Below, piece after piece: positions 1 through 64,000 of a stretch of 64,000 nucleotides of DNA (positions within the stretch are counted from its first letter, which is position 1; each line of letters opens with the position of its first letter). The position numbers and the translations under genes were made by a program. This DNA is from Escherichia coli (lineage in GTDB: Bacteria; Pseudomonadota; Gammaproteobacteria; Enterobacterales; Enterobacteriaceae). Below the pieces are notes generated by a model. The model was not told where the DNA came from, made no database searches, and saw nothing but the letters and a program-made list of their open reading frames with translations. The stretch lies in the NCBI RefSeq assembly GCF_036507355.1, contig NZ_AP027877.1; one strand, written 5' to 3'.

Positions 1-1
1 T

Positions 2-673
2 TTGTTTGAAGACCTCGATTTTACCCAGCCGGTTGACCCGAACTGGGTACAGGAAAAACTGGAACTCGGCGGCTTTGAATCGCAGTGGGAACCGGTGTTG
101 ACCGAGTGGATCACGGCTGTCCTCCAGGCACCTCTCAATGAAACGGGTGTTAGCCTGAGTCAGCTTTCCGACCGCGATAAACAGGTGGAGATGGAGTTTT
201 ACCTGCCGATTAGCGAACCGCTCATCGCCAGCCAGCTTGATGCACTAATTCGCCAGTTTGACCCGCTATCCGCTGGCTGCCCGCCGCTGGAGTTCATGCA
301 GGTACGCGGCATGTTAAAAGGCTTTATCGACCTGGTGTTCCGCCACGAAGGGCGTTATTACCTGCTCGACTATAAATCCAACTGGTTGGGTGAAGACAGT
401 TCGGCTTACACCCAACAGGCTATGGCAGCGGCAATGCAGGCACACCGCTATGATCTGCAATATCAGCTTTATACCCTTGCGCTGCACCGTTATCTGCGCC
501 ATCGCATTGCTGATTACGACTATGAGCGCCACTTTGGCGGCGTTATTTATCTGTTCCTGCGTGGTGTTGATAAAGAACATCCGCCACAAGGGATTTACAC
601 AACCCGCCCCAACGCCGGGTTGATTGACCTGATGGATGAGATGTTTGCCGGTATGATCCTGGAGGAGGCGTAA
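2..673 (+). CDS. recB: RecBCD exonuclease V subunit RecB, C-terminal nuclease-domain fragment (5' end upstream of window)
   Basis: Reading frame open from window edge; 223-aa C-terminal fragment recognised as RecB; stop TAA overlaps recD ATG (TAATG at 671-675). Confidence 0.9.
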
Positions 674-2499
674 TGAAATTGCAAAAGCAATTACTGGAAG
701 CTGTGGAGCACAAACAGCTACGCCCGCTGGATGTGCAATTTGCCCTGACCGTGGCGGGAGAAGAACATCCTGCTGTCACCCTCGCGGCGGCACTGTTAAG
801 TCATGATGCCGGAGAGGGACACGTTTGTTTGCCGCTTTCACGACTGGAAAATAACGAGGAGTCGCATCCGCTGTTGGCGACCTGTGTCAGTGAAATCGGT
901 GAGCTACAAAATTGGGAAGAATGCTTGTTGGCTTCACAAGCGGTCAGCCGGGGAGATGAACCAACGCCGATGATCCTCTGTGGCGATCGTCTTTATTTGA
1001 ATCGCATGTGGTGTAACGAGCGGACGGTAGCGCGCTTCTTCAATGAGGTGAATCATGCCATCGAGGTGGATGAAGCTCTACTGGCGCAAACCCTGGACAA
1101 ACTTTTTCCAGTAAGCGATGAAATTAACTGGCAAAAAGTGGCGGCAGCAGTGGCGCTGACGCGGCGGATCTCGGTGATTTCCGGCGGCCCTGGCACCGGT
1201 AAAACGACCACCGTGGCGAAGTTGCTGGCAGCGTTAATTCAAATGGCCGACGGCGAACGCTGCCGTATCCGTCTGGCTGCACCAACGGGTAAAGCTGCCG
1301 CGCGCTTAACCGAATCTCTCGGCAAGACTTTGCGACAGTTACCGCTGACCGATGAACAAAAGAAACGCATTCCGGAAGATGCCAGCACTTTGCACCGATT
1401 GCTGGGCGCGCAGCCGGGTAGCCAGCGTTTACGTCATCATGCCGGTAACCCGCTGCATCTTGATGTGCTGGTGGTAGATGAAGCGTCAATGATCGATCTG
1501 CCTATGATGTCGAGACTGATCGACGCCTTGCCAGATCATGCGCGAGTGATCTTTCTCGGCGATCGTGATCAACTGGCCTCGGTTGAGGCTGGGGCTGTGC
1601 TGGGCGATATCTGCGCTTATGCCAACGCGGGCTTTACCGCCGAGCGTGCCAGGCAGCTAAGCCGCCTGACGGGGACTCACGTTCCGGCAGGAACTGGCAC
1701 AGAAGCGGCATCTTTGCGCGACAGTCTCTGCCTGCTGCAAAAAAGCTATCGTTTCGGCAGCGATTCTGGCATTGGTCAGTTAGCTGCGGCGATCAACCGT
1801 GGTGATAAAACGGCAGTGAAAACCGTTTTTCAGCAGGATTTTACTGATATTGAAAAACGGCTTTTACAGAGCGGCGAAGATTATATTGCGATGCTTGAGG
1901 AAGCTCTTGCGGGTTATGGACGTTATCTGGATCTGCTGCAAGCGCGTGCCGAGCCTGATTTAATCATTCAGGCGTTTAATGAGTACCAGCTTTTGTGCGC
2001 CCTGCGGGAAGGGCCGTTTGGCGTGGCTGGACTGAATGAGCGAATTGAGCAGTTTATGCAACAGAAGCGCAAAATTCATCGTCATCCGCACTCTCGTTGG
2101 TACGAAGGCCGGCCGGTGATGATTGCCCGTAATGACAGCGCGCTTGGGTTGTTTAATGGCGATATCGGTATCGCGCTGGATCGCGGGCAGGGGACGCGCG
2201 TCTGGTTTGCGATGCCGGACGGCAATATTAAGTCTGTGCAACCGAGTCGTTTGCCAGAGCACGAAACTACGTGGGCGATGACGGTACATAAATCGCAGGG
2301 ATCGGAGTTCGACCATGCGGCGTTGATTTTGCCGAGCCAACGCACGCCGGTAGTAACGCGAGAGCTGGTTTATACCGCGGTGACCCGCGCGCGTCGCCGT
2401 CTGTCGCTGTATGCCGATGAGCGTATATTAAGTGCGGCAATCGCCACTCGTACTGAGCGGCGCAGTGGTCTGGCGGCGTTGTTTAGTTCGCGGGAATAA
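673..2499 (+). CDS. recD: RecBCD exonuclease V subunit RecD (5'-3' helicase)
   Basis: 608-aa ORF with Walker A ([10 protein letters not shown]) and helicase motifs; translationally coupled to recB. Confidence 0.95.
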
Positions 2500-2507
2500 A
2501 CGTAATT

Positions 2508-2548
2508 GCCGGATGCGACGCACGAGTGTTACGCCTGCCGCATCCGGC
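2508..2548. repeat. REP-like palindromic unit between convergent recD and argA
   Basis: Inverted repeat GCCGGATGCG...CGCATCCGGC typical of enterobacterial REP elements. Confidence 0.6.
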
Positions 2549-2560
2549 GATTTTCATCGC

Positions 2561-3892
2561 TTACCCTAAATCCGCCATCAACACTTTGGATTTACGCTGG
2601 TAGTTGTACAACTGCTTTTTGCTCTCGGGCAGTAAATCAATATCCACTGGGGTAAATCCACGTTCCTGGAACCAGTGAATACTGCGCGTGGTCAGCACAA
2701 ACAATTTGCTTAAGCCGCTCTGCTTCGCCTGAGCGGCAATGCGTTCCAGCAGAACCTCGCCCCGTGATGAACTGCGGTAATCCGGGTGAACTGCCACACA
2801 GGCCATTTCCCCAATCTTCTCTTCCGGGAACGGATAGAGCGCGGCGCAGGCAATAGTCGTGTTATCGCGCTGAATAATGGTGAATTTGTCGATTTCCATC
2901 TCCAGCTGCTCGCGAGAACGGCGCACCAGAATACCTTGCTGCTCCAGCGGGCGAATCAACTCCAGAATACCGCCGATATCGTTGATTGTTGCGCGACGAA
3001 TCTGCTCGGCGCTTTCCATCACAATCTGCGTACCGATACCGTCGCGTGAGAACAACTCTTGCAACAGCGCGCCATCTTCCTGATAACTGATTAAATGACA
3101 GCGACGCACGCCGCTGCGGCAGGCTTTCACTGCGCCACGCAAAAAGCGCACCGTACCGGAGTTGTAATCGCCTTTCTCTTCCTGGGCTTCTACCCGCGCT
3201 TGCGCTTCGTTAGGGAAAAGTTCGGAGACAATATCACCGTCGTCATTAGTGACGCCTTGGGAAGAGCAAAAACCAATCATCTTTTCAGCTTTCAGTTTGA
3301 TGGCCAGTTGAGTGGCAATCTCTTCCGAGGTCAGGTTAAAGCTCTCGCCAGTGACTGAAACAGCGACCGGCCCCATTAGCACTATTGCACCGCTGTCCAG
3401 TTGACGATGGATCGCGTCTTCATCAATCCGCCGGATACGCCCGCTATGGCAGTAATCCACGCCGTCATCGACGCCCAGCGGCTGGGCAATAATAAAATTG
3501 CCACTGACGACGTTGATATGCGCGCCCTGTAGCGGCGTGTTATTGAGACTCATCGACAGGCGAGCAGTAATATCCAGTTGCAATGTTCCCGCAGCCTGCT
3601 TCACCAGTTCCAGTGTTTTGGCGTCGGTCACACGTATATTCTTGTGATACAGCGGTTCGTGGTGATGCGCAGCCAGATTTGCGTCGATCTGCGGACGTGC
3701 GCCATAGACCACCACCAGACGGATGCCGAGGCTGTGCAACAACCCGATATCATTAACGATACTGGAGAAATTCTCATGCTCAATGGCTTCACCGCCGAGC
3801 ATGATGACAAACGTTTTTCCCCGGTGGGTATTGATATAGGGAACCGAATGGCGGAATCCCTCGACCAGCTCGGTTTTACGTTCCTTTACCAC
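2561..3892 (-). CDS. argA: N-acetylglutamate synthase
   Basis: 443-aa product from GTG start (rc of 3890-3892) matching the ArgA N-terminus [12 protein letters not shown]; amino-acid kinase domain plus C-terminal GNAT domain; the six-frame ORF extends further upstream to 3958. Confidence 0.9.
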
Positions 3893-4123
3893 GGCACACC
3901 TCTTTGCATGATTATTCGAAATTGTTGTATTTTTATTCTGTTTTTTCGCAGGGTGCAAGTGTAAATTTTATGCGAGAGCGACTTTTTTATCAGTAATGCC
4001 GTGAATATAAAAAGAATGTTTACCGTTTATTAGATGACAGATTATGCGTCTTTCGCTAAAGTTTCCGGTCAAATTAGTCGTTTACTTGTTACACAGCTTA
4101 GATTTCTTTTGCTCGGGAGAGGC

Positions 4124-5377
4124 ATGTCAGGATCCAACACTGCAATCAGCCGTCGTCGTTTACTGCAAGGCGCGGGTGCCATGTGGCTATTGAGCGTAAG
4201 TCAGGTCAGCCTGGCTGCGGTTAGCCAGGTTGTGGCGGTCCGCGTCTGGCCTGCGTCCAGCTACACCCGCGTGACGGTAGAATCAAATCGTCAGCTGAAA
4301 TATAAGCAGTTCGCGTTGAGTAACCCGGAACGCGTGGTGGTGGATATCGAAGATGTAAACCTGAACTCGGTACTCAAGGGGATGGCGGCACAAATTCGTG
4401 CAGACGACCCGTTCATCAAGTCGGCGCGCGTCGGGCAATTTGACCCGCAAACCGTACGGATGGTTTTTGAATTAAAGCAAAACGTAAAACCGCAGCTGTT
4501 TGCCCTTGCGCCGGTCGCCGGGTTTAAAGAGCGTCTGGTGATGGACCTTTATCCGGCCAATGCACAGGATATGCAGGACCCGCTGCTGGCGCTGCTGGAG
4601 GATTACAACAAAGGCGACCTCGAAAAGCAGGTGCCGCCAGCGCAAAGTGGTCCACAACCAGATAAAGCAGGGCGCGATCGTCCGATTGTCATTATGCTTG
4701 ACCCTGGCCACGGTGGCGAAGACTCCGGTGCGGTGGGGAAATACAAAACGCGCGAAAAAGATGTGGTATTGCAAATAGCTCGCCGTTTGCGCTCTCTGAT
4801 CGAGAAAGAGGGCAATATGAAGGTGTACATGACGCGCAATGAAGACATCTTCATTCCGTTGCAAGTGCGCGTAGCAAAAGCCCAGAAACAGCGTGCTGAC
4901 CTGTTTGTCTCTATCCATGCCGACGCCTTTACCAGTCGTCAGCCGAGCGGTTCCTCTGTGTTTGCGCTTTCAACCAAAGGTGCAACCAGTACTGCGGCAA
5001 AATATCTGGCACAAACCCAGAACGCCTCGGACTTGATTGGTGGCGTGAGCAAAAGCGGTGACCGCTATGTCTACCACACCATGTTCGATATGGTGCAGTC
5101 GCTGACCATTGCCGACAGCCTGAAGTTTGGTAAAGCGGTACTGAATAAGCTCGGTAAAATCAACAAGCTGCATAAAAATCAAGTTGAACAGGCCGGGTTT
5201 GCCGTACTAAAGGCACCAGATATTCCCTCCATTCTGGTCGAAACGGCGTTTATCAGTAACGTTGAGGAAGAGCGTAAACTGAAAACGGCGACTTTCCAGC
5301 AGGAAGTTGCGGAGTCTATTCTTGCGGGAATTAAAGCGTATTTTGCCGATGGGGCGACGCTGGCGAGAAGAGGATGA
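4124..5377 (+). CDS. amiC: N-acetylmuramoyl-L-alanine amidase AmiC (Tat-exported)
   Basis: 417-aa ORF from ATG 4124 preceded by GGGAGAGG; twin-arginine signal [11 protein letters not shown]; amidase_3 domain. Confidence 0.9.
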
Positions 5378-5378
5378 T

Positions 5379-5407
5379 AAAAAGGCGCTGAATGGCGCTT
5401 TTTTTAT
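5379..5407. terminator. Hairpin flanked by A- and T-runs downstream of amiC (potentially bidirectional)
   Basis: AAAAAGGCGC-tgaatg-GCGCTTTTTTT stem-loop. Confidence 0.5.
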
Positions 5408-5420
5408 GGGAGACCAGAAA

Positions 5421-5447
5421 CAAAAAAACACCCGTTAGGGTGTTCAA
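5421..5447 (-). terminator. Rho-independent terminator of the tRNA-fMet operon
   Basis: On the minus strand a CACCCTAACGGGTG hairpin is followed by TTTTTTT immediately 3' of the last tRNA. Confidence 0.55.
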
Positions 5448-5451
5448 TAAT

Positions 5452-5528
<77 letters not shown>

Positions 5529-5562
5529 TCACCGTACTGCTTTTACTTCATCAAATTTTGAT

Positions 5563-5639
<77 letters not shown>

Positions 5640-5672
5640 TCACCGTACTGCTTTACTTCATCAAATTTTAAT

Positions 5673-5749
<77 letters not shown>

Positions 5750-5800
5750 TCCGTGGATGCGCACTATACTCCGCTCGCGTTTTCATGCAACCTTTTTTTT
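5750..5800 (-). promoter_or_regulatory. Putative tRNA operon promoter with GC-rich discriminator
   Basis: Minus-strand TATAGT (rc of 5763-5768) followed by GC-rich GCGCATCCACGG just upstream of the first tRNA 5' end; position inferred, not mapped. Confidence 0.3.
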
Positions 5801-5957
5801 ACCCCGATCACGGATCTGGCATGATTTTGAACAAAAACAAATCACTAAAGCCTATTTTTTGTGCAAAATTTGCGTCAGGGAGAGGCTGCTCATTTCATTA
5901 AACGCGGTGGTTTGTTATCTTCGTTGCGCCTTATTTTTTAACCTGAAGAAGAGAACA

Positions 5958-7055
5958 ATGAAAGGACGTTGGGTAAAGTACCTTCTTATGGGCACGGTTG
6001 TGGCAATGCTTGCCGCCTGCTCTTCCAAACCAACCGATCGCGGACAGCAATATAAAGACGGGAAATTTACCCAGCCTTTCTCTCTGGTGAACCAGCCAGA
6101 TGCCGTTGGCGCGCCGATTAACGCCGGTGATTTTGCCGAGCAAATTAACCATATCCGTAATTCGTCACCGCGTCTGTATGGTAACCAGAGTAATGTTTAT
6201 AACGCGGTACAAGAGTGGCTGCGCGCAGGCGGTGATACCCGCAATATGCGTCAGTTCGGCATTGATGCCTGGCAGATGGAAGGTGCCGACAACTATGGTA
6301 ACGTGCAGTTTACCGGTTATTACACACCAGTAATTCAGGCGCGCCATACCCGCCAGGGCGAGTTTCAGTATCCGATTTACCGTATGCCGCCAAAACGTGG
6401 TCGTCTGCCGTCTCGTGCGGAGATCTACGCGGGGGCATTGAGTGATAAATATATTCTCGCTTACAGTAACTCCCTGATGGATAACTTCATTATGGATGTG
6501 CAGGGTAGTGGGTATATCGACTTTGGTGATGGCAGTCCGCTTAACTTTTTCAGCTATGCAGGGAAAAACGGTCATGCCTATCGCAGCATTGGTAAGGTGC
6601 TGATCGACCGTGGCGAAGTGAAAAAAGAAGATATGTCGATGCAGGCGATTCGTCACTGGGGCGAAACACACAGTGAAGCCGAGGTTCGCGAGCTGCTGGA
6701 ACAGAACCCGTCTTTCGTTTTCTTTAAACCGCAATCTTTTGCACCGGTGAAAGGGGCAAGTGCGGTGCCGCTGGTTGGCCGTGCTTCTGTTGCCTCCGAT
6801 CGTTCAATTATTCCGCCAGGTACAACCTTGCTGGCAGAAGTGCCGCTGCTGGATAATAACGGCAAATTTAACGGTCAGTACGAATTGCGTCTGATGGTGG
6901 CGCTGGATGTCGGTGGCGCAATCAAAGGCCAACACTTCGATATCTATCAAGGGATCGGGCCGGAAGCCGGACACCGTGCAGGTTGGTACAACCACTATGG
7001 ACGGGTTTGGGTGCTGAAAACGGCTCCGGGCGCAGGTAACGTCTTTAGCGGCTGA
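5958..7055 (+). CDS. mltA: Membrane-bound lytic murein transglycosylase A (lipoprotein)
   Basis: 365-aa product from ATG 5958; lipoprotein signal with lipobox LAAC; MltA-family sequence. The six-frame ORF (from 5676) runs back into the tRNA repeats and is not used. Confidence 0.9.
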   Translation: MKGRWVKYLLMGTVVAMLAACSSKPTDRGQQYKDGKFTQPFSLVNQPDAVGAPINAGDFAEQINHIRNSSPRLYGNQSNVYNAVQEWLRAGGDTRNMRQFGIDAWQMEGADNYGNVQFTGYYTPVIQARHTRQGEFQYPIYRMPPKRGRLPSRAEIYAGALSDKYILAYSNSLMDNFIMDVQGSGYIDFGDGSPLNFFSYAGKNGHAYRSIGKVLIDRGEVKKEDMSMQAIRHWGETHSEAEVRELLEQNPSFVFFKPQSFAPVKGASAVPLVGRASVASDRSIIPPGTTLLAEVPLLDNNGKFNGQYELRLMVALDVGGAIKGQHFDIYQGIGPEAGHRAGWYNHYGRVWVLKTAPGAGNVFSG

Positions 7056-7090
7056 TGTGATATTCTGTATGCCGTTTTTACGGATATTAC

Positions 7091-7270
7091 AGGGTGAGGG
7101 ATAACCTCACATCCTGATTATTGACTAAGTGCGCGTTGTTCATGCCGGATGCGGCGTGAACGCCTTATCCAGCCTACAAATCATGCAAATCCAAAATATT
7201 GCAGGAGTTATGTAGGCCTGATAAGCGTAGCGCATCAGGCATTTATGCGTTTAGGGTGAGGGATAACCTC
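7091..7270. repeat. BIME-like cluster: two REP palindromes bracketed by an 18-bp direct repeat
   Basis: AGGGTGAGGGATAACCTC at 7091-7108 and 7253-7270; REP-like units GCCGGATGCGGCGTGAACGCCTTATCCAGCCTAC and GTAGGCCTGATAAGCGTAGCGCATCAGGC between them. Confidence 0.6.
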
Positions 7271-7293
7271 GCCCTTTTTAATTCTGAGGTGCT

Positions 7294-8100
7294 ATGTCTG
7301 TGGTAATTAGTGATGTATGGCGTCAGCGTTTTGGTGGCACAGCGCGTCTGTATGGTGAAAAAGCGTTGCAACTGTTTGCTGACGCGCATATTTGTGTGGT
7401 TGGTATCGGTGGTGTCGGTTCCTGGGCGGCGGAAGCGCTGGCGCGCACGGGGATTGGCGCAATCACGCTTATCGATATGGATGATGTGTGCGTCACCAAT
7501 ACCAATCGGCAAATTCATGCCCTGCGCGATAACGTTGGGCTGGCAAAAGCGGAAGTCATGGCGGAACGTATTCGCCAGATTAACCCGGAGTGCCGTGTAA
7601 CGGTGGTGGATGATTTCGTGACGCCGGATAACGTAGCGCAATATATGAGTGCCGGTTATTCGTACGTGATTGATGCCATTGATAGTGTACGGCCCAAAGC
7701 GGCGCTGATTGCTTATTGTCGGCGCAATAAAATTCCGCTGGTCACGACCGGTGGCGCGGGTGGGCAGATTGACCCGACGCAGATTCAGGTTACCGATCTG
7801 GCGAAAACGATTCAGGACCCGCTGGCGGCGAAGTTGCGTGAGCGCCTGAAAAGCGATTTTGGCGTAGTGAAAAACAGTAAAGGTAAGCTCGGCGTGGATT
7901 GCGTGTTCTCTACCGAAGCATTGGTGTACCCGCAGTCAGACGGCACGGTGTGTGCGATGAAAGCCACGGCGGAAGGACCAAAGCGGATGGATTGTGCATC
8001 TGGATTTGGCGCGGCAACGATGGTGACCGCCACCTTTGGTTTTGTTGCGGTTTCTCATGCGCTGAAGAATATGATGGCGAAAGCGGCGCGACAGGGGTAA
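7294..8100 (+). CDS. tcdA: tRNA threonylcarbamoyladenosine dehydratase (E1-like, ThiF/MoeB fold)
   Basis: 268-aa ORF with nucleotide-binding GIGGVGSWAAEALARTG motif; synteny with csdAE. Confidence 0.9.
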   Translation: MSVVISDVWRQRFGGTARLYGEKALQLFADAHICVVGIGGVGSWAAEALARTGIGAITLIDMDDVCVTNTNRQIHALRDNVGLAKAEVMAERIRQINPECRVTVVDDFVTPDNVAQYMSAGYSYVIDAIDSVRPKAALIAYCRRNKIPLVTTGGAGGQIDPTQIQVTDLAKTIQDPLAAKLRERLKSDFGVVKNSKGKLGVDCVFSTEALVYPQSDGTVCAMKATAEGPKRMDCASGFGAATMVTATFGFVAVSHALKNMMAKAARQG

Positions 8101-8106
8101 ACAATC

Positions 8107-8140
8107 AGGTCGGATGCGACGCAAACGTCTTATCCGACCC
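8107..8140. repeat. REP-like palindrome between convergent tcdA and csdE
   Basis: GGTCGGATGCGACGCAAACGTCTTATCCGACC. Confidence 0.5.
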
Positions 8141-8150
8141 GGTTCTGTGC

Positions 8151-8594
8151 TTAAACCTGCTTCGTCGCAGCGATAATCGCCTCGCTTAACGCATTTAACC
8201 CCTGGCTGCGTGAGGCGCTAAGTTGCGCACGCAATCCCAGCTCATCAAACAATGCCAGCGGCGACTGTGCCTGCAATTCGGCGGCGGTTTTCCCCTCAAC
8301 GGCAGTCAACAGCACCGCCAGCAGGCCGCGCACTATACGTCCTTCGCTGTCGCCAAAGAAGTGCATTTTACCGTTTTCAGCCACGGTATATCCCAGCCAG
8401 ACGCGGTTTTCGCATCCGGCTATCTCTTTAGCCTGCGCTTTTAACTCGTCTGGCAAAGCCGGAAGCTGTTTCCCCAGCATGATCAACTGGCGATATTTAT
8501 CTTCCCATTGCGTCAACGGTGCGAAGGTATTGCGTAACGTTTCTGCGGTTACGGTTGTGCCGAACGGATGTCCGGCGAATTGCGGGTTTGTCAT
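8151..8594 (-). CDS. csdE: Sulfur acceptor protein CsdE (SufE-like)
   Basis: 147-aa SufE-family ORF; start overlaps csdA stop (ATGA). Confidence 0.9.
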
Positions 8595-9799
8595 TAATCC
8601 ACCAATAATTCCAGCGCGCGGTCAACGGCATTCACCAGCGCATCCACATCACTCTTTGTATTATATGGCGCAAAAGAGGCGCGCAGTGTGCCGGTTACGC
8701 CTAATTCTGCCAGTAGCGGCTGAGCGCAATGTTGCCCGGCCCGCAAGGCAATACCGTACTCCGCCAGCAGCGTCACCATATCGCTGTGATGAACGCCAGC
8801 AAAATCAAAGGCCAGCAGGCTGGAATCCTGACAGCGGAATGAACGGAAGCCTGGACGTTTCGCCAGCGCATCTTCCGCCAGTGTTGCTAAACTACGGCTC
8901 CAGCTTTCGGCCTGGTTGATATCGTAATCTGCCAGCCATTCCAGCGCCGCGCTTAATCCTATGACACCAGCCACATTTGGCGTTCCTGCTTCCAGTTTCC
9001 ACGGCGCAGATTGAGTCGTGAAGCCGTCAAAACTCACTTCGTGAATCATTTTGCCGCCACCCAGCCAGGGCGACATCGCTTCCAGCAGTTCTGATTTGCC
9101 ATACAGCACGCCGATACCCGTCGGGCCATACAGTTTGTGACCAGAGAAAGCATAGAAATCGATATCCAGTTGCTGAACATCTGCGGGGAAATGCACCGCC
9201 CCCTGAGCACCATCAACCATCACCACCATCCCGGCTGAATGAGCAAAGGTAATCGCTCGCGCCAGATCCGGGCAACCGCCAGTAACGTTCGACATCTGAC
9301 CCAACGCCAGAATCCGACTACGGGGAGTAATCAGTTCTGGCAACAAATCGACATCCGGCAGTCGCTGCGCATTAAGCGGCAATTTCACCACTTTGGCTCC
9401 AGTTTGTTGGGCGACCATCAGCCAGGGGACGAGGTTGGCGTGGTGTTCTGCCACGCTGACAATAATCTCATCGCCCGGTTGCAGACGCGGACGCGCATAG
9501 CATTGTGCCACCATGTTGATGGATTCAGTGGTGCCGCGCGTCCAGACGATAGTTTTATCATCCGGTGCATTCAGTAATTGCGCCACTTTCTCTCGTGCAG
9601 CTTCATAACGCGCGGTCAGGCGTTGGGCTTCGGCAAACTGGCTGCGATGGACGTTTCCGGCGCTCAGACTGTAAAACTGTCGGGTGGCTTCAACCACGGC
9701 TTCAGGTTTAAGCGCGGTCGCGGCGCTGTCGAGATAGACGCCCGCATCCTGTAGTGCGGGAAACTGGGCGCGAAACTGCGCGGGATTAAAAACGTTCAT
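8594..9799 (-). CDS. csdA: Cysteine desulfurase / cysteine sulfinate desulfinase CsdA
   Basis: 401-aa class V aminotransferase from ATG (rc 9797-9799) with GGAG RBS; PLP-lysine region [10 protein letters not shown]. Confidence 0.9.
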
Positions 9800-9987
9800 G
9801 GTACTCCTCGGCTTGATGCACCGATCGTGACGCAAAATTCACTTTGATACAAGGAGAGTGCTAACCATCAGAATTATCTGGATATCCTGGCGAAGCCGCG
9901 TCAGTAACATATGCTGAATAGTGTTAGGCGTTAATTTTAGCCTGTTAATCAATACTATTAAGATTTATTAATCGCTTTAAGGAGAAG

Positions 9988-10218
9988 ATGATGAAAAAGA
10001 CTGCCGCAATTATTTCTGCCTGTATGCTGACTTTTGCCCTGAGCGCCTGTTCCGGTTCGAACTATGTGATGCACACCAATGACGGACGTACCATCGTCTC
10101 TGACGGCAAACCACAGACTGATAACGATACCGGTATGATTTCGTATAAAGACGCTAATGGCAACAAACAGCAGATCAACCGTACCGACGTGAAAGAGATG
10201 GTCGAACTGGATCAGTAA
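9988..10218 (+). CDS. ygdI: DUF903 lipoprotein YgdI
   Basis: 75-76 aa ORF with lipoprotein signal (LSACSG); second in-frame ATG at 9991 is an alternative start. Confidence 0.8.
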
Positions 10219-10234
10219 TTCGCGATCGCAAGGT

Positions 10235-10440
10235 AAAAAAAAGCACCGCAATTAGGCGGTGCTACATTAATCACTATGGACAGACAGGGTAAATGTACAG
10301 GAAGTGAAAAAAGGTAGCTTTGCTACCATGGTCTGAATCGCAGACCAATTGCAAACACAACAACACAACATCACAACCGTAAGCCAAAAGTTCACCAGAA
10401 CACGCATTCCGATAAAACTTTTCGTTCCGGCTCAGGAAGT
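10235..10440 (-). ncRNA. gcvB: GcvB small regulatory RNA
   Basis: Minus-strand 206 nt reading ACUUCCUGAGCCGGAACGAAAAGUUUUAUCGG...GCACCGCCUAAUUGCGGUGCUUUUUUUU, matching GcvB as I recall it; G/U-rich target-binding region; intrinsic terminator; divergent from gcvA. Confidence 0.9.
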
Positions 10441-10568
10441 GCCGCCACTATAGGTATTTGCTGGTAGAAGCTCAACGGACAATTTATAATGGCTCAGATT
10501 AAAAAAACTAATAGGTTACACAGTGTGATCTAATTGTTAAATTCATTTAACATCAAAGTTTAAAAGCC

Positions 10569-11486
10569 ATGTCTAAACGATTACCACCGCTAAATGCCTT
10601 ACGAGTTTTTGATGCCGCAGCACGCCATTTAAGTTTCACTCGCGCAGCAGAAGAGCTTTTTGTGACCCAGGCCGCAGTAAGTCATCAAATCAAGTCTCTT
10701 GAGGATTTTTTGGGGCTAAAACTGTTCCGCCGCCGTAATCGTTCACTCCTGCTGACCGAGGAAGGGCAAAGCTATTTCCTCGATATCAAAGAGATATTTT
10801 CGCAATTAACCGAAGCGACGCGTAAACTCCAGGCCCGTAGCGCCAAGGGGGCGTTGACGGTCAGTTTACTCCCTAGTTTCGCCATTCATTGGTTGGTTCC
10901 GCGACTTTCCAGCTTTAATTCAGCTTATCCGGGAATTGACGTTCGAATCCAGGCGGTTGATCGTCAGGAAGATAAGCTGGCGGATGATGTTGATGTGGCG
11001 ATATTTTATGGTCGGGGCAACTGGCCGGGGCTACGGGTGGAAAAACTGTACGCCGAATATTTATTGCCGGTGTGTTCGCCGCTACTGCTGACTGGCGAAA
11101 AACCCTTGAAGACCCCGGAAGATCTGGCTAAACATACGCTATTACATGATGCGTCACGCCGTGACTGGCAGACATATACCCGACAGTTGGGGTTAAATCA
11201 TATCAACGTTCAGCAAGGGCCAATTTTTAGCCATAGCGCCATGGTGCTGCAAGCGGCTATCCACGGGCAGGGAGTGGCGCTGGCAAATAACGTGATGGCG
11301 CAATCTGAAATTGAAGCCGGACGTCTTGTTTGCCCGTTTAATGATGTTCTGGTCAGTAAAAACGCTTTTTATCTGGTTTGTCATGACAGCCAGGCAGAAC
11401 TGGGTAAAATAGCCGCCTTTCGCCAATGGATCCTGGCGAAAGCCGCTGCTGAACAAGAAAAATTCCGCTTTCGTTATGAACAATAA
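10569..11486 (+). CDS. gcvA: LysR-family glycine cleavage system regulator GcvA
   Basis: 305-aa ORF with N-terminal LysR HTH (LSFTRAAEELFVTQAAVSHQIKSLE). Confidence 0.9.
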   Translation: MSKRLPPLNALRVFDAAARHLSFTRAAEELFVTQAAVSHQIKSLEDFLGLKLFRRRNRSLLLTEEGQSYFLDIKEIFSQLTEATRKLQARSAKGALTVSLLPSFAIHWLVPRLSSFNSAYPGIDVRIQAVDRQEDKLADDVDVAIFYGRGNWPGLRVEKLYAEYLLPVCSPLLLTGEKPLKTPEDLAKHTLLHDASRRDWQTYTRQLGLNHINVQQGPIFSHSAMVLQAAIHGQGVALANNVMAQSEIEAGRLVCPFNDVLVSKNAFYLVCHDSQAELGKIAAFRQWILAKAAAEQEKFRFRYEQ

Positions 11487-11504
11487 TTTACGTAGGGTAC
11501 GACC

Positions 11505-11900
11505 ATGACCAGCCGTTTTATGCTGATTTTCGCCGCCATTAGCGGCTTCATTTTTGTGGCACTGGGCGCTTTTGGCGCGCATGTGTTAAGTAAAACCATG
11601 GGGGCCGTTGAGATGGGCTGGATCCAGACCGGTCTCGAATATCAGGCGTTTCATACGCTGGCGATCTTAGGTCTGGCGGTGGCAATGCAGCGTCGCATCA
11701 GTATCTGGTTTTACTGGAGTAGCGTTTTCCTCGCGTTAGGCACGGTGCTGTTCAGCGGCAGCCTTTATTGCCTGGCACTGTCCCATCTGCGTTTGTGGGC
11801 GTTTGTCACTCCGGTTGGCGGCGTGAGCTTCCTTGCGGGCTGGGCGTTAATGTTAGTTGGTGCTATCCGTTTAAAGCGCAAGGGCGTAAGTCATGAATAA
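11505..11900 (+). CDS. ygdD: DUF423 inner membrane protein YgdD
   Basis: 131-aa hydrophobic ORF; overlaps rlmM start by 8 nt. Confidence 0.8.
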
Positions 11901-12993
11901 GGTTGTATTGCTGTGCCGTCCGGGCTTTGAAAAAGAGTGCGCCGCAGAAATTACCGATAAAGCCGGCCAGCGGGAGATTTTCGGTTTTGCCCGCGTGAAA
12001 GAGAATGCGGGTTATGTCATTTATGAATGTTATCAACCTGATGATGGCGATAAGTTAATCCGTGAGCTGCCGTTCAGTTCATTAATTTTTGCCCGCCAGT
12101 GGTTTGTGGTGGGGGAACTCTTGCAGCATTTGCCGCCAGAAGATCGTATTACCCCCATTGTCGGCATGTTGCAGGGCGTAGTAGAGAAGGGCGGTGAACT
12201 GCGTGTTGAAGTTGCCGATACCAACGAAAGCAAAGAGTTGCTGAAATTCTGCCGTAAATTTACTGTTCCGCTACGCGCTGCCTTGCGCGATGCTGGGGTG
12301 CTGGCGAACTATGAAACGCCGAAGCGTCCGGTTGTGCATGTATTCTTTATTGCACCAGGCTGCTGCTATACCGGTTACTCATACAGCAACAATAATTCGC
12401 CGTTCTATATGGGCATTCCGCGCCTGAAATTTCCGGCAGATGCGCCGAGTCGTTCCACGCTCAAACTGGAAGAGGCATTTCATGTGTTTATTCCTGCGGA
12501 TGAGTGGGATGAACGCCTGGCGAACGGGATGTGGGCGGTGGATTTGGGCGCTTGCCCAGGCGGCTGGACCTACCAACTGGTGAAGCGCAACATGTGGGTT
12601 TATTCCGTCGACAACGGCCCGATGGCGCAAAGTCTGATGGATACCGGACAGGTGACGTGGCTACGGGAAGACGGGTTCAAATTCCGTCCGACACGCAGCA
12701 ATATCTCCTGGATGGTATGCGATATGGTTGAAAAACCGGCGAAAGTTGCGGCATTGATGGCGCAGTGGCTGGTTAATGGCTGGTGTCGTGAAACCATTTT
12801 CAACCTCAAACTGCCGATGAAAAAACGCTACGAAGAAGTGTCACACAATCTGGCGTATATTCAGGCACAGCTTGATGAACATGGCATAAATGCTCAGATT
12901 CAGGCGCGGCAGTTGTATCACGATCGCGAAGAAGTGACGGTGCACGTCCGCCGCATCTGGGCTGCGGTGGGTGGTCGTCGCGACGAGCGATAA
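11893..12993 (+). CDS. rlmM: 23S rRNA 2'-O-ribose C2498 methyltransferase RlmM
   Basis: 366-aa ORF with THUMP-like N-terminus and SAM-dependent methyltransferase C-terminus. Confidence 0.85.
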
Positions 12994-13002
12994 CAGGCAA
13001 GG

Positions 13003-13036
13003 CCGGGGCGTCGTCTCCGGCCTGCTACCTTTTCCG
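13003..13036. terminator. Hairpin between convergent rlmM and fucR
   Basis: GGCCGG...CCGGCC stem followed by T-rich tract. Confidence 0.4.
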
Positions 13037-13768
13037 TCAGGCTGTTACCAAAGAAGTTGCAACCTGGCGCTCATCAGAAATAATGTGCGTTACCTCATCC
13101 AGATGCCCGATGCGGGCTTCCCCTGAACGATTAAATTTACTTTTATCAATCAATAACAACGATTGCGCGGCACGTTTTAATAGCATCGATTTGTAATCAG
13201 CGTTGATAGCATTGGAGTCCCACAGTGCGCCGCTGCTATCGATCCCTTCACAAGAAAAAATAAACAGATCGATTTCCAGCGATTTAAGTTGGGAAATCAG
13301 CGAGGGATTGACGTAACAGCCATATTTGCGCTCAAGTGTGCCGCCGGAACTGATCAGTTGAATGCGTTCGCGTTTACCGAGTTCATGGCAAATCGGATGG
13401 CTATTGGTGAAGACCTGAATGTTGATGTCAGGCAACTGGCGTGCCAGATACCAGCAGGTTGAACTGGCGTCTAAGGCTATCACCATCCCTTCTTCAATCC
13501 ATGCGAGCGCTTCGCGCGCGATATCTGCTTTATGCGCATAATGGCTTTTCAGCCGGATGTGAAAGGGATCGCCACTGTCTTGATTTTGACGGTGGATATT
13601 TTTAGCGCGCCCATGATTGCGCAGAATTTTACCCTGCGTCTGTAATTCATTGAGATCGCGACGAATGGTTTCTTTACTGACCTTTAGCTGTTCAGAGAGA
13701 GCTTCCGTGGTCAGGCTGGTATGGTTCAGCAGCAGGTCGACTATCGCTTGCTGGCGTGCCGCTTTCAT
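13037..13768 (-). CDS. fucR: DeoR-family L-fucose operon activator FucR
   Basis: 243-aa ORF from ATG (rc 13766-13768); DeoR HTH plus sugar-phosphate-binding domain. Confidence 0.9.
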   Translation of the reverse strand: MKAARQQAIVDLLLNHTSLTTEALSEQLKVSKETIRRDLNELQTQGKILRNHGRAKNIHRQNQDSGDPFHIRLKSHYAHKADIAREALAWIEEGMVIALDASSTCWYLARQLPDINIQVFTNSHPICHELGKRERIQLISSGGTLERKYGCYVNPSLISQLKSLEIDLFIFSCEGIDSSGALWDSNAINADYKSMLLKRAAQSLLLIDKSKFNRSGEARIGHLDEVTHIISDERQVATSLVTA

Positions 13769-13825
13769 ATTTTTCACCCCATCATTCGATAACCGCCCGC
13801 GTCATGCGGGCGTACCGGTATGAGA

Positions 13826-14248
13826 TTACGGTGTTACCCCTTTTTTTAAAAGAATATTCCCGTACTTCGCTCGTTCGCCTGTGATAACGATCGCAAAGGC
13901 TTTTTGCGCCCGTTCATAAAACGCAAAACGATTGATGCGGATGATGTCAGGACAGGGGGCTTGTAGTGAAAGCGCATTACGGTAACGTCGTTCTACTTCA
14001 GGATCGAGAGTGTCACCTTCTACCGCCGCCATCATCACCAGCGGTGGTGCATAACTGTCCAGTTCAAATAACGGGATAATCGCCTGGAGCAAGTCGCTCA
14101 CCAACAGGCCATCAGCGCGGATCACCTGCGGTCCCATAGAATGGGCGGGAAAGTGAGCATCGGAAAAAATAATTTCATCTCCATGTCCCATCTCTGCCAG
14201 CACTTTCAATAGTTCGGGAGAAATTAACGGCGAAATTGTTTTCAGCAT
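13826..14248 (-). CDS. fucU: L-fucose mutarotase FucU (RbsD/FucU family)
   Basis: 140-aa ORF; fuc operon synteny. Confidence 0.9.
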
Positions 14249-14249
14249 T

Positions 14250-15668
14250 TCACACTTCCTCTATAAATTCAGGTTCAGTTTGCGGGTAGAAATAACGGTA
14301 CTGATAATGAATCTGTGCACGGGCTTCTTCCGGGCTGTTAAATTCCCCTACGCCATACCAACCGAACAGCGCAGCTCCTGCGACGGTCGTTTCGGCATCG
14401 TCGAGAACTTTTACCGGAATATCAAGCATATTGGCTTTAATCTGATTCCACAATGTGTTGCGACTTCCTCCACCGACTAACAATAATTCAGAGGCCTTAA
14501 AGTGCCCGATTTTTTCCAGCATCTGTAGATTGCGCTGTAATTGCGCAGTTAACCCTTCCAGCGCCGCGCGATAGAAATGCCCCCGCGTGGTATTAAGCGT
14601 CACTCCTTGCCAGCCAGCGTTCTGACACGACAATAAATCACACTGCATTTTCACGCCATCCGCGCCAGGCGCGATCAGACGAGCCTCTTCAATCAACATT
14701 TGCCAGGGTGTTTCAGCCGTCCAGAACAGTTTTCTCACCCATTCCAGCACGCCGGATGCCAGCCATTGCATACCTGGGTTATACAACCCTGCCTGGCTAT
14801 CCAGTTCGCAGGTGGAACCGGCGTACTGACTTAACAGCGAAGTATCAACCTGGGCGCTGCGAACCATTAAAATTTCCCATGTACCGGAAGAGAGCACGGG
14901 TTCATTTTGTTCAGCACCAGCGCCAAAAAGGGCGAACTGGGTATCGTGACCTGCGGAAATCACCGGTATGCCAACGGGTAAGCCGAGCATTGCTGCGGCG
15001 CTGTTCTGTAGCGTACCAATCTGTTCACCCGCTTCCACCAGACGAGGGAAGAGTCGGCGTGGAATACCGGTGGCTTGTAAAATTTGCGGACTGAAATCGC
15101 GTTGCTGGATATCCAGCATCTGGCTGGTTCCGGCCATCGTGATATCAGTAGTGAATTCGCCGGTTAAACGGTGGTTAATCAGCGACGAAATAAAGAGCCA
15201 GGCGTGCGCGCGTTCCAGCAGTTGTGGATGATTTTCTTTCAACCACACCAACTTATATAACGTATTGAAACTAAAGGCTCCGACGCCAGAAATAGCCTGC
15301 AACCGCTGTGCGGAGATTAACCGTTCAATATTGTCCATAACCGCTGCTGTTCGCGGACATTTCCAGCTAATGATCGGATAGAGCAGATTACCTTGCTTAT
15401 CTACCAGAGCGCCATCCACACCAAAGGTGGTGACGGCGATACCGCGGATGTGGCATTCAGTCAGTTCACTATTGATTTGCCGACAGCAATCAGCAAAGCG
15501 TTGCAAAATCGCGTCTAAAGACCACTGGTGCCAGGTGTTGTTTTCCATCGCGATATCGCTGGCATTAGGCGTTGAGGCGCGGGCAACAATTTTTCCCTGC
15601 CGATTAACCGCGATGGCCCTGACATTGGTCGCGCCACAGTCGAGTACCAGGATAACTTCTTGTTTCAT
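14250..15668 (-). CDS. fucK: L-fuculokinase (FGGY family)
   Basis: 472-aa ORF from ATG (rc 15666-15668) with AGGAG RBS; an upstream in-frame ATG at 15698 is an alternative start. Confidence 0.9.
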
Positions 15669-15776
15669 AATCGCTCCTGCAATATAGCCGGATAACATTG
15701 CTTATCCGGCTAACCACTCTTGCTTGTTCAGGCCCGGTAGCCGGAGCGACCGGGCATCACATCAGGGAGTAATGTA

Positions 15777-17552
15777 TTAACGCTTGTACAACGGACCGTA
15801 GTTCTGGCAAGCGCGGTAATCCTGGCCTTCAATATCCATGCCGTGCGCAGCCCAGGCAGAAGGACGATACACTTTGGTCTCTTCAACGTTGTGCATACAT
15901 ACCGGGATACGCAGCATGGAGGCGAGAGTGATAAAGTCTGCGCCAACGTGGCCGATGGTCAGAACCCCATGGTTAGCGCCCCAGTTCTCCATTACCGAAT
16001 ACACATCCGTAAACGGCCCTTTACCGGTGAGGCGCGGTGCAAACCAGGTGGTTGGCCAGGTTGAGTTGGTGCGTTTGTTGAGGATGTCATGCACATCCTT
16101 CGGCAATTCCACGCTCCAGCCTTCCGCGATTTGCAGTACCGGTCCCAGGCCTTTGATGATGTTGACACGAGTCATGGTGAACGGGACGCCGCCTTCGGTA
16201 AGGAAGCGGGAAGAGTAACCGCCGCCACGGAAGTATTCGTGGATCGCCGGGCACCATTCGGTAGCGGCGAGGCAAGCGTCAGCCTCTTGCTGAGAGATTT
16301 CCCAGTGTGGCTTCATCGTCGGGTTACCTTCGCTGTCGCGTTGTTTACAGGAACCGTCCAGCGCAGCAGAACCTGAGTTGATCAAATGGATGATGCCGTG
16401 TTCTGCCAGTCCATCGAGTTTATGCCCCGTTACACGCTCAATTGCTTCTGGTGACCAGTAGGTACGCACATCGGCAAATACCTGAGCGGTGCCGGTGAGC
16501 TGGTGACCCATTAGCATTGCCACGCCGTTAAGACTGTCGTTTTCGGTCGCCACGACAAAGGGTTCGCGCACGCCATTCCAGTCAAATGAACTGTTAAGGA
16601 TCGCTTCGGCGGTGTCGCCATTGGGATATTGATCGGTCCAGTGGCGTTGCCCCTGGAAGCCCGCAGCGATAGCGTTGTAGCCAAGTGATTCTTCCACGCG
16701 ACCAATATCGGCCAGTTTGCTGTTGCCTTGCATCATGTCGCGGATACACATCGCCATCAGTAAACTTTCGCGCAGAACTGCGCGGTTTTGCTCGGCATTG
16801 CGTTGATACTGTTTGTTATTTTCATCTTCGCCATAGCGGAAGTTTTTATCAGCCCAGGCCAGCGCCATTTCCAGTTCGGCTTCGTCGTAAATCTTCTGAT
16901 CGATACGGCGACGAAGTTCGGTCATATCCACCGCCTGGACTTTCATTCCCAGCCAGGATTCAAAGAAGTTGTGATCAACAATAGATCCGGCGATACCCAT
17001 CGAAACGCCGCCCAGCGACAGATAGCTTTTACCTTTCATGCTGGCGACGGCCAAACCGGCGCGGGCAAAGCGCAGCAGTTTTTCTTCAACATCGGCAGGA
17101 ATCGATGTGTCATCGGCATCCTGAACGTCATGACCGTAAATGGAGAATGCCGGGATGCCTTTCTGGCTGTGAGCTGCCAGAGCCGCTGCCAGGTAAACAG
17201 CGCCGGGACGTTCAGTGCCGTTAAAGCCCCAAATGGCTTTCGGGCGGGTTGGATCCATGTCGATGGTTTCACTGCCATAGCACCAGCAAGGCGTTACCGT
17301 AATGGTGAGGCCTACATTCTGGCTGCTGAATTTTTCTTCGCAAGCAGCGGCTTCAGCCATACCCGCGATACAGGTATCGGAAATGACACACTCGACGGCA
17401 GCTCCGCAGGCATGGCGCAGTTTCTCGGTCAGCAGTGTGGCCGTGGCTTTCGCCATATTCATTGTTTGTTCTTCAAGCGACTCACGAACACCCATGCGAC
17501 GACCGTCAATAACCGGGCGGATACCAATTTTCGGTAACGTATTAATTTTCAT
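15777..17552 (-). CDS. fucI: L-fucose isomerase
   Basis: 591-aa FucI-family ORF; N-terminus [14 protein letters not shown]. Confidence 0.9.
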
Positions 17553-17634
17553 CAGGATTCCTCATCTCGCTTTATTGGCGCTCTGCTAAGGCGGAGAAAG
17601 GAAACCACCGAAGCAGTAGTATTGGTCATTATTT

Positions 17635-17650
17635 GCTAACTCGAGTTAGC
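17635..17650. promoter_or_regulatory. Perfect 16-bp palindrome GCTAACTCGAGTTAGC (candidate operator), copy 1
   Basis: Exact self-complementary 16-mer centred on CG in the fucI / ABC-transporter divergent intergenic region. Confidence 0.5.
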
Positions 17651-17694
17651 TTAGGTTCGTAGGCTTTTTATGCACAACTTTTTTGTTGTTGAAA

Positions 17695-17710
17695 TGTGAG
17701 GGGCTTCACG
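17695..17710. promoter_or_regulatory. CRP-like site TGTGA-N6-TCACG
   Basis: TGTGAggggctTCACG, 9 of 10 matches to the CRP core consensus, lying between the two palindromes. Confidence 0.4.
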
Positions 17711-17873
17711 AGAAGTGGTTAAAATACGATCTCTGTCAAATTATTATTTAGCGGGACAAAAATAAATTTTACGTATAATCATATGTTTATTAGATTTTAA
17801 TGGTTATGCATCACAGTTTTAACTCAAATGATTTGGCTAATTTGTATACCTAAAATAGCTTTAAAAGGCGATC

Positions 17874-17889
17874 GCTAACTCGAGTTAGC
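17874..17889. promoter_or_regulatory. Perfect 16-bp palindrome GCTAACTCGAGTTAGC (candidate operator), copy 2
   Basis: Identical to the copy at 17635-17650; centre-to-centre spacing 239 bp. Confidence 0.5.
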
Positions 17890-18021
17890 AAAATGCGAAG
17901 AATAGATTGATGCGATGAATATTTATTCAAAGGTTATTCGTATCACAGTGGAGATGGCTTTAGTAGCGACGTTTATGCCGTACTTCACATTTTCAGTTTC
18001 TGATTATTGAGGAAAGCTGCA

Positions 18022-19521
18022 ATGTCCGAAACATTTTTGCAAATGAAGCATATCACCAAACGCTTTCCTGGAGTGTTGGCGCTTAATGACGTGCAATTTT
18101 CCCTACGCCGGGGCGAGGTTCATGCATTATTAGGTGAAAATGGTGCAGGAAAATCTACCTTAATGAAAATTTTGTCGGGGGTTTATCAACCTGATGAAGG
18201 CGAAATAATTTTTGAAGATAAACCAGTCTCATTTTCTGATCCGTTAAGTGCGCAAAACGTAGGTATTACTATTATTCACCAGGAATTTAATTTATTTCCC
18301 GAGCTTACAGTAGAGGAAAATATTTTTATCGGCAGGGAGTTTTGTAAAAAAAATCGCTGGCGTCTGGATGAGAAACAGCAACGCCAGGCGACGATCGAAA
18401 TTTTGCAAAAATTAAATTTGGCGATCAAACCAGATACTCTGGTTGCCGACCTTACGGTAGCTCAACAGCAGATGGTTGAAATTGCCAAGGCCATTTCGGT
18501 TAACGCCAGGATTCTCATTATGGATGAACCTACTGCGGCGTTAACAGAAACTGAAATTGAAAGCTTATTTCGCGTCACCCGCTTATTGAAAGAGCAGGGG
18601 ACCGGCATTGTGTATATATCCCACCGTCTGGAAGAGTTGGCGCTAATTGCCGACCGCGCGACTGTAATGCGTGATGGTCAGTACATCAGTACGGTGGATT
18701 ATGAGTGCGTAAAAATCAGCGATCTGATTGCCATGATGGTTGGTCGCGATTTAGGGAATATCTATCCCCGCCGCGAGGCCATACAGCAGCGGATGCCGGT
18801 TCTGGAGGTCAACGGACTGACGCGCAAAGGCGTACTCAACGATATTAATTTTACGCTTTATCGTGGCGAGATCCTCGGCTTTGCCGGACTGATGGGGGCA
18901 GGTCGTACTGAACTTGCGCGTGCGATTTTTGGTGCGGACTCCATTGACAGCGGAACGCTAAAGTTAAATGGTAAGGAAACCGTTATTAAAGATATTTCGG
19001 ATGCTATTCAGCAGGGAATTAGTTACCTGACGGAAGACCGAAAAAAAGAAGGGTTGGCACTGAATTTATCTGTTGAACGAAATATTATGTTAGGAAATTA
19101 CCCTGAGTATTCCGATCGTTTTGGGAATGTCGATTCGCGTCGTTGCCAACAAACCAGTGAGGAACAGGTAAAAGCGTTAAGGATTAAAACGCCAAATCTT
19201 GAACAGGCTGCATTAAATCTAAGTGGAGGAAATCAGCAGAAAATTATAATTGCACGTTGGGTGTGTAAAGATACTGATATTTTAATCTTCGATGAACCCA
19301 CTCGCGGCATTGATGTTGGCGCCAAACTGGAAATCTATGAGTTAATGAATCGCCTGGTGGCAAAAGGGAAATCAATCATCATGATCTCCTCTGAATTGCC
19401 GGAGGTGTTAGGAATGTGCGACCGTATTTTAGTGATGCGCAGTGGTCGAATTACTGGCGAACTTAGCGCAAATGAAGCGACACAAGAAAAAATCATGCAA
19501 TACGCGACGTTAGAGGATTAA
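18022..19521 (+). CDS. Sugar ABC transporter ATP-binding protein, two fused ABC domains (CUT2 family, RbsA/XylG-like)
   Basis: 499-aa product from ATG 18022 (GAGGA RBS); Walker A GENGAGKST, second-domain signature LSGGNQQK and degenerate second P-loop GLMGAGRTE; about 42% GC. Confidence 0.85.
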   Translation: MSETFLQMKHITKRFPGVLALNDVQFSLRRGEVHALLGENGAGKSTLMKILSGVYQPDEGEIIFEDKPVSFSDPLSAQNVGITIIHQEFNLFPELTVEENIFIGREFCKKNRWRLDEKQQRQATIEILQKLNLAIKPDTLVADLTVAQQQMVEIAKAISVNARILIMDEPTAALTETEIESLFRVTRLLKEQGTGIVYISHRLEELALIADRATVMRDGQYISTVDYECVKISDLIAMMVGRDLGNIYPRREAIQQRMPVLEVNGLTRKGVLNDINFTLYRGEILGFAGLMGAGRTELARAIFGADSIDSGTLKLNGKETVIKDISDAIQQGISYLTEDRKKEGLALNLSVERNIMLGNYPEYSDRFGNVDSRRCQQTSEEQVKALRIKTPNLEQAALNLSGGNQQKIIIARWVCKDTDILIFDEPTRGIDVGAKLEIYELMNRLVAKGKSIIMISSELPEVLGMCDRILVMRSGRITGELSANEATQEKIMQYATLED

Positions 19522-19524
19522 ATT

Positions 19525-20508
19525 ATGACTATCTCTGTAACCTCTCCAGACAGCAATAATAAGAAAATAAAGATAAATAAAGAACTTTTGATGCGCCTTG
19601 CGCCTCTTTTTAGCTTAATTATATTAGCGCTGTTTTTTAGTTTCAGCTCTCCCTTTTTCTTTAATACCGAAAATATCATGACGATTGCTCTGCAAACGTC
19701 GGTTATCGGCATTATGGCCATTGGGGTAACTTTCGTCATTATTACCGCGGGCATCGATCTTTCATTGGGTTCCGTGGTGGCTTTTTCTGGTGTCGCCGTG
19801 GGGATTTGCGCCACACTGGGCCTGCCGCTGCCAGTGTGTATTATTGCCGGTGTTTTAGCCGGTGGAATGTGCGGCTATGTGAATGGTTTGTTGGTCACTA
19901 AAATGACTATTCCACCGTTTATCGCTACCTTGGGCCTGATGATGTCCGTCAGAGGTATCAATATGGTGATGACCGACGGGCGCGCCATCTATTTTGCCGA
20001 TTACCCGATGTTCAAAACGCTCGCTCAGGGACGCTTGTTTGATGTGCTACCTTATCCTGTTTTCTACCTGGTCATTGTGGCGCTTGTCGGCGCTTACATC
20101 CTGAAGAAAACGGTTATTGGTCGCTATGTCTATGCCGTAGGCAGTAATGAAGTTGCTGCTCATCTTTCTGGTATTAAAGTTCAGCGCGTGAAAATTTTCG
20201 TCTATGCCTTCTGTGGTTTATTAACCGGGATTGCGGGTGTCATTCTCGCTTCTCGTCTCAACTCCGGACAACCGACGGTAGGTGTGGGTTATGAGCTGGA
20301 AGCTATTGCTGCGGTAGTGATCGGCGGAACCAGCTTAATGGGCGGTATTGGCACTATTGGCGGCACAATCATTGGCGCTTTCATTATGAGTGTACTGAAA
20401 AATGGCCTCAATTTAATGGGGGTCTCTCAGTTCTGGCAAATGGTCGCGATGGGCGTAGTTGTGGTCGCTGCCGTTTACCTCGATACATTACGCAAAAAGA
20501 TTCGTTGA
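19525..20508 (+). CDS. Sugar ABC transporter permease (RbsC/XylH-like)
   Basis: 327-aa polytopic membrane ORF starting 4 nt after the ATPase stop with GAGGA RBS. Confidence 0.85.
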   Translation: MTISVTSPDSNNKKIKINKELLMRLAPLFSLIILALFFSFSSPFFFNTENIMTIALQTSVIGIMAIGVTFVIITAGIDLSLGSVVAFSGVAVGICATLGLPLPVCIIAGVLAGGMCGYVNGLLVTKMTIPPFIATLGLMMSVRGINMVMTDGRAIYFADYPMFKTLAQGRLFDVLPYPVFYLVIVALVGAYILKKTVIGRYVYAVGSNEVAAHLSGIKVQRVKIFVYAFCGLLTGIAGVILASRLNSGQPTVGVGYELEAIAAVVIGGTSLMGGIGTIGGTIIGAFIMSVLKNGLNLMGVSQFWQMVAMGVVVVAAVYLDTLRKKIR

Positions 20509-20581
20509 CTTAGGCTCCCTGTTTTATCGGGAAACAACTGCCCTGACGTTAAGGGTGATTCACTCAGAACGGAGTACAACA

Positions 20582-21532
20582 ATGAAAACCAGGCATTTTA
20601 TCTATGCGTTATCTCTGCTGGCTTGCGTAAGTTCCAGCGCACTGGCGAAGGATTTAAATCTTCCGGTTGTTAGTAAAGGTTTCCAACATGAATTCTGGCA
20701 AACCGTAAAAATGGGGACTGAAGCTGCGGCTAAAGAGTTGGGGGATAAAACCAGCTATGTTGGCCCGGCTGATGAAACGCAAATAGCCGAGCAAATTCAG
20801 TTAGTCGAAAATGCGATGGCGCAGAAACCGAATGGCTTGCTTCTGGCAGCCCTCGACGCGAATGCGCTCGCCCCACTGGTAGAAACGGCAAATTCACGCG
20901 GTATCAAAGTGGTGACCTTTGATTCAGGCATCAATTCAGACATTCCGGTGAGTTTTGTCGCCACCAATAACCGTAAAGCAGGTGCTCAGGCAGCTGATGC
21001 CTTAGCCGCGCAGGTAAATAATAAAGGGAAAGTAGGGATTATCGCGCACGTTGCAGGAACATCTTCCGCTATTGAACGCTCGGAAGGCTTCATGGAGCGT
21101 ATGAAAGAAAAATATCCTGACATTAAAGTTTTACCCGTTCAGTACAGCGATGGTGACCCGCAAAAAGCGATGGATAAAACTATCGATATGATTCAGGCCA
21201 ATCCCGATCTTGCTGGGATCTATGGCACCAATGAAGGTTCAACGCTCGGGGTGGCGAATGCCATTGATAGCCAGAATCTGAAAGGTAAGGTGAAGGTCAT
21301 TGGTTTTGATAGTACGGAAGCGATTATTAACTTCCTGAAGAACGGCGTCATTCAGGGCTTTGTTGTTCAGGATGCATACCAGATTGGCTATCAAGGGATC
21401 AAAACGTTGAACGCGGCCCTTTCGGGACAAGCCGTTGAAAAAGAGATCGATATTCCCGTGAAATTTGTTAATGCCGAGAATATTAACACGCCAGAAATCG
21501 ACAAACTCCTGCACCCATTCGGTAAGAAATAA
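20582..21532 (+). CDS. Periplasmic sugar-binding protein (RbsB-like)
   Basis: 316-aa product from ATG 20582 (GGAG RBS); Sec signal MKTRHFIYALSLLACVSSSALA; the six-frame ORF starting at 20459 is an over-extension. Confidence 0.85.
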   Translation: MKTRHFIYALSLLACVSSSALAKDLNLPVVSKGFQHEFWQTVKMGTEAAAKELGDKTSYVGPADETQIAEQIQLVENAMAQKPNGLLLAALDANALAPLVETANSRGIKVVTFDSGINSDIPVSFVATNNRKAGAQAADALAAQVNNKGKVGIIAHVAGTSSAIERSEGFMERMKEKYPDIKVLPVQYSDGDPQKAMDKTIDMIQANPDLAGIYGTNEGSTLGVANAIDSQNLKGKVKVIGFDSTEAIINFLKNGVIQGFVVQDAYQIGYQGIKTLNAALSGQAVEKEIDIPVKFVNAENINTPEIDKLLHPFGKK

Positions 21533-21539
21533 AAAAATT

Positions 21540-21559
21540 GGGGATGAATTTTCATCCCC
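21540..21559. other. Perfect 8-bp-stem hairpin between the binding-protein gene and the kinase gene
   Basis: GGGGATGA-attt-TCATCCCC preceded by an A7 run; no T-tract on the plus side, so it is not a canonical plus-strand terminator. Confidence 0.4.
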
Positions 21560-21585
21560 GTTATCTCCAGCGTCAGGGAGGCTTT

Positions 21586-23166
21586 ATGCACAACGGTTAT
21601 TTTCTCGGTGTCGATGTCGGATCGGCCAGTGTCAGGGCAGGCGTTTACAGTGCCAGTGGCCACAGGCTGGCATTCGCTACTGCGCCCGTCTCCCAGTTTC
21701 GCCCTGGCGGCGAGCGTGTTGAACAGTCTTCGGCGGAGATCTGGCAACAAGTTTGTAAAACGGTGAAAGAGGCGACAGCTTTGGCAGGCATCCCTGGTTC
21801 CGCAATTCGCTCGCTAGGTTTTGACGCTACTTGCTCGCTGGTTGTTCTTGATGAACAAGGCCAGGGTTTAGCTGTTTCGCCCGGTGGATCTGCGAATCAC
21901 GACATTATTATGTGGATGGATCATCGTGCAACTGTCGAGACGGCGCAGATTAACGCGACGAAGGATCCTGCATTGCGCTACGTTGGCGGCGAAGTGAGCG
22001 TCGAGATGGAGTTACCAAAGTTACGTTGGTTGAAGACGCATCTACCGCAAACCTGGCAGGCCGCTCATCGCTTTTTCGATCTGGCGGATTTTCTGGTCTG
22101 GAAAGCAACAGGGCGAGACGTCGCGGGATTATGCACGCTAACGTGTAAATGGAATTATCTGGCTCATGAGCAACGCTTTAGCCATAGCTTACTGGAATCG
22201 ATAGACCTGATCGATATGCTTGAAAGAATTCCTGCCGACATTCTTCCGCCTGGCGCTGCCGTGGGAACATTAACCGCCACAGCTGCTGAAGAGTTAGGAT
22301 TAACGACTAATGTTATCGTGGCCAGTGGCTTGATTGATGCCCATGCCGGTGGCGTGGCGCTGGCTGGCGCGCACCCATCAGGAACGCTGGCATTGATAAG
22401 CGGAACGTCGAACTGCCATATGCTGTGTAGTGAAAAAGAGATATTCACCCCTGGCGTCTGGGGGCCATACTGGTCGGCCATGTTGCCAAATTACTGGCTA
22501 ACCGAAGGCGGGCAAAGCGCCGCAGGGGCGCTGGTGGAGTGGACGCTTCAGGAGTCAGGGGCAAGCGCAAATCTTTTTCACAAGGCGCAGCAACGCGGAT
22601 GTCATCCGATTCAACTGATTAATGAATGGGTAGCCGCCCTGGAAGCTAACGAGTCAGAACCCACACGAAATTTACATGTGCTTGCCGATCATCACGGCAA
22701 CCGTTCGCCACGAGCGCGGCCCGATGCCAGAGGCAGTGTTTATGGCTTAACACTGGAGCGTGGTGAAAGTCAGCTCGCGCGACTTTATCTTGCGACTTTA
22801 CAGGCAATAGCCTTTGGCACCAGACATATTATTGAAACTCTCAGGGAAAATGGGCATACCATTACCCGATTAACATTATGTGGTGGTGCAACGCACAACC
22901 CTTTATGGCTACGCGAATATGCAGACGTGACAGGCTGCGATATCCACCTGATGCAAGAAGAAGATGCCGTTACATTGGGTGCAGCAATTAGCGGCGCTGT
23001 TGCCAGCGGAGCATGGGGGGATTTTACATCTGCGTGTAAAGCAATGGTTGAAGCCGGAGAGGTTATTCAGGTAAATCCACAACGCCGTGAATTTTTAGAG
23101 CGTAAATACCGGGTTTACCTGACGCTTTGGGAGCAACAACAGGCAGTTAACCAACTGATGCAATAA
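21586..23166 (+). CDS. FGGY-family carbohydrate kinase, pentulose (ribulokinase-like) type
   Basis: 526-aa product from ATG 21586 (AGGGAGG RBS); FGGY N- and C-terminal domains (GVDVGSASVR, IIMWMDHRA); distinct from fucK. Confidence 0.8.
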   Translation: MHNGYFLGVDVGSASVRAGVYSASGHRLAFATAPVSQFRPGGERVEQSSAEIWQQVCKTVKEATALAGIPGSAIRSLGFDATCSLVVLDEQGQGLAVSPGGSANHDIIMWMDHRATVETAQINATKDPALRYVGGEVSVEMELPKLRWLKTHLPQTWQAAHRFFDLADFLVWKATGRDVAGLCTLTCKWNYLAHEQRFSHSLLESIDLIDMLERIPADILPPGAAVGTLTATAAEELGLTTNVIVASGLIDAHAGGVALAGAHPSGTLALISGTSNCHMLCSEKEIFTPGVWGPYWSAMLPNYWLTEGGQSAAGALVEWTLQESGASANLFHKAQQRGCHPIQLINEWVAALEANESEPTRNLHVLADHHGNRSPRARPDARGSVYGLTLERGESQLARLYLATLQAIAFGTRHIIETLRENGHTITRLTLCGGATHNPLWLREYADVTGCDIHLMQEEDAVTLGAAISGAVASGAWGDFTSACKAMVEAGEVIQVNPQRREFLERKYRVYLTLWEQQQAVNQLMQ

Positions 23167-23230
23167 GACAAAAGTTGAAAATACTTTTATGATTGTGATT
23201 TGACGTCTGGATGTTAACTGGGAAATACCT

Positions 23231-24229
23231 ATGGCTAAAACAGTAGAGCAGATAGCCAGCGACCTGAATTTATCGGTTACGACCGTGCGACTGGTGCTAA
23301 ATGGAAAAGCGGAACAATATCGAATCAGCGTCAAAACCCAAACGCGTATCAATGAATATGTTGAACACTATGGTTATATCATTAATCATTCCGCTCGCAG
23401 CCTTAAACTTAACAAAACTGATACATTAGGGTTGATTGTTCCCAACATATCCAACGTCTTTTTTGCTACGCTGGCAGAAAAACTTGAACAACGCTGCCGA
23501 CGTTCCGGATATCAACTTACGATCAGTTGTACTTATGATGATGTCGACTATGAAAATAAATTGACGAAAGCATTTATCGCACGAAATGTAGATGGTCTTT
23601 TTATTGTTCCTTCGACGCTGGAGAATCAGCAGCATCATTTACGCAAAATTCGTAAACCAATGGTTTTACTCGACCGTGATTTTAAATATACCGATAATGC
23701 ATTGGTAGAGAGTAATAATATTTCTGGCGGAGAAAAGTTGACACAAAATATTCTTGAGGCCGGGCAGACTCCAGTATGGTTTTTGCTGGGGGATGCCGGT
23801 TTGCCGAGTATCAGCGATCGTCTGACAGGTTATTTGAATGCGTTGGAAAAAAAAGGGATTACCCATCGCGATTGGGTGCGAGAAGGCCCGGTAAATACTC
23901 CGGAAGGCGGCTATGTCATTATGGAAAAACTCATTGAAGAGCAGGGATGTCCGCAGGCATTTATCGCCTCGTCTTTACCTGTGCTTGAAGGCGCTGTCCG
24001 CGCGATTCGCGACCGTCTTGGCGCTGTACCGCCAGAAATCAATATTGGCACTTTCGATGAACATCCCATGCTGGGATTTCTCGCCAACAATGTCTGGTCA
24101 ATGCAGCAGGATGAAAATGCCTGGGCAGAAAAAGCGTTCGAAATGATGTTAAGCGCGATCGAAGAAAGACCAGTCAAAAAAACAGTCAAAGTAGAAATGA
24201 AATTAATTAAGCGCATAAGAAAAAAATAA
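23231..24229 (+). CDS. LacI-family transcriptional regulator
   Basis: 332-aa ORF with N-terminal LacI HTH (VEQIASDLNLSVTTVRLVLNG) and periplasmic-binding-like effector domain; about 43% GC. Confidence 0.85.
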   Translation: MAKTVEQIASDLNLSVTTVRLVLNGKAEQYRISVKTQTRINEYVEHYGYIINHSARSLKLNKTDTLGLIVPNISNVFFATLAEKLEQRCRRSGYQLTISCTYDDVDYENKLTKAFIARNVDGLFIVPSTLENQQHHLRKIRKPMVLLDRDFKYTDNALVESNNISGGEKLTQNILEAGQTPVWFLLGDAGLPSISDRLTGYLNALEKKGITHRDWVREGPVNTPEGGYVIMEKLIEEQGCPQAFIASSLPVLEGAVRAIRDRLGAVPPEINIGTFDEHPMLGFLANNVWSMQQDENAWAEKAFEMMLSAIEERPVKKTVKVEMKLIKRIRKK

Positions 24230-24362
24230 TAATCGCCAAAAGATAATCAGGCTATTGAACAATGATATTCAGTGGCCACCCCTTACTAAAAATAACCCCG
24301 TCTTCATTTGCGGTGCTGTTTTACGCAACAAGGCGAGCTGGAACTGTATCTGGAGAATAGAG

Positions 24363-25010
24363 ATGGAAAGAACACGTTTATCCCGTGAAATAATTGAAAC
24401 CTGTCTGGAAATGACGCGCCTTGGGTTAAATCAGGGGACTGCGGGGAATGTCAGCACACGTTTTGAAAACGGCATGTTGATTACTCCAAGCGGTATTCCT
24501 TATGAAAGAATGACGGAGAATATGATTGTCTATGTTGATGGCAACGGCAAATACGAAGAAGGTAAGATTCCTTCCAGCGAATGGCGTTTCCATATGGCGG
24601 CCTATCAAAGCAGACCGGATGCCAACGCGGTTGTTCACAATCATGCCGTTCATTGCACAGCAGTTTCCATTCTTAACCGACCGATCCCCGCTATTCACTA
24701 CATGATTGCGGCGGCTGGCGGTAATTCTATTCCTTGCGCGCCTTATGCGACCTTTGGAACACGCGAACTTTCTGAACATGTTGCGCTGGCTCTCAAAAAT
24801 CGTAAGGCAACTTTGTTACAACATCATGGGCTTATCGCTTGTGAGGTGAATCTGGAAAAAGCGTTATGGCTGGCGCATGAAGTTGAAGTGCTGGCGCAAC
24901 TTTACCTGACGACCCTGGCGATTACGGACCCGGTGCCAGTGCTGAGCGATGAAGAAATTGCCGTAGTGCTGGAGAAATTCAAAACCTATGGGTTACGGAT
25001 TGAAGAGTAA
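24363..25010 (+). CDS. fucA: L-fuculose-1-phosphate aldolase (class II); N-terminal third diverged from the K-12 sequence
   Basis: 215-aa product from ATG 24363 (GGAGA RBS); residues from about 70 onward match K-12 FucA as I recall it, the first ~70 differ at about 18 positions. Confidence 0.85.
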   Translation: MERTRLSREIIETCLEMTRLGLNQGTAGNVSTRFENGMLITPSGIPYERMTENMIVYVDGNGKYEEGKIPSSEWRFHMAAYQSRPDANAVVHNHAVHCTAVSILNRPIPAIHYMIAAAGGNSIPCAPYATFGTRELSEHVALALKNRKATLLQHHGLIACEVNLEKALWLAHEVEVLAQLYLTTLAITDPVPVLSDEEIAVVLEKFKTYGLRIEE

Positions 25011-25037
25011 TTTCGTAAAGCAACAAGGAGAAGGATG

Positions 25038-26186
25038 ATGGCTAACAGAATGATTCTGAACGAAACGGCATGGTTTGGTCGGGGCGCTGTTGGGGCTTTA
25101 ACCGATGAGGTGAAACGCCGTGGTTATCAGAAGGCGCTGATCGTCACCGATAAAACGCTGGTGCAATGCGGCGTGGTGGCGAAAGTGACCCATAAGATGG
25201 ATGCTGCAGGGCTGGCATGGGCGATTTACGACGGCGTAGTACCCAACCCAACAATTACTGTCGTCAAAGAAGGGCTCGGTGTATTCCAGAATAGCGGCGC
25301 GGATTACCTGATCGCTATTGGTGGTGGTTCTCCACAGGATACTTGTAAAGCGATTGGCATTATCAGCAACAACCCGGAGTTTGCCGATGTGCGTAGCCTG
25401 GAAGGACTTTCCCCGACCAATAAACCCAGTTTACCGATTCTGGCAATCCCCACCACAGCAGGCACTGCGGCAGAAGTGACCATTAACTACGTGATCACTG
25501 ACGAAGAAAAACGGCGCAAGTTTGTTTGCGTTGATCCGCATGATATCCCGCAGGTGGCGTTTATTGACGCTGACATGATGGATGGTATGCCTCCAGCGCT
25601 GAAAGCTGCGACGGGTGTCGATGCGCTCACTCATGCTATTGAGGGGTATATTACCCGTGGCGCGTGGGCGCTAACCGATGCACTGCACATTAAAGCGATT
25701 GAAATCATTGCTGGGGCGCTGCGAGGATCGGTTGCTGGTGATAAGGATGCCGGAGAAGAAATGGCGCTCGGGCAGTATGTTGCGGGTATGGGCTTCTCGA
25801 ATGTTGGGTTAGGGTTGGTGCATGGGATGGCGCATCCACTGGGCGCGTTTTACAACACTCCACACGGTGTTGCGAACGCCATCCTGTTACCGCATGTCAT
25901 GCGCTATAACGCTGACTTTACCGGTGAGAAGTACCGCGATATCGCGCGCGTTATGGGCGTGAAAGTGGAAGGTATGAGCCTGGAAGAGGCGCGTAATGCC
26001 GCTGTTGAAGCGGTGTTTGCTCTCAACCGTGATGTCGGTATTCCGCCACATTTGCGTGATGTTGGTGTACGCAAGGAAGACATTCCGGCACTGGCGCAGG
26101 CGGCACTGGATGATGTTTGTACCGGTGGCAACCCGCGTGAAGCAACGCTTGAGGATATTGTAGAGCTTTACCATACCGCCTGGTAA
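25038..26186 (+). CDS. fucO: L-1,2-propanediol oxidoreductase (iron-containing alcohol dehydrogenase)
   Basis: 382-aa Fe-ADH family ORF (an additional ATG lies at 25035). Confidence 0.9.
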   Translation: MANRMILNETAWFGRGAVGALTDEVKRRGYQKALIVTDKTLVQCGVVAKVTHKMDAAGLAWAIYDGVVPNPTITVVKEGLGVFQNSGADYLIAIGGGSPQDTCKAIGIISNNPEFADVRSLEGLSPTNKPSLPILAIPTTAGTAAEVTINYVITDEEKRRKFVCVDPHDIPQVAFIDADMMDGMPPALKAATGVDALTHAIEGYITRGAWALTDALHIKAIEIIAGALRGSVAGDKDAGEEMALGQYVAGMGFSNVGLGLVHGMAHPLGAFYNTPHGVANAILLPHVMRYNADFTGEKYRDIARVMGVKVEGMSLEEARNAAVEAVFALNRDVGIPPHLRDVGVRKEDIPALAQAALDDVCTGGNPREATLEDIVELYHTAW

Positions 26187-26240
26187 ATGCGCTGATGTGA
26201 TAATGCCGGATGCGACGTTTGCGGCGTATTCGGCACGCCG

Positions 26241-27107
<867 letters not shown>

Positions 27108-28475
27108 TTAATCGCAGGCAACGATCTTCATTGCCAGGCCGCCGCGAGAGGTTTCGCGGTACTTGGCGTTCATATCTTTACCTGTTTCGTACATGGTTTC
27201 GATAACTTTATCGAGGCAGACGCGCGGCTCGCTGGTACGGCGCAGCGCCATACGTGCGGCGTTCACCGCTTTTACTGCCGCAATGGCGTTACGCTCGATG
27301 CATGGCACCTGTACCTGTCCGGCGACCGGGTCACACGTCAGACCGAGGTTGTGCTCCATGGCGATTTCCGCCGCGATGCACACCTGCGCCGGGCTTGCGC
27401 CTAATAGTTCTGCCAGACCAGCCGCCGCCATTGAGCACGCCACGCCAACTTCACCCTGGCAGCCGACTTCAGCACCAGAAATTGACGCGTTCATCTTATA
27501 AAGAGAACCAATGGCGCTGGCTACCAGCAGGTAACGAGCCAGTGAGTTAGCGTTCACTTCGCGGATAAACTTGTCGTAGTACGCCAGCACTGCCGGGATA
27601 ATCCCGCACGCACCGTTAGTTGGCGCAGTCACCACGCGACCGCCAGCGGCGTTCTCTTCGTTCACTGCCAGTGCAAACATGTTGATCCAGTCAACAACCG
27701 CCATCGGGTCAGTGGTGGTTTTATCCTGGCTGACCAGCATCCGGCGTAGTGCCGCAGCACGGCGTGGTACGCGCAGTTTGCCAGGCAACACGCCTTCGGT
27801 GGAAATACCGCGCTCAATACCGCCGCGCATGACTTCCCAGACGTTCGCCAGGTGCTGTTCCAGCTCTTCTTTGCTGTGCAGCGCTAGCTCGTTTTTCATC
27901 ATCAGGCCAGAGAGTGACAGCCCGGTTTCCTGACAATGTTTTTGCAGATCGGCTGCTGAACTGTACGGATAAGGAACTTCAACCGGTGCGCTATCCTGCT
28001 GGCCAAAATGCTCTTCATCAACGATAAAGCCACCGCCAATAGAGTAGTAAGTCTGACTGTAAACGACTTTATCACCCGCCAGCGCGGTAATGCGCATACC
28101 GTTTTCATGCAGAGAAAGGTTGTCGGCATGGAAGTTCATGCACTGATCAACCGGGAACTCCACTTCATGCTGACCGTTTGCCAGCATCAGGCGACCATGA
28201 GTATTCACATCCTGAATAAAACCAGGGATGGAATCGATATCCACGGTATCCGGCAGGTTACCCGCCAGGCCCATAATAATGGCGATATCAGTGTGGTGGC
28301 CTTTACCAGTCAGAGAGAGCGAGCCGTACACGTCAACCACCACGCGGGTCACGTCTTTAAGCAGGTTACGGGCAATCAGATCGTCGGTAAATTGTTTACC
28401 CGCTTTCATTGGTCCAACGGTATGAGAACTGGAAGGGCCAATGCCGATTTTGAAAATATCGAATACGCTAATCAT
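27108..28475 (-). CDS. sdaB: L-serine dehydratase 2
   Basis: 455-aa iron-sulfur L-serine dehydratase. Confidence 0.9.
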   Translation of the reverse strand: MISVFDIFKIGIGPSSSHTVGPMKAGKQFTDDLIARNLLKDVTRVVVDVYGSLSLTGKGHHTDIAIIMGLAGNLPDTVDIDSIPGFIQDVNTHGRLMLANGQHEVEFPVDQCMNFHADNLSLHENGMRITALAGDKVVYSQTYYSIGGGFIVDEEHFGQQDSAPVEVPYPYSSAADLQKHCQETGLSLSGLMMKNELALHSKEELEQHLANVWEVMRGGIERGISTEGVLPGKLRVPRRAAALRRMLVSQDKTTTDPMAVVDWINMFALAVNEENAAGGRVVTAPTNGACGIIPAVLAYYDKFIREVNANSLARYLLVASAIGSLYKMNASISGAEVGCQGEVGVACSMAAAGLAELLGASPAQVCIAAEIAMEHNLGLTCDPVAGQVQVPCIERNAIAAVKAVNAARMALRRTSEPRVCLDKVIETMYETGKDMNAKYRETSRGGLAMKIVACD

Positions 28476-28532
28476 AGGAAATACATCGCGTTAAAACGGA
28501 GGAAGCGCCGCCCGAAAGCGGCGCGAAAGGAC

Positions 28533-29822
28533 TTAGCTGAACAGAGAGTAGAAGATTGCGGAGATTGCAATCAGACCCATCACGACAACGAATACGTTGC
28601 TGATGTGACCGCTGTACTTACGCATTGCCGGTACTTTCTGAATTGCGTACATCGGCATCAGGAACAGGATCATCGCGATGATTGGGCCGCCCAGGGTTTC
28701 AATCATACCCAGGATGCTCGGGTTCAGGGTGGCAACAATCCAGGTCGTTACCAGCATGAACAGCGCAGTGATACGGTTCAGCTTGTTGATTTCGATAGAC
28801 TTACCTTTACCACGCAGAGATTTAATCACCATACCGTTGAAGCCTTCACGTGCGCCCAGGTAGTGGCCGAGGAAGGATTTGGTGATAGCGATAATCGCGA
28901 TAATCGGAGCCATCCACGCGATAACCGGTGCGTTAAAGTGGTTAGCCAGGTAAGACAGAATCGAGATGTTCTGCTCTTTAGCCGCAGCCAGGTCTGCCGG
29001 AGTCAGGCTCAGTACGCAGCTGAATACGAAGAACATTACGGTCAGCACCATCATGATGTGTGCGAATGCCAGGATCTTCGAGCATTTCTGTTCTGCCATA
29101 TCGCCGTACTCTTCACGCTTCGCAACGGCGAAAGAAGAGATGATCGGAGAGTGGTTGAACGAGAACACCATTACCGGAATTGCCAGCCACAGGGTCATCC
29201 ACAGACCGTTTCCGGTTGCAGATGCAGTGTCCAGAGACAGCGTTTCCAGTGCTGCGCCGTTCCACTGCGGGATCAGGTACAGAGCCAGCAGCATCAGTAC
29301 GCCAACAAACGGGAATACCAGAATACTCATCGCTTTAACGATCATCTGTTCACCAAAGCGAACGATGGTCATCATACCCACGATTAGGATCAGCGACAGA
29401 ATCGCACGCGGCGGTGGTGTCATACCCAGCTGGTGAGACATGAAGCTTTCAACTGTATTGGTGATTGCCACGCTATAAACCAGCAGGATCGGGTAGATAG
29501 CGAAGAAGTAGAGCAGGGTAATCAGTTTACCTGCGCCAATACCAAAGTGTTCTTCTACAACCTCGGTGATGTCTTCGCCCGGGTTTTTACCAGACAGTAC
29601 GAAGCGAGTCAGGCCGCGGTGAGCAAAAAACGTCATCGGGAACGCAAGGATAGCCATGATGATCAGCGGGATCATACCGCCAACACCGGCGTTGATTGGC
29701 AGGAACAGCACGCCCGCGCCGATTGCCGTGCCGTAAAGGCCCAGCATCCACATGGTGTCTGTCTTGCGCCAGGCACTACGAGAGTCTTTCGACGCAATCG
29801 TGCTGGTTTGAGTCGTTTCCAT
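28533..29822 (-). CDS. sdaC: Serine:H+ symporter SdaC
   Basis: 429-aa HAAAP-family transporter upstream of sdaB. Confidence 0.9.
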
Positions 29823-30378
29823 CTATTTCTCCTGGAGGAATGCAAATAATTCAGCTTTTAGCCAGTTCAGCCCGGGAAGGTGCCTGACCGTAAAAATGAA
29901 ATCTGTCTATCGGCGATGGCTTAATCATTTACCGCCGTAATAATTTGAGGGCGGAAAGATACACACAAGTTATGTATCTATCAGTGATCTTGATCCCAAA
30001 TACAATAATCTACTTGGAAGATAGATTATCCCAACGCTTTACTCTGTAAATCAAAAGTAAAAGAGAATTTAAGGGCAATATTTGCCCATTAAACGACATC
30101 TGACTTCTTCCGGGGCGCGCAATATATGTAGGTTGAACTGAAAAAATCAATACTTTTAGTTAATCATGGCGATAATTTCTTTTTCATAGCGATAAAATAC
30201 GGTTTATGAAAATAGGGAAACGTTTGCGTTGCAATATAAATTGTATGACATATTAACTGTGATGATATTTGTCGCGTGAGGGTGGTAAGAAACATTCATA
30301 TAACAAATGAAATGAGTTGATGAGTAAGTGACCAAAAACGAGAAAACCCGGCAACAAACGTCACCGGGGGAGGGGAGA

Positions 30379-31743
30379 TTACGTGCAGATTTCGTAGCAA
30401 GGGATGTAGGCTGAGCCTGGCAACTTCATACGATGCTGGGCAACAAAACCCTGTAGCAGGTCGTCCATACGACGCATAATCTCTTTATCGCCGTTGATTT
30501 TGTAAGGACCAAACTCTTCAATGGCGCGAATACCGACTTCTTTTACGTTACCCGCCACAATACCGGAGAACGCACGGCGCAGGTCGGCAGCCAGCACTTC
30601 AACGGGTTGATCCGGGTAAAGCTTCAGATTAGCCATATTCTCGTGAGACGGCTCAAACGGCATTTGCAAATCTGGCGCAATGCGCATTGACCAGTTAAAG
30701 CTGTAAGCGTCACCAGTGTCGCGGCGATTTTCTTTCACCAGCGGCATCGATTTTTTCATCTGACGAGCGACTTCAGCGGCGTCATCAATGATGATGCGGT
30801 AATGGCGGCGCGCGTTTTCGCCCAGCGTATGTACGACAAACTCGTCCAGTACGCGGAAGTAGTCGGCGCTCTCTTTCGGGCCGGTGAGGATCAATGGTAA
30901 AACCTGATCTTTGTTGGCCGGGTTCATTAAAATTCCCAGCAAATACAGCAACTCTTCTGCCGTACCCACACCGCCAGGGAAGATAATGATGCCGTGAGCG
31001 ATACGGACAAACGCTTCCAGACGTTTTTCGATATCCGGCATGATGATCAATTCGTTGACCAGCGGGTTAGGCGGTTCAGCGGCGATAATCGACGGCTCTG
31101 TCATACCAATAAAACGACTGTCTTTGTAACGCTGCTGCGCGTGTCCGACCGCAGCACCTTTCATCGGCGCTTCCATCGCTCCCGGACCACAGCCGGTGCA
31201 GATATTCAGCTCACGCAGGCCCAGCTGGTTTCCGACGCGACGGGCATACAAATACTCATTTTCGTTAATTGAGTGACCGCCCCAGCAGACCACCATATTT
31301 GGCGCTTCACCCACATGCAGCGCGCGAGCGTTACGCAAGATGGAAAAGACCAGGTTAGTGATGTGGACGGAGTTGTCGAGATTCAGGTTGGGAAAACGAA
31401 CGGTGTTATGGATTTGCCCGTAAACGAAGAGAATGTCTCGCAGAACCGCGAACAAGTTGGCCTGCAAAGCGCGAATAATTCGCCCATCGACAAAAGCCTC
31501 TTCCGGGGGATTAATCAGTTCCAGCTTTACGCCGCGTTCACGGCGCAAGACGTTAATATCGAAATTTTCAAAACGAGACAGCAATTCTTTGCTGTTATCG
31601 GTCAAACTACCGGAGTTCAGTACGGCAAGTGAACAGTTGCGAAACAATTGATAGAGGTCGCTGCTGGCGGTGCGTTTAAGCATATCCACTTCCAGCTGCG
31701 ACAACATATCCATGGAGCCAAGCGGGCTAATATGTGTAATCAA
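30379..31743 (-). CDS. ppnN: Pyrimidine/purine nucleotide 5'-monophosphate nucleosidase (LOG family)
   Basis: 454-aa ORF with LOG-family PGGxGTxEE motif ([12 protein letters not shown]). Confidence 0.85.
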
Positions 31744-31854
31744 GAAAAACTCCTTATGGGACGAATATCGTCATTCCCTTTGATTACAATAGCCCTGCCT
31801 GATGACCTTTCACAACCTTCTGCGTGAATCCAGCACGCAAAATTGAGAAAAAAT

Positions 31855-32703
31855 TTATTGCCGAACCAGTCTTGTGGTCGATGGGACAAAATCGCTATTA
31901 CTGCGCCACGGGTTAATGTCCAGACCGCCACGACGGGTATAACGTGCGTAAACGCTCAATTTCTCTGGCTGGCAGAAGCGTAACAGGTCATTAAAGATGC
32001 GTTCCACGCACTGTTCGTGGAACTCGTTGTGATGACGGAATGAGACCAGGTAACGCAGCAGTTTTTCTCTGTCAATTTGGTGTCCACGATACTGAATTTG
32101 GATCGAACCCCAATCTGGTTGATGGGTGATCAGGCAGTTTGATTTCAGCAGGTGGCTGACGAGCGTCTCTTCCACTACTTTTTCACCACTGGTGGCATTC
32201 TCCAGATAGTCAGTAGTGAATTCATAGTTATCGATAGTGATATCCTGGTCATCAATGCAAGTGCCATTGAAATGACCTATCGGCTGGCCTTCCAGTTCAT
32301 CAAGACGATATAACGCCACGCTAACCTTACCCTGAGCGCAAGTGCTTAAGTCGCGCTCCAGCGTCTGGCGCACCTCATCCCAGTTATTAAAACGCGTCTG
32401 GTTAAAACTGTTGAGATAAAGCTTAAAACTCTTCGACTCAATCAGATTTACGCTGGTGTAATCAAGTTCAACATGACCGACAGCGACCTGCGGCAAACCT
32501 TTCGCATTCAGCCAGGAAAGTTCATACAGCGTCCAGATATCCGTACCGTGAAAAGGCAGGTTATCCGCTTTCAGACCCAGCGGGTCGCGATTCAGGCTGC
32601 GTGGAACGCCTTGCAGTAGGCTGGTGTCATAGGTATCCCGGTAATCGGTTGATTTTCCAAGAGTCAGGCCCGCAAGTGCCTGATGGTTTGCATAAGAAGA
32701 CAT
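31855..32703 (-). CDS. queF: NADPH-dependent 7-cyano-7-deazaguanine (preQ0) reductase
   Basis: 282-aa two-domain QueF. Confidence 0.9.
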
Positions 32704-32770
32704 GTTTCACCGTCATAAACCAGATAAACTAAACGACAAGTGTATCTGGTTTAAGTGAAGAGAGAAATTA

Positions 32771-33316
32771 GTGGACGATTTGACCGCACAAGCCCTGAAA
32801 GATTTTACTGCACGCTACTGCGATGCGTGGCATGAAGAGCATAAAAGCTGGCCGTTAAGTGAGGAACTGTACGGCGTTCCTTCACCGTGCATTATTTCAA
32901 CTACTGAAGATGCCGTATACTGGCAACCCCAGCCGTTTACCGGGGAACAAAATGTAAACGCGGTTGAACGCGCTTTTGATATTGTGATACAACCCACAAT
33001 TCATACCTTTTATACGACTCAGTTTGCCGGGGATATGCACGCGCAGTTTGGCGATATCAAACTGACATTGCTGCAAACCTGGAGTGAAGACGACTTCCGT
33101 CGGGTGCAGGAAAATCTGATTGGTCATCTGGTGACTCAGAAAAGGCTAAAACTGCCACCCACGCTATTTATCGCGACGCTGGAAGAAGAGTTAGAGGTCA
33201 TCTCGGTGTGTAATCTCTCCGGTGAAGTGTGTAAAGAGACGCTGGGAACACGTAAACGGACGCATTTAGCCTCAAATCTTGCGGAATTCCTTAATCAACT
33301 TAAGCCTCTTCTGTAA
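32771..33316 (+). CDS. syd: SecY-interacting protein Syd
   Basis: 181-aa ORF; synteny with queF and csrB. Confidence 0.85.
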
Positions 33317-33335
33317 TCCAAATACCCCATCTGGT

Positions 33336-33353
33336 TGTGAGAGATCTCTTACA
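33336..33353. promoter_or_regulatory. UvrY (BarA/UvrY two-component) box upstream of csrB
   Basis: Perfect 18-bp inverted repeat TGTGAGAGATCTCTTACA about 190 bp upstream of the csrB 5' end. Confidence 0.8.
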
Positions 33354-33535
33354 GACTCTGTAGGAGATCGCCAGGAAATAAGCGAATACTTAAAAAGATA
33401 AGAATCGCTATTTTCATTTAAAAACAACATGTTGCTTGTTAATTCCTAACTTTCATATGAAATTTTCCTTAAGGCATTGTCTGTAAGCGCCTTGTAAGAC
33501 TTCGCGAAAAAGACGATTCTATCTTCGTCGACAGG

Positions 33536-33892
33536 GAGTCAGACAACGAAGTGAACATCAGGATGATGACACTTCTGAAGGACACACCAGGATGGTGTTT
33601 CAGGGAAAGGCTTCTGGATGAAGCGAAGAGGATGACGCAGGACGCGTTAAAGGACACCTCCAGGATGGAGAATGAGAACCGGTCAGGATGATTCGGTGGG
33701 TCAGGAAGGCCAGGGACACTTCAGGATGAAGTATCACATCGGGGTGGTGTGAGCAGGAAGCAATAGTTCAGGATGAACGATTGGCCGCAAGGCCAGAGGA
33801 AAAGTTGTCAAGGATGAGCAGGGAGCAACAAATGTAGCTGGAATGCTGCGAAACGAACCGGGAGCACTGTGAATACAGTGCTCCCTTTTTTT
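33536..33892 (+). ncRNA. csrB: CsrB, CsrA-sequestering small RNA
   Basis: About 360 nt with roughly 18 CAGGAUG/AGGA repeats, ending in the intrinsic terminator GGAGCACUGUGAAUACAGUGCUCCCUUUUUUU; 5' end approximate. Confidence 0.9.
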
Positions 33893-33937
33893 ATTCCTGC
33901 TATCCTTCGCGGCAGTTTTTCTTATTGAGGTTGCTTT

Positions 33938-34267
33938 ATGACCACTCATGACCGCGTTCGTCTCCAGTTGCAGGCGCTTGAAGCGTTACTGCGTGAACAT
34001 CAGCACTGGCGAAACGATGAACCCCAGCCGCATCAATTTAATAGTACCCAACCGTTCTTTATGGACACCATGGAACCACTGGAGTGGTTGCAGTGGGTGC
34101 TGATCCCGCGAATGCACGATTTGTTAAATAACAACCAGCCGTTACCGGGCGCTTTTGCCGTTGCTCCCTATTATGAAATGGCGCTGGCGACGGACCATCC
34201 GCAACGCGCGCTTATTCTGGCTGAGTTGGAAAAACTGGATGCTCTTTTTGCGGATGATGCGAGCTAA
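33938..34267 (+). CDS. yqcC: DUF446 protein YqcC
   Basis: 109-aa ORF translationally coupled to truC. Confidence 0.8.
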   Translation: MTTHDRVRLQLQALEALLREHQHWRNDEPQPHQFNSTQPFFMDTMEPLEWLQWVLIPRMHDLLNNNQPLPGAFAVAPYYEMALATDHPQRALILAELEKLDALFADDAS

Positions 34268-35049
34268 TGCTGGAAATACTCTATCAGGATGAATGGCTGG
34301 TTGCGGTAAATAAACCCTCCGGCTGGCTGGTTCACCGCAGCTGGCTGGATCGCGACGAGAAAGTAGTGGTCATGCAAACCGTGCGTGACCAGATAGGCCA
34401 GCATGTTTTTACTGCTCATCGTCTGGACCGACCAACTTCTGGTGTGTTGTTGATGGGATTATCCAGCGAGGCCGGACGGCTGCTGGCACAACAGTTTGAA
34501 CAGCACCAAATCCAGAAATGTTACCATGCGATTGTGCGCGGCTGGTTGATGGAAGAAGCGGTGCTGGATTATCCACTGGTGGAAGAACTGGACAAAATCG
34601 CTGATAAATTTGCCCGCGAAGATAAAGGCCCGCAGCCAGCAGTGACGCATTATCGCGGTCTGGCGACCGTAGAAATGCCGGTAGCGACCGGACGTTACCC
34701 GACCACGCGCTACGGCCTGGTGGAACTGGAGCCGAAAACCGGACGCAAACATCAGCTTCGCCGACATCTTGCCCATTTGCGTCATCCGATTATTGGCGAT
34801 AGCAAACATGGCGATTTACGCCAGAATCGCAGCGGTGCTGAGCATTTTGGTCTTCAGCGGTTAATGCTGCATGCCAGTCAGTTGTCATTGACGCATCCTT
34901 TCACTGGCGAGCCGCTGACTATTCACGCGGGCCTGGACGACACCTGGATGCAGGCGTTATCACAATTTGGCTGGCGCGGTCTGCTTCCTGAAAATGAAAG
35001 GGTTGAGTTCAGTGCGCCATCGGGTCAGGATGGAGAGATAAGTTCCTAA
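34267..35049 (+). CDS. truC: tRNA pseudouridine(65) synthase TruC
   Basis: 260-aa RluA-family pseudouridine synthase (HRLDRPTSGVLL). Confidence 0.9.
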   Translation: MLEILYQDEWLVAVNKPSGWLVHRSWLDRDEKVVVMQTVRDQIGQHVFTAHRLDRPTSGVLLMGLSSEAGRLLAQQFEQHQIQKCYHAIVRGWLMEEAVLDYPLVEELDKIADKFAREDKGPQPAVTHYRGLATVEMPVATGRYPTTRYGLVELEPKTGRKHQLRRHLAHLRHPIIGDSKHGDLRQNRSGAEHFGLQRLMLHASQLSLTHPFTGEPLTIHAGLDDTWMQALSQFGWRGLLPENERVEFSAPSGQDGEISS

Positions 35050-35066
35050 TCTAGGGAGAAAACGGT

Positions 35067-35516
35067 ATGGCGGAAATTGGTATTTTTGTCGGCACCATGT
35101 ACGGAAATTCGCTGTTAGTGGCGGAAGAAGCAGAAGCAATTCTGACCGCACAGGGCCACAAAGCAACGGTATTTGAAGATCCTGAATTAAGCGACTGGCT
35201 GCCCTATCAGGATAAGTATGTTCTGGTGGTTACGTCCACGACCGGGCAGGGCGACCTTCCTGATAGCATTGTGCCGCTCTTTCAGGGAATCAAAGATAGT
35301 CTGGGCTTCCAGCCGAATCTGCGTTATGGCGTGATTGCGCTCGGCGACAGCAGTTATGTAAATTTCTGCAATGGCGGCAAACAGTTCGATGCCTTGTTGC
35401 AGGAACAGAGCGCTCAGCGGGTTGGCGAAATGCTGTTGATTGACGCCAGTGAGAACCCGGAACCGGAAACGGAATCAAATCCGTGGGTCGAACAGTGGGG
35501 CACGCTGTTGTCCTGA
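35067..35516 (+). CDS. yqcA: Flavodoxin-like protein YqcA
   Basis: 149-aa flavodoxin fold. Confidence 0.85.
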
Positions 35517-35569
35517 TATGTTCAGCGAGCGGTAAATGTCGTTTTAGCGGTGCTGAATCGAATCTTTTT

Positions 35570-35624
35570 AGGCAAATGCCAGTAAAAACTGCTTCATAGC
35601 GCGGATTTTTACTGGCGTTTGCCT
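35570..35624. promoter_or_regulatory. Long imperfect inverted repeat upstream of gudP
   Basis: 19-nt arms AGGCAAATGCCAGTAAAAA / TTTTTACTGGCGTTTGCCT with one mismatch and a 17-nt loop; no adjacent T-tract. Confidence 0.35.
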
Positions 35625-35950
35625 GGAGTCAAGCGATCCATTTCATACTCTTCTTTATTTCTTCGTTTTAACCCTTCCTTTCTTGTTCTTGTTTTCATTT
35701 CCGTGAAGTGGATTCCACCGTCCAGGGCTAATGCCAAAATCGGGCCTCATTGAACGCATTAATGTTGTGTTGTTGCACGGTGAGCCGCTATGGCGCGCTT
35801 TTTATACTGCTATTGCCAGATATAAACACGCGCCGTATTCGGCGAACGACCTATAAAAACGGCAAAAAACACCCTACGTCACCTCTGATTTCCTGGCGAT
35901 GTCGCAGTCCAGAGTGAGCGTGGCTAACGCGAATTTTCAGGAGTGCAACA

Positions 35951-37303
35951 ATGAGTTCTTTAAGTCAGGCTGCGAGCCGTGTGGAAAAACGCACGAATGC
36001 TCGTTACTGGATAGTGGTGATGTTGTTTATCGTCACATCCTTCAACTACGGCGACCGCGCTACGCTTTCTATTGCCGGTTCGGAAATGGCCAAAGATATC
36101 GGCCTTGATCCCGTGGGAATGGGCTATGTGTTCTCTGCCTTCTCATGGGCTTATGTTATCGGGCAGATCCCTGGTGGTTGGTTGCTGGATCGTTTTGGTT
36201 CAAAACGCGTCTACTTCTGGTCGATCTTTATCTGGTCGATGTTTACCTTGCTGCAAGGCTTCGTCGATATCTTTAGTGGATTCGGCATTATCGTTGCCCT
36301 GTTTACTCTGCGCTTCCTGGTCGGGCTTGCTGAAGCGCCATCTTTCCCCGGCAACAGTCGCATTGTTGCGGCCTGGTTTCCGGCGCAGGAAAGGGGAACG
36401 GCGGTGTCGATTTTTAACTCCGCTCAATACTTCGCAACGGTGATCTTCGCGCCGATTATGGGCTGGCTGACGCATGAAGTGGGCTGGTCACACGTCTTCT
36501 TCTTTATGGGCGGTCTGGGCATTGTCATCAGCTTTATCTGGTTGAAAGTCATCCACGAGCCAAATCAATATCCGGGGGTAAATCAGAAAGAGCTGGAGTA
36601 CATCGCCGCGGGTGGCGCGCTGATCAATATGGATCAGTAAAACACCAAAGTTAAAGTGCCGTTCAGCGTGAAGTGGGGGCAGATCAAACAACTGCTCGGG
36701 TCACGGATGATGATCGGCGTTTATATTGGTCAGTACTGTATCAACGCCCTGACTTACTTTTTCATTACCTGGTTTCCGGTTTATCTGGTGCAGGTGCGTG
36801 GGATGTCGATTCTGAAAGCGGGCTTTGTGGCTTCCGTTCCGGCGGTTTGCGGTTTTATCGGCGGTGTGCTGGGTGGGATTATTTCCGACTGGCTGATGCG
36901 CCGCACGGGATCGCTGAACATTGCGCGTAAAACACCGATCGTAATGGGCATGTTGCTGTCGATGGTGATGGTGTTCTGCAACTACGTCAACGTTGAGTGG
37001 ATGATCATCGGCTTTATGGCGCTGGCCTTCTTCGGTAAGGGCATTGGGGCGCTGGGTTGGGCAGTAATGGCAGATACCGCACCAAAAGAGATCAGCGGTC
37101 TTTCCGGTGGCCTGTTCAACATGTTCGGTAACATTTCTGGCATCGTCACGCCAATCGCAATTGGTTATATCGTTGGCACGACTGGCTCCTTTAATGGGGC
37201 GCTGATTTATGTTGGTGTTCATGCCTTAATCGCGGTACTGAGCTACCTGGTGCTGGTGGGCGATATCAAGCGTATCGAGCTGAAACCTGTCGCGGGGCAA
37301 TAA
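35951..37303 (+). pseudogene. gudP: Glucarate/galactarate MFS transporter GudP interrupted by an in-frame TAA at 36638-36640
   Basis: 229-aa ORF (35951-36640) and 215-aa ORF (36656-37303) are in the same frame and together form one 12-TM MFS protein; sequence reads ...INMDQ-TAA-NTKVKVPFSVKWGQ... Confidence 0.85.
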
Positions 37304-37304
37304 G

Positions 37305-38645
37305 ATGACGACACAATCCAGTCCTGTTATTACTGATATGAAAGTCATTCCGGTCGCCGGGCATGACAGCATGTTGCTCAATATTGGTGGTGCGCATAAC
37401 GCATACTTCACCCGCAATATCGTGGTACTCACCGATAACGCCGGGCATACCGGCATTGGTGAAGCACCGGGCGGAGAGGTGATTTATCAAACACTGGTCG
37501 AAGCTATTCCGATGGTGCTGGGCCAGGAAGTTGCGCGCCTGAATAAAGTGGTTCAGCAGGTGCATAAAGGTAATCAGGCCGCCGATTTTGATACCTTCGG
37601 CAAAGGTGCCTGGACTTTTGAATTGCGCGTTAATGCCGTAGCGGCGCTGGAAGCCGCCTTGCTTGACCTGTTAGGTAAGGCGCTGAATGTTCCGGTCTGC
37701 GAACTGTTAGGGCCAGGCAAGCAACGCGAGGCTATTACCGTCCTCGGTTATCTGTTTTATATCGGTGATCGGACCAAAACCGATCTTCCTTATCTGGAAA
37801 ATACGCCGGGCAACCATGAGTGGTATCAGTTGCGGCATCAGAAAGCGATGAACAGCGAAGCCGTTGTGCGTCTGGCGGAAGCCTCACAGGATCGCTACGG
37901 CTTTAAAGATTTTAAACTTAAGGGCGGCGTGTTACCTGGCGAGCAAGAAATCGACACTGTTCGTGCATTGAAGAAACGCTTCCCGGATGCGCGGATTACC
38001 GTTGATCCCAACGGTGCATGGCTGCTTGATGAAGCCATTTCTCTGTGCAAAGGGCTGAATGATGTTCTCACCTATGCCGAAGATCCATGTGGCGCAGAAC
38101 AGGGCTTCTCCGGACGTGAAGTGATGGCGGAGTTTCGGCGGGCGACCGGCTTGCCCGTTGCGACTAACATGATCGCCACCAACTGGCGCGAAATGGGTTA
38201 TGCGGTGATGCTCAATGCGGTAGATATTCCACTTGCCGATCCGCACTTCTGGACGCTTTCCGGTGCAGTCCGCGTGGCGCAGCTTTGCGACGACTGGGGG
38301 CTGACCTGGGGCTGCCATTCTAATAACCATTTCGATATCTCTCTGGCGATGTTTACCCATGTGGGCGCGGCGGCACCGGGTAATCCTACCGCTATCGATA
38401 CCCACTGGATTTGGCAGGAGGGCGATTGTCGCCTGACCCAAAATTCGCTGGAGATTAAAAACGGAAAAATTGCCGTTCCTGATGCGCCCGGTCTGGGCGT
38501 GGAACTGGACTGGGAACAGGTACAAAAGGCACATGAGGCCTATAAACGTCTGCCTGGCGGTGCGCGTAACGACGCAGGCCCGATGCAGTACCTGATCCCC
38601 GGCTGGACCTTTGACCGTAAACGTCCCGTTTTCGGCCGTCATTGA
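37305..38645 (+). CDS. gudX: Glucarate dehydratase-related protein (enolase superfamily)
   Basis: 446-aa ORF, paralogous to the downstream gudD. Confidence 0.9.
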
Positions 38646-38665
38646 TTCTGAAAAAGGACATAAAT

Positions 38666-40006
38666 ATGAGCTCTCAATTTACGACGCCTGTTGTTACTGA
38701 AATGCAGGTCATCCCGGTGGCGGGCCATGACAGTATGCTGATGAATCTGAGTGGTGCACACGCACCGTTCTTCACGCGTAATATTGTGATTATCAAAGAT
38801 AATTCTGGTCACACTGGCGTAGGGGAAATTCCCGGCGGCGAGAAAATCCGTAAAACGCTGGAAGATGCGATTCCGCTGGTAGTGGGTAAAACGCTGGGTG
38901 AATACAAAAACGTTCTGACGCTGGTGCGTAATACTTTTGCCGATCGTGATGCTGGTGGGCGCGGTTTGCAGACATTTGATTTGCGTACCACTATTCATGT
39001 AGTTACCGGGATAGAAGCGGCAATGCTGGATCTGCTGGGGCAGCATCTGGGGGTTAACGTGGCATCCCTGCTGGGCGATGGTCAACAGCGTAGCGAAGTC
39101 GAAATGCTCGGTTATCTGTTCTTCGTCGGTAATCGCAAAGCCACACCTCTGCCGTATCAAAGCCAGCCGGATGACTCATGCGACTGGTATCGCCTGCGTC
39201 ATGAAGAAGCGATGACGCCGGATGCGGTGGTGCGCCTGGCGGAAGCGGCGTATGAAAAATATGGCTTCAACGATTTCAAACTGAAAGGCGGTGTACTGGC
39301 CGGGGAAGAAGAGGCCGAGTCTATTGTGGCACTGGCGCAACGCTTCCCGCAGGCGCGTATTACGCTCGATCCTAACGGTGCCTGGTCGCTGAACGAAGCG
39401 ATTAAAATTGGTAAATACCTGAAAGGTTCGCTGGCTTATGCAGAAGATCCGTGTGGTGCGGAGCAAGGTTTCTCCGGGCGTGAAGTGATGGCAGAGTTCC
39501 GTCGCGCGACTGGCCTGCCGACTGCAACCAATATGATCGCCACCGACTGGCGGCAGATGGGCCATACGCTCTCGTTACAATCCGTTGATATCCCGCTGGC
39601 GGATCCGCATTTCTGGACGATGCAAGGTTCGGTACGTGTGGCGCAAATGTGCCATGAATTTGGCCTGACCTGGGGTTCGCACTCTAACAACCACTTCGAT
39701 ATTTCCCTGGCGATGTTTACCCATGTTGCCGCCGCTGCACCGGGTAAAATTACTGCTATTGATACGCACTGGATTTGGCAGGAAGGCAATCAGCGCCTGA
39801 CCAAAGAACCGTTTGAGATCAAAGGCGGGCTGGTACAGGTGCCAGAAAAACCGGGGCTGGGTGTAGAAATCGATATGGATCAAGTGATGAAAGCCCATGA
39901 ACTGTATCAGAAACACGGGCTTGGCGCGCGTGACGATGCGATGGGAATGCAGTATCTGATTCCTGGCTGGACGTTCGATAACAAGCGCCCGTGCATGGTG
40001 CGTTAA
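38666..40006 (+). CDS. gudD: D-glucarate dehydratase
   Basis: 446-aa product from ATG 38666; enolase-superfamily motifs. Confidence 0.9.
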
Positions 40007-40015
40007 GACAGAAAA

Positions 40016-40046
40016 CCAAAACCGGCTCTGTCAGGAGCCGGTTTGA
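40016..40046. terminator. Bidirectional hairpin terminator between convergent gudD and barA
   Basis: AACCGGCTC-tgtcagg-GAGCCGGTT with T-rich tract on the minus-strand side. Confidence 0.5.
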
Positions 40047-40068
40047 GACTGATGCCAAACACAAAATT

Positions 40069-40166
40069 GCCTGATGCGCTACGCTTATCAGGCCTAAATG
40101 CTTTTTAATTTATTGAATTTAATTGGTTTTGTAGGCCGGATAAGGCGTTAACGCCGCATCCGGCAT
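40069..40166. repeat. Two REP-like palindromes (BIME)
   Basis: GCCTGATGCGCTACGCTTATCAGGCC and GTAGGCCGGATAAGGCGTTAACGCCGCATCCGGCA. Confidence 0.6.
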
Positions 40167-40238
40167 AAACACAGGCACTTTGTCACCAATCTGAAACCAG
40201 CGTCATAAAAAGCCGATTGCTACTCGACAAGACATCCA

Positions 40239-42995
40239 TTACCCGAGAATTTTGCTGGCTTCGCGCGCGACATTATCCATCTCGTCCAACAGTTCCAGCA
40301 GCTCCGGCTCCAAATCTTCTTCTTTAGTACCGCTACGTAACTGTTGTTCGATCAGTTGGCAGAGATTCTTCATACGCGGCACACCGCTATAGCCGCAACT
40401 GCCATGCAGTTTATGAATCAAATCAACCAGGCCTTCCGGGTTTTCTCCAACCAGCTGTTCCTCAACTTTGTTGCGAACTTCAGGCAGGAAATCGAGTAAC
40501 ATTTGCAGCATATCGCGCGCCAGATCGGTTTTTCCTGCTGCCTGGCGTAGTGCCAGTTGCCAGTCGAGGGTCGCATTCGGGTTCACCACAATTTCGTTGA
40601 CTTCGGGCGTCACGACGCGAGAGGAAATACCGCTGCCAGGCTTGTAGCGCAACAGCAAATTATGCAATCGCTCTTCTTCAATCGGTTTCGCCAGATAATC
40701 ACTCATCCCTGCGCCAAGCAGCTTCTCTTTTTGCCCGGCCATTGCATGCGCCGTTACCGCGATAACCGGCGTTTGTTGCTGATGGGGGAGTTGGTGGATG
40801 AGTTCGCAGGCCCGAATGCCATCCATGTCCGGCATTTGAATATCCATTAAGATCAAATCGAACGGCATCTGTTTCGCCCGTTCAACCGCCTGATGCCCGC
40901 TATCGCAAAGCTCCACATGTTGCACCATATCTTCCAGCAATGCGCCGATAAGTTTCAGGTTAGCGGGGTTGTCATCAACCGCCATGACTGTCATTGCCAG
41001 CTTACTTTCATCGGTTACAGGCAAAAGCGTGTTTTGTTTGTGATGACAAAATTCCGTCAGGGCAGGCAACAGGCGCGTAGGTGTTAATGGTTTCAGCAGA
41101 CACGCGCCGATACCATCTTGCTTGAGTTTTTCAGCATTGACTTGTGCATGGCAAGGAAGTGCCAGCATCAGGAAATCGGTCATCGATACCGCTTTCGCTA
41201 ATCGCTCATGTTGCATTGTTAGCGGCTCGCGGAAGGTCACCGCGATGCCTAACAACATCATGTCGTAATGCGCGGGAGGCAGCGCGGAGAACGTTGGGCT
41301 ATAAACCACTTCCAGCGGCGTTTCACTTAAAATATCCAGCGTGCATTGCGCTGCTGCGGAGTTTGGTTCGACATAGGCCAGGCGTTTACCGGCGAGGCAC
41401 TGGGTGGATGGCCCTTCAATAATAATGTTCGGGTTCAGATCGAGATTAATGTGGAACCAGAAAGTTGAACCGCGATTCGGCTGGCTATGGAACGAAATAT
41501 CGCCGCCCATTTCATTAACCAGTTTTTGTGTAATCACCAGCCCCAGCCCGGTGCCACCATGACGGCGGGAAATACTGGCATCAGCCTGTCGGAAGGCCTG
41601 GAATAAGCGCGATTGATCGCGTTCAGGAATACCAATGCCGGTATCCCGAATCTGCACTTCAATCTGCACTTTGGTATTACTCAGCGCACGTTTTTCTACC
41701 AGAATATCAATGTTGCCATTCTCGGTGAATTTAATTGCATTCCCCACCAGGTTAGTGATGATTTGCTGTAATCGCAGTGGGTCGCCGATCACGTTATCAG
41801 GCACGTCGCTTTTAATATTGAGCGTCAGTTCCAACCCTTTATCGTGAGAAGAATGTGCCAGCAGAGTAACGACTTCATCCAGCGTGCTGCGTAGTGGGAA
41901 TGGAATACTTTCCAGAATCAGCTTACCTGCTTCCAGTTTCGAGAAGTCGAGAACATCATTAATAATTGCCAGCAAATTATTTGCCGAACGTTCAATCGTA
42001 TTCAGGTGATCGCGCTGCGTTGGTGTTAATTCTGTTTTCAGCGTCAGGCGGGTAAAGCCAATAACACCATTCAGTGGTGTACGCAGCTCGTGTGACATAT
42101 TTGCCAGAAACTCGGATTTAATACGCGCCGCTTCCTGGGCGCGCTTTTTCGCCAGATCCAACTCAACGTTCTGAATTTCCATCTGCTCCAGCGTTTCACG
42201 CAGATCGGACGTCGCCTGGTCGATATTGTGCTGCATCTCTTCGTGATAAGCAGCCAGCGACATTGCCATCGAGTTGATACCGTTTTTCAGCATATCCAGC
42301 TCGCCGAGCATAAATCCTTCCACCCGGCTGTCGAGTTGCCCGCGACGGATGCGGTCGACGGTATTCACCATGTTGCGAATCGGACCGGTTACATCGCGCA
42401 TTAAGCGCCAGCCAAAAATAAGCGCAATACCGATACAAAACAGCATCATCACGCTGGAAATAAAGATCTCTTTATATTGCTGCAAGCGAACCGATTTAAG
42501 ATCCAGCTCAAGCGCAATATATCCCAACATATTTTGACTATTTTTGGCATCGCTACTGGGCGATTCGTCGGGGGAGTAACTCTCAGAAATAATCGGCGTG
42601 CGGAGGATCATAATATCGCCGTCACGAGTGACAGTGAGCTGGCGAGGAAACGGCACGTTGCTGCCGAGCTGCATTGATGAGGGATCAAGATGAAAATTGG
42701 AGGTGACAAAGAGTCGGTTATTTTCATCATAAACCGAAATCGCGCGAACAATATCGGAATGGCGACGATGCAGTACGCTTATTAACTGACCGATAGATTC
42801 GCGATTTTGCAGGCTCATGCCATATTCAGTAGAAACTGCAAGCGGCTCAATAATGCTGGCACCGGCATCTTCCAGTTGACGCTGCAAGTCGTTATAGCGA
42901 TGCACGACGAAAAAGATACTCAGCAATAAACCAATAAGGACGGTCGGTGCCAGGATCAGAATCATCATGCGTGCGCGCAGGCTGTAGTTGGTCAT
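40239..42995 (-). CDS. barA: Hybrid sensor histidine kinase BarA
   Basis: 918-aa ORF with TM, HAMP, HisKA/HATPase, receiver and HPt domains. Confidence 0.9.
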
Positions 42996-43051
42996 GGAGT
43001 TCCGTTATGGGACAATTAAGGTCACACTGTTAAATTGAGAAAGTCTCGCCA

Positions 43052-44353
43052 ATGGCGCAATTCTACTCTGCAAAACGACGCACGACGACGCGTCAGATCA
43101 TAACCGTTTCAGTCAACGACCTCGACTCTTTTGGTCAGGGCGTGGCGCGACATAACGGCAAAACGCTATTTATCCCCGGATTATTGCCGCAGGAAAACGC
43201 GGAAGTTACTGTTACTGAAGATAAAAAACAGTATGCCCGCGCTAAAGTCGTACGCCGGTTAAGCGATAGCCCGGAACGCGAAACGCCACGCTGTCCTCAT
43301 TTTGGCGTATGCGGCGGCTGTCAGCAACAACACGCCAGCGTGGATTTACAGCAGCGAAGCAAAAGTGCGGCACTCGCCCGATTAATGAAACACGAAGTCT
43401 CTGAAGTGATCGCCGATGTTCCCTGGGGCTATCGCCGTCGCGCGCGTTTAAGTCTGAATTACTTACCGAAAACACAGCAACTTCAGATGGGGTTTCGCAA
43501 AGCGGGCTCCAGTGACATTGTCGACGTTAAACAATGCCCCATTTTAGTGCCCCAACTTGAAGCATTGCTGCCCAAAGTCAGGGCATGCCTGGGCAGCTTA
43601 CAAGCTATGCGCCATCTTGGTCATGTTGAACTGGTACAGGCAACCAGCGGCACGCTGATGATTTTGCGCCATACCGCACCGCTAAGTTCGGCAGATCGCG
43701 AAAAACTGGAACACTTTTCGCATTCTGAAGGCCTGGATCTGTATCTTGCCCCCGATAGTGAGATACTCGAAACCGTCTCTGGTGAGATGCCCTGGTATGA
43801 CTCAAACGGGTTGCGCTTAACTTTTAGCCCGCGCGATTTTATTCAGGTCAATGCGGGTGTGAACCAAAAAATGGTAGCGCGTGCGTTGGAATGGCTGGAT
43901 GTGCAACCTGAAGATCGCGTACTGGATCTGTTCTGTGGTATGGGCAACTTTACACTGCCATTGGCGACACAAGCAGCCAGTGTCGTGGGTGTAGAAGGTG
44001 TTCCGGCGCTGGTGGAAAAAGGCCAGCAGAATGCGCGTCTTAATGGCTTACAGAATGTGACGTTTTATCATGAAAATCTTGAAGAAGATGTCACAAAGCA
44101 GCCGTGGGCGAAAAACGGCTTCGATAAAGTGTTGCTGGACCCCGCGCGAGCAGGTGCCGCAGGTGTTATGCAGCAAATTATAAAACTGGAACCTATTCGT
44201 ATAGTTTATGTATCCTGTAACCCTGCAACGCTGGCTCGGGATAGCGAAGCGTTATTAAAAGCAGGATATACCATTGCGCGACTGGCGATGCTGGATATGT
44301 TCCCACACACGGGACATCTGGAATCGATGGTACTTTTCTCGCGCGTTAAATAG
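43052..44353 (+). CDS. rlmD: 23S rRNA m5U1939 methyltransferase RlmD (RumA)
   Basis: 433-aa ORF with TRAM domain, Fe-S cysteines ([10 protein letters not shown]) and SAM-MTase domain. Confidence 0.9.
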
Positions 44354-44400
44354 TTGCGATTTGCCGATTTCGGCAGGTCTGGTCCCTAAAGGAGAGGACG

Positions 44401-46635
44401 ATGGTTGCGGTAAGAAGTGCACATATCAATAAGGCTGGTGAATTTGATCCGGAAAAATGGATCGCAAGTCTGGGTATTACCAGCCAGAAGTCGTGTGAGT
44501 GCTTAGCCGAAACCTGGGCGTATTGTCTGCAACAGACGCAGGGGCATCCGGATGCCAGTCTGTTATTGTGGCGTGGTGTTGAGATGGTGGAGATCCTCTC
44601 GACATTAAGTATGGACATTGACACGCTGCGGGCGGCGCTGTTGTTCCCTCTGGCTGATGCCAACGTGGTCAGCGAAGATGTGCTGCGTGAGAGCGTCGGT
44701 AAGTCGGTCGTTAACCTTATTCACGGCGTGCGTGATATGGCGGCGATCCGCCAGCTGAAAGCGACGCACACTGATTCTGTTTCCTCCGAACAGGTCGATA
44801 ACGTTCGCCGGATGTTATTGGCGATGGTCGATGATTTTCGCTGCGTGGTCATCAAACTGGCGGAGCGTATTGCTCATCTGCGTGAAGTAAAAGATGCGCC
44901 GGAAGATGAACGCGTACTGGCGGCAAAAGAGTGCACTAATATCTACGCGCCGCTGGCGAACCGTCTTGGGATTGGGCAACTGAAATGGGAGCTGGAAGAT
45001 TACTGCTTCCGTTATCTCCACCCGACCGAATATAAACGCATCGCAAAACTGTTGCATGAACGCCGTCTCGACCGCGAACACTATATCGAAGAGTTTGTCG
45101 GCCATCTGCGCGCTGAGATGAAAGCTGAAGGCGTTAAAGCTGAAGTGTATGGTCGTCCGAAACACATCTACAGCATCTGGCGCAAAATGCAGAAAAAGAA
45201 TCTCGCCTTCGATGAGCTGTTTGATGTGCGTGCGGTACGTATTGTCGCCGAGCGTTTACAGGATTGTTATGCCGCACTGGGGATAGTGCACACTCACTAT
45301 CGCCACCTGCCGGATGAGTTTGACGATTATGTCGCTAACCCGAAACCAAACGGTTATCAGTCTATTCATACCGTGGTTCTGGGGCCGGGTGGAAAAACCG
45401 TTGAGATCCAAATCCGCACCAAACAGATGCATGAAGATGCAGAGTTGGGTGTTGCTGCGCACTGGAAATATAAAGAGGGCGCGGCTGCTGGCGGCGCACG
45501 TTCGGGACATGAAGACCGGATTGCCTGGCTGCGTAAACTGATTGCGTGGCAGGAAGAGATGGCTGATTCCGGCGAAATGCTCGACGAAGTACGTAGTCAG
45601 GTGTTTGACGACCGGGTGTATGTCTTTACGCCGAAAGGTGATGTCGTTGATTTACCTGCGGGATCAACGCCGCTGGACTTCGCTTACCACATCCACAGTG
45701 ATGTCGGACACCGCTGTATCGGGGCAAAAATTGGCGGGCGCATTGTGCCGTTCACCTACCAGCTGCAAATGGGCGACCAGATTGAAATTATCACCCAGAA
45801 ACAGCCGAACCCCAGCCGTGACTGGTTAAACCCAAACCTCGGTTACGTCACAACCAGCCGTGGGCGTTCGAAAATTCACGCCTGGTTCCGTAAACAGGAC
45901 CGTGACAAAAACATTCTGGCTGGGCGGCAAATCCTTGACGACGAGCTGGAACATCTGGGGATCAGCCTGAAAGAAGCAGAAAAACATCTGCTGCCGCGTT
46001 ACAACTTCAATGATGTCGACGAGTTGCTGGCGGCGATTGGTGGAGGGGATATCCGTCTCAATCAGATGGTGAACTTCCTGCAATCGCAATTTAATAAGCC
46101 GAGTGCCGAAGAGCAGGACGCCGCCGCGCTGAAGCAACTTCAGCAAAAAAGCTACACGCCGCAAAACCGCAGTAAAGATAACGGTCGTGTGGTGGTTGAA
46201 GGTGTCGGTAACCTGATGCACCACATCGCGCGCTGCTGCCAGCCGATTCCTGGAGATGAGATTGTCGGCTTCATTACCCAAGGACGCGGTATTTCAGTAC
46301 ACCGCGCCGATTGCGAACAACTGGCGGAACTGCGCTCCCATGCGCCAGAACGCATTGTTGACGCGGTATGGGGCGAGAGCTACTCCGCCGGATATTCGCT
46401 GGTGGTCCGCGTGGTGGCTAATGATCGTAGTGGGTTGTTACGTGATATCACGACCATTCTCGCCAATGAGAAAGTGAACGTGCTTGGCGTTGCCAGCCGT
46501 AGCGACACCAAACAGCAACTGGCGACCATCGACATGACCATTGAGATTTACAACCTGCAGGTGCTGGGTCGCGTGCTGGGTAAACTCAACCAGGTGCCGG
46601 ATGTTATCGACGCGCGTCGGTTGCACGGCAGTTAG
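44401..46635 (+). CDS. relA: GTP pyrophosphokinase / (p)ppGpp synthetase I
   Basis: 744-aa RelA/SpoT-family ORF. Confidence 0.95.
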   Translation: MVAVRSAHINKAGEFDPEKWIASLGITSQKSCECLAETWAYCLQQTQGHPDASLLLWRGVEMVEILSTLSMDIDTLRAALLFPLADANVVSEDVLRESVGKSVVNLIHGVRDMAAIRQLKATHTDSVSSEQVDNVRRMLLAMVDDFRCVVIKLAERIAHLREVKDAPEDERVLAAKECTNIYAPLANRLGIGQLKWELEDYCFRYLHPTEYKRIAKLLHERRLDREHYIEEFVGHLRAEMKAEGVKAEVYGRPKHIYSIWRKMQKKNLAFDELFDVRAVRIVAERLQDCYAALGIVHTHYRHLPDEFDDYVANPKPNGYQSIHTVVLGPGGKTVEIQIRTKQMHEDAELGVAAHWKYKEGAAAGGARSGHEDRIAWLRKLIAWQEEMADSGEMLDEVRSQVFDDRVYVFTPKGDVVDLPAGSTPLDFAYHIHSDVGHRCIGAKIGGRIVPFTYQLQMGDQIEIITQKQPNPSRDWLNPNLGYVTTSRGRSKIHAWFRKQDRDKNILAGRQILDDELEHLGISLKEAEKHLLPRYNFNDVDELLAAIGGGDIRLNQMVNFLQSQFNKPSAEEQDAAALKQLQQKSYTPQNRSKDNGRVVVEGVGNLMHHIARCCQPIPGDEIVGFITQGRGISVHRADCEQLAELRSHAPERIVDAVWGESYSAGYSLVVRVVANDRSGLLRDITTILANEKVNVLGVASRSDTKQQLATIDMTIEIYNLQVLGRVLGKLNQVPDVIDARRLHGS

Positions 46636-46649
46636 GCAGAAATTTGCTC

Positions 46650-46700
46650 GTATCTACAATGTAGATTGATATATACTGTATCTACATATGATAGCGGTTT
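46650..46700 (+). promoter_or_regulatory. mazEF promoter region with alternating palindromes
   Basis: TATCTACAATGTAGATTGATATATACTGTATCTACATATGATAGC immediately upstream of mazE. Confidence 0.6.
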
Positions 46701-46712
46701 GAGGAAAGGGTT

Positions 46713-46961
46713 ATGATCCACAGTAGCGTAAAGCGTTGGGGAAATTCACCGGCGGTGCGGATCCCGGCTACGTTAATGCAGGCGCTCAATCTGAATATTG
46801 ATGATGAAGTGAAGATTGACCTGGTGGATGGCAAATTAATTATTGAGCCAGTGCGTAAAGAGCCCGTATTTACGCTTGCTGAACTGGTCAACGACATCAC
46901 GCCGGAAAACCTCCACGAGAATATCGACTGGGGAGAGCCGAAAGATAAGGAAGTCTGGTAA
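46713..46961 (+). CDS. mazE: Antitoxin MazE
   Basis: 82-aa AbrB/SpoVT-fold antitoxin; start [19 protein letters not shown]. Confidence 0.95.
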
Positions 46962-47296
46962 TGGTAAGCCGATACGTACCCGATATGGGCGATCTGATTT
47001 GGGTTGATTTTGACCCGACAAAAGGTAGCGAGCAAGCCGGACATCGTCCGGCTGTTGTCCTGAGTCCGTTCATGTACAACAACAAAACAGGTATGTGTCT
47101 GTGTGTTCCTTGTACAACGCAATCAAAAGGATATCCGTTCGAAGTTGTTTTATCCGGTCAGGAACGTGATGGCGTAGCGTTAGCTGATCAGGTAAAAAGT
47201 ATCGCCTGGCGGGCAAGAGGAGCAACGAAGAAAGGAACGGTTGCCCCAGAGGAATTACAACTCATTAAAGCCAAAATTAACGTACTGATTGGGTAG
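46961..47296 (+). CDS. mazF: mRNA interferase toxin MazF
   Basis: 111-aa PemK/MazF-family toxin; ATG overlaps mazE stop. Confidence 0.95.
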   Translation: MVSRYVPDMGDLIWVDFDPTKGSEQAGHRPAVVLSPFMYNNKTGMCLCVPCTTQSKGYPFEVVLSGQERDGVALADQVKSIAWRARGATKKGTVAPEELQLIKAKINVLIG

Positions 47297-47367
47297 GTGT
47301 TACTAACTCACTTCTATTCTGGTCACAGGTTTCCACCTGACAGACCCGCAATTTTCAGGACATTCTA

Positions 47368-48159
47368 ATGAATCAAATCGACCGTTTGCTCACTATTATG
47401 CAGCGCCTGCGCGACCCGGAAAACGGCTGCCCGTGGGATAAAGAGCAGACATTTTCTTCTATTGCGCCTTACACCCTTGAAGAAACCTACGAGGTGCTGG
47501 ACGCTATTGCCCGCGAAGACTTTGACGATCTGCGCGGTGAACTCGGCGATCTGCTGTTCCAGGTGGTGTTTTACGCACAAATGGCCCAGGAAGAAGGGCG
47601 CTTTGATTTTAATGATATTTGCGCCGCGATTAGCGATAAATTAGAACGCCGTCATCCACATGTTTTTGCTGACGGTTCTGCCGGAAACAGCCGCGAAGTT
47701 CTCGCCCGTTGGGAGGAGATCAAAACCGAAGAGCGCGCGCAGAAAGCGCAGCATTCGGCGCTGGACGATATTCCTCGTAGTTTACCCGCCTTAATGCGTG
47801 CGCAAAAAATCCAGAAACGTTGCGCCAACGTTGGCTTCGATTGGACGACGCTTGGTCCGGTAGTCGATAAAGTCTACGAAGAGATCGACGAGGTGATGTA
47901 CGAAGCGCGGCAGGCTGTTGTCGACCAGGCTAAACTGGAGGAGGAAATGGGGGACCTGCTGTTTGCCACGGTCAATCTGGCTCGTCATTTAGGGACAAAA
48001 GCGGAAATCGCATTGCAAAAAGCGAACGAAAAATTCGAGCGTCGTTTTCGCGAAGTGGAGCGTATTGTTGCCGCGCGTGGACTGGAAATGACAGGTGTTG
48101 ACCTCGAAACAATGGAAGAAGTCTGGCAACAGGTAAAACGGCAGGAAATTGATCTCTAA
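47368..48159 (+). CDS. mazG: Nucleoside triphosphate pyrophosphohydrolase MazG
   Basis: 263-aa tandem MazG-domain ORF. Confidence 0.9.
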   Translation: MNQIDRLLTIMQRLRDPENGCPWDKEQTFSSIAPYTLEETYEVLDAIAREDFDDLRGELGDLLFQVVFYAQMAQEEGRFDFNDICAAISDKLERRHPHVFADGSAGNSREVLARWEEIKTEERAQKAQHSALDDIPRSLPALMRAQKIQKRCANVGFDWTTLGPVVDKVYEEIDEVMYEARQAVVDQAKLEEEMGDLLFATVNLARHLGTKAEIALQKANEKFERRFREVERIVAARGLEMTGVDLETMEEVWQQVKRQEIDL

Positions 48160-48371
48160 GGGAATTACGCGGTCAAGCGCCATTTGTGTCATTTTTTAAA
48201 TGACAAGCGCTTGATTTGCGTCAAAAACATTTACCCCAAAGGGGCTATTTTCTCACTCCTGATTTCAATAGTGCGCTGGCGAAGAGGAGGGATAATGAAA
48301 GTTTGTGGCACAGGTCATGTTCGGGTATACTGCTTTCCCGTCCTGGTTATTCCATCGTCTTTTCAACCTAA

Positions 48372-50024
<1,653 letters not shown>

Positions 50025-50096
50025 GTAAAAAAGTTAGAACGGCAACGCGTACCCTGGGTACGCGTTGTTTGTCTGGAGTTTCAGTTTAACTAGTGA

Positions 50097-51410
<1,314 letters not shown>

Positions 51411-51430
51411 GACTGACTTAACGTCTTAAT

Positions 51431-51461
51431 AAAAAACCCGCTTCTTGAAGCGGGTTTTTTT
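51431..51461. terminator. Rho-independent terminator downstream of eno (bidirectional)
   Basis: AAAAAACCCGCTTC-ttga-GAAGCGGGTTTTTTT. Confidence 0.8.
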
Positions 51462-51465
51462 ATCT

Positions 51466-51828
51466 TCACATTTTGAGTTCAGTAAGCAGAGCGATAACAT
51501 TAATAAATGTTATTCCCACCAGGATAAGTATCCGAACAATTTTTCTGCTATTCCTTACATTGCTGACAAAATCATTATGAGAAATATTGGATGAATATTT
51601 TCGTTGATGGACTTTATAATCCCAAAGAAGATCATTTGCCTCAGGTATTGGGTTAATCAGACTGTAGATGCAAAAGTATACAAACGTATCTAAAGCAAGC
51701 AGTGATGTTATCAGTTGAAATAATTCATCGCCCTGGAAGGCTTTATTAAGCCAAATCATTCCAGCAGCACCGAATAAGCCAAATACAAATTTACTTAATC
51801 GCGGATGATTCGCTAAAATCTTACTCAT
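51466..51828 (-). CDS. Small hypothetical membrane protein (120 aa, 2-3 predicted TM helices), last gene of the LemA/TPM operon
   Basis: ORF with AGGGAAGG RBS 36 nt downstream of the TPM gene stop; very AT-rich (about 35% GC). Confidence 0.5.
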   Translation of the reverse strand: MSKILANHPRLSKFVFGLFGAAGMIWLNKAFQGDELFQLITSLLALDTFVYFCIYSLINPIPEANDLLWDYKVHQRKYSSNISHNDFVSNVRNSRKIVRILILVGITFINVIALLTELKM

Positions 51829-51863
51829 ATTTTCTTACCTTCCCTGTAATCTGTTTTTAAGTC

Positions 51864-52766
51864 TTACCATCTTCCTGACGCGCCGCCACCGCCGGATGAA
51901 CCGCCGCCACCGCTGAAATTGTCATTGTCGAAAGAGGATGAAGAGGAAGAAGACGATGACGAATGCCAGGAGGCCGAGTTGCTTCTTTCGTAGCGTGACG
52001 GTCGGTTTGCACTACGCATTGAATCACGCACCTTTCTGCCGAAAGGTGTGAAAGCGATAGCTACGACCAGGAATGGAGTGGCGAAACATAATAATGTGGC
52101 AAGAATTCCCCAGCTCCCGCTATATCCAGCGATGGGAAGTACAAAGGCCAGTATTATGGCAGCAAAGCAAATCACTCCCAGCGTTTTGATATATCCTCTG
52201 GCAGAAATAAACGTCAGTACTATCGCCCAGACTAACAGAGCCCACCAACCGCTAAAGGGTAAAGGATGATCGGGCGATGTATTATTGACTAAATCATTTC
52301 CTGATAGTCGGGTTTCAATATCACCAATACCTTGTTGCAAGCCGACAGCAAGGTCGCCCTTTTTAAACGCTGGAATAATACTGTTGCGTATAATTTGCCC
52401 GGACTGCGCATCCGTCAGAATACCCTCAAGTCCGTAGCCAATTTCAATATGTACTGTATGATCTTGCTAGGCAACTACCAGTAAAATACCGTCATCAAGA
52501 TTCTTATGACCGGGCTGCCAACGCTCGAATACCCGCGTTGCGTACTGCTCGATGGTTTCGTCGCCTGTTGTATCAACCACTAACACGACCAACTGTGCGT
52601 GTTTTTTTTGTGTCAGGGCTTTAATCTGGTTGGTCAGGGTGTTTACTTCGCTGTTTGTTAATGTGCCGGTTAAGTCATTCACATACTTGGGTGATTCAGG
52701 TACTGGAATTTGTGTGGCAAACACAGATGAACAGAAGAAAGCCGTAAGGAAGATAAAATTTCGCAT
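51864..52766 (-). pseudogene. ygcG: TPM-domain (YgcG-like) protein interrupted by an in-frame TAG at 52467-52469
   Basis: N-terminal ORF (signal peptide MRNFIFLTAFFCSSVFA plus start of TPM domain) and C-terminal ORF (TM segments plus Gly/Ser-rich tail) are in the same frame, separated only by the amber codon; sequence reads ...LLVVA-TAG-QDHTVHIEIGYGLEG... Confidence 0.75.
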
Positions 52767-52779
52767 AGAACTTCCCCGC

Positions 52780-53400
52780 TTAATGAGCATTAGCATTCTG
52801 GCTAAAATCTATTGTTGGGGCTTTACTTACTGCGGCGACATCATCCGGCAAATAATTTTTCTTTGGTGTGTAATCCATGACCTTTGCGGTTAATACAGCG
52901 GGGAATTTGCGGATAGTGACATTATATTGTTCAATGGCTTTAATATATCTTCCTCGCGCAACGGCAATTCTATTCTCACTTCCTTCGAGCTGTACCATTA
53001 AGTTTTGATAGAGCTCTTGAGCCTTTAACTCAGGGTAACGCTCACTAATTATCGTTAACTGACCGAGAGTGCGAGTCACCTGCGCCTGGGCCTGTTGCCA
53101 GGCTTGTAATTTTTGTGCATCTCCGGGAGCTTGCTGAAGATCGCTGCTGGCGCGATTAGCCTGGCTACGAGCCAATGTTACGGCTTCCAAAACGTCTTTT
53201 TCATGGTTGGAATAACCTTTAATACTGGCGACAAGATTAGGAATAAGATCGGCGCGACGTTGATATTGATTTAATACCTCAGACCAGGAGGCGTTAACCT
53301 GCTCATCATAGGTTTGAATATCGTTATATCCACAGCCTGATAAATTGAAAATAAATATAATTAAGATGAATATCCTGAGCATGTTTAAATCCTTTTTCAT
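52780..53400 (-). CDS. LemA-family protein (probable lipoprotein)
   Basis: 206-aa LemA-family ORF with N-terminal signal and lipobox LSGC; stop lies 13 nt upstream of the TPM gene start. Confidence 0.8.
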   Translation of the reverse strand: MKKDLNMLRIFILIIFIFNLSGCGYNDIQTYDEQVNASWSEVLNQYQRRADLIPNLVASIKGYSNHEKDVLEAVTLARSQANRASSDLQQAPGDAQKLQAWQQAQAQVTRTLGQLTIISERYPELKAQELYQNLMVQLEGSENRIAVARGRYIKAIEQYNVTIRKFPAVLTAKVMDYTPKKNYLPDDVAAVSKAPTIDFSQNANAH

Positions 53401-53554
53401 TAATTCCTTAAAACATAATACGCCGCTTCATTTTATTCTTTATGATCTAATGCACTTTTTGCCTTAAACCTGCCTGTAACAGAATGTTAATAAGACATGA
53501 TTGTTGCGGCAGGATCTGCAATAATTAACAATTATCCACTTCACAGAGAATGCT

Positions 53555-54226
53555 ATGCAGTACCCGATTAACGAGATGTTCCAGACCCTGCAAGGTGAGG
53601 GTTACTTTACCGGCGTCCCCGCCATTTTTATTCGTTTACAGGGATGCCCGGTTGGCTGTGCCTGGTGCGACACCAAACACACCTGGGAAAAGCTTGAGGA
53701 TCGGGAAGTCTCCCTTTTCAGCATTCTGGCGAAGACCAAAGAGAGTGATAAGTGGGGGGCGGCGAGCAGTGAAGACTTGTTGGCTGTCATTAGTCGCCAG
53801 GGATACACCGCGCGGCATGTGGTGATTACGGGTGGTGAGCCTTGCATTCATGATTTGCTACCACTGACTGATCTGCTCGAAAAGAACGGTTTTAGCTGCC
53901 AGATCGAGACCAGTGGTACTCATGAGGTACGCTGCACACCGAATACCTGGGTTACCGTATCGCCAAAGCTGAACATGCGCGGCGGCTATGAAGTGTTGTC
54001 ACAGGCACTGGAGCGAGCCAACGAAATCAAGCATCCAGTGGGGCGCGTACGCGATATTGAAGCACTGGATGAACTATTGGCAACGCTGACCGATGATAAA
54101 CCGCGAGTCATTGCACTGCAGCCGATTAGCCAAAAGGATGATGCCACACGATTGTGCATTGAAACCTGCATTGCGCGTAATTGGCGTTTGTCGATGCAAA
54201 CACATAAATATCTAAATATTGCCTGA
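53555..54226 (+). CDS. queE: 7-carboxy-7-deazaguanine synthase (radical SAM)
   Basis: 223-aa ORF with cysteine cluster CPVGCAWCDTKHTW. Confidence 0.9.
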   Translation: MQYPINEMFQTLQGEGYFTGVPAIFIRLQGCPVGCAWCDTKHTWEKLEDREVSLFSILAKTKESDKWGAASSEDLLAVISRQGYTARHVVITGGEPCIHDLLPLTDLLEKNGFSCQIETSGTHEVRCTPNTWVTVSPKLNMRGGYEVLSQALERANEIKHPVGRVRDIEALDELLATLTDDKPRVIALQPISQKDDATRLCIETCIARNWRLSMQTHKYLNIA

Positions 54227-54419
54227 TTAAACATTTATAAGCGTTATAAATGGGTGGAACCTGTAAAGACTTCTACTCATTTATATTCTTTGTCGCCTCT
54301 GAAAACTCCTCCATTTTACCCATCCAGGGCTAATCATTAGCATTCTCTACAAATTCTGTGGTGTTAATTTTTTGTTGGAGTGAAAATTATTGCGGTAAAG
54401 TTTGGTAGATTTTAGTTTG

Positions 54420-54565
54420 TATAGAATTATTTTAAATATTTGCCTTTTTAATCAATGGGTTAAGTGCTCTTTAACATAATGGATGTGTTGTTTGTGTGAT
54501 ACTGTAAAGTTGGTAGATTGTGACTGGCTTAAAAAATCATTAATTAATAATAGGTTATGTTTAGA
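54420..54565 (+). promoter_or_regulatory. AT-rich CRISPR leader of array 1
   Basis: AT-rich tract ending ...GGTTATGTTTAGA immediately 5' of the first repeat. Confidence 0.6.
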
Positions 54566-54777
54566 GAGTTCCCCGCGCCAGCGGGGATAAACCGGAGAGA
54601 GTCCAGTATCAATCCCGCGATCCGCAGAGTTCCCCGCGCCAGCGGGGATAAACCGCCGTTGCGGATCTTGAGTAGTGCCACGTCACCGAGTTCCCCGCGC
54701 CAGCGGGGATAAACCGGGTACAAAAGAGGCCCCATTCTGGCAGGGCTCGAGTTCCCCGCGCCAGCGGGGATAAACCA
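54566..54777 (+). CRISPR. Type I-E CRISPR array: 4 repeats of 29 bp, 3 spacers of 32 bp
   Basis: Repeats GAGTTCCCCGCGCCAGCGGGGATAAACCG at 54566, 54627, 54688 and 54749 (last ends in A); spacers GAGAGAGTCCAGTATCAATCCCGCGATCCGCA, CCGTTGCGGATCTTGAGTAGTGCCACGTCACC, GGTACAAAAGAGGCCCCATTCTGGCAGGGCTC. Confidence 0.95.
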
Positions 54778-55241
54778 CCATATAACCCGTTATCTCTTTC
54801 TCAAGTTTTTATATTAGCAGTACTTGTAATAAGCAACATATCCACGTAACACCTCATGTTCAAAATAGTTCCCCATGCCAGATAAGTTCACAATTATCGA
54901 TACAAAAAATTAAATTTAATCAAAGTGTTATTTGTATAATTCTTAAGCCGTTAAGAAATTTTAATCTATTATTTTTTTAATATTAATTAATGCCTGTTAA
55001 TTTTTTCTTTAGTATAACAGTGTATTTTTTAAGCTTGTTATTCATTGATTAAGTAATAAATCTGGAAATTTGTCTTTGTTTTGAGGCTAATGAGTGGTTT
55101 TACATAACCGCCTCTATACGCTGTTGATGAATAGTTCTTATGAATAAAGATATCCAGTTCATACTTTAAGTGAAAATTGATAAAGTGCGATTCGTATTGT
55201 CTTTTATTCTAAAGACATCGAGTGTAGTTAATATTCCTTGT

Positions 55242-55368
55242 AAAAACAGGGATAAACCGAACTAGTTAAAGTTTTTATTATGTTCCCTGCATCAGCGGGG
55301 ATAAACCGGACTTGTTATCATTTTTTAAGTTGTCGAACTTATGTTCCCCGCGCCAGCGGGGATAACCA
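55242..55368 (+). CRISPR. Degenerate type I-E CRISPR array remnant: 2 decayed repeats plus a partial repeat, 1 full-length spacer
   Basis: Partial repeat ...CAGGGATAAACCG ending 55259; ATGTTCCCTGCATCAGCGGGGATAAACCG (55280-55308); 32-bp spacer GACTTGTTATCATTTTTTAAGTTGTCGAACTT; ATGTTCCCCGCGCCAGCGGGGATAACCA (55341-55368). Confidence 0.8.
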
Positions 55369-55414
55369 TTCAGGTATGTTCAGGCCGGGCAGTTTCCCGC
55401 CCGGTTTTCCTCAC

Positions 55415-56893
55415 TTACGCATTCGACCAGCTCTGGATCGAATCCGCATTTCCCAATTCCCCATGCATCACTTCATACGATTTTTTCAGAATCACATCAG
55501 TATGTTTGGTTAGGTCTTTGAAAATGCCTTTATTCATCGCGTCGTAGCGTTTGGCATTGCTCTCAATCGGTATAAAGATATCTTTCACGCGAACCATTTT
55601 ATCGACAGCCGTTGCGTAATCCGGGTATAGCCCCAGACCTACCGCGGTATTAATCGCTGCCCCCAGACTTGCACAACCGTTAATGGCGTTACGTCGTGCC
55701 GGAAGGTTGAACACGTCGGCAAAAATCTGCATAAACAGATCGCTGTTCGAACCGCCGCCAGTAATGATCACATGCTTCGCAAAGTGATTCATTTCATTAC
55801 ACATATTGTCGTAATTGTTCTTCAGCGTCAGCGCCACGCTTTCCAGTATCGAACGATATATCCATGCGTAATCCATGCTGGAATCAAAGCCGATCATAAT
55901 CCCGCGTTTGTACGGTTCCCACGGATTGGTCAGCCAGTCCAGCACCGTCATCAGCCCATTACAGCCAGGTGGCACACTAGAGGCTTTCTTGTTGAGTAAA
56001 TCTTCCGGTGAAAGATCCTGCGCCCTGGCATCCTGAATTAACGACTCGCCCAACATGTCGCGCAGCCAGCTCACCGTCCACATGCCTTTGCGAATACCGT
56101 AACCTTCATACAGCAATGTTTGCGGAATAGAAGACATAATCGGCCAGTACGCCACCGGATCTTTCGGCAAGGCTTTGCCGTTCATCATCAATGCGATGTA
56201 AGTGCCAAGAGAAATTACCGCAGTTTCATCATCCAGTAATCCGGCCCCCAGAGCTTCTACCGGTTTATCACTGGTGGTACAAACAACCGGCAGTCCTGCC
56301 GGGAAATGTGTCGCCAGTGCGGCTTGTGGTGTGATATGTCCGAGGACGGTGCCAGGCATTTGCACATCAAACAGCATATGACGAGGGATATTAAACTTCT
56401 CCATTACCGCAGCATCTTCGCTCCATGCCCAGCTCTTATAATCCACCGGCCACTGACCAAAATAGTTGGCGATATTGTCTTTAAACTCGCCGGTTAAGCG
56501 ATGCGTCAGATAACCCGAAAAAGAGGTGACATATGCCACGTCAGGATTCGTAGGTTCGTAAGGGCGTGTAACGCGTGCATCCTGCCAGCTAATCAATGGC
56601 GCAGCTGGCGTGCCATCGGCTTTCAATAACGCACGGCAGCAACGGATGGATCCCAGACCAATACCGACAATATCTTCTTTATTCCCGGCAAACTGACTCA
56701 TCAAATCGTGACCGGCAAAACATAATGATGCCCATAAATCGTCGTCAGGATGTTCTGCAGTATCGGCATCTGGCGTGTGCATCGGCTGCAATAAACCTTT
56801 GCCTTCGCAAACCACATTACCTTCCAGATCGTACATCACCACTTTTGTGCTCTGACTTCCGCCATCAATCCCTATGATATATTTTTTCGACAT
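55415..56893 (-). CDS. ygcE: FGGY-family sugar kinase
   Basis: 492-aa FGGY-family ORF (GIDGGSQSTK). Confidence 0.85.
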   Translation of the reverse strand: MSKKYIIGIDGGSQSTKVVMYDLEGNVVCEGKGLLQPMHTPDADTAEHPDDDLWASLCFAGHDLMSQFAGNKEDIVGIGLGSIRCCRALLKADGTPAAPLISWQDARVTRPYEPTNPDVAYVTSFSGYLTHRLTGEFKDNIANYFGQWPVDYKSWAWSEDAAVMEKFNIPRHMLFDVQMPGTVLGHITPQAALATHFPAGLPVVCTTSDKPVEALGAGLLDDETAVISLGTYIALMMNGKALPKDPVAYWPIMSSIPQTLLYEGYGIRKGMWTVSWLRDMLGESLIQDARAQDLSPEDLLNKKASSVPPGCNGLMTVLDWLTNPWEPYKRGIMIGFDSSMDYAWIYRSILESVALTLKNNYDNMCNEMNHFAKHVIITGGGSNSDLFMQIFADVFNLPARRNAINGCASLGAAINTAVGLGLYPDYATAVDKMVRVKDIFIPIESNAKRYDAMNKGIFKDLTKHTDVILKKSYEVMHGELGNADSIQSWSNA

Positions 56894-56919
56894 GATTTTT
56901 CTCCTGTAATTTTCCTGGC

Positions 56920-58197
56920 TTACTTGCTGCTAGCTATTGCGGGGGCGCTATCAGCAGTACGAATTTTTTGGAACAGCAAAAAGGTAAAGACGATCACCAT
57001 GCCGAGTGCCGCCATGCCCATCAGCCACATGTTGCGGTAGGCTTCTGCTGCGGGCAGGGTGTCCTGCCAGTGGCCGATAATCGGGTAAACGAAGACATCC
57101 GGCAGGAATCCAATCACCGAACAAATACCTACCGTGGTGCCCATAATGTAAGACGGTGTTCTCGCTTCGCCAGGGCAGGCCCAGTACAGCCCGCGTGAGG
57201 CGTAACAGGTGAATCCCAGCAGTAAAATCAGGCCAATCCCCATCGCGACCGATTGCGGGTTAGAGTTCGTGACGAGCAGGGCAGTTAACGCCAGCAGGCC
57301 GAGTACGGAAAGGATTTGGATCACGCGGGTAGGGGATTTCACTTTGCTGTAGGTGGTGATTATGCCGCCAAGTGGGCCGCACAGCGCGCGGAATATTTTG
57401 TTGATCACAATCCCCATGTAGCTCGCCGCCACCAGCGACATGCCGTACATTTCGGTCAGATAGTTGGTGGAGTAACTCAGAATGGCGTAGATGGTGAAGA
57501 CACCAAAAATCACCATGCTGCAATACCAGGTGGTGCTGATGCGCAAAACGGCCAGGATGTCGCTAAGCTGGAATGACTGTTTTTCTTCGTTATTGGCACT
57601 ACGCAGGTTATTGTTATCGCTAACAAAAAACCAGCACAGAAGCCCCAACAAGATGTAAACCACACTGTAGATGATAATGACCGTTTTCAGGCTGGCGCTG
57701 TCATCCGGTGCAAAGCGAGAAAAGACCCACATGGTAAACACCGCCAGCGACATTACACCGACGCCGCGCAGCCCTTCCATCCAGCCCATAATTTTCCCTT
57801 GCTCGCTATGATCGCCAAGCAACGATGCGGCTTTAATCGACACCGACCACAGCATTAAAATCGTTGTTATCGCAAAGGCGACCTGAATACAGAGCATTAC
57901 CCACAGCGGTGGATACGTTGCCATTAACAGACCCAGTAATCCGGTAATGATCATCGCGGAAGTAATCATTTTGCGGTGTGAAAATTTATCGGCAATAACG
58001 CCGCTGGGGGCATAAAGAATAATAGCCGCAATACCAAAGGTACTCATTATTAAACCTATCTCGGTATTGCTGAATCCCATAAATTTCGCCATGGGAATTT
58101 GATAAATATAACGTAAATAAGCCAGGTCGAAACTAACGCCGCCGCTAAAACTAATTATCGCGAGGGTTATCCAACGGCGATATGAGTTGTGTTGCAT
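56920..58197 (-). CDS. yqcE: MFS transporter
   Basis: 425-aa 12-TM ORF upstream of ygcE on the same strand. Confidence 0.85.
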   Translation of the reverse strand: MQHNSYRRWITLAIISFSGGVSFDLAYLRYIYQIPMAKFMGFSNTEIGLIMSTFGIAAIILYAPSGVIADKFSHRKMITSAMIITGLLGLLMATYPPLWVMLCIQVAFAITTILMLWSVSIKAASLLGDHSEQGKIMGWMEGLRGVGVMSLAVFTMWVFSRFAPDDSASLKTVIIIYSVVYILLGLLCWFFVSDNNNLRSANNEEKQSFQLSDILAVLRISTTWYCSMVIFGVFTIYAILSYSTNYLTEMYGMSLVAASYMGIVINKIFRALCGPLGGIITTYSKVKSPTRVIQILSVLGLLALTALLVTNSNPQSVAMGIGLILLLGFTCYASRGLYWACPGEARTPSYIMGTTVGICSVIGFLPDVFVYPIIGHWQDTLPAAEAYRNMWLMGMAALGMVIVFTFLLFQKIRTADSAPAIASSK

Positions 58198-58375
58198 ATC
58201 GTATTCCCATTTGTAATAGACAAAAAAAAGAGAAAAGTAAGCCGCCCTTTCAGGTGGATTACTTTTCTCAGGTCTCTAGTAATTGAAATAATAAATAACA
58301 TGGAAAGCAGAGGTGTTGTGTGAGAGTAATCACGCTTCTGCTTTTTAAAACTATTTGATAATGCGAATATCACAC

Positions 58376-58391
58376 TGTGATTACGATCACA
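58376..58391. promoter_or_regulatory. Perfect CRP core site TGTGA-N6-TCACA
   Basis: TGTGAttacgaTCACA in the divergent yqcE / ygcU' intergenic region, about 57 bp upstream of the ygcU' ATG. Confidence 0.5.
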
Positions 58392-58440
58392 TTAGCAGTT
58401 ATGTCCTTATGCTAAAAATTATCTCCAGTTACCAGAGATA

Positions 58441-59571
58441 ATGAGAAAGGTAACTGAGAATATGCAGGCGACGGCGCAATGTGGCGTTCCGCTGGAGGTG
58501 CTGGAAAACGCGTTGCGTGAAAAAGGTTACACCACGGGGCATTCTCCGCAGTCAAAGCCGCTGGCGCAGATGGGCGGCCTGGTAGCAACCCGCAGTATCG
58601 GGCAGTTCTCCACACTCTACGGCGCAATCGAAGATATGGTCGTTGGTCTGGAAGCAGTATTGGCTGATGGCACCGTGACACGTATTAAAAACGTGCCACG
58701 CCGCGCGGCTGGCCCGGACATTCGTCACATCATCATCGGCAACGAAGGTGCATTGTGCTATATCACTGAAGTAACAGTGAAAATCTTTAAATTCACCCCG
58801 GAAAACAACCTCTTCTACGGCTATATCCTGGAAGACATGAAAACCGGCTTCAACATCCTGCGTGAAATCATGGTGGAAGGGTATCGTCCGTCGATCGCTC
58901 GTTTGTATGACGCTGAAGATGGCACCCAACACTTCACGCATTTTGCCGACGGAAAATGCGTGCTGATCTTTATGGCTGAAGGTAACCCTCGCATTGCGAA
59001 GGCGACGGGCGAAGGGATTGCGGAAATCGTTGCCCGCTACCCGCAATGCCAACGCGTGGACAGCAAGCTGATCGAAACCTGGTTTAACAACCTGAACTGG
59101 GGACCGGATAAAGTGGCTGCCGAACGTGTGCAGATCCTCAAAACCGGCAACATGGGCTTTACTACCGAAGTGTCCGGCTGCTGGAGCTGCATCCACGAAA
59201 TCTACGAAAGCGTTATTAACCGTATTCGTACCGAGTTCCCGCACGCCGACGACATCACTATGCTGGGCGGTCACTCCTCTCATAGCTATCAGAACGGCAC
59301 CAACATGTACTTCGTCTACGACTACAACGTTGTCAACTGTAAGCCGGAAGAGGAAATCGACAAGTACCACAATCCGCTCAACAAAATCATTTGCGAAGAA
59401 ACCATTCGCCTCGGTGGTTCGATGGTGCACCACCACGGTATCGGTAAACATCGCGTTCACTGGAGCAAGCTGGAACACGGCAGCGCGTGGGCGTTGCTGG
59501 AAGGGCTGAAAAAGCAATTCGATCCTAACGGCATTATGAATACGGGTACTATCTATCCGATTGAAAAATAA
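58441..59571 (+). CDS. ygcU: FAD-linked oxidoreductase (alkyl-DHAP synthase / GlcD-like), apparently N-terminally truncated
   Basis: 376-aa ORF beginning within the FAD-binding domain (MGGLVATRSIGQFSTLYGAIEDMV); in-frame stop upstream at 58393-58395; family members are normally about 480 aa. Confidence 0.7.
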   Translation: MRKVTENMQATAQCGVPLEVLENALREKGYTTGHSPQSKPLAQMGGLVATRSIGQFSTLYGAIEDMVVGLEAVLADGTVTRIKNVPRRAAGPDIRHIIIGNEGALCYITEVTVKIFKFTPENNLFYGYILEDMKTGFNILREIMVEGYRPSIARLYDAEDGTQHFTHFADGKCVLIFMAEGNPRIAKATGEGIAEIVARYPQCQRVDSKLIETWFNNLNWGPDKVAAERVQILKTGNMGFTTEVSGCWSCIHEIYESVINRIRTEFPHADDITMLGGHSSHSYQNGTNMYFVYDYNVVNCKPEEEIDKYHNPLNKIICEETIRLGGSMVHHHGIGKHRVHWSKLEHGSAWALLEGLKKQFDPNGIMNTGTIYPIEK

Positions 59572-59664
59572 TGTGTCAGGCAGCGTTCCGCGATGATGGG
59601 GCGTTGCCTTTTCGGCTTCTCAGGCGAGAAGCCGTTCTTATTACCGGACAATGAAGGGGTAAAG

Positions 59665-61002
59665 ATGAACACTTCACCGGTGCGAATGGATGATTTACCA
59701 CTTAACCGTTTTCACTGTCGAATTGCTGCGCTCACTTTCGGCGCACACCTGACCGACGGTTATGTTCTCGGCGTCATTGGTTACGCCATTATTCAACTTA
59801 CGCCCGCCATGCAACTGACGCCGTTTATGGCGGGAATGATCGGCGGCTCGGCGCTCCTTGGTTTGTTTCTTGGCAGCCTGGTTCTTGGGTGGATCTCCGA
59901 CCATATTGGTCGGCAAAAAATCTTCACCTTCAGCTTTTTGCTGATTACGCTCGCTTCGTTCCTGCAATTTTTTGCCACCACGCCAGAGCATCTTATTGGA
60001 CTGCGCATTTTGATCGGCATTGGTCTGGGAGGCGATTACTCAGTAGGTCACACCTTGCTGGCTGAATTTTCCCCGCGCCGCCATCGCGGTGTTTTGCTGG
60101 GCGCATTCAGCGTGGTGTGGACCGTAGGCTATGTGCTGGCAAGTATTGCCGGACATCACTTTATTTCCGAAAACCCGGAGGCCTGGCGCTGGCTGCTGGC
60201 ATCGGCAGCTCTGCCCGCGTTGTTGATTACGTTATTACGCTGGGGAACGCCAGAATCGCCACGCTGGCTACTGCGCCAGGGGCGTTTTGCAGAAGCTCAC
60301 GCTATCGTGCATCGCTATTTTGGTCCCCATGTTTTACTGGGCGATGAAGTGGCAACGGCGACCCATAAACACATCAAAACCTTGTTCTCTTCACGCTACT
60401 GGCGGCGCACGGCGTTTAACAGCGTCTTCTTTGTCTGCCTCGTAATCCCATGGTTTGTGATTTATACCTGGCTGCCAACTATCGCCCAGACTATTGGTCT
60501 GGAAGATGCGCTGACTGCCAGCCTGATGCTTAATGCGTTGTTAATTGTGGGCGCGCTGCTGGGATTAGTTCTGACGCACCTGCTGGCACATCGCAAATTT
60601 TTGCTGGGAAGTTTTTTGCTGCTGGCGGCAACGCTGGTAGTAATGGCCTGTTTGCCTTCCGGCAGTTCATTAACGCTGCTGCTTTTTGTTCTCTTCAGCA
60701 CCACCATTTCGGCAGTCAGTAATCTGGTGGGCATTTTGCCTGCGGAAAGTTTTCCTACTGACATTCGCTCGCTGGGCGTCGGTTTTGCCATCGCCATGAG
60801 TCGGTTGGGGGCGGCGGTAAGTACTGGCCTGCTGCCGTGGGTGCTGGCGCAGTGGGGAATGCAAGTCACCTTATTGCTCCTGGCGGCAGTGTTGTTGGTT
60901 GGTTTTGTTGTAACCTGGCTATGGGCACCAGAAACCAAAGCACTCCCGCTGGTGGCGGCGGGAAATGTAGGAGGTGCGAATGAACATTCTGTTAGCGTTT
61001 AA
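59665..61002 (+). CDS. ygcS: MFS sugar-porter-family transporter
   Basis: 445-aa product from ATG 59665 (AGGGG RBS); sugar-porter motifs GRQK and PETK. Confidence 0.85.
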   Translation: MNTSPVRMDDLPLNRFHCRIAALTFGAHLTDGYVLGVIGYAIIQLTPAMQLTPFMAGMIGGSALLGLFLGSLVLGWISDHIGRQKIFTFSFLLITLASFLQFFATTPEHLIGLRILIGIGLGGDYSVGHTLLAEFSPRRHRGVLLGAFSVVWTVGYVLASIAGHHFISENPEAWRWLLASAALPALLITLLRWGTPESPRWLLRQGRFAEAHAIVHRYFGPHVLLGDEVATATHKHIKTLFSSRYWRRTAFNSVFFVCLVIPWFVIYTWLPTIAQTIGLEDALTASLMLNALLIVGALLGLVLTHLLAHRKFLLGSFLLLAATLVVMACLPSGSSLTLLLFVLFSTTISAVSNLVGILPAESFPTDIRSLGVGFAIAMSRLGAAVSTGLLPWVLAQWGMQVTLLLLAAVLLVGFVVTWLWAPETKALPLVAAGNVGGANEHSVSV

Positions 61003-61759
61003 AGCCGAACCGGATGCCGGAATGCTGGCGGAAAAAGAGTGGCAGGCGGCGGCTCAGGGTAATAGCGGACCGGATATTTCGCTACTGCGAAGTTTACTCG
61101 GTGCTGATGAACAGGCTGCCGCCGCGCTGCTGTTGGCGCAGAGAAAAAACGGTACGTCGATGTCTTTAACCGCGTTGAGCATGGGGGATGAACGGGCGTT
61201 GCACTGGCTGCGCTATCTCATGGCTCTTGGGTTTGAGGAAGCTGTATTGCTGGAGACGGCGGCAGATCTGCGCTTTGCGCCGGAATTTGTCGCTCGCCAT
61301 ATTGCCGAATGGCAGCGTCAGAATCCGCTGGATCTGATAATTACCGGCTGCCAAAGCAGCGAAGGGCAGAATGGGCAAACGCCATTTTTGCTGGCGGAAA
61401 TGCTGGGCTGGCCTTGCTTCACCCAGGTGGAGCGTTTCACTCTCGACGCGCCGTTTATCACCCTCGAACAGCGTACTGAACATGGGCTGCGCTGTTGCCG
61501 GGTTCGCTTGCCTGCGGTGATTGCCGTGCGTCAGTGTGGTGAAGTGGCCTTGCCAGTACCGGGAATGCGCCAGCGAATGGCTGCGGGGAAAGCAGCAATT
61601 ATCCGTAAAACTGTTGCTGTCGAATTGCCAGCGATGCAGTGTCTGCAACTGGCAAGAGCAGAGCAACGACGCGGAGCGACGTTGATTGATGGGCAAACGG
61701 TAGCAGAAAAAGCGCAAAAGCTATGGCAGGACTATTTACGCCAAAGGATGCAGCCATGA
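60980..61759 (+). CDS. ygcR: Electron transfer flavoprotein beta-subunit-like protein (FixA-like)
   Basis: 259-aa ORF from ATG 60980 (AGGAGGTG RBS); overlaps ygcS 3' end and ygcQ start. Confidence 0.8.
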   Translation: MNILLAFKAEPDAGMLAEKEWQAAAQGNSGPDISLLRSLLGADEQAAAALLLAQRKNGTSMSLTALSMGDERALHWLRYLMALGFEEAVLLETAADLRFAPEFVARHIAEWQRQNPLDLIITGCQSSEGQNGQTPFLLAEMLGWPCFTQVERFTLDAPFITLEQRTEHGLRCCRVRLPAVIAVRQCGEVALPVPGMRQRMAAGKAAIIRKTVAVELPAMQCLQLARAEQRRGATLIDGQTVAEKAQKLWQDYLRQRMQP

Positions 61760-62616
61760 ATATCGCAATTGTGACAATAAATCAGGAGAATGCCGCATTA
61801 GCGGGCTGGCTGGCGGCGCAGGATGTCAGCGGTTGTACCCTGGCGCACTGGCAAATAGAACCACAGCCCGTAGTGGTGGAACAGGTGCTGGATGCGCTGG
61901 TGGAACAGTGGCAGCGAACGCCTGCGAACGTTGTTCTCTTTCCGCCGGGAACGTTTGGCGATGAACTGTCGACCCGGCTGGCCTGGCGTTTACATGGTGC
62001 AAGCATCTGCCAGGTGACTTCGTTAGAGATTCCAATCGTAAGCGTGCGCAAATCCCACTGGGGAAATGCGCTAACGGCGACGCTGCAAACAGAAAAACGC
62101 CCGCTATGTCTTTCCCTGGCGCGCCAGGCGGGAGCAGATAAAAATGCCACGTTGCCCTCTGGTATGCAGCAACTGAACATAGTCCCAGGTGCGCTTCCGG
62201 ACTGGCTGGTTAGCATAGAGAACCTGAAAAATGTTACTCGCGACCCATTAGCTGAGGCCAGACGGGTGCTGGTGGTGGGGCAGGGCGGAGAGGCAGATAA
62301 CCAGGAAATTGCTATGCTGGCAGAAAAGCTGGGAGCCGAAGTAGGCTACAGTCGGGCACGAGTGATGAACGGTGGCGTTGATGCCGAAAAAGTGATTGGT
62401 ATTTCCGGACATCTGCTGGCACCTGAGGTGTGTATTGTTGTTGGCGCATCCGGTGCGGCAGCGTTAATGGCGGGCGTAAGCAATAGCAAGTTTGTGGTGG
62501 CGATTAATCATGACGCCAGCGCAGCGGTATTTTCACAGGCAGATGTTGGCGTGGTTGATGACTGGAAAGTGGTGCTGGAGGCACTGGTGACAACCATTCA
62601 CGCAGAATGCCAATAA
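61756..62616 (+). CDS. ygcQ: Electron transfer flavoprotein alpha-subunit-like protein (FixB-like)
   Basis: 286-aa ORF; ATG overlaps ygcR stop (ATGA). Confidence 0.8.
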   Translation: MNIAIVTINQENAALAGWLAAQDVSGCTLAHWQIEPQPVVVEQVLDALVEQWQRTPANVVLFPPGTFGDELSTRLAWRLHGASICQVTSLEIPIVSVRKSHWGNALTATLQTEKRPLCLSLARQAGADKNATLPSGMQQLNIVPGALPDWLVSIENLKNVTRDPLAEARRVLVVGQGGEADNQEIAMLAEKLGAEVGYSRARVMNGGVDAEKVIGISGHLLAPEVCIVVGASGAAALMAGVSNSKFVVAINHDASAAVFSQADVGVVDDWKVVLEALVTTIHAECQ

Positions 62617-62619
62617 CGT

Positions 62620-62760
62620 GCTGCCGGATGATCCTGCCTACGGTTCTGGCCTGGGGACTTGTAGGCCTGATAAGACGCGTCAAGCGTCGCATCAGGCGCT
62701 GAATGTCGGATGTGGCGTGCGGCCTACAAATCAAACCAAATTCAATTGGTTACGATTATC
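62620..62760. repeat. BIME: cluster of REP-like palindromes
   Basis: GCCGGATGATCCTGCCTAC, GTAGGCCTGATAAGACGCGTCAAGCGTCGCATCAGGCG, GGATGTGGCGTGCGGCCTAC. Confidence 0.6.
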
Positions 62761-62763
62761 CCG

Positions 62764-63339
62764 TCAAAGCAATTTTTTCGCTAATGTCCAGACTCCGGTA
62801 TTCGTGGTGGAAAGCGCCACGACACCCGCGTTAATCGCATTACGCGCATCTTCTTCATCGCATACCAGCCCGCCAGCAATCAGCGGTTGGCGGATTTTTT
62901 CCGTCACCCAGCCCAGCACTTTGGGCATGCAGCCTGGCAGGATCTCAATACAATCCGGATTCGATTGCGCAACTTGCTTATCAATGTTGTGAAACGAAAT
63001 CGAATCAACAATAAACAGGCGATGAATACAGAAAAAACCTTCCGCTCTTGCCGCTTTTAGCATCGATGCTTTGGTGCTGATAATTCCATCCGCCTCGGTC
63101 ACCAGTTTCAAAAACTGAATCACGACTTCTTTATTTGACGCGCCTTCCAGCAAATCGACATGAATAAAAGCATATTTCCCGGCGTTCTTAATCTTTTTAA
63201 CGATTTGACTAATGGTGCAGATATTGCCGTACAACACGGAAATAAATTGGCATTCAGAATCGATTGCCAGTTGCAGGCTGGCATTATCTTTAACGGCAGC
63301 AATCACCGGATTCTGGCGGAGCAGGTGTAAGAGGGGCAT
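62764..63339 (-). CDS. ygcP: GlpP-family (glycerol-3-phosphate-responsive antiterminator-like) protein
   Basis: 191-aa ORF. Confidence 0.75.
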   Translation of the reverse strand: MPLLHLLRQNPVIAAVKDNASLQLAIDSECQFISVLYGNICTISQIVKKIKNAGKYAFIHVDLLEGASNKEVVIQFLKLVTEADGIISTKASMLKAARAEGFFCIHRLFIVDSISFHNIDKQVAQSNPDCIEILPGCMPKVLGWVTEKIRQPLIAGGLVCDEEDARNAINAGVVALSTTNTGVWTLAKKLL

Positions 63340-63355
63340 AAATTATCCTTATTAT

Positions 63356-63616
63356 TTATCCAAAGCGGTAGGTGATGCCGAATCCGGAAGGTGGATAGCG
63401 CCACTGTTGTAGTGTGGATTCGTCGCACAGCAAACGGCAGGTGCCACACTCCAGGCAACTGCGATAGTCAATACGTAAGTCACCTTCTGGTGTGAGCGAA
63501 AAAAGACCTGCCGGACAGGCGTTAATCAACCGTTCTGCCGTCTGGCGCTCAACGGAGTCAGCCGGAACAATGTGCGGCGCATCAGCAACGCGCCAGAGAT
63601 TACGGGCTACAGACAT
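63356..63616 (-). CDS. ygcO: Ferredoxin-like protein (FixX-like)
   Basis: 86-aa product from ATG (rc 63614-63616) with cysteine motif CLECGTC. Confidence 0.75.
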   Translation of the reverse strand: MSVARNLWRVADAPHIVPADSVERQTAERLINACPAGLFSLTPEGDLRIDYRSCLECGTCRLLCDESTLQQWRYPPSGFGITYRFG

Positions 63617-64000
63617 CGCAGACTCCTGATAACATCGCCCGCCAGATGCCACAGGCCGTGACGACGTAAATGGCGCCAGAATAACTGGCGCAGCGGTGGA
63701 ACAGGTTTATCACCCTGATCCCATAAATCGCGGGAAATATCCTGCATTAACGCAGGCCACGCCCGATACCAGCCAGGGCGTTGCAAAAGCGCCGGAACAT
63801 GCTGATAACGCTGTAGAACATCCCACAGCAGGCTGCGCTCGACGTTGTGATGATAAAGCGGAAACAGATTTTGCGGCTCACAGTGCTGGCAGGCGCTTAT
63901 CAGCGTTTGTGCCGCCGCCTGTGCGCCAGTCAGCGCCATATCCATGCCGCGCACGGAGATTCCGGTATTGACGCAACTGCGTAACGCATCGCCCACCAGC
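63607..64000 (-). CDS. ygcN: FAD-dependent oxidoreductase (FixC / ETF-ubiquinone-oxidoreductase-like), C-terminal part only; 5' end beyond window
   Basis: Minus-strand reading frame open to the window edge; stop TAG at 63607-63609 overlaps the ygcO start. Confidence 0.7.
   Translation of the reverse strand, partial: LVGDALRSCVNTGISVRGMDMALTGAQAAAQTLISACQHCEPQNLFPLYHHNVERSLLWDVLQRYQHVPALLQRPGWYRAWPALMQDISRDLWDQGDKPVPPLRQLFWRHLRRHGLWHLAGDVIRSLRCL

Follow-up and report, generated by a model that had tools for sequence, protein, structure and literature searches.

The csrB-barA region of an Escherichia coli-type genome carries K-12-like versions of csrB, its UvrY site and the BarA sensor kinase

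The 64-kb stretch of DNA analyzed here (hereafter, the window) almost certainly contains the ordinary chromosomal csrB-barA region of an Escherichia coli-type genome, either E. coli or Shigella. Judged by their sequences, csrB, the UvrY site that precedes it and barA are in essence the textbook K-12 versions, and the biology in which they take part is already known. Indeed, a previous reading of the DNA, made from its letters and without database searches (the sequence-only reading), had presented the locus as the known BarA/UvrY-CsrB circuit and not as a novelty, and the agreement of box, csrB and BarA with K-12 and with the published description (PMC4682653) bears this out. The check proposed at that time, a comparison with reference annotation, likewise returned csrB, barA and the gene order as they are in K-12. 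What is described below is a textbook regulatory region re-identified, with no new biology added. The features on which the analysis is based are collected in Table 1.

Table 1. Features of the csrB-barA region, in window coordinates
Feature	Position	Strand	Basis or remark
UvrY (GacA-type) box TGTGAGAGATCTCTTACA	33336-33353		Exact 18-nt match, near-palindrome
Additional half-site TGTAGGAGA	33359-33367	+	5 bp 3' of the box, read from sequence
Putative IHF site region, variant allele AAACAACATGTTGCTT (K-12: AATCAAAATGTTGATT)	33422-33437		Between box and promoter
Candidate weak sigma-70 promoter: TTGTAA, 17 nt spacer, GATTCT, 6 nt to +1 at 33527	33492-33520	+	By eye
csrB sRNA gene, 369 nt	33527-33895	+	Alignment to K-12 annotation b4408
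csrB intrinsic terminator: 11-bp stem, 4-nt loop, T7 run	33860-33892	+	Terminator scan and Rfam alignment
yqcC, truC, yqcA	33938-35516	+	ORFs; K-12/RefSeq order; outside the circuit
gudP (pseudogene), gudX, gudD	35951-40006	+	Outside the circuit
barA, tripartite hybrid sensor kinase, 918 aa	40239-42995	-	Intact ORF

The UvrY box upstream of csrB

The exact sequence of the UvrY box is found once in the window, even when up to 2 mismatches are allowed, and none of 100 shuffles contained any such match. When the generic pattern TGTRAGN6CTYACA is used instead, the box is again the only match in the window at up to 1 mismatch. The intact box that had been noticed upstream of csrB is thus present and unique in the window. 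Its description as a perfect palindrome has to be softened to near-perfect, since the box and its own reverse complement differ at 2 positions, that is, 8 of the 9 pairs are matched and 1 is mismatched; "nearly perfect" is also the wording of the source paper for the csrB UvrY site (PMC4682653).

In E. coli, ChIP-exo and DNase I footprinting have been used to define the UvrY site upstream of csrB, and for K-12 the UvrY-binding inverted repeat was described by Zere et al. 2015 (PMC4682653). In the window, the centre of the box falls at -183/-182 relative to the csrB start, and both this position and the sequence are those of the footprinted E. coli site. The element is therefore what a UvrY/SirA/GacA box is expected to be, an 18-nt inverted repeat lying some 180 nt upstream of a gene for a Csr/Rsm sRNA, and it is followed by the additional half-site that has been reported for csrB of both E. 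coli and Salmonella (PMC4682653). Considering the binding data obtained in K-12 (PMC4682653), the box is probably the binding site of phosphorylated UvrY.

The csrB RNA gene

The RNA gene matches Rfam RF00018 between 33536 and 33895 (+), along model positions 1-356 of 356, with a score of 384 bits (E = 1e-111) against a cut-off (gathering threshold) of 71 bits. The 369-nt RNA contains 22 GGA triplets, 21 of them within the Rfam span, compared with an expectation of 11.8 +/- 2.7 from mononucleotide shuffles that keep the composition of the RNA, and with a window-wide mean of 4.5 per 360 nt. Nine of these triplets are part of exact copies of the CAGGA(T/A/C)G element and 12 of copies with at most 1 mismatch. 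Furthermore, the predicted MFE fold leaves 17 of the 22 single-stranded, either in hairpin loops (9) or otherwise unpaired (8). The GGA richness noticed by the sequence-only reading is hence upheld, and its figure of about 18 motifs is not: 18 is the published count of CsrA subunits and of CAGGA(U/A/C)G-like repeats. The covariance score, the abundance of GGA motifs and the 3' rho-independent terminator are those of a member of the CsrB/RsmB family.

The gene is 100% identical to csrB of E. coli 14EC033, a complete genome, and the identity reaches 99% or more in 4,442 of 5,425 genomes. It is also collinear with csrB of K-12 MG1655 (b4408), with which it shares the length of 369 nt, the syd/yqcC flanks, the 18-nt box at -183/-182, the half-site, the promoter-proximal region and the terminator. 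Relative to K-12, the RNA carries three substitutions, at 33578 (C>A), 33833 (A>T) and 33866 (G>A), and the upstream region (-119 to -81) carries five; the last of the three changes a G-U pair of the terminator stem into A-U. All the alleles of the RNA and of the upstream region that differ from K-12 recur in other E. coli strains. Given the identity with the 14EC033 copy, the three substitutions relative to K-12 and the published work on this RNA (PMC7652899), CsrB would here bind and sequester CsrA. The PGAP RefSeq E. coli records that were inspected, including PapRG-06-5, 2452 and ET625, carry no csrB annotation, so that locating the gene in them takes a covariance model or a comparison to the K-12 sequence.

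The BarA sensor kinase

The presence of barA in the window, also part of the earlier description, is corroborated by an open reading frame whose product is the same 918-aa protein as K-12 BarA (b2786, NP_417266.1), with zero amino-acid differences. All 17 nucleotide differences between the two genes are synonymous (17/17), which argues for continued purifying selection. The Pfam domains, all above their cut-offs, succeed one another as sCache_4 (31-177), HAMP (198-248), HisKA (293-357), HATPase_c (404-518), Response_reg (670-780) and Hpt (828-910), and the phosphorelay residues H302, D718 and H861 are all present; both the domain order and these residues are those of a BarA/GacS-type tripartite kinase. 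The neighbours of the gene and the barA-rlmD intergenic region are as in K-12, whereas in the gudD-barA intergenic region, where a REP element lies, 16 of 232 positions are different.

Gene order and the distance between csrB and barA

The order of the region, syd-csrB-yqcC-truC-yqcA-gudPXD-barA-rlmD, is that of K-12 and RefSeq. The products of yqcC, truC and yqcA present 0-2 amino-acid changes relative to K-12, and gudP is interrupted by a nonsense mutation, Q230* (36638-36640), which is private to the lineage. No exact copy of the truncated GudP protein is on record, and the variant of GudX points to three assemblies that are nearly identical to one another. The 3' end of csrB and the barA stop are 6,343 nt apart, and the stretch bounded by the box and the start codon of barA measures 9,660 nt; the statement that sensor gene and target lie within 7 kb is consequently right for their nearest edges and wrong for the whole span.

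That barA and csrB lie close together reflects a gene order inherited within the Enterobacteriaceae; the two form no operon and are not co-transcribed. It could be argued that the proximity is itself functional, for instance if selection had kept the sensor gene linked to the target that it controls, considering that at least 80% of the 9.7-kb span occurs in one place in 5,413 of 5,426 E. coli genomes and that loci of E. albertii, Enterobacter, Cedecea and Kluyvera have barA at 2.3-7.9 kb from the box. However, we regard this explanation as improbable, because the two genes are convergent and 6.3 kb of unrelated genes, for tRNA modification, flavodoxin and glucarate use, intervene between them, because UvrY, which mediates between them, is encoded at a distant locus and works in trans, and because the spacing shifts with the presence or absence of gudPXD, a block that E. 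albertii does not have between csrB and barA. Moreover, no barA was found next to the box in two Erwiniaceae loci or in 11 loci of Vibrionaceae and Shewanella for which the flank extended over 7.5 kb or more. The idea that barA-csrB linkage is a general feature of the system or a functional cluster was rejected, as the linkage is confined to Enterobacteriaceae loci and its distance is variable.

The circuit as a whole

The mechanism in which these parts would act is taken from the K-12 literature (PMC4682653, PMC7652899) and extended to the present genome. Short-chain carboxylates, e.g., formate or acetate, would induce the autophosphorylation of BarA, and the phosphate would be relayed from H302 to D718, then to H861 and finally to UvrY, encoded elsewhere in the genome. 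In turn, UvrY-P would bind the inverted repeat upstream of csrB and, together with DNA bending mediated by IHF, would switch on the weak csrB promoter. The resulting RNA would offer about 18-22 GGA sites in loops or single-stranded stretches, and these would sequester roughly nine CsrA dimers, relieving the control that CsrA exerts on its mRNA targets.

A tblastn search of the 64-kb window found neither uvrY nor csrA, its sole match being the receiver domain of BarA, with 29% identity; csrC and csrD are absent from the K-12 annotation of the syntenic region. Since uvrY and csrA are outside the window, the earlier statement of a preserved circuit stands for two of its four core parts and goes beyond the evidence for the others, and the window alone cannot certify a working circuit.

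It is conceivable that the local parts are intact in a circuit that is dead, owing to the loss of uvrY, csrA or another outside factor, as may occur in host-restricted, pseudogene-rich lineages. Such a loss would be compatible with a window that lacks uvrY and csrA, with the presence close by of one or more nonsense mutations private to the lineage (gudP Q230*), and with an identity of the window to any complete E. coli genome of just 97.3-99.2%. Nevertheless, this explanation seems quite improbable, more so than that of a functional linkage: the exclusively synonymous changes of barA indicate purifying selection, csrB and the box are unchanged, and nothing points to a loss of uvrY.

The box in other Gammaproteobacteria

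In other Gammaproteobacteria, the exact 18-mer adjoins GGA-dense, sRNA-like stretches in 116 of its 121 occurrences, and the genera in which it precedes GGA-dense RNAs include Vibrio, Photobacterium, Shewanella, Pantoea, Dickeya and Serratia. The spacing of csrB and its box recurs across these 116 loci, where the median distance between the box and the GGA-dense stretch, taking as its start that of the 300-nt segment richest in GGA, is about 170 nt, and a CsrB match of Rfam was confirmed next to the box in eight sampled loci. Both orientations of the box occur in these taxa (85 versus 31).

The same logic is shared by the GacS/GacA-RsmB/Y/Z and VarS/VarA-CsrB1-3 systems, in which a kinase acts on a FixJ/NarL-type regulator, the regulator on an upstream palindromic box, and the box governs a GGA-rich sponge RNA. 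Unlike the situation described here, in the taxa that carry them the kinase gene is away from the sRNA gene; in addition, each genome has several sRNA paralogues, and the box is present in either orientation.

A merely accidental match of the box, or a decayed state of csrB, has a practically negligible probability and found no evidence in its favour, given that the 18-mer would be expected by chance about 2e-6 times in 64 kb, that the shuffles gave no match, that the arrangement of box and sRNA is kept across orders, and that csrB has a full-length covariance match and a 100% identical counterpart in a complete E. coli genome. A random origin of the box was ruled out on the basis of the shuffles and of the conservation between species.

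The region between the box and csrB

csrB transcription has been reported to be IHF-dependent (PMC4682653). In K-12, two overlapping perfect matches to WATCAANNNNTTR are present at -105..-90, and in the window each of them carries one mismatch; among the five substitutions located at -119 to -81, two abolish these perfect matches to the IHF consensus. Exact copies of the variant allele occur in 412 complete genomes of E. coli, and 1,383 of 5,426 (about a quarter), O157:H7 included, have its core. Accordingly, the five substitutions, although they fall on the putative IHF site and weaken it, were rejected as a sign of a broken or novel circuit, the allele being widespread in E. coli.

The allele could lower or abolish the dependence of csrB transcription on IHF, which is roughly 10-fold, a suggestion that we regard as improbable, though somewhat less so than the alternatives weighed above. 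If true, natural lineages would differ in their CsrB set-point and, through it, in CsrA activity; the polymorphism of the IHF site would be a cause of natural variation in Csr signalling that is cheap to test.

It was also observed that the window allele alters a conserved T in both overlapping half-sites of the IHF consensus.

Closer to the gene, a consensus scan for sigma-70 promoters found no strong one upstream of csrB, which fits an activator-dependent promoter. The pair TTGTAA/GATTCT is tentatively proposed as the -35/-10 elements of csrB. From 33447 to 33577 the window is the same as K-12, with no differences.

The UvrY box and the csrB upstream region

The 18-mer TGTGAGAGATCTCTTACA, a GacA-type binding site, has a single site in the window (33336-33353); allowing up to two mismatches brought up no second one there, and 100 dinucleotide-preserving shuffles yielded no match at the same tolerance. 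That interval is also the window's sole hit for TGTRAGN6CTYACA, the generic GacA/UvrY-box pattern, when up to one mismatch is allowed. The sequence-only reading described the box as a perfect palindrome, which is slightly too strong: against its own reverse complement it differs at two positions (8 of 9 pairs match), and the paper defining it speaks of a “nearly perfect” palindrome (PMC4682653). Its centre lies at -183/-182 relative to the csrB start (33527), the very position reported for the E. coli UvrY site, and the additional half-site TGTAGGAGA, 5 bp past the box, is likewise as reported for E. coli csrB (PMC4682653).

The promoter-proximal sequence (33447-33577), which spans the second UvrY crosslinking zone (-56 to +25), shows no differences from E. 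coli K-12 MG1655. A consensus scan upstream of csrB revealed no strong sigma-70 promoter; by eye, TTGTAA-17-GATTCT is a candidate, 6 nt ahead of the +1, and we infer that it could be the csrB promoter, which would fit activator-dependent transcription.

Past the box and ahead of the promoter, the window differs from K-12 by five substitutions clustered at -119 to -81 (33408-33446). At -105 to -90, K-12 matches the IHF consensus WATCAANNNNTTR perfectly in two overlapping copies, one per strand; in the window each putative copy departs from it at a single base, the T of ATCAA (33424 T>A and 33435 A>C). From box to promoter there was no further IHF candidate with at most one mismatch. This upstream allele is present exactly in 412 complete E. 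coli genomes, and its core is common to 1,383 of 5,426, O157:H7 being included in both sets. An allele so widespread is a common natural polymorphism, and does not point to a defect. It may change the IHF dependence of csrB, the only mildly novel reading left. E. coli strains are especially variable at 33408-33446, a polymorphism hotspot.

The CsrB RNA

The Rfam CsrB model RF00018 matches end to end at 33536-33895 on the plus strand, with 384 bits (E = 1e-111) against a gathering score of 71. The RNA contains 22 GGA triplets, 21 of them within the Rfam span, where 11.8 +/- 2.7 are expected from composition-preserving mononucleotide shuffles of the RNA and the window averages 4.5 per 360 nt. 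Exact CAGGA(T/A/C)G elements hold 9 of these triplets, and elements with up to one mismatch hold 12. The “about 18 GGA motifs” claimed earlier agree with the literature value, 18 being the number of CsrA subunits bound, with repeat elements of “about the same number” (PMC7652899), but not with the triplets counted in the RNA. In the predicted minimum-energy fold, nine GGA lie in hairpin loops and eight are otherwise unpaired.

Three positions differ from K-12 csrB, each variant being known from other E. coli strains; over its 369 nt the gene is 100% identical to csrB of E. coli 14EC033, and it is matched at 99% identity or more in 4,442 of 5,425 E. coli genomes. The RefSeq PGAP E. coli annotations inspected list no csrB, having either nothing under that name or no ncRNA row, so the proposed comparison with reference annotation would overlook csrB there; among the records inspected, it is annotated solely in the curated K-12 record.

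Features located in the window
Feature	Coordinates	Strand	Basis or remark
Extra UvrY half-site TGTAGGAGA	33359-33367		5 bp downstream of box
csrB	33527-33895	+	syd-yqcC intergenic alignment to K-12 MG1655 (b4408, annotated 369 nt)
Strong intrinsic terminator, end of csrB	33860-33892		Terminator scan
barA	40239-42995	-	Uninterrupted 918-codon ORF
GcvB sRNA	10235-10440	-	199 bits
Three tandem tRNA genes (K-12 metZ/W/V)	5455-5749	-	
ES036 (CssrF) sRNA match	7177-7219	+	

BarA and the completeness of the circuit

The 17 nucleotide differences between this barA and that of K-12 are all synonymous, and the protein is therefore the same. Its Pfam domains are, in order, sCache_4, HAMP, HisKA, HATPase_c, Response_reg and Hpt; H302, D718 and H861 were all found, and the barA-rlmD intergenic region is the same as in K-12.

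The 18-mer match, RF00018 and the 918-codon ORF bear out the statement that barA, csrB and the UvrY box are all located in the window. By sequence, box, RNA and kinase are identical or nearly identical to the published E. coli versions, in agreement with the earlier view of a known circuit without novelty. The observation is thus confirmed with small corrections and its interpretation supported, for a feature already known. With K-12 UvrY as query, tblastn recovered in the window the BarA receiver domain alone (29% identity); a CsrA probe gave no match, and the syntenic K-12 region holds no uvrY, csrA, csrC or csrD. Of the four core parts, the window thus contributes two, and preservation of the circuit in the source genome is a reasonable presumption.

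According to the literature, short-chain carboxylates raise BarA kinase activity; BarA phosphorylates UvrY, and UvrY-P binds the 18-nt repeat and activates csrB with the help of IHF; CsrB sequesters CsrA, and decays under CsrD and RNase E (PMC4682653, PMC7652899). By extension, the source genome would respond to these carboxylates through BarA, whose phosphorylation of UvrY would place UvrY-P on the repeat and, together with IHF, turn csrB on; the CsrB produced would then sequester CsrA, with CsrD and RNase E setting its decay.

The box in other Gammaproteobacteria

Scanned in species-representative genomes, the exact 18-mer was found in at least 120 stretches, where our arithmetic predicts about nine chance matches across the whole collection. 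Among the matches listed, it falls almost entirely in Enterobacterales, Vibrionaceae, Shewanella and other Gammaproteobacteria; 116 of 121 boxes lie within 600 nt of a GGA-dense stretch (at least 13 GGA per 300 nt), the median distance from box centre to its start is 170 nt, and 85 boxes are oriented as in the window and 31 reversed.

Sixteen loci were sampled; a CsrB confirmed with Rfam adjoins the box in E. albertii, Pectobacterium, Serratia, Edwardsiella, Pantoea and Dickeya, and at two loci of Vibrio breoganii. The gathering score was not reached at two Shewanella loci and at one locus of a metagenome-assembled gammaproteobacterium (L109), all GGA-dense, and the five loci without a GGA-dense stretch gave no Csr RNA. 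The Shewanella loci, L035 and L056, have 22-23 GGA per 300 nt adjoining an exact box. The recurrence of the box beside GGA-dense or CsrB loci in many Gammaproteobacteria marks it as a deeply conserved cis-element, as already established (PMC4682653, PMC7652899). One CsrB of V. breoganii (L011) has a group II intron about 3.6 kb away.

Gene order and linkage

The order queF(-), syd, csrB, yqcC, truC, yqcA, gudP, gudX, gudD, barA(-), rlmD, relA is that of K-12 on the opposite strand, and the E. coli genome that matches best is annotated with the same order in RefSeq. The interval put forward by the sequence-only reading has as its exact limits the first base of the box and the barA start codon; its “within 7 kb” holds for the distance from csrB to barA, nearest edge to nearest edge (6,343 nt), but not for the whole span of 9,660 nt. 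Of 5,426 complete E. coli genomes, 5,413 keep this 9.7-kb span together.

Outside E. coli, BarA orthologues (at least 60% identity, distance taken from the box on the sRNA side) lie 2.3 kb away in E. albertii, about 4.6 kb in Cedecea and two Enterobacter species, 5.1 kb in Kluyvera and 7.9 kb in E. asburiae. The E. albertii locus (L051) has no gudPXD, and barA therefore stands just ~1.7 kb past csrB. Eleven loci from Vibrionaceae and Shewanella whose flank reached 7.5 kb or more had no orthologue near the box, and neither had two Erwiniaceae loci. csrB and barA are convergent, and we know of no Csr link for the genes between them (tRNA pseudouridine synthesis, flavodoxin, glucarate use). We read the closeness of barA and csrB as inherited Enterobacteriaceae synteny, not as a functional cluster.

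Within this span, gudP (35951-37303) carries CAA>TAA at 36638-36640 (Q230*), leaving ORFs of 229 and 215 aa. No 28-mer across the changed base matched in the 5,426 complete E. coli genomes; the change recurs in three other public assemblies (L131-L133), whose identity to the window is 99.95-99.98%, so this is a genuine pseudogene private to the lineage, not a sequencing error. Between gudD and barA, 16 of the 232 intergenic positions are not as in K-12; this region includes, at 40132-40167, a REP-like palindrome (GCCGGATAAGGCGTT...), which probably explains why the 9.7-kb query finds a median of 19 match places per E. coli genome.

The window at large

The window is from an E. coli-type genome: its identity reaches 97.3-99.2% with the best complete E. 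coli genomes, and is ~98.4-98.5% with K-12 in the two longest collinear blocks, which add up to 44.6 kb, and 92-97% in the shorter blocks beyond 53.3 kb. Positions 1-25000 are covered to at least 80% in just 225 of 5,426 E. coli genomes. A 6.8-kb segment without K-12 counterpart (17565-24392) sits at the K-12 fucP position; the annotation of a matching E. coli genome gives this segment the ATP-binding, permease and substrate-binding components of a sugar ABC transporter, along with a carbohydrate kinase of the FGGY family and a regulator of the LacI family. At the ygcG position, a 1.9-kb segment (51420-53347) has no K-12 match, and its counterpart in other E. coli genomes is annotated with LemA-family and TPM-domain genes; at junction 58455, a 1.25-kb deletion relative to K-12 has removed ygcW. 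A short type I-E-style CRISPR array of four ~29-30-nt repeats (GAGTTCCCCGCGCCAGCGGGGATAAACCG) with 61-nt spacing occupies 54565-54777, followed about 450 nt further on by three degenerate repeats (55230-55369).

Follow-up and report, generated by a model that had tools for sequence, protein, structure and literature searches.

A long RNA hairpin between yqcA and gudP of Escherichia coli, with terminator-shaped relatives, as a probable 3'-end structure of the yqcC-truC-yqcA transcript

In the sib/tI retroregulator of phage lambda, the U-tract of a terminator is embedded in a longer dyad, and terminated and read-through RNAs fold differently. The gud, gar, and cdaR operons of E. coli are reported to be under the control of CdaR, which includes autoregulation of cdaR. 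A predicted SdaR/CdaR motif, shown in the source only as an image, is reported to be conserved upstream of its targets in E. coli (PMC3223726). Rho-terminated transcripts of the same species end at stable stem-loops that lack U-tails and are followed by sequence with more C than G, and such stem-loops protect the transcripts from 3' exonucleases (Dar and Sorek 2018, PMC6061677).

Here we describe an inverted repeat in a stretch of 64,000 nt from an E. coli genome (contig NZ_AP027877.1; hereafter, the window). The gene order around it, all on the plus strand, is yqcC, truC, yqcA, a spacer of 434 nt, and gudP from 35951, with CsrB at 33536–33895 upstream of yqcC (Rfam). The repeat ends 327 nt ahead of the gudP start codon and ~180 nt ahead of the likely -10 of gudP, a gene that is co-directional with yqcA and separately regulated. 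A terminator is needed between the constitutive yqcA operon and the inducible gud operon, and the repeat is the sole strong hairpin of the E. coli spacer, with no second candidate. With a probability of roughly 0.6, we propose that the repeat acts as RNA, i.e. as a hairpin that sets the 3' end of the yqcC-truC-yqcA transcript, protects it, and shields gudPXD. The structure of the hairpin, its strand bias, its conservation, and its anatomy in orthologues are the observations on which this proposal draws. The hairpin is most likely a hitherto unannotated instance of an ordinary, already known kind of element. The features of the locus are listed in Table 1.

Table 1. Features of the yqcA-gudP region, in coordinates of the window
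Feature	Start	End	Strand	Remarks
yqcA, flavodoxin, last gene of yqcC-truC-yqcA	35067	35516	+	stop codon 54 nt before the repeat
Conserved block CTGAATCG	35553	35560	+	shortly 5' of the hairpin; other genera have CTGAATCG[A/T]GTTAGC, E. coli a degenerate form
Full RNA hairpin, yqcA-sense	35566	35628	+	27 pairs including U.G wobbles, one bulge, 8-nt loop
Left arm AGGCAAATGCCAGTAAAAA	35570	35588	+	holds the palindrome GGCAAATGCC (35571–35580) and an A5 run (35584–35588)
Spacer/apical region CTGCTTCATAGCGCGGA	35589	35605	+	4-bp mini-stem CUGC/GCGG, -2.8 kcal/mol, bulged A
Right arm TTTTTACTGGCGTTTGCCT	35606	35624	+	opens with a T5 run (35606–35610); GTTTGCCT in place of outgroup GTTTTCAT
C-rich, G-poor pyrimidine tract, candidate Rho-loading (rut) region	35627	35704	+	20 C and 7 G in 78 nt
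Conserved blocks GTCAAGCGA (35628–35636) and TTTCATACTC (35641–35650)	35628	35650	+	immediately 3' of the hairpin
Invariant block TTTTCATTTCCGTGAAG	35692	35708	+	end fixed 84–85 nt from the hairpin base in 30/30 loci
Second motif copy GGCTAATGCC	35726	35735	+	lies 155 bp 3' of the copy in the left arm; nearly all genera keep it ahead of gudP
Likely gudP -10, TATACT	35803	35808	+	read from sequence; putative for E. coli

The initial annotation had described a near-perfect inverted repeat with 19-bp arms and a 17-nt loop, and a repeat search recovers exactly these arms (95% complementary, one mismatch); the flanking genes had also been named correctly, with the flavodoxin gene yqcA upstream and gudP downstream. 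No other inverted repeat in the window has 19-nt arms, at most one mismatch, and a loop of 3–40 nt, and repeats of equal quality are found in 0 of 30 first-order Markov simulations of the window. The arm sequence matches itself on both strands and a single further site with three mismatches, at 52469 (0.02 chance matches expected). The element is present in 5425 of 5426 complete E. coli genomes, with at least 95% identity in 5423 and 90–95% in the other 2, in exactly 1 place per genome and with no annotation on it. Since it is single-copy, with no family copies, we rejected the idea that it is a dispersed repeat or REP element. None of these 5425 genomes is identical to the present sequence over 35555–35640. 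T35569, beside the left arm, seems unique to the present sequence, the base being C in K-12 and in O145 RM9872; the C35569 allele of K-12 extends the arms to 20 nt (CAGGC.../...GCCTG) and folds at -40.3 kcal/mol (z = -8.6). The only other inverted repeat of the window with 15-nt arms, (C)ATAAACCAGATAAAC ... TATCTGGTTTAAG at 32716–32758, lies in the divergent queF-syd spacer and may be an operator or a terminator.

The two strands of the repeat differ in their capacity to fold. Specifically, the plus strand folds at -38.2 kcal/mol (z = -8.6), which 0 of 200 shuffles equal, while the minus strand reaches -28.4 kcal/mol (z = -5.1), i.e. ~10 kcal/mol less. U.G and U-A pairs lengthen the stem of the sense RNA beyond the arms, and all wobble pairs favor the yqcA-sense strand. 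For example, the lone mismatch of the repeat, T35577 opposite G35617, is a G.U pair in plus-strand RNA and an A.C mismatch in minus-strand RNA, and two of the four right-arm columns that vary within Escherichia exchange a G-C pair for a G.U pair on the plus strand. In each of the 6 Escherichia sequences compared, the plus-strand fold is the more stable one, with a margin of 4 to 12 kcal/mol, and the same holds for 20 of 30 loci. Within Escherichia, pairwise difference amounts to 1.8% in the left arm, 8.4% in the right arm, and 39% in the loop, the left arm being the most conserved segment and more so than its pairing partner. One of the roles initially suggested, a stable RNA structure in the yqcA 3' UTR, gains support from the strand bias of the wobbles, from arms that are conserved in Escherichia while the loop diverges, and from orthologous hairpins that have unrelated apical sequences. 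A search of Rfam 15 finds no match in the yqcA-gudP spacer, with E cutoffs of 10 for the window and 1 for five other genera.

For comparison among relatives, 80 loci from as many species were collected with YqcA as the anchor. The yqcA-gudP neighborhood is widely kept among them, and ~30 share a homologous block of ~160 nt around the repeat, including Escherichia, several Citrobacter, Salmonella, Superficieibacter, Kosakonia, Phytobacter, Silvania, Raoultella, and some further lineages. Enterobacter, Lelliottia, Leclercia, and the C. freundii group do not have the block, and many of them carry REP-like palindromes at that place instead. Where the block is present, the apical part of the hairpin differs completely between orthologues yet still folds (CCTTTC/GAAAGG, CCCTTT/AAAGGG, CCACTGG/.AGTGG, CCCCGC/GCGG, CCCTGC/GCAGGG, and CCCTC/GAGGG). 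Conservation of pairing was assessed with per-sequence folds and a count of hand-specified pairs. When the pairing of E. coli is imposed on an alignment of 19 sequences, 75.7% of cells are paired, compared with 34–52% in slid controls, and column pair 19–51 is AU in 7 sequences, CG in 5, UA in 3, and UG in 1. RNAalifold returns no consensus hairpin on sequence-based alignments, because the apical stems are not alignable by sequence. Hairpins of Citrobacter and Superficieibacter give z = -6.2, -5.8, and -3.2, and the long stem is unexceptional in Salmonella, Raoultella, Kosakonia, and Phytobacter (z from -0.3 to -1.7). A flipped form, GGCATTTGCC, found in C. koseri and Raoultella, breaks two pairs.

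Between the yqcA stop and the block, seven loci from other genera have two additional conserved hairpins that are missing from E. coli. One, CCCTCCCCCTAC.GGGAGGG, follows directly on the stop codon of yqcA, and the other is CTTGC-[TGCCAGTA]-GCAAG, the loop of which repeats the TGCCAGTAA of the E. coli left arm.

The same comparison bears on the first proposal for this repeat, namely that a dimeric regulator of gudPXD binds the two 19-nt arms as half-sites. The E. coli repeat does have near-perfect dyad symmetry, and each arm holds a GC-N4-GC core (GGCAAATGCC and GGCGTTTGCC, 43 bp apart). However, pairing of the outermost four positions (AGGC/GCCT) is restricted to Escherichia, column pair 11–59 is paired in 6 of 19 sequences, the distance between arms varies among genera (it is 10 nt shorter in Salmonella), and the right arm is less conserved than the left. 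The GC-N4-GC core of the right arm is itself specific to Escherichia and ranks 692nd against a weight matrix derived from gar and cdaR sites alone. A dyad of 36 bp from center to center around a hypervariable spacer would also be an atypical geometry for an operator. We thus regard a two-arm operator as extremely improbable.

At the same position, Citrobacter, Superficieibacter, and Raoultella carry an A-tract, a GC stem, and a T-tract, i.e. the shape of a two-way intrinsic terminator, and the homologous apical stem of Citrobacter MGH106 is terminator-like on both strands in a simple scan. By our own scoring, most orthologues fall into one of two forms: hairpins of -14 to -24 kcal/mol with UUUUCA on their 3' side, and short GC stems that run into U5–U6. 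The position, past the stop codon on the sense strand and ahead of the next transcription unit, is that of an intrinsic terminator in E. coli as well. There, however, the U5 that follows the stem in orthologues lies only inside the right arm, where it pairs with the A5 run of the left arm; the hairpin upstream of it is reduced to 4 bp, and the full stem is followed by GGAGUCAAGC, which is not U-rich. A scan with an intrinsic-terminator consensus does not call the E. coli stem. Given the low stability of the hairpin that precedes U5 (Table 1) and the missing U-tail, efficient intrinsic termination is therefore not predicted in E. coli. The initial annotation had noted that there is no flanking U-tract and that the repeat is not a canonical intrinsic terminator; both statements hold for the full stem, which runs into GGAGTCAAGC, but the first overlooks the T5 run within the right arm and the second the descent from a terminator-shaped hairpin. 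Judged by sequence, that T5 run is the remnant of the U-tract of an ancestral terminator.

The changes that led to the E. coli form can be read from the outgroups, in which GGCGTTTTCATAGGG corresponds to GGCGTTTGCCTGGAG of Escherichia. Four substitutions are clustered on the right side, and three of them (T>G, A>C, and A>G) each add a Watson-Crick pair to the stem, the left-arm base having stayed the same, and remove the outer U-run, such that the second U-run, GTTTTCAT, becomes the stem sequence GTTTGCCT. This clustering of pair-creating changes looks like the outcome of a quasi-palindrome template switch. We envisage an ancestral two-way intrinsic terminator, with the A-tract, GC stem-loop, and T-tract that are seen here in many Enterobacteriaceae. 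Its apical GC stem would have decayed to 4 bp in the Escherichia lineage, and the three right-side substitutions would have allowed the flank to pair with the left arm. UUUUU and GUUU, the two U-runs, are consequently both buried in a stem of 23–27 bp.

The same substitutions could have produced a relic, i.e. a terminator "perfected" into a longer palindrome by template switching that persists without a present function. Their clustering, the destruction of the outer U-run, and their direction, with the right side copying the left, would all fit such an origin. We nonetheless consider a relic improbable, as the arms have hardly changed among Escherichia species or among 5425 of 5426 E. coli genomes, against a loop divergence of 39%, and as termination is needed somewhere in a spacer that offers no other candidate. 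The anatomy of the stem, a U-tract within an almost perfect duplex, would also suit retroregulation, in which transcripts stopping at U5 would lack the right arm, and read-through transcripts would form the 27-bp duplex and be cleaved by RNase III, destabilizing yqcA mRNA. The internal terminator on which this depends looks very weak in E. coli, and we find retroregulation very improbable.

Under our preferred reading, a 3' end at the hairpin could arise in E. coli by two routes. In one, weak termination would occur at the internal U5. In the other, which we rate likelier, Rho would load on the C-rich, G-poor tract right after the stem and terminate transcription downstream, after which 3' exonucleases would trim the transcript back to the hairpin. 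The second route is favored because the E. coli anatomy fits the class of Dar and Sorek, with a stable stem that lacks a U-tail and is followed by RNA with more C than G, in which no conserved structure was found. The candidate rut region is in the top 0.26% of all 78-nt segments of the window, both strands considered; 35637–35696 are the most pyrimidine-rich 60 nt of the window, and C exceeds G in the tract after the hairpin in 28 of 30 orthologues. By either route, the hairpin would shield the inducible gudPXD operon from read-through. Termination itself, the part played by Rho, and the protective effect of this hairpin are predictions, and the searchable supplements of published 3'-end, Rho, RIL-seq, and Cra ChIP studies yielded no entry for yqcA or gudP.

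Among the observations that count against the RNA reading, the deepest conservation at the locus resides in sequence blocks that flank the hairpin on either side and in their fixed spacing, a pattern suggestive of constraints at the level of DNA. The conserved blocks are CTGAATCG(A/T)GTTAGC, GGCA-NN-TGCC, (G/A)TTTTCA, GTCAAGCGA, TTTCACACTC, and TTTTCATTTCCGTGAAG. The last is invariant in all 30 aligned loci, GTCAAGCGA and TTTCA(C/T)ACTC are nearly so, and the sequence between them is non-conserved and of fixed length; TTTCA-type motifs are also present in the garP-garD spacer. The 84–85 nt between the hairpin base and the invariant block show no conserved RNA structure. We therefore dropped the notion of a long structured leader or attenuator of gudP, and the fixed length of this variable spacer points to an architecture of the DNA.

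Given this architecture, we weighed whether the left-arm palindrome, GGCAAATGCC, is a distal operator for CdaR, the glucarate/galactarate activator, or for another factor, with the potential to form a hairpin being secondary. Such an operator would act together with the copy 155 bp downstream in a gudP upstream region of fixed geometry. The core of the palindrome, GC-W4-GC, is a candidate motif from the present analysis rather than a published matrix. It occurs three times in the 434-nt spacer (35572, 35727, and 35809; 0.2 expected, P about 0.001), three times in the garP-garD spacer of K-12, and once upstream of cdaR, with two of the gar copies kept across 7 genera. Nearly every locus retains the copy proximal to gudP, which ranks 12th of ~64,000 positions with the gar/cdaR-derived matrix. 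The distance between distal and proximal copies is 154–156 bp (146 bp in Salmonella). In the left arm, the 10-bp palindrome is conserved across genera, and its core is invariant (G, C, A .. G, C) and found in both orientations. On the other hand, the left-arm site ranks 76th of ~64,000 with the same matrix, a rank that taken alone falls short of significance for a 434-nt region, with ~0.5 such sites expected by chance in the spacer, and it lies ~240 bp upstream of the likely gudP start site. Furthermore, the whole module is missing from Enterobacter, Lelliottia, Leclercia, and the C. freundii group, all of which keep gudP and the proximal site. The literature searched for CdaR binding sites, yqcA, and gudP holds no CdaR binding data, no operator sequence, and nothing else of use here. 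We regard a distal operator as the primary role of the element as unlikely, though a good deal less so than the two-arm version. A putative CdaR-type operator in the left arm is also compatible with the RNA role, and its presence there is possible, if tentative. As such, the initial idea of a CdaR-type site fails for the two arms together and survives in a weaker form, as a conserved left-arm GGCAAATGCC with a core that recurs in the gudP, garP/garD, and cdaR promoters.

Footprinting of the K-12 garP-garD spacer (L084 6909–7282) across seven genera reveals two conserved sites 22 bp apart, TGAGCATATGCACAT and TGGGCGCTAATGCACAG, as well as a CRP-like GTGA-N6-TCACA, and TAGGCATTTGCACA is found upstream of cdaR. 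From the gar and cdaR sites taken together, a candidate CdaR operator can be suggested, the 14-bp palindrome TGTGCAWWTGCACA. The best matches of the gar/cdaR matrix in the window fall outside the gud region, at 1612 (TGCGCTTATGCCAA), 56353 (CAGGCATTTGCACA), and 49513 (CAGGCAAATGCCCA).

The conserved block just 5' of the hairpin raises another possibility, in which the hairpin is the terminator of an unannotated sRNA of roughly 80 nt that is present in several enterobacterial genera and is either independent or derived from the yqcA 3' UTR. Through its 5' block, CUGAAUCG(A/U)GUUAGC, this putative sRNA would base-pair with the part of the gudP leader that adjoins the ribosome-binding site. Orthologous hairpins do have U-tails, and the conserved 15 nt adjoin the 5' side of the hairpin, 2–8 nt after an AT-rich hexamer that resembles a -10 element. 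In Citrobacter and Salmonella, the block is complementary to GCTAAC(A/G)CGA..TTCAG|GAG at -50 to -33 of gudP, and the predicted pairing reaches -21 to -25 kcal/mol (z from -1.6 to -3.1). In E. coli, by contrast, the block is degenerate and pairs with the leader no better than shuffles do (z = +1.4), and Raoultella has the leader motif and lacks the block. We also found no convincing -35 element and no plus-strand promoter-like site for an sRNA, no Rfam family in five genera, and sequence downstream of the terminator that is as conserved as that upstream. An sRNA gene is thus quite improbable at this locus; if there were one, it would add an RNA layer to the control of glucarate uptake, and the gene would be decaying in E. 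coli. The gudP leader (35923–35940) carries the reverse complement of CTGAATCG(A/T)GTTAGC (35553–35567), namely GCTAAC(A/G)CGA..TTCAG; this correspondence is strong in Citrobacter and Salmonella, and weak in E. coli. We also take CTGAATCG to resemble a half-site of Cra/FruR, and the literature searched holds no data in support of Cra/FruR at this block.

Several other features of the spacer and of gudP were recorded. GTGAGA-17-TATACT is the only plus-strand promoter-like site in the Citrobacter loci, and it matches the likely gudP -10 of E. coli. The gudP leader contains a hairpin (35880–35917) with compensatory changes across genera (CATTCTGA/TCAGAATG, CATCCTG/CAGGATG, and CATTCGG/CCGGATG; CTCTGA../..CCAGAG in E. 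coli), and a second small hairpin lies immediately ahead of the ribosome-binding site; the leader hairpins have no Rfam match. The gudP gene of the present sequence is interrupted by a premature stop (C>T at 36638, Gln230 to TAA), leaving ORFs at 35951–36640 and 36656–37303; codon 230 is CAA in K-12 and O145 RM9872. Several further private differences are C>T as well, namely those behind H207Y and A282V (36569 and 36795) and T35569 beside the repeat.

Two minus-strand features that overlap the right side of the repeat were set aside. An ORF of 42 aa with a TTG start (35609–35737) is listed as hypothetical protein WP_001296328.1 in the RefSeq genome STEC388, and is probably spurious because it spans the non-conserved pyrimidine-rich spacer. 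A promoter-like TTGACT-16-AAAAAT (35632–35605) was judged coincidental, since its -10 is the A-tract of the terminator and the start would fall inside the loop.

If the proposed 3'-end role is correct, the hairpin marks an unannotated 3' boundary of the yqcC-truC-yqcA operon and serves as an insulator that keeps gudPXD silent when no inducer is present, which would be of help to annotation and would be unsurprising. It would also provide a case in which the U-tract of a terminator has been absorbed into its own stem by clustered pair-creating substitutions, possibly with a shift from intrinsic to Rho-dependent termination. Moreover, conserved blocks at fixed spacing form a mosaic around the hairpin in the gudP upstream region, and this mosaic, together with the recurring GC-W4-GC motif, offers a starting point for finding the CdaR operator.

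How the locus relates to described elements depends on the feature compared. Like REP/BIME elements in 3' UTRs, the repeat is an extragenic palindrome in a 3' UTR, and in Enterobacter and the C. freundii group this spacer holds REP-like GCCGGGTAAGGCG...CCCGGC elements; unlike REP/BIME elements, the yqcA hairpin is single-copy, has no REP sequence, and has an AT-rich middle. With the lambda sib/tI retroregulator it shares a U-tract inside a longer dyad, a likeness that concerns sequence anatomy. As in the protective stem-loops of Dar and Sorek (PMC6061677), a stable stem without a U-tail is followed at once by sequence with more C than G; the inner stem of E. coli is, however, preceded by an A-tract, which is typically absent from that class, and the role of Rho is predicted here. 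Finally, the locus resembles the two-way intrinsic terminators of Enterobacteria in that A5 and T5 runs flank a stem-loop after the last gene of an operon, and in that U-runs follow the GC-rich apical stems of orthologues on one strand or on both; it departs from them in E. coli, where the GC stem is down to 4 bp and both U-runs are paired within the stem of 23–27 bp.

Follow-up and report, generated by a model that had tools for sequence, protein, structure and literature searches.

In the Escherichia coli strain analyzed here, the glucarate/galactarate transporter gene gudP is interrupted by an in-frame TAA codon. The stop goes back to an inherited C-to-T nonsense mutation at position 36638 in a small lineage, where it has very probably been fixed and has left GudP without function, as judged by comparisons at the level of the DNA. 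All positions refer to the window, i.e., the whole 64-kb stretch of DNA that was analyzed.

The gudP locus and the site of truncation

The gudP locus spans positions 35951-37303 on the plus strand and would encode a product of 450 amino acids. The reading frame is set by the ATG at 35951. In this frame, positions 36626-36646 read ATG GAT CAG TAA AAC ACC AAA, and the premature ochre codon (36638..36640, plus strand) occupies codon 230. The 5' fragment (35951..36640, plus strand) contains codons 1-229 followed by the stop, and its translation in the list of open reading frames is 229 amino acids long with the C-terminal end ...ALINMDQ. The 3' remnant (36641..37303, plus strand) contains codons 231-450 in the same frame; the longest open reading frame within it starts at a GTG codon and encodes 215 amino acids (36656-37303). 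The coordinates and the peptide context given in the initial annotation agree throughout with the sequence and the list of open reading frames. A search with the NCBIfam profile TIGR00893, which has 399 positions, assigned profile positions 1-196 to the 5' frame (E 6e-81) and positions 197-399 to the 3' frame (E 4e-76). Since the two frames match the two halves of a single profile, they derive from one broken gene and not from two genes.

The initial naming of the interrupted gene as gudP is supported by this profile match, by the high identity to annotated alleles and by the conserved neighborhood. Annotated gudP alleles of other strains share 99.1-99.6% nucleotide identity with the window gene and are equal to it in length and frame. 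The order yqcA-gudP-gudX-gudD-barA is the same in the window, K-12, TB06052, SCU-316 and NCTC10444. The gene therefore has both the sequence of gudP and its position upstream of gudX-gudD, and both six-helix domains match an ACS-type MFS profile. What is missing is an uninterrupted frame of 450 codons, because of the TAA at codon 230. Comparison with gudP in related strains, which had been suggested as a check, gave a clear picture: in TB06052, 120899, SCU-316 and NCTC10444 the gene is annotated, intact and collinear with the window copy, with 0 indels. Codon 230 is CAA (Gln230) in the alleles of TB06052 and 120899, where the window reads TAA. The base-by-base comparison with these intact alleles consequently traces the stop to a single C-to-T change at 36638, which is the cause that had been proposed as the simplest one. 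Besides the stop, the window allele differs from that of TB06052 at five positions, three of them synonymous; the other two are H207Y (36569) and A282V (36795). An in-frame stop thus stands at a sense codon of the orthologues, with no indel or rearrangement, and on these comparisons the window gudP is a genuine nonsense pseudogene of an ACS-family MFS glucarate/galactarate transporter.

In order to locate the break within the protein, we used hydropathy and the alignment with DgoT, the D-galactonate:H+ symporter (PDB 6E9N/6E9O), which is the closest homologue of known structure and shares the 12-TM ACS fold with GudP. DgoT is the product of a different gene and has a different substrate; here it served as a structural ruler only. 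GudP with the glutamine restored aligns with DgoT (6E9N) over residues 14-443 (E 1e-109). Codon 230 lies in a hydrophilic segment between TM6 (residues ~183-203) and TM7 (~251-275). By this mapping, the stop falls in the central cytoplasmic inter-domain loop. The N-terminal product would contain TM1-6 and most of this loop, and the downstream frame would contain TM7-12. This agrees with the earlier description of a truncation after TM6, with the six C-terminal helices encoded by the 215-aa frame. The two amino acid changes that separate the window allele from TB06052 both map to loops. H207Y affects a loop position at which DgoT has a threonine, and A282V lies in the TM7-TM8 loop opposite a glutamate of DgoT. 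Judged by their place in non-conserved loops, both changes would probably be tolerable in a working gene as well.

Inheritance of the TAA allele

GenBank lists identical copies of the 229-aa and 215-aa products as BED21148.1 and BED21149.1, encoded by an E. coli chromosome and annotated as "hypothetical proteins"; these entries can now be annotated as the two halves of a gudP pseudogene. The E. coli record also speaks against a Shigella origin, which the lack of an exact match among complete E. coli genomes had suggested. The 215-aa product was also found on five other contigs from different samples, each with a 229-aa open reading frame immediately upstream. Among the contigs carrying the TAA are GCA_905398585.1, the Logan assembly of SRR17480487 and three similar contigs. 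Two of the TAA contigs were read base by base. Their sequences depart from that of the window by 2 bases in 6,648 and 1 base in 6,430, codon 230 is TAA in both, and both keep the ancestral C at 36569. The exact 229-aa product, in turn, occurs on one contig only. H207Y (C to T at 36569, plus strand) is therefore private to the window strain, and since the other contigs have the TAA together with a C at 36569, it arose in the window strain after the stop. A282V (C to T at 36795, plus strand) is common to the TAA lineage and absent from complete genomes.

A sequencing or assembly error that hides an intact gene has to be considered, given that the stop rests on a single-base difference and that the genome lies outside the RefSeq complete set that was searched. 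However, GCA_905398585.1, the SRR17480487 assembly and the three similar contigs all have this base too, and they stem from other samples and do not share the window's base at 36569; moreover, the substitution is atypical of long-read errors. Because independent assemblies carry the same TAA, we reject the error reading, to which we assign an extremely low probability. Resequencing had been named as the decisive test, with CAA or CAG at this codon speaking against a stop, and the independent assemblies have in effect answered it in favor of the TAA.

Among RefSeq complete E. coli genomes we obtained no exact match for the 81 nt around the stop, and the 81-nt context of A282V had no identical copy among 5,280 matching complete genomes, both being tests that are blind to a genome with the same T plus a further nearby SNP. 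Whole-gene comparison gave the same picture: the best allele among the 5,423 complete genomes with a gudP match reaches 99.6% identity, and this ceiling places the lineage outside the RefSeq complete E. coli set. For the surrounding 24 kb, the top identity to complete genomes is 99.3%. Taken from the sequence records, the TAA is a real, heritable allele of a small and rarely sequenced E. coli lineage.

Selection was examined in 37 genes (40,086 nt), whose substitutions were polarized by using SCU-316 as the sister and K-12 as the outgroup. In the window lineage, 180 changes are synonymous, 24 are non-synonymous and 1 is a nonsense change, versus 164 synonymous and 29 non-synonymous changes in SCU-316, and the share of G:C>A:T changes is 54% versus 43%. 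With N/S values of 25/180 and 29/164 and these G:C>A:T shares, lineage-wide relaxed selection or a mutator history was rejected. Within gudP the ratio of protein-altering to synonymous changes, with the stop included, is 4:4, compared with 21:176 in 31 further genes that have derived changes (Fisher p 0.009), a contrast that carries a bias, since the stop was the reason for choosing the gene. One of the four changes, S10R, is a polymorphism common to TB06052, and when the stop and S10R are left out the excess becomes weak (2 N : 4 S). A moderate excess of amino acid changes in gudP, with the rest of the genome looking normal, is compatible with a fairly recent inactivation and subsequent drift but does not prove it.

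Loss of gudP is not confined to this lineage. Other truncated GudP products on record are a 65-aa protein (ELC97834.1, strain KTE201) found on 69 contigs, a 172-aa protein whose tail is read in the +1 frame due to a frameshift, and a 266-aa protein (EMX75074.1). These records indicate that gudP inactivation recurs, at low frequency. The other alleles represent the same kind of event, i.e., independent inactivation in natural isolates, but they differ from the window allele in position and mechanism, and the latter is a clean nonsense mutation exactly between the two domains. A literature search turned up no published account of a gudP pseudogene.

One may ask whether the loss of gudP, or a damping of gudPXD, was selected as an advantage in the niche of this lineage. 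The independent truncations in other E. coli point in this direction, as do further accessory differences within the same 64 kb, namely a nonsense codon in a ygcG-like gene, a ygcW/ygcU deletion and the replacement of fucP by an ABC cassette (all described below). Yet gudP is nearly universal: an intact annotated copy is present in 5,423 of 5,426 complete E. coli genomes (1,353-bp query), and at least 80% of the query is covered in 5,410 of the 5,426. Other gudP truncations are rare, no parallel mutations were found at the same site, and the fuc cassette is an ordinary polymorphism seen in 383 genomes. Nothing in these data separates selection from drift, and we regard a selected loss as unlikely. 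The lesion is, as far as the comparisons go, an ordinary strain-level gene loss and not a new kind of feature. Its main value lies in annotation and in the prediction of a phenotype, and it touches no open question.

Fate of the fragments, the downstream genes and glucarate use

We propose the following course of events. A spontaneous C-to-T transition at 36638 would have converted Gln230 (CAA) into an ochre stop, and the allele would then have reached fixation in a small natural lineage of E. coli to which the window strain belongs. Translation is expected to end in the central loop and to release the 229-residue N-terminal domain with TM1-6. On its own, this domain would be unable to form the 12-helix transporter, and GudP function would be lost. 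Lacking its own ribosome-binding site, the C-terminal half would be made in traces at most, by restart after termination. Expression of gudX and gudD may fall as well, through lost translational coupling and Rho-dependent polarity over the 663 untranslated nucleotides, an effect of uncertain size. The inactivation was probably fairly recent and has presumably been followed by drift.

The fate of the C-terminal half depends on restart sites behind the stop. The GTG at 36656 is in frame and lies 15 nt past the stop. Its calculated Shine-Dalgarno pairing is -0.4 kcal/mol, and that of the ATG codons at 36707/36710 is -3.2 kcal/mol. The latter offers no advantage over the background within the gene (mean -2.6), and the true starts of gudP, gudX and gudD reach -6.9, -5.0 and -5.3 kcal/mol, respectively. 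As the GTG has no Shine-Dalgarno sequence, little of the C-terminal half is expected. Efficient synthesis is hence not anticipated from these pairing values, and a low-level restart after termination may occur.

These values bear directly on the idea that GudP might still work in two pieces, with restart at GTG 36656 or ATG 36707/36710 and assembly of TM1-6 and TM7-12 in the membrane. Because the stop falls in the central loop, both fragments are complete MFS domains. An in-frame GTG lies just downstream of it, and the C-terminal reading frame is intact with a single amino acid change (A282V, in a loop). Furthermore, the break is at the domain boundary where LacY tolerates splitting. Bibi and Kaback reportedly observed in 1990 that LacY is functional when expressed as N6 and C6 fragments, and as in the window gudP this break lies between TM6 and TM7 and leaves two whole domains. 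For LacY and XylE, a further report, which cites the 1990 result, describes that the split domains are each expressible on their own (PMC7272624). In those experiments, however, each fragment had an engineered start and ribosome-binding site, which the C-terminal piece of gudP lacks. The window gene therefore resembles the split permeases in its TM6/TM7 break, but its C-terminal piece has no separate start that is equipped with a ribosome-binding site. Restart would be inefficient according to the pairing energies, an intact downstream frame is expected of any young pseudogene, and the non-synonymous change H207Y was already acquired after the stop. On this analysis, a working two-piece GudP is very unlikely; if it existed, it would parallel in nature what was engineered with the split LacY.

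Full-length GudP could also be restored if an ochre suppressor tRNA decoded the stop or if ribosomes read through it naturally. We found no positive evidence for this, although a suppressor tRNA could be encoded outside the window. Within the 64 kb, the only tRNA genes are three tRNA-Met(CAT) genes, the equivalents of metZWV, and a suppressor tRNA encoded in the window was rejected on this basis. Both release factors recognize UAA, which leaks the least among the stop codons of E. coli. In addition, the second nonsense codon of the lineage is a TAG, so that one suppressor would not serve both. We consider the chance that enough full-length GudP is made in this way to be minute.

The two genes downstream of gudP are intact, as had been noted initially. 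gudX (37305..38645, plus strand; Shine-Dalgarno pairing as given above) encodes a glucarate dehydratase-related protein and gudD (38666..40006, plus strand) encodes D-glucarate dehydratase. Both consist of 446 codons with 0 internal stops, and both match the glucarate dehydratase profile TIGR03247, with gudD scoring 898.7 bits against a cut-off of 828.7. GudD has 0 amino acid differences to the proteins of SCU-316 and NCTC10444.

The ATG of gudX lies 1 nt past the normal gudP stop codon, from which we infer that the TAA has probably removed some translational coupling. Polarity is more difficult to judge. The 663 nt after the TAA are G-rich (C 0.216, G 0.306) and contain only short patches with C at or above G. 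Since such a stretch is not a typical Rho loading region, strong polarity on gudX and gudD is not predicted. Rho-dependent polarity may nonetheless occur, with uncertain strength on this sequence composition. The initial annotation had spoken of a polar reduction in glucarate uptake. A polar effect is conceivable, but its target would be the enzyme genes gudX and gudD and not uptake, and the G-rich region does not predict it strongly. A consensus scan of 35500-40300 revealed no promoter inside the gud operon, the sole sigma-70 match being on the minus strand upstream of gudP. Terminator-like hairpins in the same scan numbered 7, compared with 5.4 +/- 2.6 in shuffled sequence, and are thus not in excess. 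Neither the promoter nor the hairpin scan helps to gauge polarity.

Two lineage-derived changes were observed in GudX, H299Y (38199) and P381S (38445). His299 is conserved in the paralogue GudD (within the motif QMGHTLSL) and in GudX of other strains, and the exact window GudX protein was found on 6 contigs only. These changes may point to a weakened constraint behind the gudP stop, numbers being too small for a firmer statement. The spacer between gudD and barA (~40030-40100) differs from SCU-316 and NCTC10444 by an indel; it also contains, on the minus strand, a strong terminator-like hairpin (40044-40019).

What the loss of GudP would mean for growth can be estimated from deletion strains. 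A K-12 Keio gudP deletion grew more poorly on D-glucarate and normally on galactarate, and a K-12 garP deletion did not grow on glucarate, leading to the proposal that GarP acts as the main transporter and GudP as a secondary and partly redundant one (bioRxiv 10.64898/2026.05.20.726482). In another study, glucarate fermentation was abolished in the K-12 Keio gudP deletion and restored by gudP in trans, and fermentation of oxidized sugars was only attenuated by a garP deletion (PMC11775122). The initial prediction of a loss of glucarate uptake is therefore sound insofar as a glucarate defect is expected; a total loss disregards GarP, and the published gudP deletions range from impaired to abolished. 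For the strain with the TAA we accordingly expect, by analogy with these deletions, that use of D-glucarate is reduced to absent, depending on GarP, whose gene lies outside the window as do garD, garLRK and cdaR, and on residual gudD expression, and that galactarate use is unaffected. The latter would be retained because GarP overlaps with GudP and because galactarate has its own dehydratase. Use of glucarate and galactarate has been linked to enterobacterial growth in a gut that is inflamed or treated with antibiotics (PMC11775122), and the TAA allele could slightly alter the fitness of the lineage under such conditions.

Other differences in the window

A second private nonsense codon is located in a ygcG-like TPM-domain gene (51864-52796, minus strand) that adjoins lemA. 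Here, codon 110 has changed from TGG to TAG (52467-52469; G to A on the coding strand at 52468), which splits the gene into open reading frames of 99/109 and 158 amino acids. Of the 340 complete E. coli genomes that carry this form of the gene, none has the TAG. The 99-aa N-terminal fragment is on record as BED21161.1 and occurs on 4 contigs, which indicates that this TAG is inherited in the lineage as well. The region behind lemA varies between strains: SCU-316 has three TPM-domain genes (11371-13430 of its stretch) compared with one in the window (51466-52340 region) and in K-12. After the TPM-domain gene of the window follows a 120-aa open reading frame (51466-51828, minus strand) with no obvious counterpart.

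Around positions ~58197-58429, ygcW is missing and ygcU is without its first ~104 codons in comparison with both SCU-316 and K-12. This loss corresponds to a deletion of ~1.3 kb between yqcE and ygcU.

In the fuc region, fucP is absent and a 6.7-kb cassette (17553-24254) lies between fucI (15777-17552) and fucA (24255-25010). It encodes an RbsA-like ABC ATPase (18007-19521), a permease (19525-20508), a periplasmic sugar-binding protein (~20582-21532), an FGGY pentulose kinase (21538-23166; TIGR01315, above cut-off) and a LacI/FruR-type regulator (23231-24229). The cassette is found in 383 of 5,426 complete genomes, the closest copy being that of TB06052 with 99.4% identity. FucA, encoded beside the cassette, is 91.6% identical to the SCU-316 protein. 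The fucI gene of SCU-316 is annotated as frameshifted (9431-11192 of its stretch), whereas fucI of the window is intact with 591 amino acids. As the SCU-316 fucI gene illustrates, isolates often carry lesions in single genes of sugar pathways.

Follow-up and report, generated by a model that had tools for sequence, protein, structure and literature searches.

Does the gene pair downstream of relA in this stretch of Escherichia coli DNA represent the intact, reference form of the chromosomal mazEF module, or does it depart from that form in its proteins, its regulatory region or its genomic position? The stretch analysed here, referred to below as the window, is 64 kb (64,000 nucleotides) in length. 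The original prediction held that an intact mazE-mazF pair with an alternating-palindrome promoter occupies positions 46650-47296, and that the pair is a known type II toxin-antitoxin system rather than a new one. It made no mention of the antisense RNA aMEF (annotated in K-12), of the presence/absence polymorphism of the locus or of its contested physiological role.

Genomic context of the mazEF locus

The gene order in this part of the window (barA, rlmD, relA, mazE, mazF, mazG, pyrG, eno) matches that of E. coli K-12 MG1655, and positions 43000-50054 share 98.1% DNA identity with the K-12 sequence. The genes of the immediate neighborhood, together with the putative ribosome-binding sequences of the pair, are the following:

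44401..46635, + strand: relA, GTP diphosphokinase, 744 aa; open reading frame, NCBIfam NF008124 at 1678 bits (cut-off 728)
46701..46705, + strand: Shine-Dalgarno-like GAGGA, 7 nt before the mazE ATG, read from the sequence
46713..46961, + strand: mazE, antitoxin, 82 aa; Pfam PF04014, NCBIfam NF007312, PDB 1mvf_D
46947-51, + strand: Shine-Dalgarno-like AAGGA preceding the mazF ATG, read from the sequence
46961..47296, + strand: mazF, toxin, 111 aa; Pfam PF02452, NCBIfam NF007386, PDB 3nfc_A
47368..48159, + strand: mazG, nucleoside triphosphate pyrophosphohydrolase, 263 aa; Pfam PF03819 at 134.8 bits, NCBIfam TIGR00444 at 417 bits

The relA gene, whose product contains the Pfam domains HD_4, RelA_SpoT, TGS and ACT, lies directly upstream of the pair, with 77 nt between its end and the mazE ATG, and a gap of 71 nt separates mazF from mazG. 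A sequence scan detected no terminator-like site on the + strand in either the relA-mazE or the mazF-mazG interval, which would fit the published co-transcription of relA, mazEF and mazG: read-through transcription from relA into mazEF has been reported (PMC7167474), and mazG is co-transcribed with mazEF (PMC4803016).

The stretch from 46600 to 47400 is 100% identical at the DNA level to that of E. coli NZ_OZ197100.1, and it is matched in 4745 of the 5426 complete E. coli genomes, each time on the chromosome, with relA, mazE, mazF and mazG as the annotated genes. The module sits between relA and mazG in the window, as it does in K-12 and in the matching RefSeq genomes listed. The K-12 MG1655 pair (b2783-b2782; chpAI-chpAK) shares with the window the flanking genes rlmD and relA on one side and mazG, pyrG and eno on the other; it encodes identical MazE and MazF proteins and has the same 1-nt stop/start overlap and the same cab operator. 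The comparison with the reference annotation, suggested as a check of the original prediction, gives the same picture, as relA, mazE, mazF and mazG are annotated likewise in K-12 MG1655. The claim that the module lies at its "usual position" after relA holds for the window, for K-12 and for the matching genomes, but this position is not universally occupied, since about 19% of the complete E. coli genomes are without mazEF (see below). The locus is almost certainly mazEF (chpA), the type II toxin-antitoxin module of the E. coli chromosome. It is intact, and its proteins and operator cannot be told apart from those of K-12.

The antitoxin and toxin proteins

The TAA stop codon of mazE and the ATG of mazF overlap by a single base (TAATG), and the two genes form a tight same-strand bicistronic unit in which the antitoxin comes first. 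Both open reading frames are present at the predicted place and are full-length, and their products are 100% identical to solved E. coli chains, in agreement with the claim of an intact pair.

The MazE sequence matches the MazE_antitoxin family over residues 6-51 (Pfam PF04014, 52.9 bits, cut-off 24.7) and the NCBIfam equivalog NF007312 over its entire length (196.2 bits against a cut-off of 113, with residues 1-82 aligned to model positions 1-82), and it is identical to PDB 1mvf_D in 82/82 residues. It is a protein with a predicted N-terminal DNA-binding domain of the AbrB/MazE type, followed by an acidic C-terminal tail that would bind MazF. MazF, in turn, matches the PemK_toxin family (Pfam PF02452, 84.8 bits, cut-off 23.1) and the equivalog NF007386 (227.4 bits against a cut-off of 120, with residues 1-111 aligned to model positions 1-111), and is identical to PDB 3nfc_A in 111/111 residues (E = 1.9e-73). 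On these matches, MazF is predicted to be an ACA-specific endoribonuclease of the PemK/MazF fold. Examination of the translation, the chain being identical to the solved enzyme, shows that residues E24, R29 and T52 are all present. Arg29 and Thr52 are residues which, from the structural literature, we take to belong to the active site. The E24A variant of MazF is inactive (PMC5888573).

The operator and promoter region

The region upstream of mazE contains the following elements:

46633..46660, + strand: sigma-70-like hexamers TAGGCA-16-TACAAT; consensus scan, 9/12 matches
46647..46697, + strand: mazEF operator "cab" with the alternating palindrome; published oligonucleotide of 51 nt, matched in 50/51 bases
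46650-46668, + strand: operator site c; oligonucleotide mapped from PMC4333400
46666-46679, + strand: operator site a; oligonucleotide mapped from PMC4333400
46671-46689, + strand: operator site b; oligonucleotide mapped from PMC4333400

The cab, c, a and b operator oligonucleotides are those of Zorzini et al. 2015 (PMC4333400). The sole mismatch with the cab oligonucleotide is its last base, at which the window and K-12 agree. Within the operator, the repeat finder identified two pairings: ATCTACA at 46652-58 with TGTAGAT at 46660-66 (7-nt arms, 1 nt between them), and ATGTAGAT at 46659-66 with ATCTACAT at 46680-87 (8-nt arms, 13 nt between them). A third heptamer arm, ATCTACA, is located at 46680-86, and a 9-nt direct repeat, GTATCTACA, occurs at 46650-58 and again at 46678-86. 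Since the central arm has two possible partners, the arm upstream of it and the arm downstream, the arrangement corresponds to the "alternating palindrome" of the mazEF promoter, which has been described previously (PMC4803016). The alternating palindrome claimed for the locus is confirmed both by the repeat arms and by the match with the published operator.

The 64-kb window contains the heptamer eight times, and three of these copies fall within 35 nt at the operator. The three-arm arrangement (X / rc(X) / X, with 7-nt arms) occurs five times in the window, such that its geometry alone is not unique. The same arrangement was found 0.27 +/- 0.48 times in 60 dinucleotide-preserving shuffles, the observed number being about 19-fold above the shuffle mean, and about 0.0003 occurrences would be expected in the 77-nt spacer. 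A chance origin of the three-arm palindrome was ruled out: its frequency is above that of the shuffles, and the exact operator match is decisive.

The -35 hexamer (TAGGCA) overlaps the relA stop codon, and the hexamer pair may correspond to P2, the stronger of the mazEF promoters. The span originally assigned to the module begins at the first base of the direct repeat GTATCTACA and ends exactly where the mazF stop codon ends. Its end point is well placed, whereas at its start the promoter-like hexamers (46633-46660) begin 17 nt further upstream.

DNA differences from K-12 and the antisense RNA aMEF

Between positions 46600 and 47400, the window differs from K-12 by nine substitutions and one insertion of 1 nt. 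No difference occurs between 46639 and 47037, and the operator and mazE are therefore identical to those of K-12 at the DNA level. The part of relA in this span contains one substitution, at 46629. Position 46638, located in the promoter-like -35 hexamer just outside the operator, is A in the window and C in K-12, a change that brings the hexamer nearer to the consensus (4/6 matches in the window vs 3/6 in K-12). In mazF there are four differences, all of them synonymous (47038, 47050, 47068 and 47239), and the mazF-mazG spacer differs by three substitutions and the 1-nt insertion. Because the codon for Thr93 is ACG rather than ACA (47239), the mazF gene of the window contains eight ACA triplets, compared to nine in K-12; two ACA sites are present in mazE of both. 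The published counts for K-12 are two such sites in mazE and nine in mazF (PMC5888573).

The K-12 RefSeq annotation includes an antisense ncRNA, ameF (aMEF, b4844), at 2911051-2911450. The coordinates were converted by subtracting the K-12 coordinate from 2958052, which places its equivalent in the window as follows:

46602..47001, - strand: position equivalent to aMEF, mapped from the K-12 annotation

The aMEF equivalent has its start within the 5' part of mazF, extends across mazE and the operator, and has its end in the last codons of relA. Rfam at gathering thresholds gave no family over 46600-47400, and aMEF is consequently placed only through homology to the K-12 annotation. In K-12, aMEF stimulates mazEF expression in an RNase III-independent manner (Van Gundy et al. 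2022, PMC8749433), and its promoter, which is weak and non-canonical, lies inside mazF (PMC8749433). The 75 bp that precede the aMEF start contain three of the four synonymous mazF differences (47038, 47050 and 47068). By our reading, none of the differences from K-12 affects a hexamer-like sequence on the minus strand, TTGCTC-17-CAAAAT. In the source strain, aMEF may be expressed as well.

The changes at 46638, the lost ACA at 47239, the three synonymous differences upstream of the aMEF start and those in the mazF-mazG spacer are the basis for a reading in which cis differences retune the module in the source strain, which would then carry, as a natural variant, an otherwise identical toxin-antitoxin pair with altered regulation. 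We regard this reading as improbable. If it were true, the consequences may include, for example, higher basal transcription or a weaker feedback by MazF self-cleavage.

Distribution and origin of the module among E. coli genomes

The distribution of the locus was assessed using a 2.2-kb query, from the end of relA to mazG, against the set of 5426 complete E. coli genomes. A single genome gave no match, and 4415 genomes (~81%) cover at least 80% of the query. In about 1010 genomes (~19%), 69% of the query is aligned, as two separate pieces, and relA is directly followed by mazG, mazEF being absent. Such presence/absence polymorphism is known: UTI89, for example, is among the strains without the module, in which relA and mazG form an undisturbed bicistronic operon (PMC7167474).

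An example of a genome without mazEF is that of E. coli strain 200164 (NZ_CM128590.1; L005:1237-1331), in which the relA-mazG spacer is 95 nt long and shows no similarity to mazEF. This spacer, which folds at -33.3 kcal/mol, contains a 12-bp hairpin (GCTGGATATGGC / GCCGTATCCAGC) and, after it, a run rich in T, and its likeness to the window returns ~45 nt before mazG. A different arrangement is found in E. coli strain SW07163 (NZ_CM129852.1; L006:3288-4354), where an IS1 transposase gene adjoins an intact mazF and neither mazE nor relA is present at this location, the opposite flank being occupied by a truncated xni; the query matches the record at one further location. The arrangement in SW07163 looks like an IS1-mediated rearrangement that split the toxin gene from its antitoxin.

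Our preferred reading of the origin of the module is that mazEF is an acquired, self-regulating cassette that was inserted into a relA-mazG operon. The GC content of mazE (48.6%) and mazF (47.3%) is lower than that of relA (53.5%) and mazG (51.8%), and relatives of mazEF with 65-70% DNA identity are found on conjugative plasmids of Klebsiella, Providencia and Proteus; the acquired-cassette reading fits this low GC content, the plasmid relatives and the genomes in which relA and mazG lack an intervening mazEF. Plasmid addiction modules have likewise been taken to suggest a mobile origin for the chromosomal cassette (PMC7232551). A search of the phage collection, distant mode included, gave no match to related DNA, which also fits an acquired cassette. 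Plasmid carriage of the full-length locus was considered and rejected, as the single match is a record of 4.8 Mb, presumably a chromosome filed as a plasmid.

Alternative identities and the state of the module

The two Pfam families of the pair, PF04014 and PF02452, are also carried by pemIK, kis-kid and chpS-chpB, and the proteins of the window give detectable matches to ChpS, ChpB and Kid; it could thus be argued that the pair is another module of the MazF/PemK type (chpS-chpB, or a plasmid pemIK or kis-kid) rather than mazEF proper. The second chromosomal module, chpS-chpB (chpBI-chpBK), has the same antitoxin-toxin order, and its toxin is also an endoribonuclease; it lies elsewhere on the chromosome, however, and the proteins of the window fall far below the relevant cut-offs (34.6 bits vs 101 for ChpS, 55.2 bits vs 129 for ChpB), whereas the MazE and MazF models are passed over their full length. 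The plasmid modules, i.e., pemIK (R100), kis-kid (R1) and the Klebsiella, Providencia and Proteus homologues, share a homologous toxin fold and the antitoxin type and serve as addiction modules, but they are plasmid-borne and unlinked to relA, and the 65-70% DNA identity of the plasmid mazEF homologues extends over less than half of the query. Kid itself (1m1f) matches with E = 7.6e-9 only, against the 1.9e-73 and complete identity recorded for E. coli MazF, and a location between relA and mazG is where mazEF is found. ChpBIK and PemIK were rejected as identities on the model and PDB scores, and the probability that the pair is anything other than mazEF proper is close to nil.

Equally, an intact-looking module may be silent or decayed in the source strain, with its expression or regulation disabled by cis changes. 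Toxin-antitoxin loci are often lost or decayed, and the mazEF-less genomes (~19%), the SW07163 genome with IS1 adjoining mazF and mazE missing at that place, and the differences from K-12 at 46638, near the operator but not within it, and in the spacer between mazF and mazG could all be read in this sense. Against it, both frames in the window are full-length with zero amino-acid changes; K-12 and the window do not differ in the operator, in the two Shine-Dalgarno-like sequences or in the stop/start overlap; and the change at 46638 shifts the -35 hexamer toward the consensus rather than away from it. A silent remnant is thus very unlikely, and we retain the reading of an intact mazEF module of the K-12 type.

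Proposed mode of action

The following scheme derives from the K-12 literature, and its steps probably act alike in the source strain, the proteins being identical to those of K-12. The mazE and mazF genes would be co-transcribed from promoters that overlap the operator, with an additional contribution from relA read-through. Dimers of MazE would then bind operator sites c, a and b through their N-terminal domain, for which KD values of ~0.5-5 uM have been determined (PMC4333400), and the MazE-MazF pair would repress its own promoter. MazF strengthens the binding of MazE to the operator near a 1:1 ratio, and a large excess of MazF abolishes it (PMC4333400). The toxin would be blocked in a complex in which two MazF dimers flank a single MazE dimer. 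In K-12, MazE is degraded by ClpAP and Lon (PMC5888573, PMC8749433), and degradation by these proteases would likewise free MazF in the source strain. The freed toxin would cut single-stranded RNA at ACA, its presumed targets being mRNAs, rRNA precursors and its own transcript (cleavage of its own mRNA by MazF has been reported; PMC5888573), and the outcome would be reduced translation and growth arrest. The antisense RNA aMEF, originating from within mazF, would raise the output of both MazE and MazF.

Physiological role of mazEF

The physiological purpose of mazEF is contested and is not settled. The roles proposed include programmed cell death, specialised ribosomes, reversible stasis and phage exclusion, and according to a 2020 review several of these proposals are in conflict or unreproduced (PMC7167474). 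The claims of cell death and of specialised ribosomes failed to reproduce in other groups, and deletion of five toxin-antitoxin systems caused no fitness defect under several stresses (PMC7167474). In a 2025 paper, a growth-promoting role was reported, and MazF at native levels was proposed to relieve transcription-replication conflicts at rRNA operons (PMC12541390).

We prefer the reading that MazF, once released, is a general and reversible inhibitor of translation. The main rival, which concerns the role of the module and leaves its identity untouched, is that mazEF serves chiefly in altruistic programmed cell death or abortive infection, with irreversible killing. A series of K-12 studies described mazEF-dependent death under many stresses together with a quorum pentapeptide, and deletion of mazEF reportedly raised the loads of P1 infection (both summarised in PMC7167474; see also PMC1626106); these cell-death results clash with the data of other laboratories (PMC7167474). 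The toxicity of MazF is, moreover, bacteriostatic and reversible, and cells that no longer form colonies are viable but non-culturable (PMC7167474, PMC5888573). PADLOC-DB v2 yielded no family at E <= 0.01 for MazE, MazF or MazG, and the pair is therefore not classed as a catalogued defence system; this lack of a PADLOC match for MazE or MazF, the lack of any phage record with related DNA, and the absence of the locus from about a fifth of the E. coli genomes all speak against this rival. Programmed cell death as the main role is accordingly judged unlikely, and reversible inhibition of translation remains the preferred reading.

Additional features of the window

Several other elements of the window were recorded. 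A 6.8-kb cluster at 17565-24383 replaces fucP and the fucA-fucP intergenic region and is flanked by fucI and fucA. It comprises an ABC transporter (ATPase ~18022-19521, permease ~19525-20508, binding protein ~20582-21532), an FGGY-family kinase (~21587-23167) and a LacI-family regulator (~23232-24230). The stretch from 17000 to 25000 is covered to at least 80% in only 381 of the 5426 complete E. coli genomes.

A short CRISPR array is located downstream of queE, at 54565-54777, and consists of four near-identical 30-nt repeats (GAGTTCCCCGCGCCAGCGGGGATAAACCG core) with a spacing of 61 nt. Three degenerate CRISPR repeats follow at 55230-55369, ~450 nt beyond the array, and related genomes have longer arrays at this place. 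The eno-queE segment at 51466-53400 (- strand) is unlike that of NZ_OZ197100.1, the closest genome overall, where a ygcG pseudogene and an IS4 element occupy this place. It is similar to the corresponding segment of strain IAI1, for which the annotation gives a hypothetical protein, a TPM-domain gene that is truncated and a gene of the LemA family. The known RNA genes of the window include:

5452-5749, - strand: three tandem tRNA-Met (CAT) genes
7177-7219, + strand: ES036/CssrF, 46.5 bits
10235-10440, - strand: GcvB, 199 bits
33536-33895, + strand: CsrB, 384 bits

Implications

The original description of the locus as a well-described type II module rather than a novelty is upheld, its proteins and operator being identical to those of K-12: the mazEF locus in the window is already known, and there is nothing new in the gene pair. 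It ranks among the most studied toxin-antitoxin systems and is present here in its reference form, and it thus carries little weight for discovery. The open question about mazEF is that of its physiological role, which the sequence of another identical copy cannot address. The module serves instead as an anchor, by which the window is confirmed as E. coli chromosome and placed in the barA-rlmD-relA-mazEFG-pyrG-eno region.

Follow-up and report, generated by a model that had tools for sequence, protein, structure and literature searches.

Three genes lie in the same orientation on the minus strand between eno and queE in the window, by which we mean the whole stretch of 64,000 nucleotides of Escherichia coli DNA that was analysed. 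They are lemA (52780 to 53400), coding for a LemA-family lipoprotein of 206 amino acids, a YgcG-type TPM gene of 300 codons (51864 to 52766), which is inactivated by a nonsense codon, and orf120 (51466 to 51828), predicted to code for a small inner-membrane protein of 120 amino acids with three transmembrane helices. The open reading frames agree with the three minus-strand genes listed in a first-pass annotation of this DNA. The gap of 13 nt between lemA and the TPM gene was also as given there, while the gap between the TPM gene and orf120 measured 35 nt instead of 36 nt. The flanks had been described as two highly expressed core genes; they are eno and queE, and nothing was found that supports a high expression of queE. 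The GC content of the whole span from lemA to orf120 was 42.9% compared to 50.3% for the window, with 34.7% for orf120, 47.2% for the TPM gene and 41.9% for lemA. A marked AT-richness of the segment (about 35 to 42% GC), as claimed initially, is therefore limited to orf120 and the region upstream of lemA (33.8% GC).

The co-orientation, the short gaps and a sole strong hairpin terminator 3' of orf120 are in keeping with an operon. The bidirectional intrinsic terminator (51428 to 51464, both strands) is located between eno and orf120, whose stop codons lie on either side of it, and is common to eno and the operon. Its GC-rich stem CCCGCTT/AAGCGGG is bordered on both strands by runs of A and T, and the RNA folds yielded -17.9 kcal/mol (z -4.7) for one strand and -20.9 kcal/mol (z -6.0) for the other. 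A simple terminator scan had omitted this hairpin; the terminator was confirmed by RNA folding. Between 51000 and 55500, no match to an Rfam family attained the gathering score. A CRISPR array is situated about 1.2 kb from the three genes. The earlier interpretation is partly supported: as a description of this type of locus, a LemA-TPM-small membrane protein operon that specifies an uncharacterised envelope module holds.

The divergent intergenic region between queE and lemA (53401 to 53554) is the presumed promoter region of the operon. A sigma-70 scan gave no convincing promoter site upstream of lemA. Alignment with K-12 and O157 demonstrated homology of the region to the one between queE and yqcG in K-12; in K-12, phosphorylated PhoP binds the 300-bp stretch upstream of queE (PMC4974570). 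A pattern scan for PhoP boxes with one mismatch allowed detected no site between queE and lemA, nor were such sites enriched in the window. By eye, only a perfect half-site GGTTTA is visible upstream of lemA beside a degenerate one, and we do not claim a PhoP site.

Products of the three genes

LemA matched the Pfam family PF04011 along the entire profile (positions 1 to 149 of 149) with an E value of 9.4e-49 and 165.5 bits at a gathering cut-off of 26.2. Homology to PDB 2etd_A ('lemA protein', TM0961 of Thermotoga maritima) extended across the helical bundle (phmmer E 4.2e-32, residues 28-184). The hydropathy profile displayed a single N-terminal hydrophobic segment of residues 4-26 with the lipobox LSGC, and the part beyond the signal peptide is predicted to form a periplasmic four-helix-bundle domain. 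The profile match and the lipobox corroborate the earlier assignment as a LemA-family lipoprotein. LemA of the window shares the N-terminal membrane anchor of the family, yet uses a lipoprotein signal peptide and not a transmembrane helix for this purpose. An alternative start at 53382 would result in a form of 200 amino acids, as called by PGAP in a related strain; the identical E. coli protein is BED21162.1. A distant relative within the LemA family is the magnetosome protein MamQ. An identity of the window protein with MamQ was rejected, with 86.8 bits against the equivalog NF040966 of NCBIfam at a cut-off of 250, i.e. the two are related but not the same.

The TPM gene with its stop codon masked matched PF04536 with an E value of 2.9e-38 and 131.1 bits at a gathering score of 22.1. 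Matches in the PDB were 7tbr (E 4.6e-21), 2kw7 and 5anp (BA41), with E values ranging from 5e-21 to 5e-18. The encoded architecture consists of a signal peptide, a predicted periplasmic TPM domain (about residues 23-167), three transmembrane helices (about 168-243) and a predicted cytoplasmic Ser/Gly-rich tail ending GGGGSSGGGGASGRW. The reading frame thus has the make-up of a YgcG-type protein, namely signal peptide, TPM domain, transmembrane region and a Gly-rich tail with GGGGASG-x-W; it also contains the motifs NDLTG and IEIGYGLEG. Signal peptide, TPM domain and membrane region are shared with the YgcG/TPM family (PF04536, COG1512), and the C-terminal GGGGSSGGGGASGRW tail is invariant in the window frame, in YgcG of K-12 and in all paralogues seen. 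On the other hand, YgcG of K-12 is only 46% identical over the TPM domain, and the window gene is interrupted by an amber codon. Further members of the family are Psb32/TLP18.3, CcoZ of Campylobacter jejuni and BA41/BA42 of Bizionia. An assignment as Psb32 (NCBIfam equivalog NF047379) was dismissed, because the close intact allele of strain GPEC548 reached 36.7 bits at a cut-off of 160.

The first-pass annotation correctly noticed the TPM domain, but overlooked that the gene is not intact. An in-frame TAG at codon 100 (52467 to 52469, minus strand), where relatives have TGG for Trp100, splits the frame into an N-terminal fragment of 99 or 109 amino acids and an untranslated remainder. The TPM domain is truncated before the IEIGYGLEG motif, and the entire membrane region and the tail are lost. 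Strain GPEC548 carries TGG at this position. In 340 E. coli genomes with the window TPM allele the 61 nt around the stop were identical at 60 of 61 positions, and not one of the 340 was an exact match. The same protein sequence with Trp100 intact is deposited as 'YgcG family protein [E. coli]' (HBN7513642.1), and this occurrence elsewhere argues for a pseudogene that arose recently and in one step. Judged by these comparisons, the TPM gene of this strain is a recent pseudogene due to the single-base nonsense mutation TGG to TAG, which is private to the lineage. A sequencing error is an unlikely source of the TAG, because the 99-amino-acid fragment (BED21161.1) recurs, albeit on only four contigs in NCBI, Logan and ENA that may all stem from one strain. 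The mutation probably renders the module of this strain non-functional or cuts it down to LemA and the small protein.

No match of orf120 was detected in Pfam, NCBIfam or PADLOC, in agreement with the earlier statement that the third gene lacks a recognisable domain. The three transmembrane helices were predicted from the hydropathy profile and the loop charges. An AF2 model was all-helical with a moderate pLDDT of 73, and a Foldseek search of the PDB with this model returned nothing below an E value of 0.8 and generic three-helix membrane subunits only. A word-indexed search found near-identical E. coli sequences exclusively, as if orf120 were an orphan. This notion was abandoned when exhaustive HMMER and profile searches identified homologues in Klebsiella (44-49% identity), Salmonella (about 30%) and one further assembly (records P0010, P0012, P0164, P0165 and P0166). 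The family is without a name, its members so far are confined to the Enterobacteriaceae, and its invariant residues include C53, Y55, L57-I58, P62 and R95-K96. A dN/dS of 0.10-0.18 in the Klebsiella group indicates purifying selection; the value within E. coli of about 0.27 is derived from two non-synonymous and two synonymous changes only. A lack of conservation, considered initially as a possible fate of the 120-amino-acid reading frame, is contradicted by the homologues in Klebsiella and Salmonella and by the purifying selection. On this comparative evidence orf120 is a real gene without a known domain, and it is conserved in three genera.

We also rejected the idea that orf120 is an AgrB-like peptidase (PF04647). 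Three of eight family members matched the profile, all of them below threshold with a best E value of 1.6e-4. The weak matches came from Klebsiella members only, e.g. 19.4 bits for that of Klebsiella oxytoca with a threshold of 23, while E. coli orf120 did not match PF04647 at all. An hhalign comparison with an AgrB sequence gave a probability of 0.1%.

The locus within E. coli and in other genera

In O157:H7 the TPM gene has an independent in-frame TGA at codon 225 (L225opal), and the resulting form of 224 amino acids is present on at least 1000 contigs. Several forms of 208-247 amino acids exist on complete E. coli chromosomes, and one match at the locus has an IS1-family transposase among its underlying features. 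Intact alleles of 297-301 amino acids are common, with one 301-amino-acid sequence on at least 1000 contigs, and LemA of O157 is 95% identical to that of the window. The lemA-tpm junction segment is kept in 1436 of 5426 complete E. coli genomes (about 26%). Genomes of the K-12 type possess a lemA remnant of 46 amino acids (yqcG, corresponding to the lemA 5' end) together with one TPM paralogue, ygcG. The pair yqcG-ygcG (b4682-b2778) occupies the same chromosomal slot with the same upstream region shared with queE, and YqcG has a hydrophobic segment that aligns collinearly and in frame with the signal peptide of the window LemA. Whereas lemA is full-length in the window, K-12 has lost nearly all of it as well as the first TPM gene and has no orf120. 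Going by these alignments, yqcG of K-12 is what is left of the 5' end of lemA, preceded by the same upstream region. RefSeq names its product 'cell envelope stress response protein', and YqcG of K-12 is reported to be stress-induced. Comparison of these sequences shows that within E. coli the locus is highly polymorphic and in decay. Because the module was repeatedly lost or broken, its function is dispensable in this species. Both this decay and the persistence of the small gene without LemA and TPM in Salmonella had escaped the first-pass annotation.

Five LemA homologues with 50-81% identity were sampled from Klebsiella, Brenneria, Burkholderia, Pseudomonas and Leptospiraceae, where they reside in differing genomic contexts. 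A TPM gene adjoins lemA in all five, and each LemA partner carries a lipobox. The same adjacency was observed in five further genomes of the genus Escherichia and in Entomohabitans, so the earlier claim that LemA/TPM pairs recur across bacteria was upheld, and the pair is conserved across phyla. Membrane-anchored TPM partners beside LemA end GGGG-x-x-GGGGASG-x-W from Leptospiraceae to Pseudomonas, and the GGGGASG-x-W tail is likewise found in YgcG of K-12 and in the O157 paralogues. Distant LemA proteins with 28-33% identity adjoin other genes, e.g. those for an M48 peptidase, an alpha/beta hydrolase and SpoIIM.

A close counterpart, LemA-TPM-X261-(TPM)-orf130 of the Klebsiella oxytoca group, is located in the same slot between queE and eno as the operon of the window. 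Identities are 81% for LemA, 52-54% for TPM and 44-49% for the small terminal membrane protein. In contrast to the window, the Klebsiella operons carry one or two extra YgcG-type paralogues between the TPM gene and the small gene, one of which is devoid of a TPM domain. Two architectures exist, LemA-TPM-X261-orf130 and LemA-TPM-X268-TPM-orf137, both with the orf120-family gene in last position after a gap of 24-29 nt. X261 has lost the TPM domain and kept the signal peptide, the membrane region and the invariant tail, a pattern that marks the membrane region together with the tail as a probable conserved functional core. The homologue of orf120 in Salmonella enterica, a protein of 136 amino acids, stands alone between queE and eno with gaps of about 300 nt on both sides and neither LemA nor TPM beside it. 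Conversely, LemA and TPM paralogues without orf120 are present in E. albertii, E. whittamii, two further Escherichia species, one E. coli strain and Entomohabitans. Thus, the third gene is not an obligatory partner of the other two. The position of the operon in one slot across Escherichia, Klebsiella and Entomohabitans indicates vertical inheritance.

Proposed role and rival explanations

We lean towards the view that the locus represents, in E. coli, an envelope operon of the queE-eno slot that is passed on vertically among enterobacteria, and in which the TPM protein would act as an assembly factor and LemA as a scaffold upon induction by stress. The likeliest role, deduced by analogy, would be to assemble or maintain membrane complexes when the envelope is stressed. 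The three genes would be transcribed together from the AT-rich stretch that they share with queE. LemA would be a lipoprotein with its four-helix bundle facing the periplasm, where it may serve at the membrane as a scaffold or as a partner in remodelling; the four-helix bundles formed by LemA-like domains have been implicated in membrane remodelling and scaffolding (10.64898/2026.07.15.738315). The TPM protein would place its TPM domain in the periplasm, span the inner membrane with three helices and expose the glycine-rich tail to the cytoplasm. By analogy to distant TPM proteins for which this has been put forward, among them Psb32/TLP18.3 and CcoZ, the domain may act outside the cytoplasm as a factor that assembles or maintains membrane-protein complexes. 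An assembly of membrane-linked complexes has been proposed for TPM domains, with a phosphatase role regarded as unlikely (10.1101/2020.09.24.301986; 10.1101/2025.01.14.632903), and CcoZ of C. jejuni is needed for normal activity of the cbb3 oxidase (PMC8267372). The product of orf120 would join as a small inner-membrane protein with three helices. Envelope stress may switch the module on. In Flavobacterium, mutation of sppA led to up-regulation of lemA and of a TPM gene, which the authors read as a membrane-homeostasis and stress response (PMC13236525).

The TPM protein could instead work in the periplasm as a phosphatase or nucleotidase, and the operon would then be an enzyme system for phosphorylated substrates of the envelope or periplasm. 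The Pfam name TPM_phosphatase, the motifs NDLTG and IEIGYGLEG and reports on other TPM proteins speak for this: plant TLP18.3 reportedly is an acid phosphatase, and BA41 reportedly has ATPase/ADPase activity. The literature is divided, however, as the two recent domain analyses judge such a role unlikely and favour complex assembly, and X261 of Klebsiella does without the TPM domain while it retains signal peptide, membrane region and tail. We consider an enzymatic function quite improbable. An acquisition of the AT-rich segment by horizontal transfer, e.g. as a cassette for defence against phages beside the CRISPR array, would fit the GC content below that of the surroundings, the varying content among strains and the nearby array. 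Yet five proteins (LemA, TPM, orf120 and the O157 paralogues) had no match in PADLOC-DB 2.0 at E <= 0.01, no orf120 homologue was present in 72,556 plasmids and 50,697 phages, the operon sits in the identical slot in Escherichia, Klebsiella and Entomohabitans, and neither integrase, tRNA nor repeat boundaries were seen at the locus. Hence we give the island hardly any credence.

Two other explanations appear rather doubtful to us, while deserving more weight than an enzyme or an island. In the first, orf120 would occupy the queE-eno slot independently; it would lie beside LemA and TPM only because of shared synteny and play no functional part in the module. The solitary homologue of Salmonella enterica and the Escherichia species, the E. 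coli strain and Entomohabitans with LemA and TPM but no orf120 are in line with this. Moreover, all known members of the orf120 family occur in one chromosomal slot, so their adjacency is not independent evidence of a coupling. Against it stand the tight, co-oriented packing of the Klebsiella homologue at the 3' end of two operon architectures and, in E. coli, the short distance to the TPM gene and the sole terminator shared. In the second, the whole locus might be a decaying and effectively neutral remnant without a selected function in E. coli. The independent lesions, i.e. W100amber in the window, the TGA at codon 225 of O157:H7, the shortened forms and the IS1-family transposase, the reduced gene set of K-12-type genomes and the limited distribution of the lemA-tpm junction would all be explained. 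What weakens this is that intact alleles of the TPM gene are common, that LemA hardly differs between O157 and the window and that the dN/dS of orf120 within E. coli is about 0.27, a value from four changes only.

Returning to the envelope operon, the argument may be extended to a proposal that we consider unlikely in its entirety. The orf120 family would then provide the LemA/YgcG-type TPM modules of enterobacteria with a small inner-membrane subunit that has not been described before; these modules would be regulated by envelope stress, possibly via PhoPQ, and assemble or repair membrane complexes. YqcG, the small stress-induced protein of K-12, would be a fossil LemA signal peptide that is still expressed from a stress-responsive promoter of the operon, and the invariant, cytoplasmic GGGGSSGGGGASGRW tail would be a conserved signalling or interaction element.

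The LemA family and the YgcG family are already known, the latter also as the GenBank name of the intact TPM allele, and LemA with a YgcG-type TPM protein is a widely conserved bacterial pair, to which the locus brings no new mechanism. As to annotation, the TPM gene of this strain is to be marked as a pseudogene and the 120-amino-acid reading frame as a real conserved gene. E. coli offers natural alleles, set apart by one lesion each, as handles on the pair: W100amber in this strain, L225opal in O157, and intact alleles with no difference other than the stop. The small membrane protein, which is conserved yet unannotated, accompanies the operon in two genera. Finally, YqcG as a remnant of lemA links the yqcG data of K-12 and the PhoP-bound region upstream of queE to the lemA promoter.

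Layout of the locus and the interrupted tpm gene

The window comes from an E. coli chromosome. The three genes lie on the minus strand between two plus-strand neighbours, eno (50112-51410, preceded by pyrG at 48387-50024, plus strand) and queE (53555-54226). They are lemA (52780-53400; 206 aa; PF04011, 9.4e-49), tpm (51864-52766; a 300-codon reading frame; PF04536, 2.9e-38) and orf120 (51466-51828; 120 aa; no Pfam or NCBIfam family match), separated by 13 and then 35 nt; the positions of the three ORFs in the first-pass annotation agreed exactly with those found here. Between queE and ygcE, the last gene in this order, is a small type I-E CRISPR array (54566-54777) with four repeats and three spacers, and repeat-like translations near 55280-55400 suggest more degenerate repeats. 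eno and orf120 converge on a strong, bidirectional terminator hairpin that lies between their stop codons (-17.9 kcal/mol, z -4.7, on one strand; -20.9 kcal/mol, z -6.0, on the other); no comparable terminator was found between lemA, tpm and orf120. The AT-richness noted earlier holds in that the segment is below the 50.3% GC of the window, yet it is uneven with 34.7% in orf120, 47.2% in the tpm frame, 41.9% in lemA and 33.8% in the lemA-queE spacer.

The only hydrophobic segment of LemA is N-terminal and closes with the lipobox L-S-G-C; the remaining sequence is homologous to 2ETD, a LemA protein of solved structure (4e-32), and LemA is predicted to be a lipoprotein facing the periplasm. The tpm frame encodes a signal peptide, the TPM domain (nearest PDB entries 7tbr, 2kw7 and 5anp), three transmembrane helices and a basic, Ser- and Gly-rich tail with the C-terminal end GGGGSSGGGGASGRW. 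Because of the odd number of helices and its positive charge we infer that the tail sits in the cytoplasm.

The PF04536 match bears out the assignment of tpm as a TPM gene, but it had been overlooked that the frame is broken by an in-frame TAG at codon 100 (52467-52469; LLVVA*QDHTVHIEIGYGLEG). Behind this stop lie the final third of the TPM domain, the three transmembrane helices and the tail, all of which are lost. E. coli GPEC548 has TGG at codon 100. All 340 complete E. coli genomes with the allele were identical to the window at 60 of the 61 nt centred on this codon, and none matched it exactly. The 99-aa product is GenBank BED21161.1 ('hypothetical protein VEE46_09290', E. coli, 4.64-Mb contig) and occurs in four contigs only; its intact counterpart with Trp100 and otherwise the same 300 aa ('YgcG family protein [E. 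coli]') is found in six. Taken together the comparison identifies the amber codon as a recent, one-nucleotide, lineage-private nonsense mutation and not a shared feature. A sequencing error is probably not its source.

Variation of the queE-eno slot in Escherichia

The slot is highly polymorphic across Escherichia. LemA is followed by three YgcG-type paralogues in E. albertii and E. whittamii, by two in two further Escherichia species and Entomohabitans, and by a different set of three in one E. coli. O157:H7 carries LemA, TPM1 (the counterpart of tpm) and paralogues of 382 and 304 aa. The LemA-TPM1-orf120 arrangement of the window is present in 339-340 of 5426 complete E. coli genomes (~6%), and the lemA-tpm1 junction segment is kept in 1436 of them (~26%). 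Within the window tpm the first ~250 nt (52530-52780) resemble the O157-type allele and are far less GPEC548-like than the near-identical flanks, which indicates a recombination mosaic within the gene.

TPM1 of O157:H7 is interrupted independently, by a TGA in frame at codon 225 (strain 7409, locus L002, ~2717-2719; gene at 2720-3394, minus strand). The 75 codons beyond it are in frame and conserved including the GGGGSSGGGGASGRW tail, and the 224-aa form occurs in at least 1000 contigs. In E. coli tpm has been inactivated repeatedly and independently, a modestly new pattern. In GPEC548 (L001 2965-3870) PGAP labels tpm an incomplete pseudogene, 'missing C-terminus', despite an intact 301-codon frame; this label is probably an annotation artefact from the low-complexity tail.

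Only the queE-proximal 213 nt are left in the sampled K-12-type genomes. Homology of K-12 to the window spans queE, the spacer and ~80 nt of lemA, with divergence beyond. Alignment of K-12 yqcG (L003 3428-3568) with window 53320-53560 showed that YqcG (46 aa) uses an upstream ATG and that a 1-nt deletion puts the former LemA signal peptide in frame; the IIFIF motif is kept and the lipobox Cys lost. ygcG follows directly, and the K-12 yqcG-ygcG pair is thus what remains of a lemA-tpm operon. That yqcG is a fossil of lemA is a modestly new point.

LemA-TPM pairing and the orf120 family

The claim that LemA/TPM pairs recur across bacteria was upheld: a TPM gene adjoins lemA in all five sampled LemA homologues of 50-81% identity, each with a lipobox. 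The pair occupies the same slot as in the window in Klebsiella, is divergently oriented in Brenneria, adjacent in Pseudomonas, arranged as LemA-TPM-TPM in a Leptospiraceae MAG, and placed between tssG and tssJ of a type VI secretion cluster in Burkholderia (L024 3882-5615; tssF, tssG, TPM, LemA, tssJ/SciN). Remoter LemAs of Bacillota, Bacteroidaceae and Woesearchaeota (28-33% identity) have different neighbours, e.g. an M48 peptidase, an alpha/beta hydrolase or a SpoIIM-like protein. Pairing with TPM is thus a trait of the window's LemA subfamily, not of every LemA. In a Bacteroidaceae MAG (L012 221-1779) a LemA of 33% identity is followed at once by an M48 (HtpX-like) peptidase and no TPM, a further link of LemA to membrane-protein quality control.

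The membrane-anchored TPM partners adjoining the sampled LemAs end in GGGG-x-x-GGGGASG-x-W. All YgcG-type proteins seen carry GGGG-[ST]-[SF]-GGGGASG-[RSD]-W at the extreme C-terminus (window 51864-51910; loci L002, L003, L009 and L022-L030), kept from Leptospiraceae to Enterobacteriaceae even among paralogues of 35% identity; no described role for this Gly-rich tail was found. A Klebsiella paralogue of 251-268 aa without Pfam match (L027 4191-4976; L029 1756-2562; L022 6534-7322) has lost the TPM domain, yet kept signal peptide, membrane region and the invariant tail; it corresponds to the 382-aa TPM protein of O157.

An initial search with orf120 returned near-identical E. coli sequences only. 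Homologues of 129 aa (46% identity), 130-137 aa in the Klebsiella oxytoca group (44-49%) and 136 aa in Salmonella enterica (~30%) came to light when HMMER was run exhaustively over 1.84 billion representatives and a profile search was added, which rules out an E. coli orphan; the 120-aa ORF, in the first-pass annotation a small gene without recognizable domain, passed the check for conservation. Common to the family are three hydrophobic stretches and a set of invariant positions, among them Cys53, Y55, L57-I58, P62 and R95-K96. At dS 0.33-0.84 dN/dS within the Klebsiella group was 0.10-0.18, which demonstrates that the gene codes for a protein and is subject to purifying selection. A conserved, unnamed small membrane protein family is, modestly, new here. 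A degraded copy without start codon and with a frameshift near the 3' end, absent from the gene caller's output, lies in a Klebsiella sp. (L022 7362-7655).

An N-in topology is suggested for orf120 by its basic N-terminus and by the loop of 35 residues, also basic, that joins the second and third of its three hydrophobic helices. An AlphaFold2 model from the eight-sequence family alignment was all-helical with moderate confidence (pLDDT 73, pTM 0.57) and had no significant match among PDB structures.

A possible role in membrane-complex maintenance

We favor, with modest confidence and by analogy, a stress-induced, periplasm-facing module that would assemble or maintain membrane complexes, with the TPM protein as inner-membrane component, LemA as lipoprotein partner and orf120 as lineage-specific membrane accessory. 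TPM proteins have a link to PspA operons, and Psb32/TLP18.3 takes part in the repair of photosystem II; TPM domains have been argued to be non-phosphatases that assist assembly of membrane-linked complexes (10.1101/2020.09.24.301986; 10.1101/2025.01.14.632903), which makes an enzymatic, phosphatase role of the TPM protein improbable. Normal activity of the Campylobacter cbb3 oxidase needs the TPM protein CcoZ, likened to a subunit of the mycobacterial respiratory supercomplex (PMC8267372). Domains of the LemA type form four-helix bundles; they have been connected with membrane remodelling (MamQ) and are predicted to serve as scaffolds for membrane enzymes (10.64898/2026.07.15.738315). An sppA mutant of Flavobacterium showed induction of both lemA and a TPM gene, read by the authors as a membrane-homeostasis and stress response (PMC13236525). 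The window shares the region upstream of queE to which phosphorylated PhoP binds (PMC4974570), and RefSeq names K-12 YqcG 'cell envelope stress response protein'.

Whether orf120 belongs to this module was judged from its neighbourhood. In Klebsiella its homologue closes the co-oriented operon in the same queE-eno slot (LemA-TPM-X261-orf130, spaced by 14, 25 and 24 nt, or LemA-TPM-X268-TPM-orf137, by 14, 25, 31 and 29 nt; X261 and X268 are extra YgcG-type paralogues). Every family member occupies this one chromosomal slot, however, so their being neighbours cannot count as independent support for a functional link. In Salmonella the homologue stands alone between queE and eno without LemA or TPM, which shows that orf120 is able to persist on its own and favors its being a mere neighbour of the module, a reading we consider possible but rather unlikely. 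Neutral decay of the locus in E. coli is likewise possible but rather unlikely. A defence-island or mobile-element origin was unsupported by defence, plasmid and phage searches.

Directly after the stop of the Salmonella homologue, between it and eno, lies a type I-E CRISPR repeat, solitary and degenerate (L017 6428-6456; CGGTTTATCCCCGTTCACGCGGGGAACAC); on the opposite side of queE is a variable gene-free gap of ~1.6-4.2 kb, which we take to be the CRISPR array.

What was noted earlier is thus real, if incompletely described, and its interpretation was broadly right. As a LemA/YgcG-TPM locus this one is normal and had already been annotated, but it has a broken central gene; in the window strain the module would be disabled by the tpm amber codon, with a possible polar effect on orf120.

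Follow-up and report, generated by a model that had tools for sequence, protein, structure and literature searches.

A young lineage-specific amber codon very probably inactivates a ygcG-like TPM-domain gene in Escherichia coli

Within the stretch of Escherichia coli DNA that we analysed (64 kb in full, hereafter the window), a ygcG-like gene for a TPM-domain protein is interrupted by an amber codon, and this change from TGG to TAG at Trp100 is real, derived, rare and confined to a small lineage. We regard it as very probable that the locus holds a young, lineage-specific nonsense pseudogene of an accessory envelope gene, generated by a G:C to A:T transition at position 52468 that turned the tryptophan codon into a stop. 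Taken by itself the case is an ordinary one that matters little. The pseudogene sequence was already present in public databases, and it adds one more example to the routine decay of accessory genes in E. coli.

The interrupted gene and its locus

The frame of the whole gene occupies 51864..52766 on the minus strand, where it runs from an ATG at 52766 to a TAA at 51866-51864 and, on translation, comprises 300 codons plus the terminal TAA (301 codon positions with the latter counted), broken at codon 100. Its single internal stop is the premature TAG at 52469-52467 (52467..52469, minus strand), set in the context GCC TAG CAA; the mutated base, 52468, is A on the coding strand, as opposed to the G (TGG, Trp) of all sampled orthologues. 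In the ORF listing the TAG is flanked by two frames in the same register, one on the N-terminal side (52467-52796, minus strand) and one that starts from the first possible restart, a TTG (51864-52340, minus strand). By using the IAI1 orthologue as a tblastn query against the window, we recovered 301 residues aligned colinearly across the TAG (90.4% identity, with exactly one '*'), from which it follows that the two ORF halves are no chance juxtaposition. Hence, the sequence-only reading of this DNA, which had described a TAG at 52467-52469 splitting two same-frame ORFs, was correct in its central observation; the length that it gave (about 299 aa) holds as a count of sense codons, whereas the Trp-restored protein has 300 aa.

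The same reading had proposed a signal peptide, a TPM domain, transmembrane helices and a Gly/Ser-rich tail, and each of these elements was recovered here from the Pfam match (aa 29-151), the hydropathy profile and the composition of the tail. The Trp-restored sequence scored 131.2 bits against the Pfam family TPM_phosphatase (PF04536; cut-off 22.1, E=2.8e-38), covering profile positions 1-123 of 125, and the corresponding coding region (aa 29-151; 52314..52682, minus strand) was also aligned at the sequence level to the PDB entry 7tbr. A Kyte-Doolittle scan of the Trp-restored protein revealed a hydrophobic N-terminus (aa 4-22), for which we predict a signal-peptide cleavage site of the VFA↓TQ type. 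Further on, at about aa 169-243 (52038..52262, minus strand), lie three hydrophobic and presumably transmembrane segments (a designation taken from the Kyte-Doolittle scan rather than from a dedicated topology predictor), which are now placed downstream of the TAG. They are followed by a tail of 57 aa (51867..52037, minus strand) that opens with a basic stretch, continues as a Ser/Gly-rich one (20 Ser, 9 Gly in the tail) and ends in FSGGGGSSGGGGASGRW, an ending common to K-12 YgcG. Judged by sequence, architecture and synteny, the gene is a member of the TPM (PF04536)/YgcG family: the signal peptide, the TPM domain, the membrane segments, the Gly-rich end (GGGGASGRW) and the eno-queE location are all there, and the assignment was based on synteny, 47% identity to K-12 YgcG over aa 1-157, the C-terminal motif, hydropathy and the NCBI name. 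The TAG falls ~58% of the way through the TPM domain, ahead of the conserved GYGLE motif, and with this stop at codon 100 the window genome encodes the complete domain in no single uninterrupted ORF.

The gene belongs to a minus-strand cluster with the order lemA - TPM gene - orf120, located between queE and eno (the latter at 50112-51410, with 99.9% identity to E. coli), that is, in the slot held by ygcG in K-12. Public copies of the encoded proteins likewise carry the label E. coli. Intact lemA (LemA family; 52780..53400, minus strand; Pfam PF04011, 165.5 bits; 97% identity to IAI1 LemA) is separated by 13 nt from the ATG of the TPM gene, and this short spacing suggests that the two genes probably share an operon; other annotations place the lemA start at 53382 instead (200 aa). 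On the other side orf120, an intact hypothetical gene of 120 aa (51466..51828, minus strand) without a match in Pfam, NCBIfam or PADLOC, starts 35 nt past the TPM stop. A promoter and terminator scan of the minus strand returned nothing relevant to the operon beyond shuffled expectation. Between queE and ygcE we noted a short type I-E CRISPR array (54565-54777; 4 repeats of GAGTTCCCCGCGCCAGCGGGGATAAACCG), with three degenerate repeat copies further on (55230-55369). The adjoining array had prompted us to consider a link with anti-phage defence, an idea that was dropped since PADLOC gave zero hits for LemA, the TPM protein and orf120.

The eno-queE slot is polymorphic in E. coli and exists in three forms. 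The largest group is K-12-like (yqcG plus a divergent ygcG), with about 2,900 genomes in which the match to the locus query did not rise above low identity and, in every such case among the matches listed, lay over yqcG; the class A form (lemA-TPM-orf120) was found in about 340 complete genomes, and the class B form (lemA-TPM plus two further TPM genes) in about 1,100. The TPM allele of the window is a mosaic of the last two, being class B-like over its first ~240 nt and class A-like over the remainder. This recombinant structure changes over at ~52527 (near nt 240 of the gene); the class-B-like part extends through lemA, which has the long 206-aa form (O157/LF82-type), and the rest of the TPM gene together with orf120 is class-A-like (IAI1-type). 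We also considered K-12 yqcG to be a possible lemA remnant and discarded this reading, as the proteins lack similarity and the DNA match falls at the lemA 5' end and the region upstream of it.

Origin and carriers of the amber codon

All six sampled orthologues (K-12 ygcG and the mosaic twin, besides members of classes A and B) have TGG (Trp) at codon 100, and intact orthologues consist of one uninterrupted ORF, 297-301 aa in length. A sense codon where the window has its stop, combined with one intact ORF in the orthologues, is the pattern that defines a nonsense pseudogene, and it answers the orthologue comparison that had been suggested earlier: the gene is normally one ORF, not two. Between the window gene and its nearest intact allele, that of the mosaic twin (L012), 2 of 903 nt are different; one of these changes is synonymous and the other is the G/A at 52468. 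The exact Trp-restored 300-aa protein is present in public data under the label 'YgcG family protein', and the DNA of this allele in four samples is 2-3 nt away from the window gene over the same 903 nt (at nt 156, which is synonymous, at nt 207 in 3 of the 4 samples, and at nt 299, the G/A of window position 52468). Such small differences imply a single G:C to A:T transition on an otherwise hardly altered background.

The change proved rare. When 5,426 complete RefSeq E. coli genomes were queried with a 71-nt probe that had the TAG at its centre, none matched exactly; 340 of them matched it, every one at 70/71, and in the genomes that were inspected the mismatch was TGG. The comparison of intact class A with intact class B alleles yielded a dN/dS of 0.119 overall and of 0.075 for codons 101 to the end, values that argue for strong purifying selection on the intact alleles; the low downstream ratio indicates that the part cut off by the TAG is selected protein-coding sequence in other strains.

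Outside the window the TAG was encountered repeatedly. The gene sequence is identical to that of the window in ERR3330519, ERR11525759 and the metagenome ERZ926208, and identical up to nt 526 in GCA_905398585.1, in which an IS1 element is inserted at nt 527 of the same TAG gene, downstream of the stop (L007:3527-3600; 100% identity to IS1 ends over the 76 nt past the junction). In addition, the exact 99-aa N-terminal product is public as BED21161.1, a hypothetical protein on a 4.64-Mb E. coli genome. The identical TAG in at least four independent public assemblies therefore speaks for a genuine lesion and not for a sequencing error, and the confirmation of the base call that had been recommended earlier is thereby provided. 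As the carriers differ among themselves (by flank SNPs at 53258, 54442 and 54903 and by one CRISPR spacer), they constitute a small natural lineage rather than copies of one faulty assembly.

The truncated product and competing readings

At codon 100 translation would be terminated by RF1, which would leave a translatable N-terminal fragment of 99 aa (52470..52766, minus strand) with the predicted signal peptide and the first ~70 TPM residues. This precursor would be exported and cut to about 82 aa at VFA↓TQ. Everything encoded past the TAG is lost, including the GYGLE block of the domain (as located by alignment to PDB 7tbr), the three membrane segments and the Ser/Gly-rich tail; since the 99-aa product lacks them, it would be non-functional and probably degraded, and it would neither fold as a TPM domain nor anchor in the membrane. 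The ~600 nt of untranslated mRNA that follow the TAG may lower the expression of orf120 through Rho-dependent polarity, and lemA would be unaffected. Presumably E. coli can afford this loss, the gene being dispensable.

We consider it very unlikely that the lineage instead keeps a low but functional amount of the protein (by an amber suppressor or by read-through at UAG-C) and that the repeated independent lesions of this gene stem from an adaptive advantage of losing or reducing an envelope protein, not from neutral decay. An even slimmer chance is given to the simpler proposition that the full-length protein is still produced by UAG read-through, be it because a near-cognate tRNA decodes the codon efficiently enough or because the strain carries an amber suppressor. 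The frame past the TAG is fully open, the same as in the intact alleles; this is uninformative, because the frame would be open both after a very recent mutation and in a read-through gene. The TAG lineage is, moreover, old enough to have accumulated flank SNPs and a CRISPR spacer difference. Termination is reportedly rather weak when the fourth base is C, and amber suppressors have reportedly been described in natural coliforms; trace amounts of full-length protein, through near-cognate read-through at UAG-C, are plausible. Against functional read-through stands the distribution of the stop: conservation across orthologues, the first defining trait of programmed read-through, is missing, given that no sampled orthologue shares the TAG and that only the small lineage carries it, all others having TGG. 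The tRNA genes within the 64-kb window are three tRNA-Met, with no suppressor tRNA among them, and the other nonsense lesion of the window is a TAA (in gudP), which an amber suppressor would therefore not rescue. In the IS1-bearing carrier, the insertion at nt 527 would destroy any read-through product and argues against constraint past the stop; the TAG carriers are identical downstream of the stop, which leaves zero variation for an estimate of selection within the lineage. Bacterial read-through is held to be rare, and both of the cases newly confirmed in E. coli K-12 concerned UGA (PMC5373646). Thus, where the sequence-only reading had offered a pseudogene or a read-through-dependent gene, the former is strongly favoured and the latter gained no positive support, considering the unconserved stop, the lack of a suppressor in the window and the downstream IS1.

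Remoter again is the prospect that the split gene is still useful, either through a functional secreted N-terminal fragment of 99 aa or through a re-initiated C-terminal membrane fragment. The 99-aa ORF keeps its start and signal peptide and is listed among the genes of a public annotation, and from the next in-frame start (TTG, codon 143) an ORF of 158 aa runs across the membrane segments. However, the N-terminal fragment stops in the middle of the domain, before the GYGLE motif, the TTG is not preceded by a Shine-Dalgarno sequence, the exact 158-aa product is absent from a collection of 15 billion proteins, and the C-terminal part has been removed by IS1 in one of the TAG carriers. Finally, the chance that the gene is intact and the TAG a sequencing or assembly error, as its one-base distance from a near-identical intact allele might suggest, is negligible, for the same base recurs in at least four assemblies from different runs and projects (a metagenome included) whose carriers differ elsewhere in the locus.

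Other lesions, annotation and known relatives

The window contains a further in-frame nonsense lesion, so that the description of the TAG as the second one was accurate: gudP (glucarate/galactarate transporter; 35951-37303, plus strand) has a TAA at 36638-36640, where CAA was changed to TAA at codon 230 of 450. With a 71-nt probe around this TAA we obtained no exact match among 5,403 matching complete E. coli genomes, in which the mismatch may concern any base of the probe. The gudP TAA and the ygcG-like TAG are both G:C to A:T transitions. We considered an amber-specific pattern in the window and dropped it, as there is just one further genuine in-frame nonsense lesion, namely this TAA; a scan for stop-split frames had also returned a second TAG at 29385-29387 (open flanks of 475 + 153 codons), which was rejected because it lies in an antisense frame of the intact sdaC/sdaB. 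At 58197-58429 ygcW is absent and the ygcU alignment begins at residue 105; the spacing of about 230 bp between the yqcE start and the ygcU remnant implies a ~1.4-kb deletion relative to IAI1, and this ygcW/ygcU deletion is the third gene-inactivating lesion in the window. In the fucose locus (17553-24362) fucP is missing, and a ~6.8-kb block between fucI and fucA encodes (according to Pfam) an ABC-transporter ATPase, a permease, periplasmic-binding/LacI-like proteins and an FGGY-family sugar kinase.

Independent lesions of the TPM gene were found in other strains. In the O157:H7 orthologue TTA is changed to TGA at codon 225, followed by a C, with the 72 codons downstream still open (L003:1720-1722, strain 7409). 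A 71-nt probe around this TGA225 matched 300 complete genomes exactly, so that the stop appears to be fixed in a large clone, and among the matches listed the labelled strains were all O157:H7. O55:H7 and other class-B strains are at least one base off the probe, and class-B LF82, ST69, RM14723 and UPEC129 have Leu at codon 225 and an intact gene; given these Leu codons and the O157:H7 labels among the matches listed, TGA225 was discarded as a trait of the whole of class B or as a conserved read-through site. Besides, Z22-7 has a frameshift near codon 219, and in PK8566 an IS1-family transposase is annotated inside the locus match, where the gene is probably broken by an IS1 insertion. Repeated truncation is also suggested by complete genomes whose members of the protein cluster measure 208-247 aa. 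This repeated inactivation in different lineages, the whole O157:H7 clone included, shows that the LemA/TPM envelope module is dispensable, a point worth knowing for anyone who assigns a function to it.

Public annotation apparently gives a distorted picture of the gene. In many strains PGAP/RefSeq records it as a 672-bp pseudogene 'missing C-terminus' (loci L014:15585-16256, from IAI1, L001, L002, L005, L016, L017 and L019), though the ORFs are complete (297-301 aa), and the flag is likely caused by the truncated 224-aa O157:H7 product serving as the reference protein. We therefore did not accept 'pseudo, missing C-terminus' as proof of broken class-A or class-B genes, their direct translation yielding complete ORFs. 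The outcome is a mismatch in which intact alleles are flagged as pseudogenes and the truly broken allele of the window is annotated as a 99-aa hypothetical protein.

The role of the TPM domain is disputed, with a phosphatase/ATPase activity on one side and a chaperone-like assembly factor for membrane complexes on the other (PMC11237479), and in the literature that we searched on ygcG, and on TPM together with LemA, no study addressed the function of the E. coli protein. At the level of sequence, TLP18.3/Psb32, Bizionia BA41/BA42 and B. subtilis YdjH share the TPM fold family, as distant relatives only; PDB sequence hits comprised 7tbr (4.6e-21), 2kw7, 5anp (BA41, 4.7e-18) and BA42 (3e-3), and the NCBIfam matches were sub-threshold only (Psb32, 38.7 bits vs a cut-off of 160; MamQ, 86.8 vs 250).

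Among closer relatives, K-12 YgcG (b2778, TPM domain-containing, 290 aa) occupies the same queE-eno slot and has the same architecture and the same C-terminal FSGGGGSSGGGGASGRW. Over aa 1-157, where it is 47% identical to the window protein, it has Trp at the equivalent codon; past aa 157 it is strongly divergent (dN 0.65 vs class A), and its locus differs in having the small gene yqcG in place of lemA, no orf120 and an intact ygcG. Closer still are the class-A and mosaic 'YgcG family protein' alleles (e.g. HBN7513642.1; IAI1, NADC1036), which lie in the same lemA-TPM-orf120 cluster, with 93-95% nucleotide identity to the window gene for class A and the 2/903 nt noted above for the mosaic twin, and which have TGG at codon 100 and the full 300-301 aa, even if many carry the PGAP flag 'missing C-terminus'. 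The O157:H7 protein WP_001243487.1 (224 aa) offers a parallel to the lesion itself, being an independent nonsense truncation of the orthologue in which the downstream frame is open too; its TGA225, however, falls after the TPM domain, within the membrane region, and appears fixed in a large clone, whereas the TAG of the window lies inside the domain and is restricted to a small lineage.
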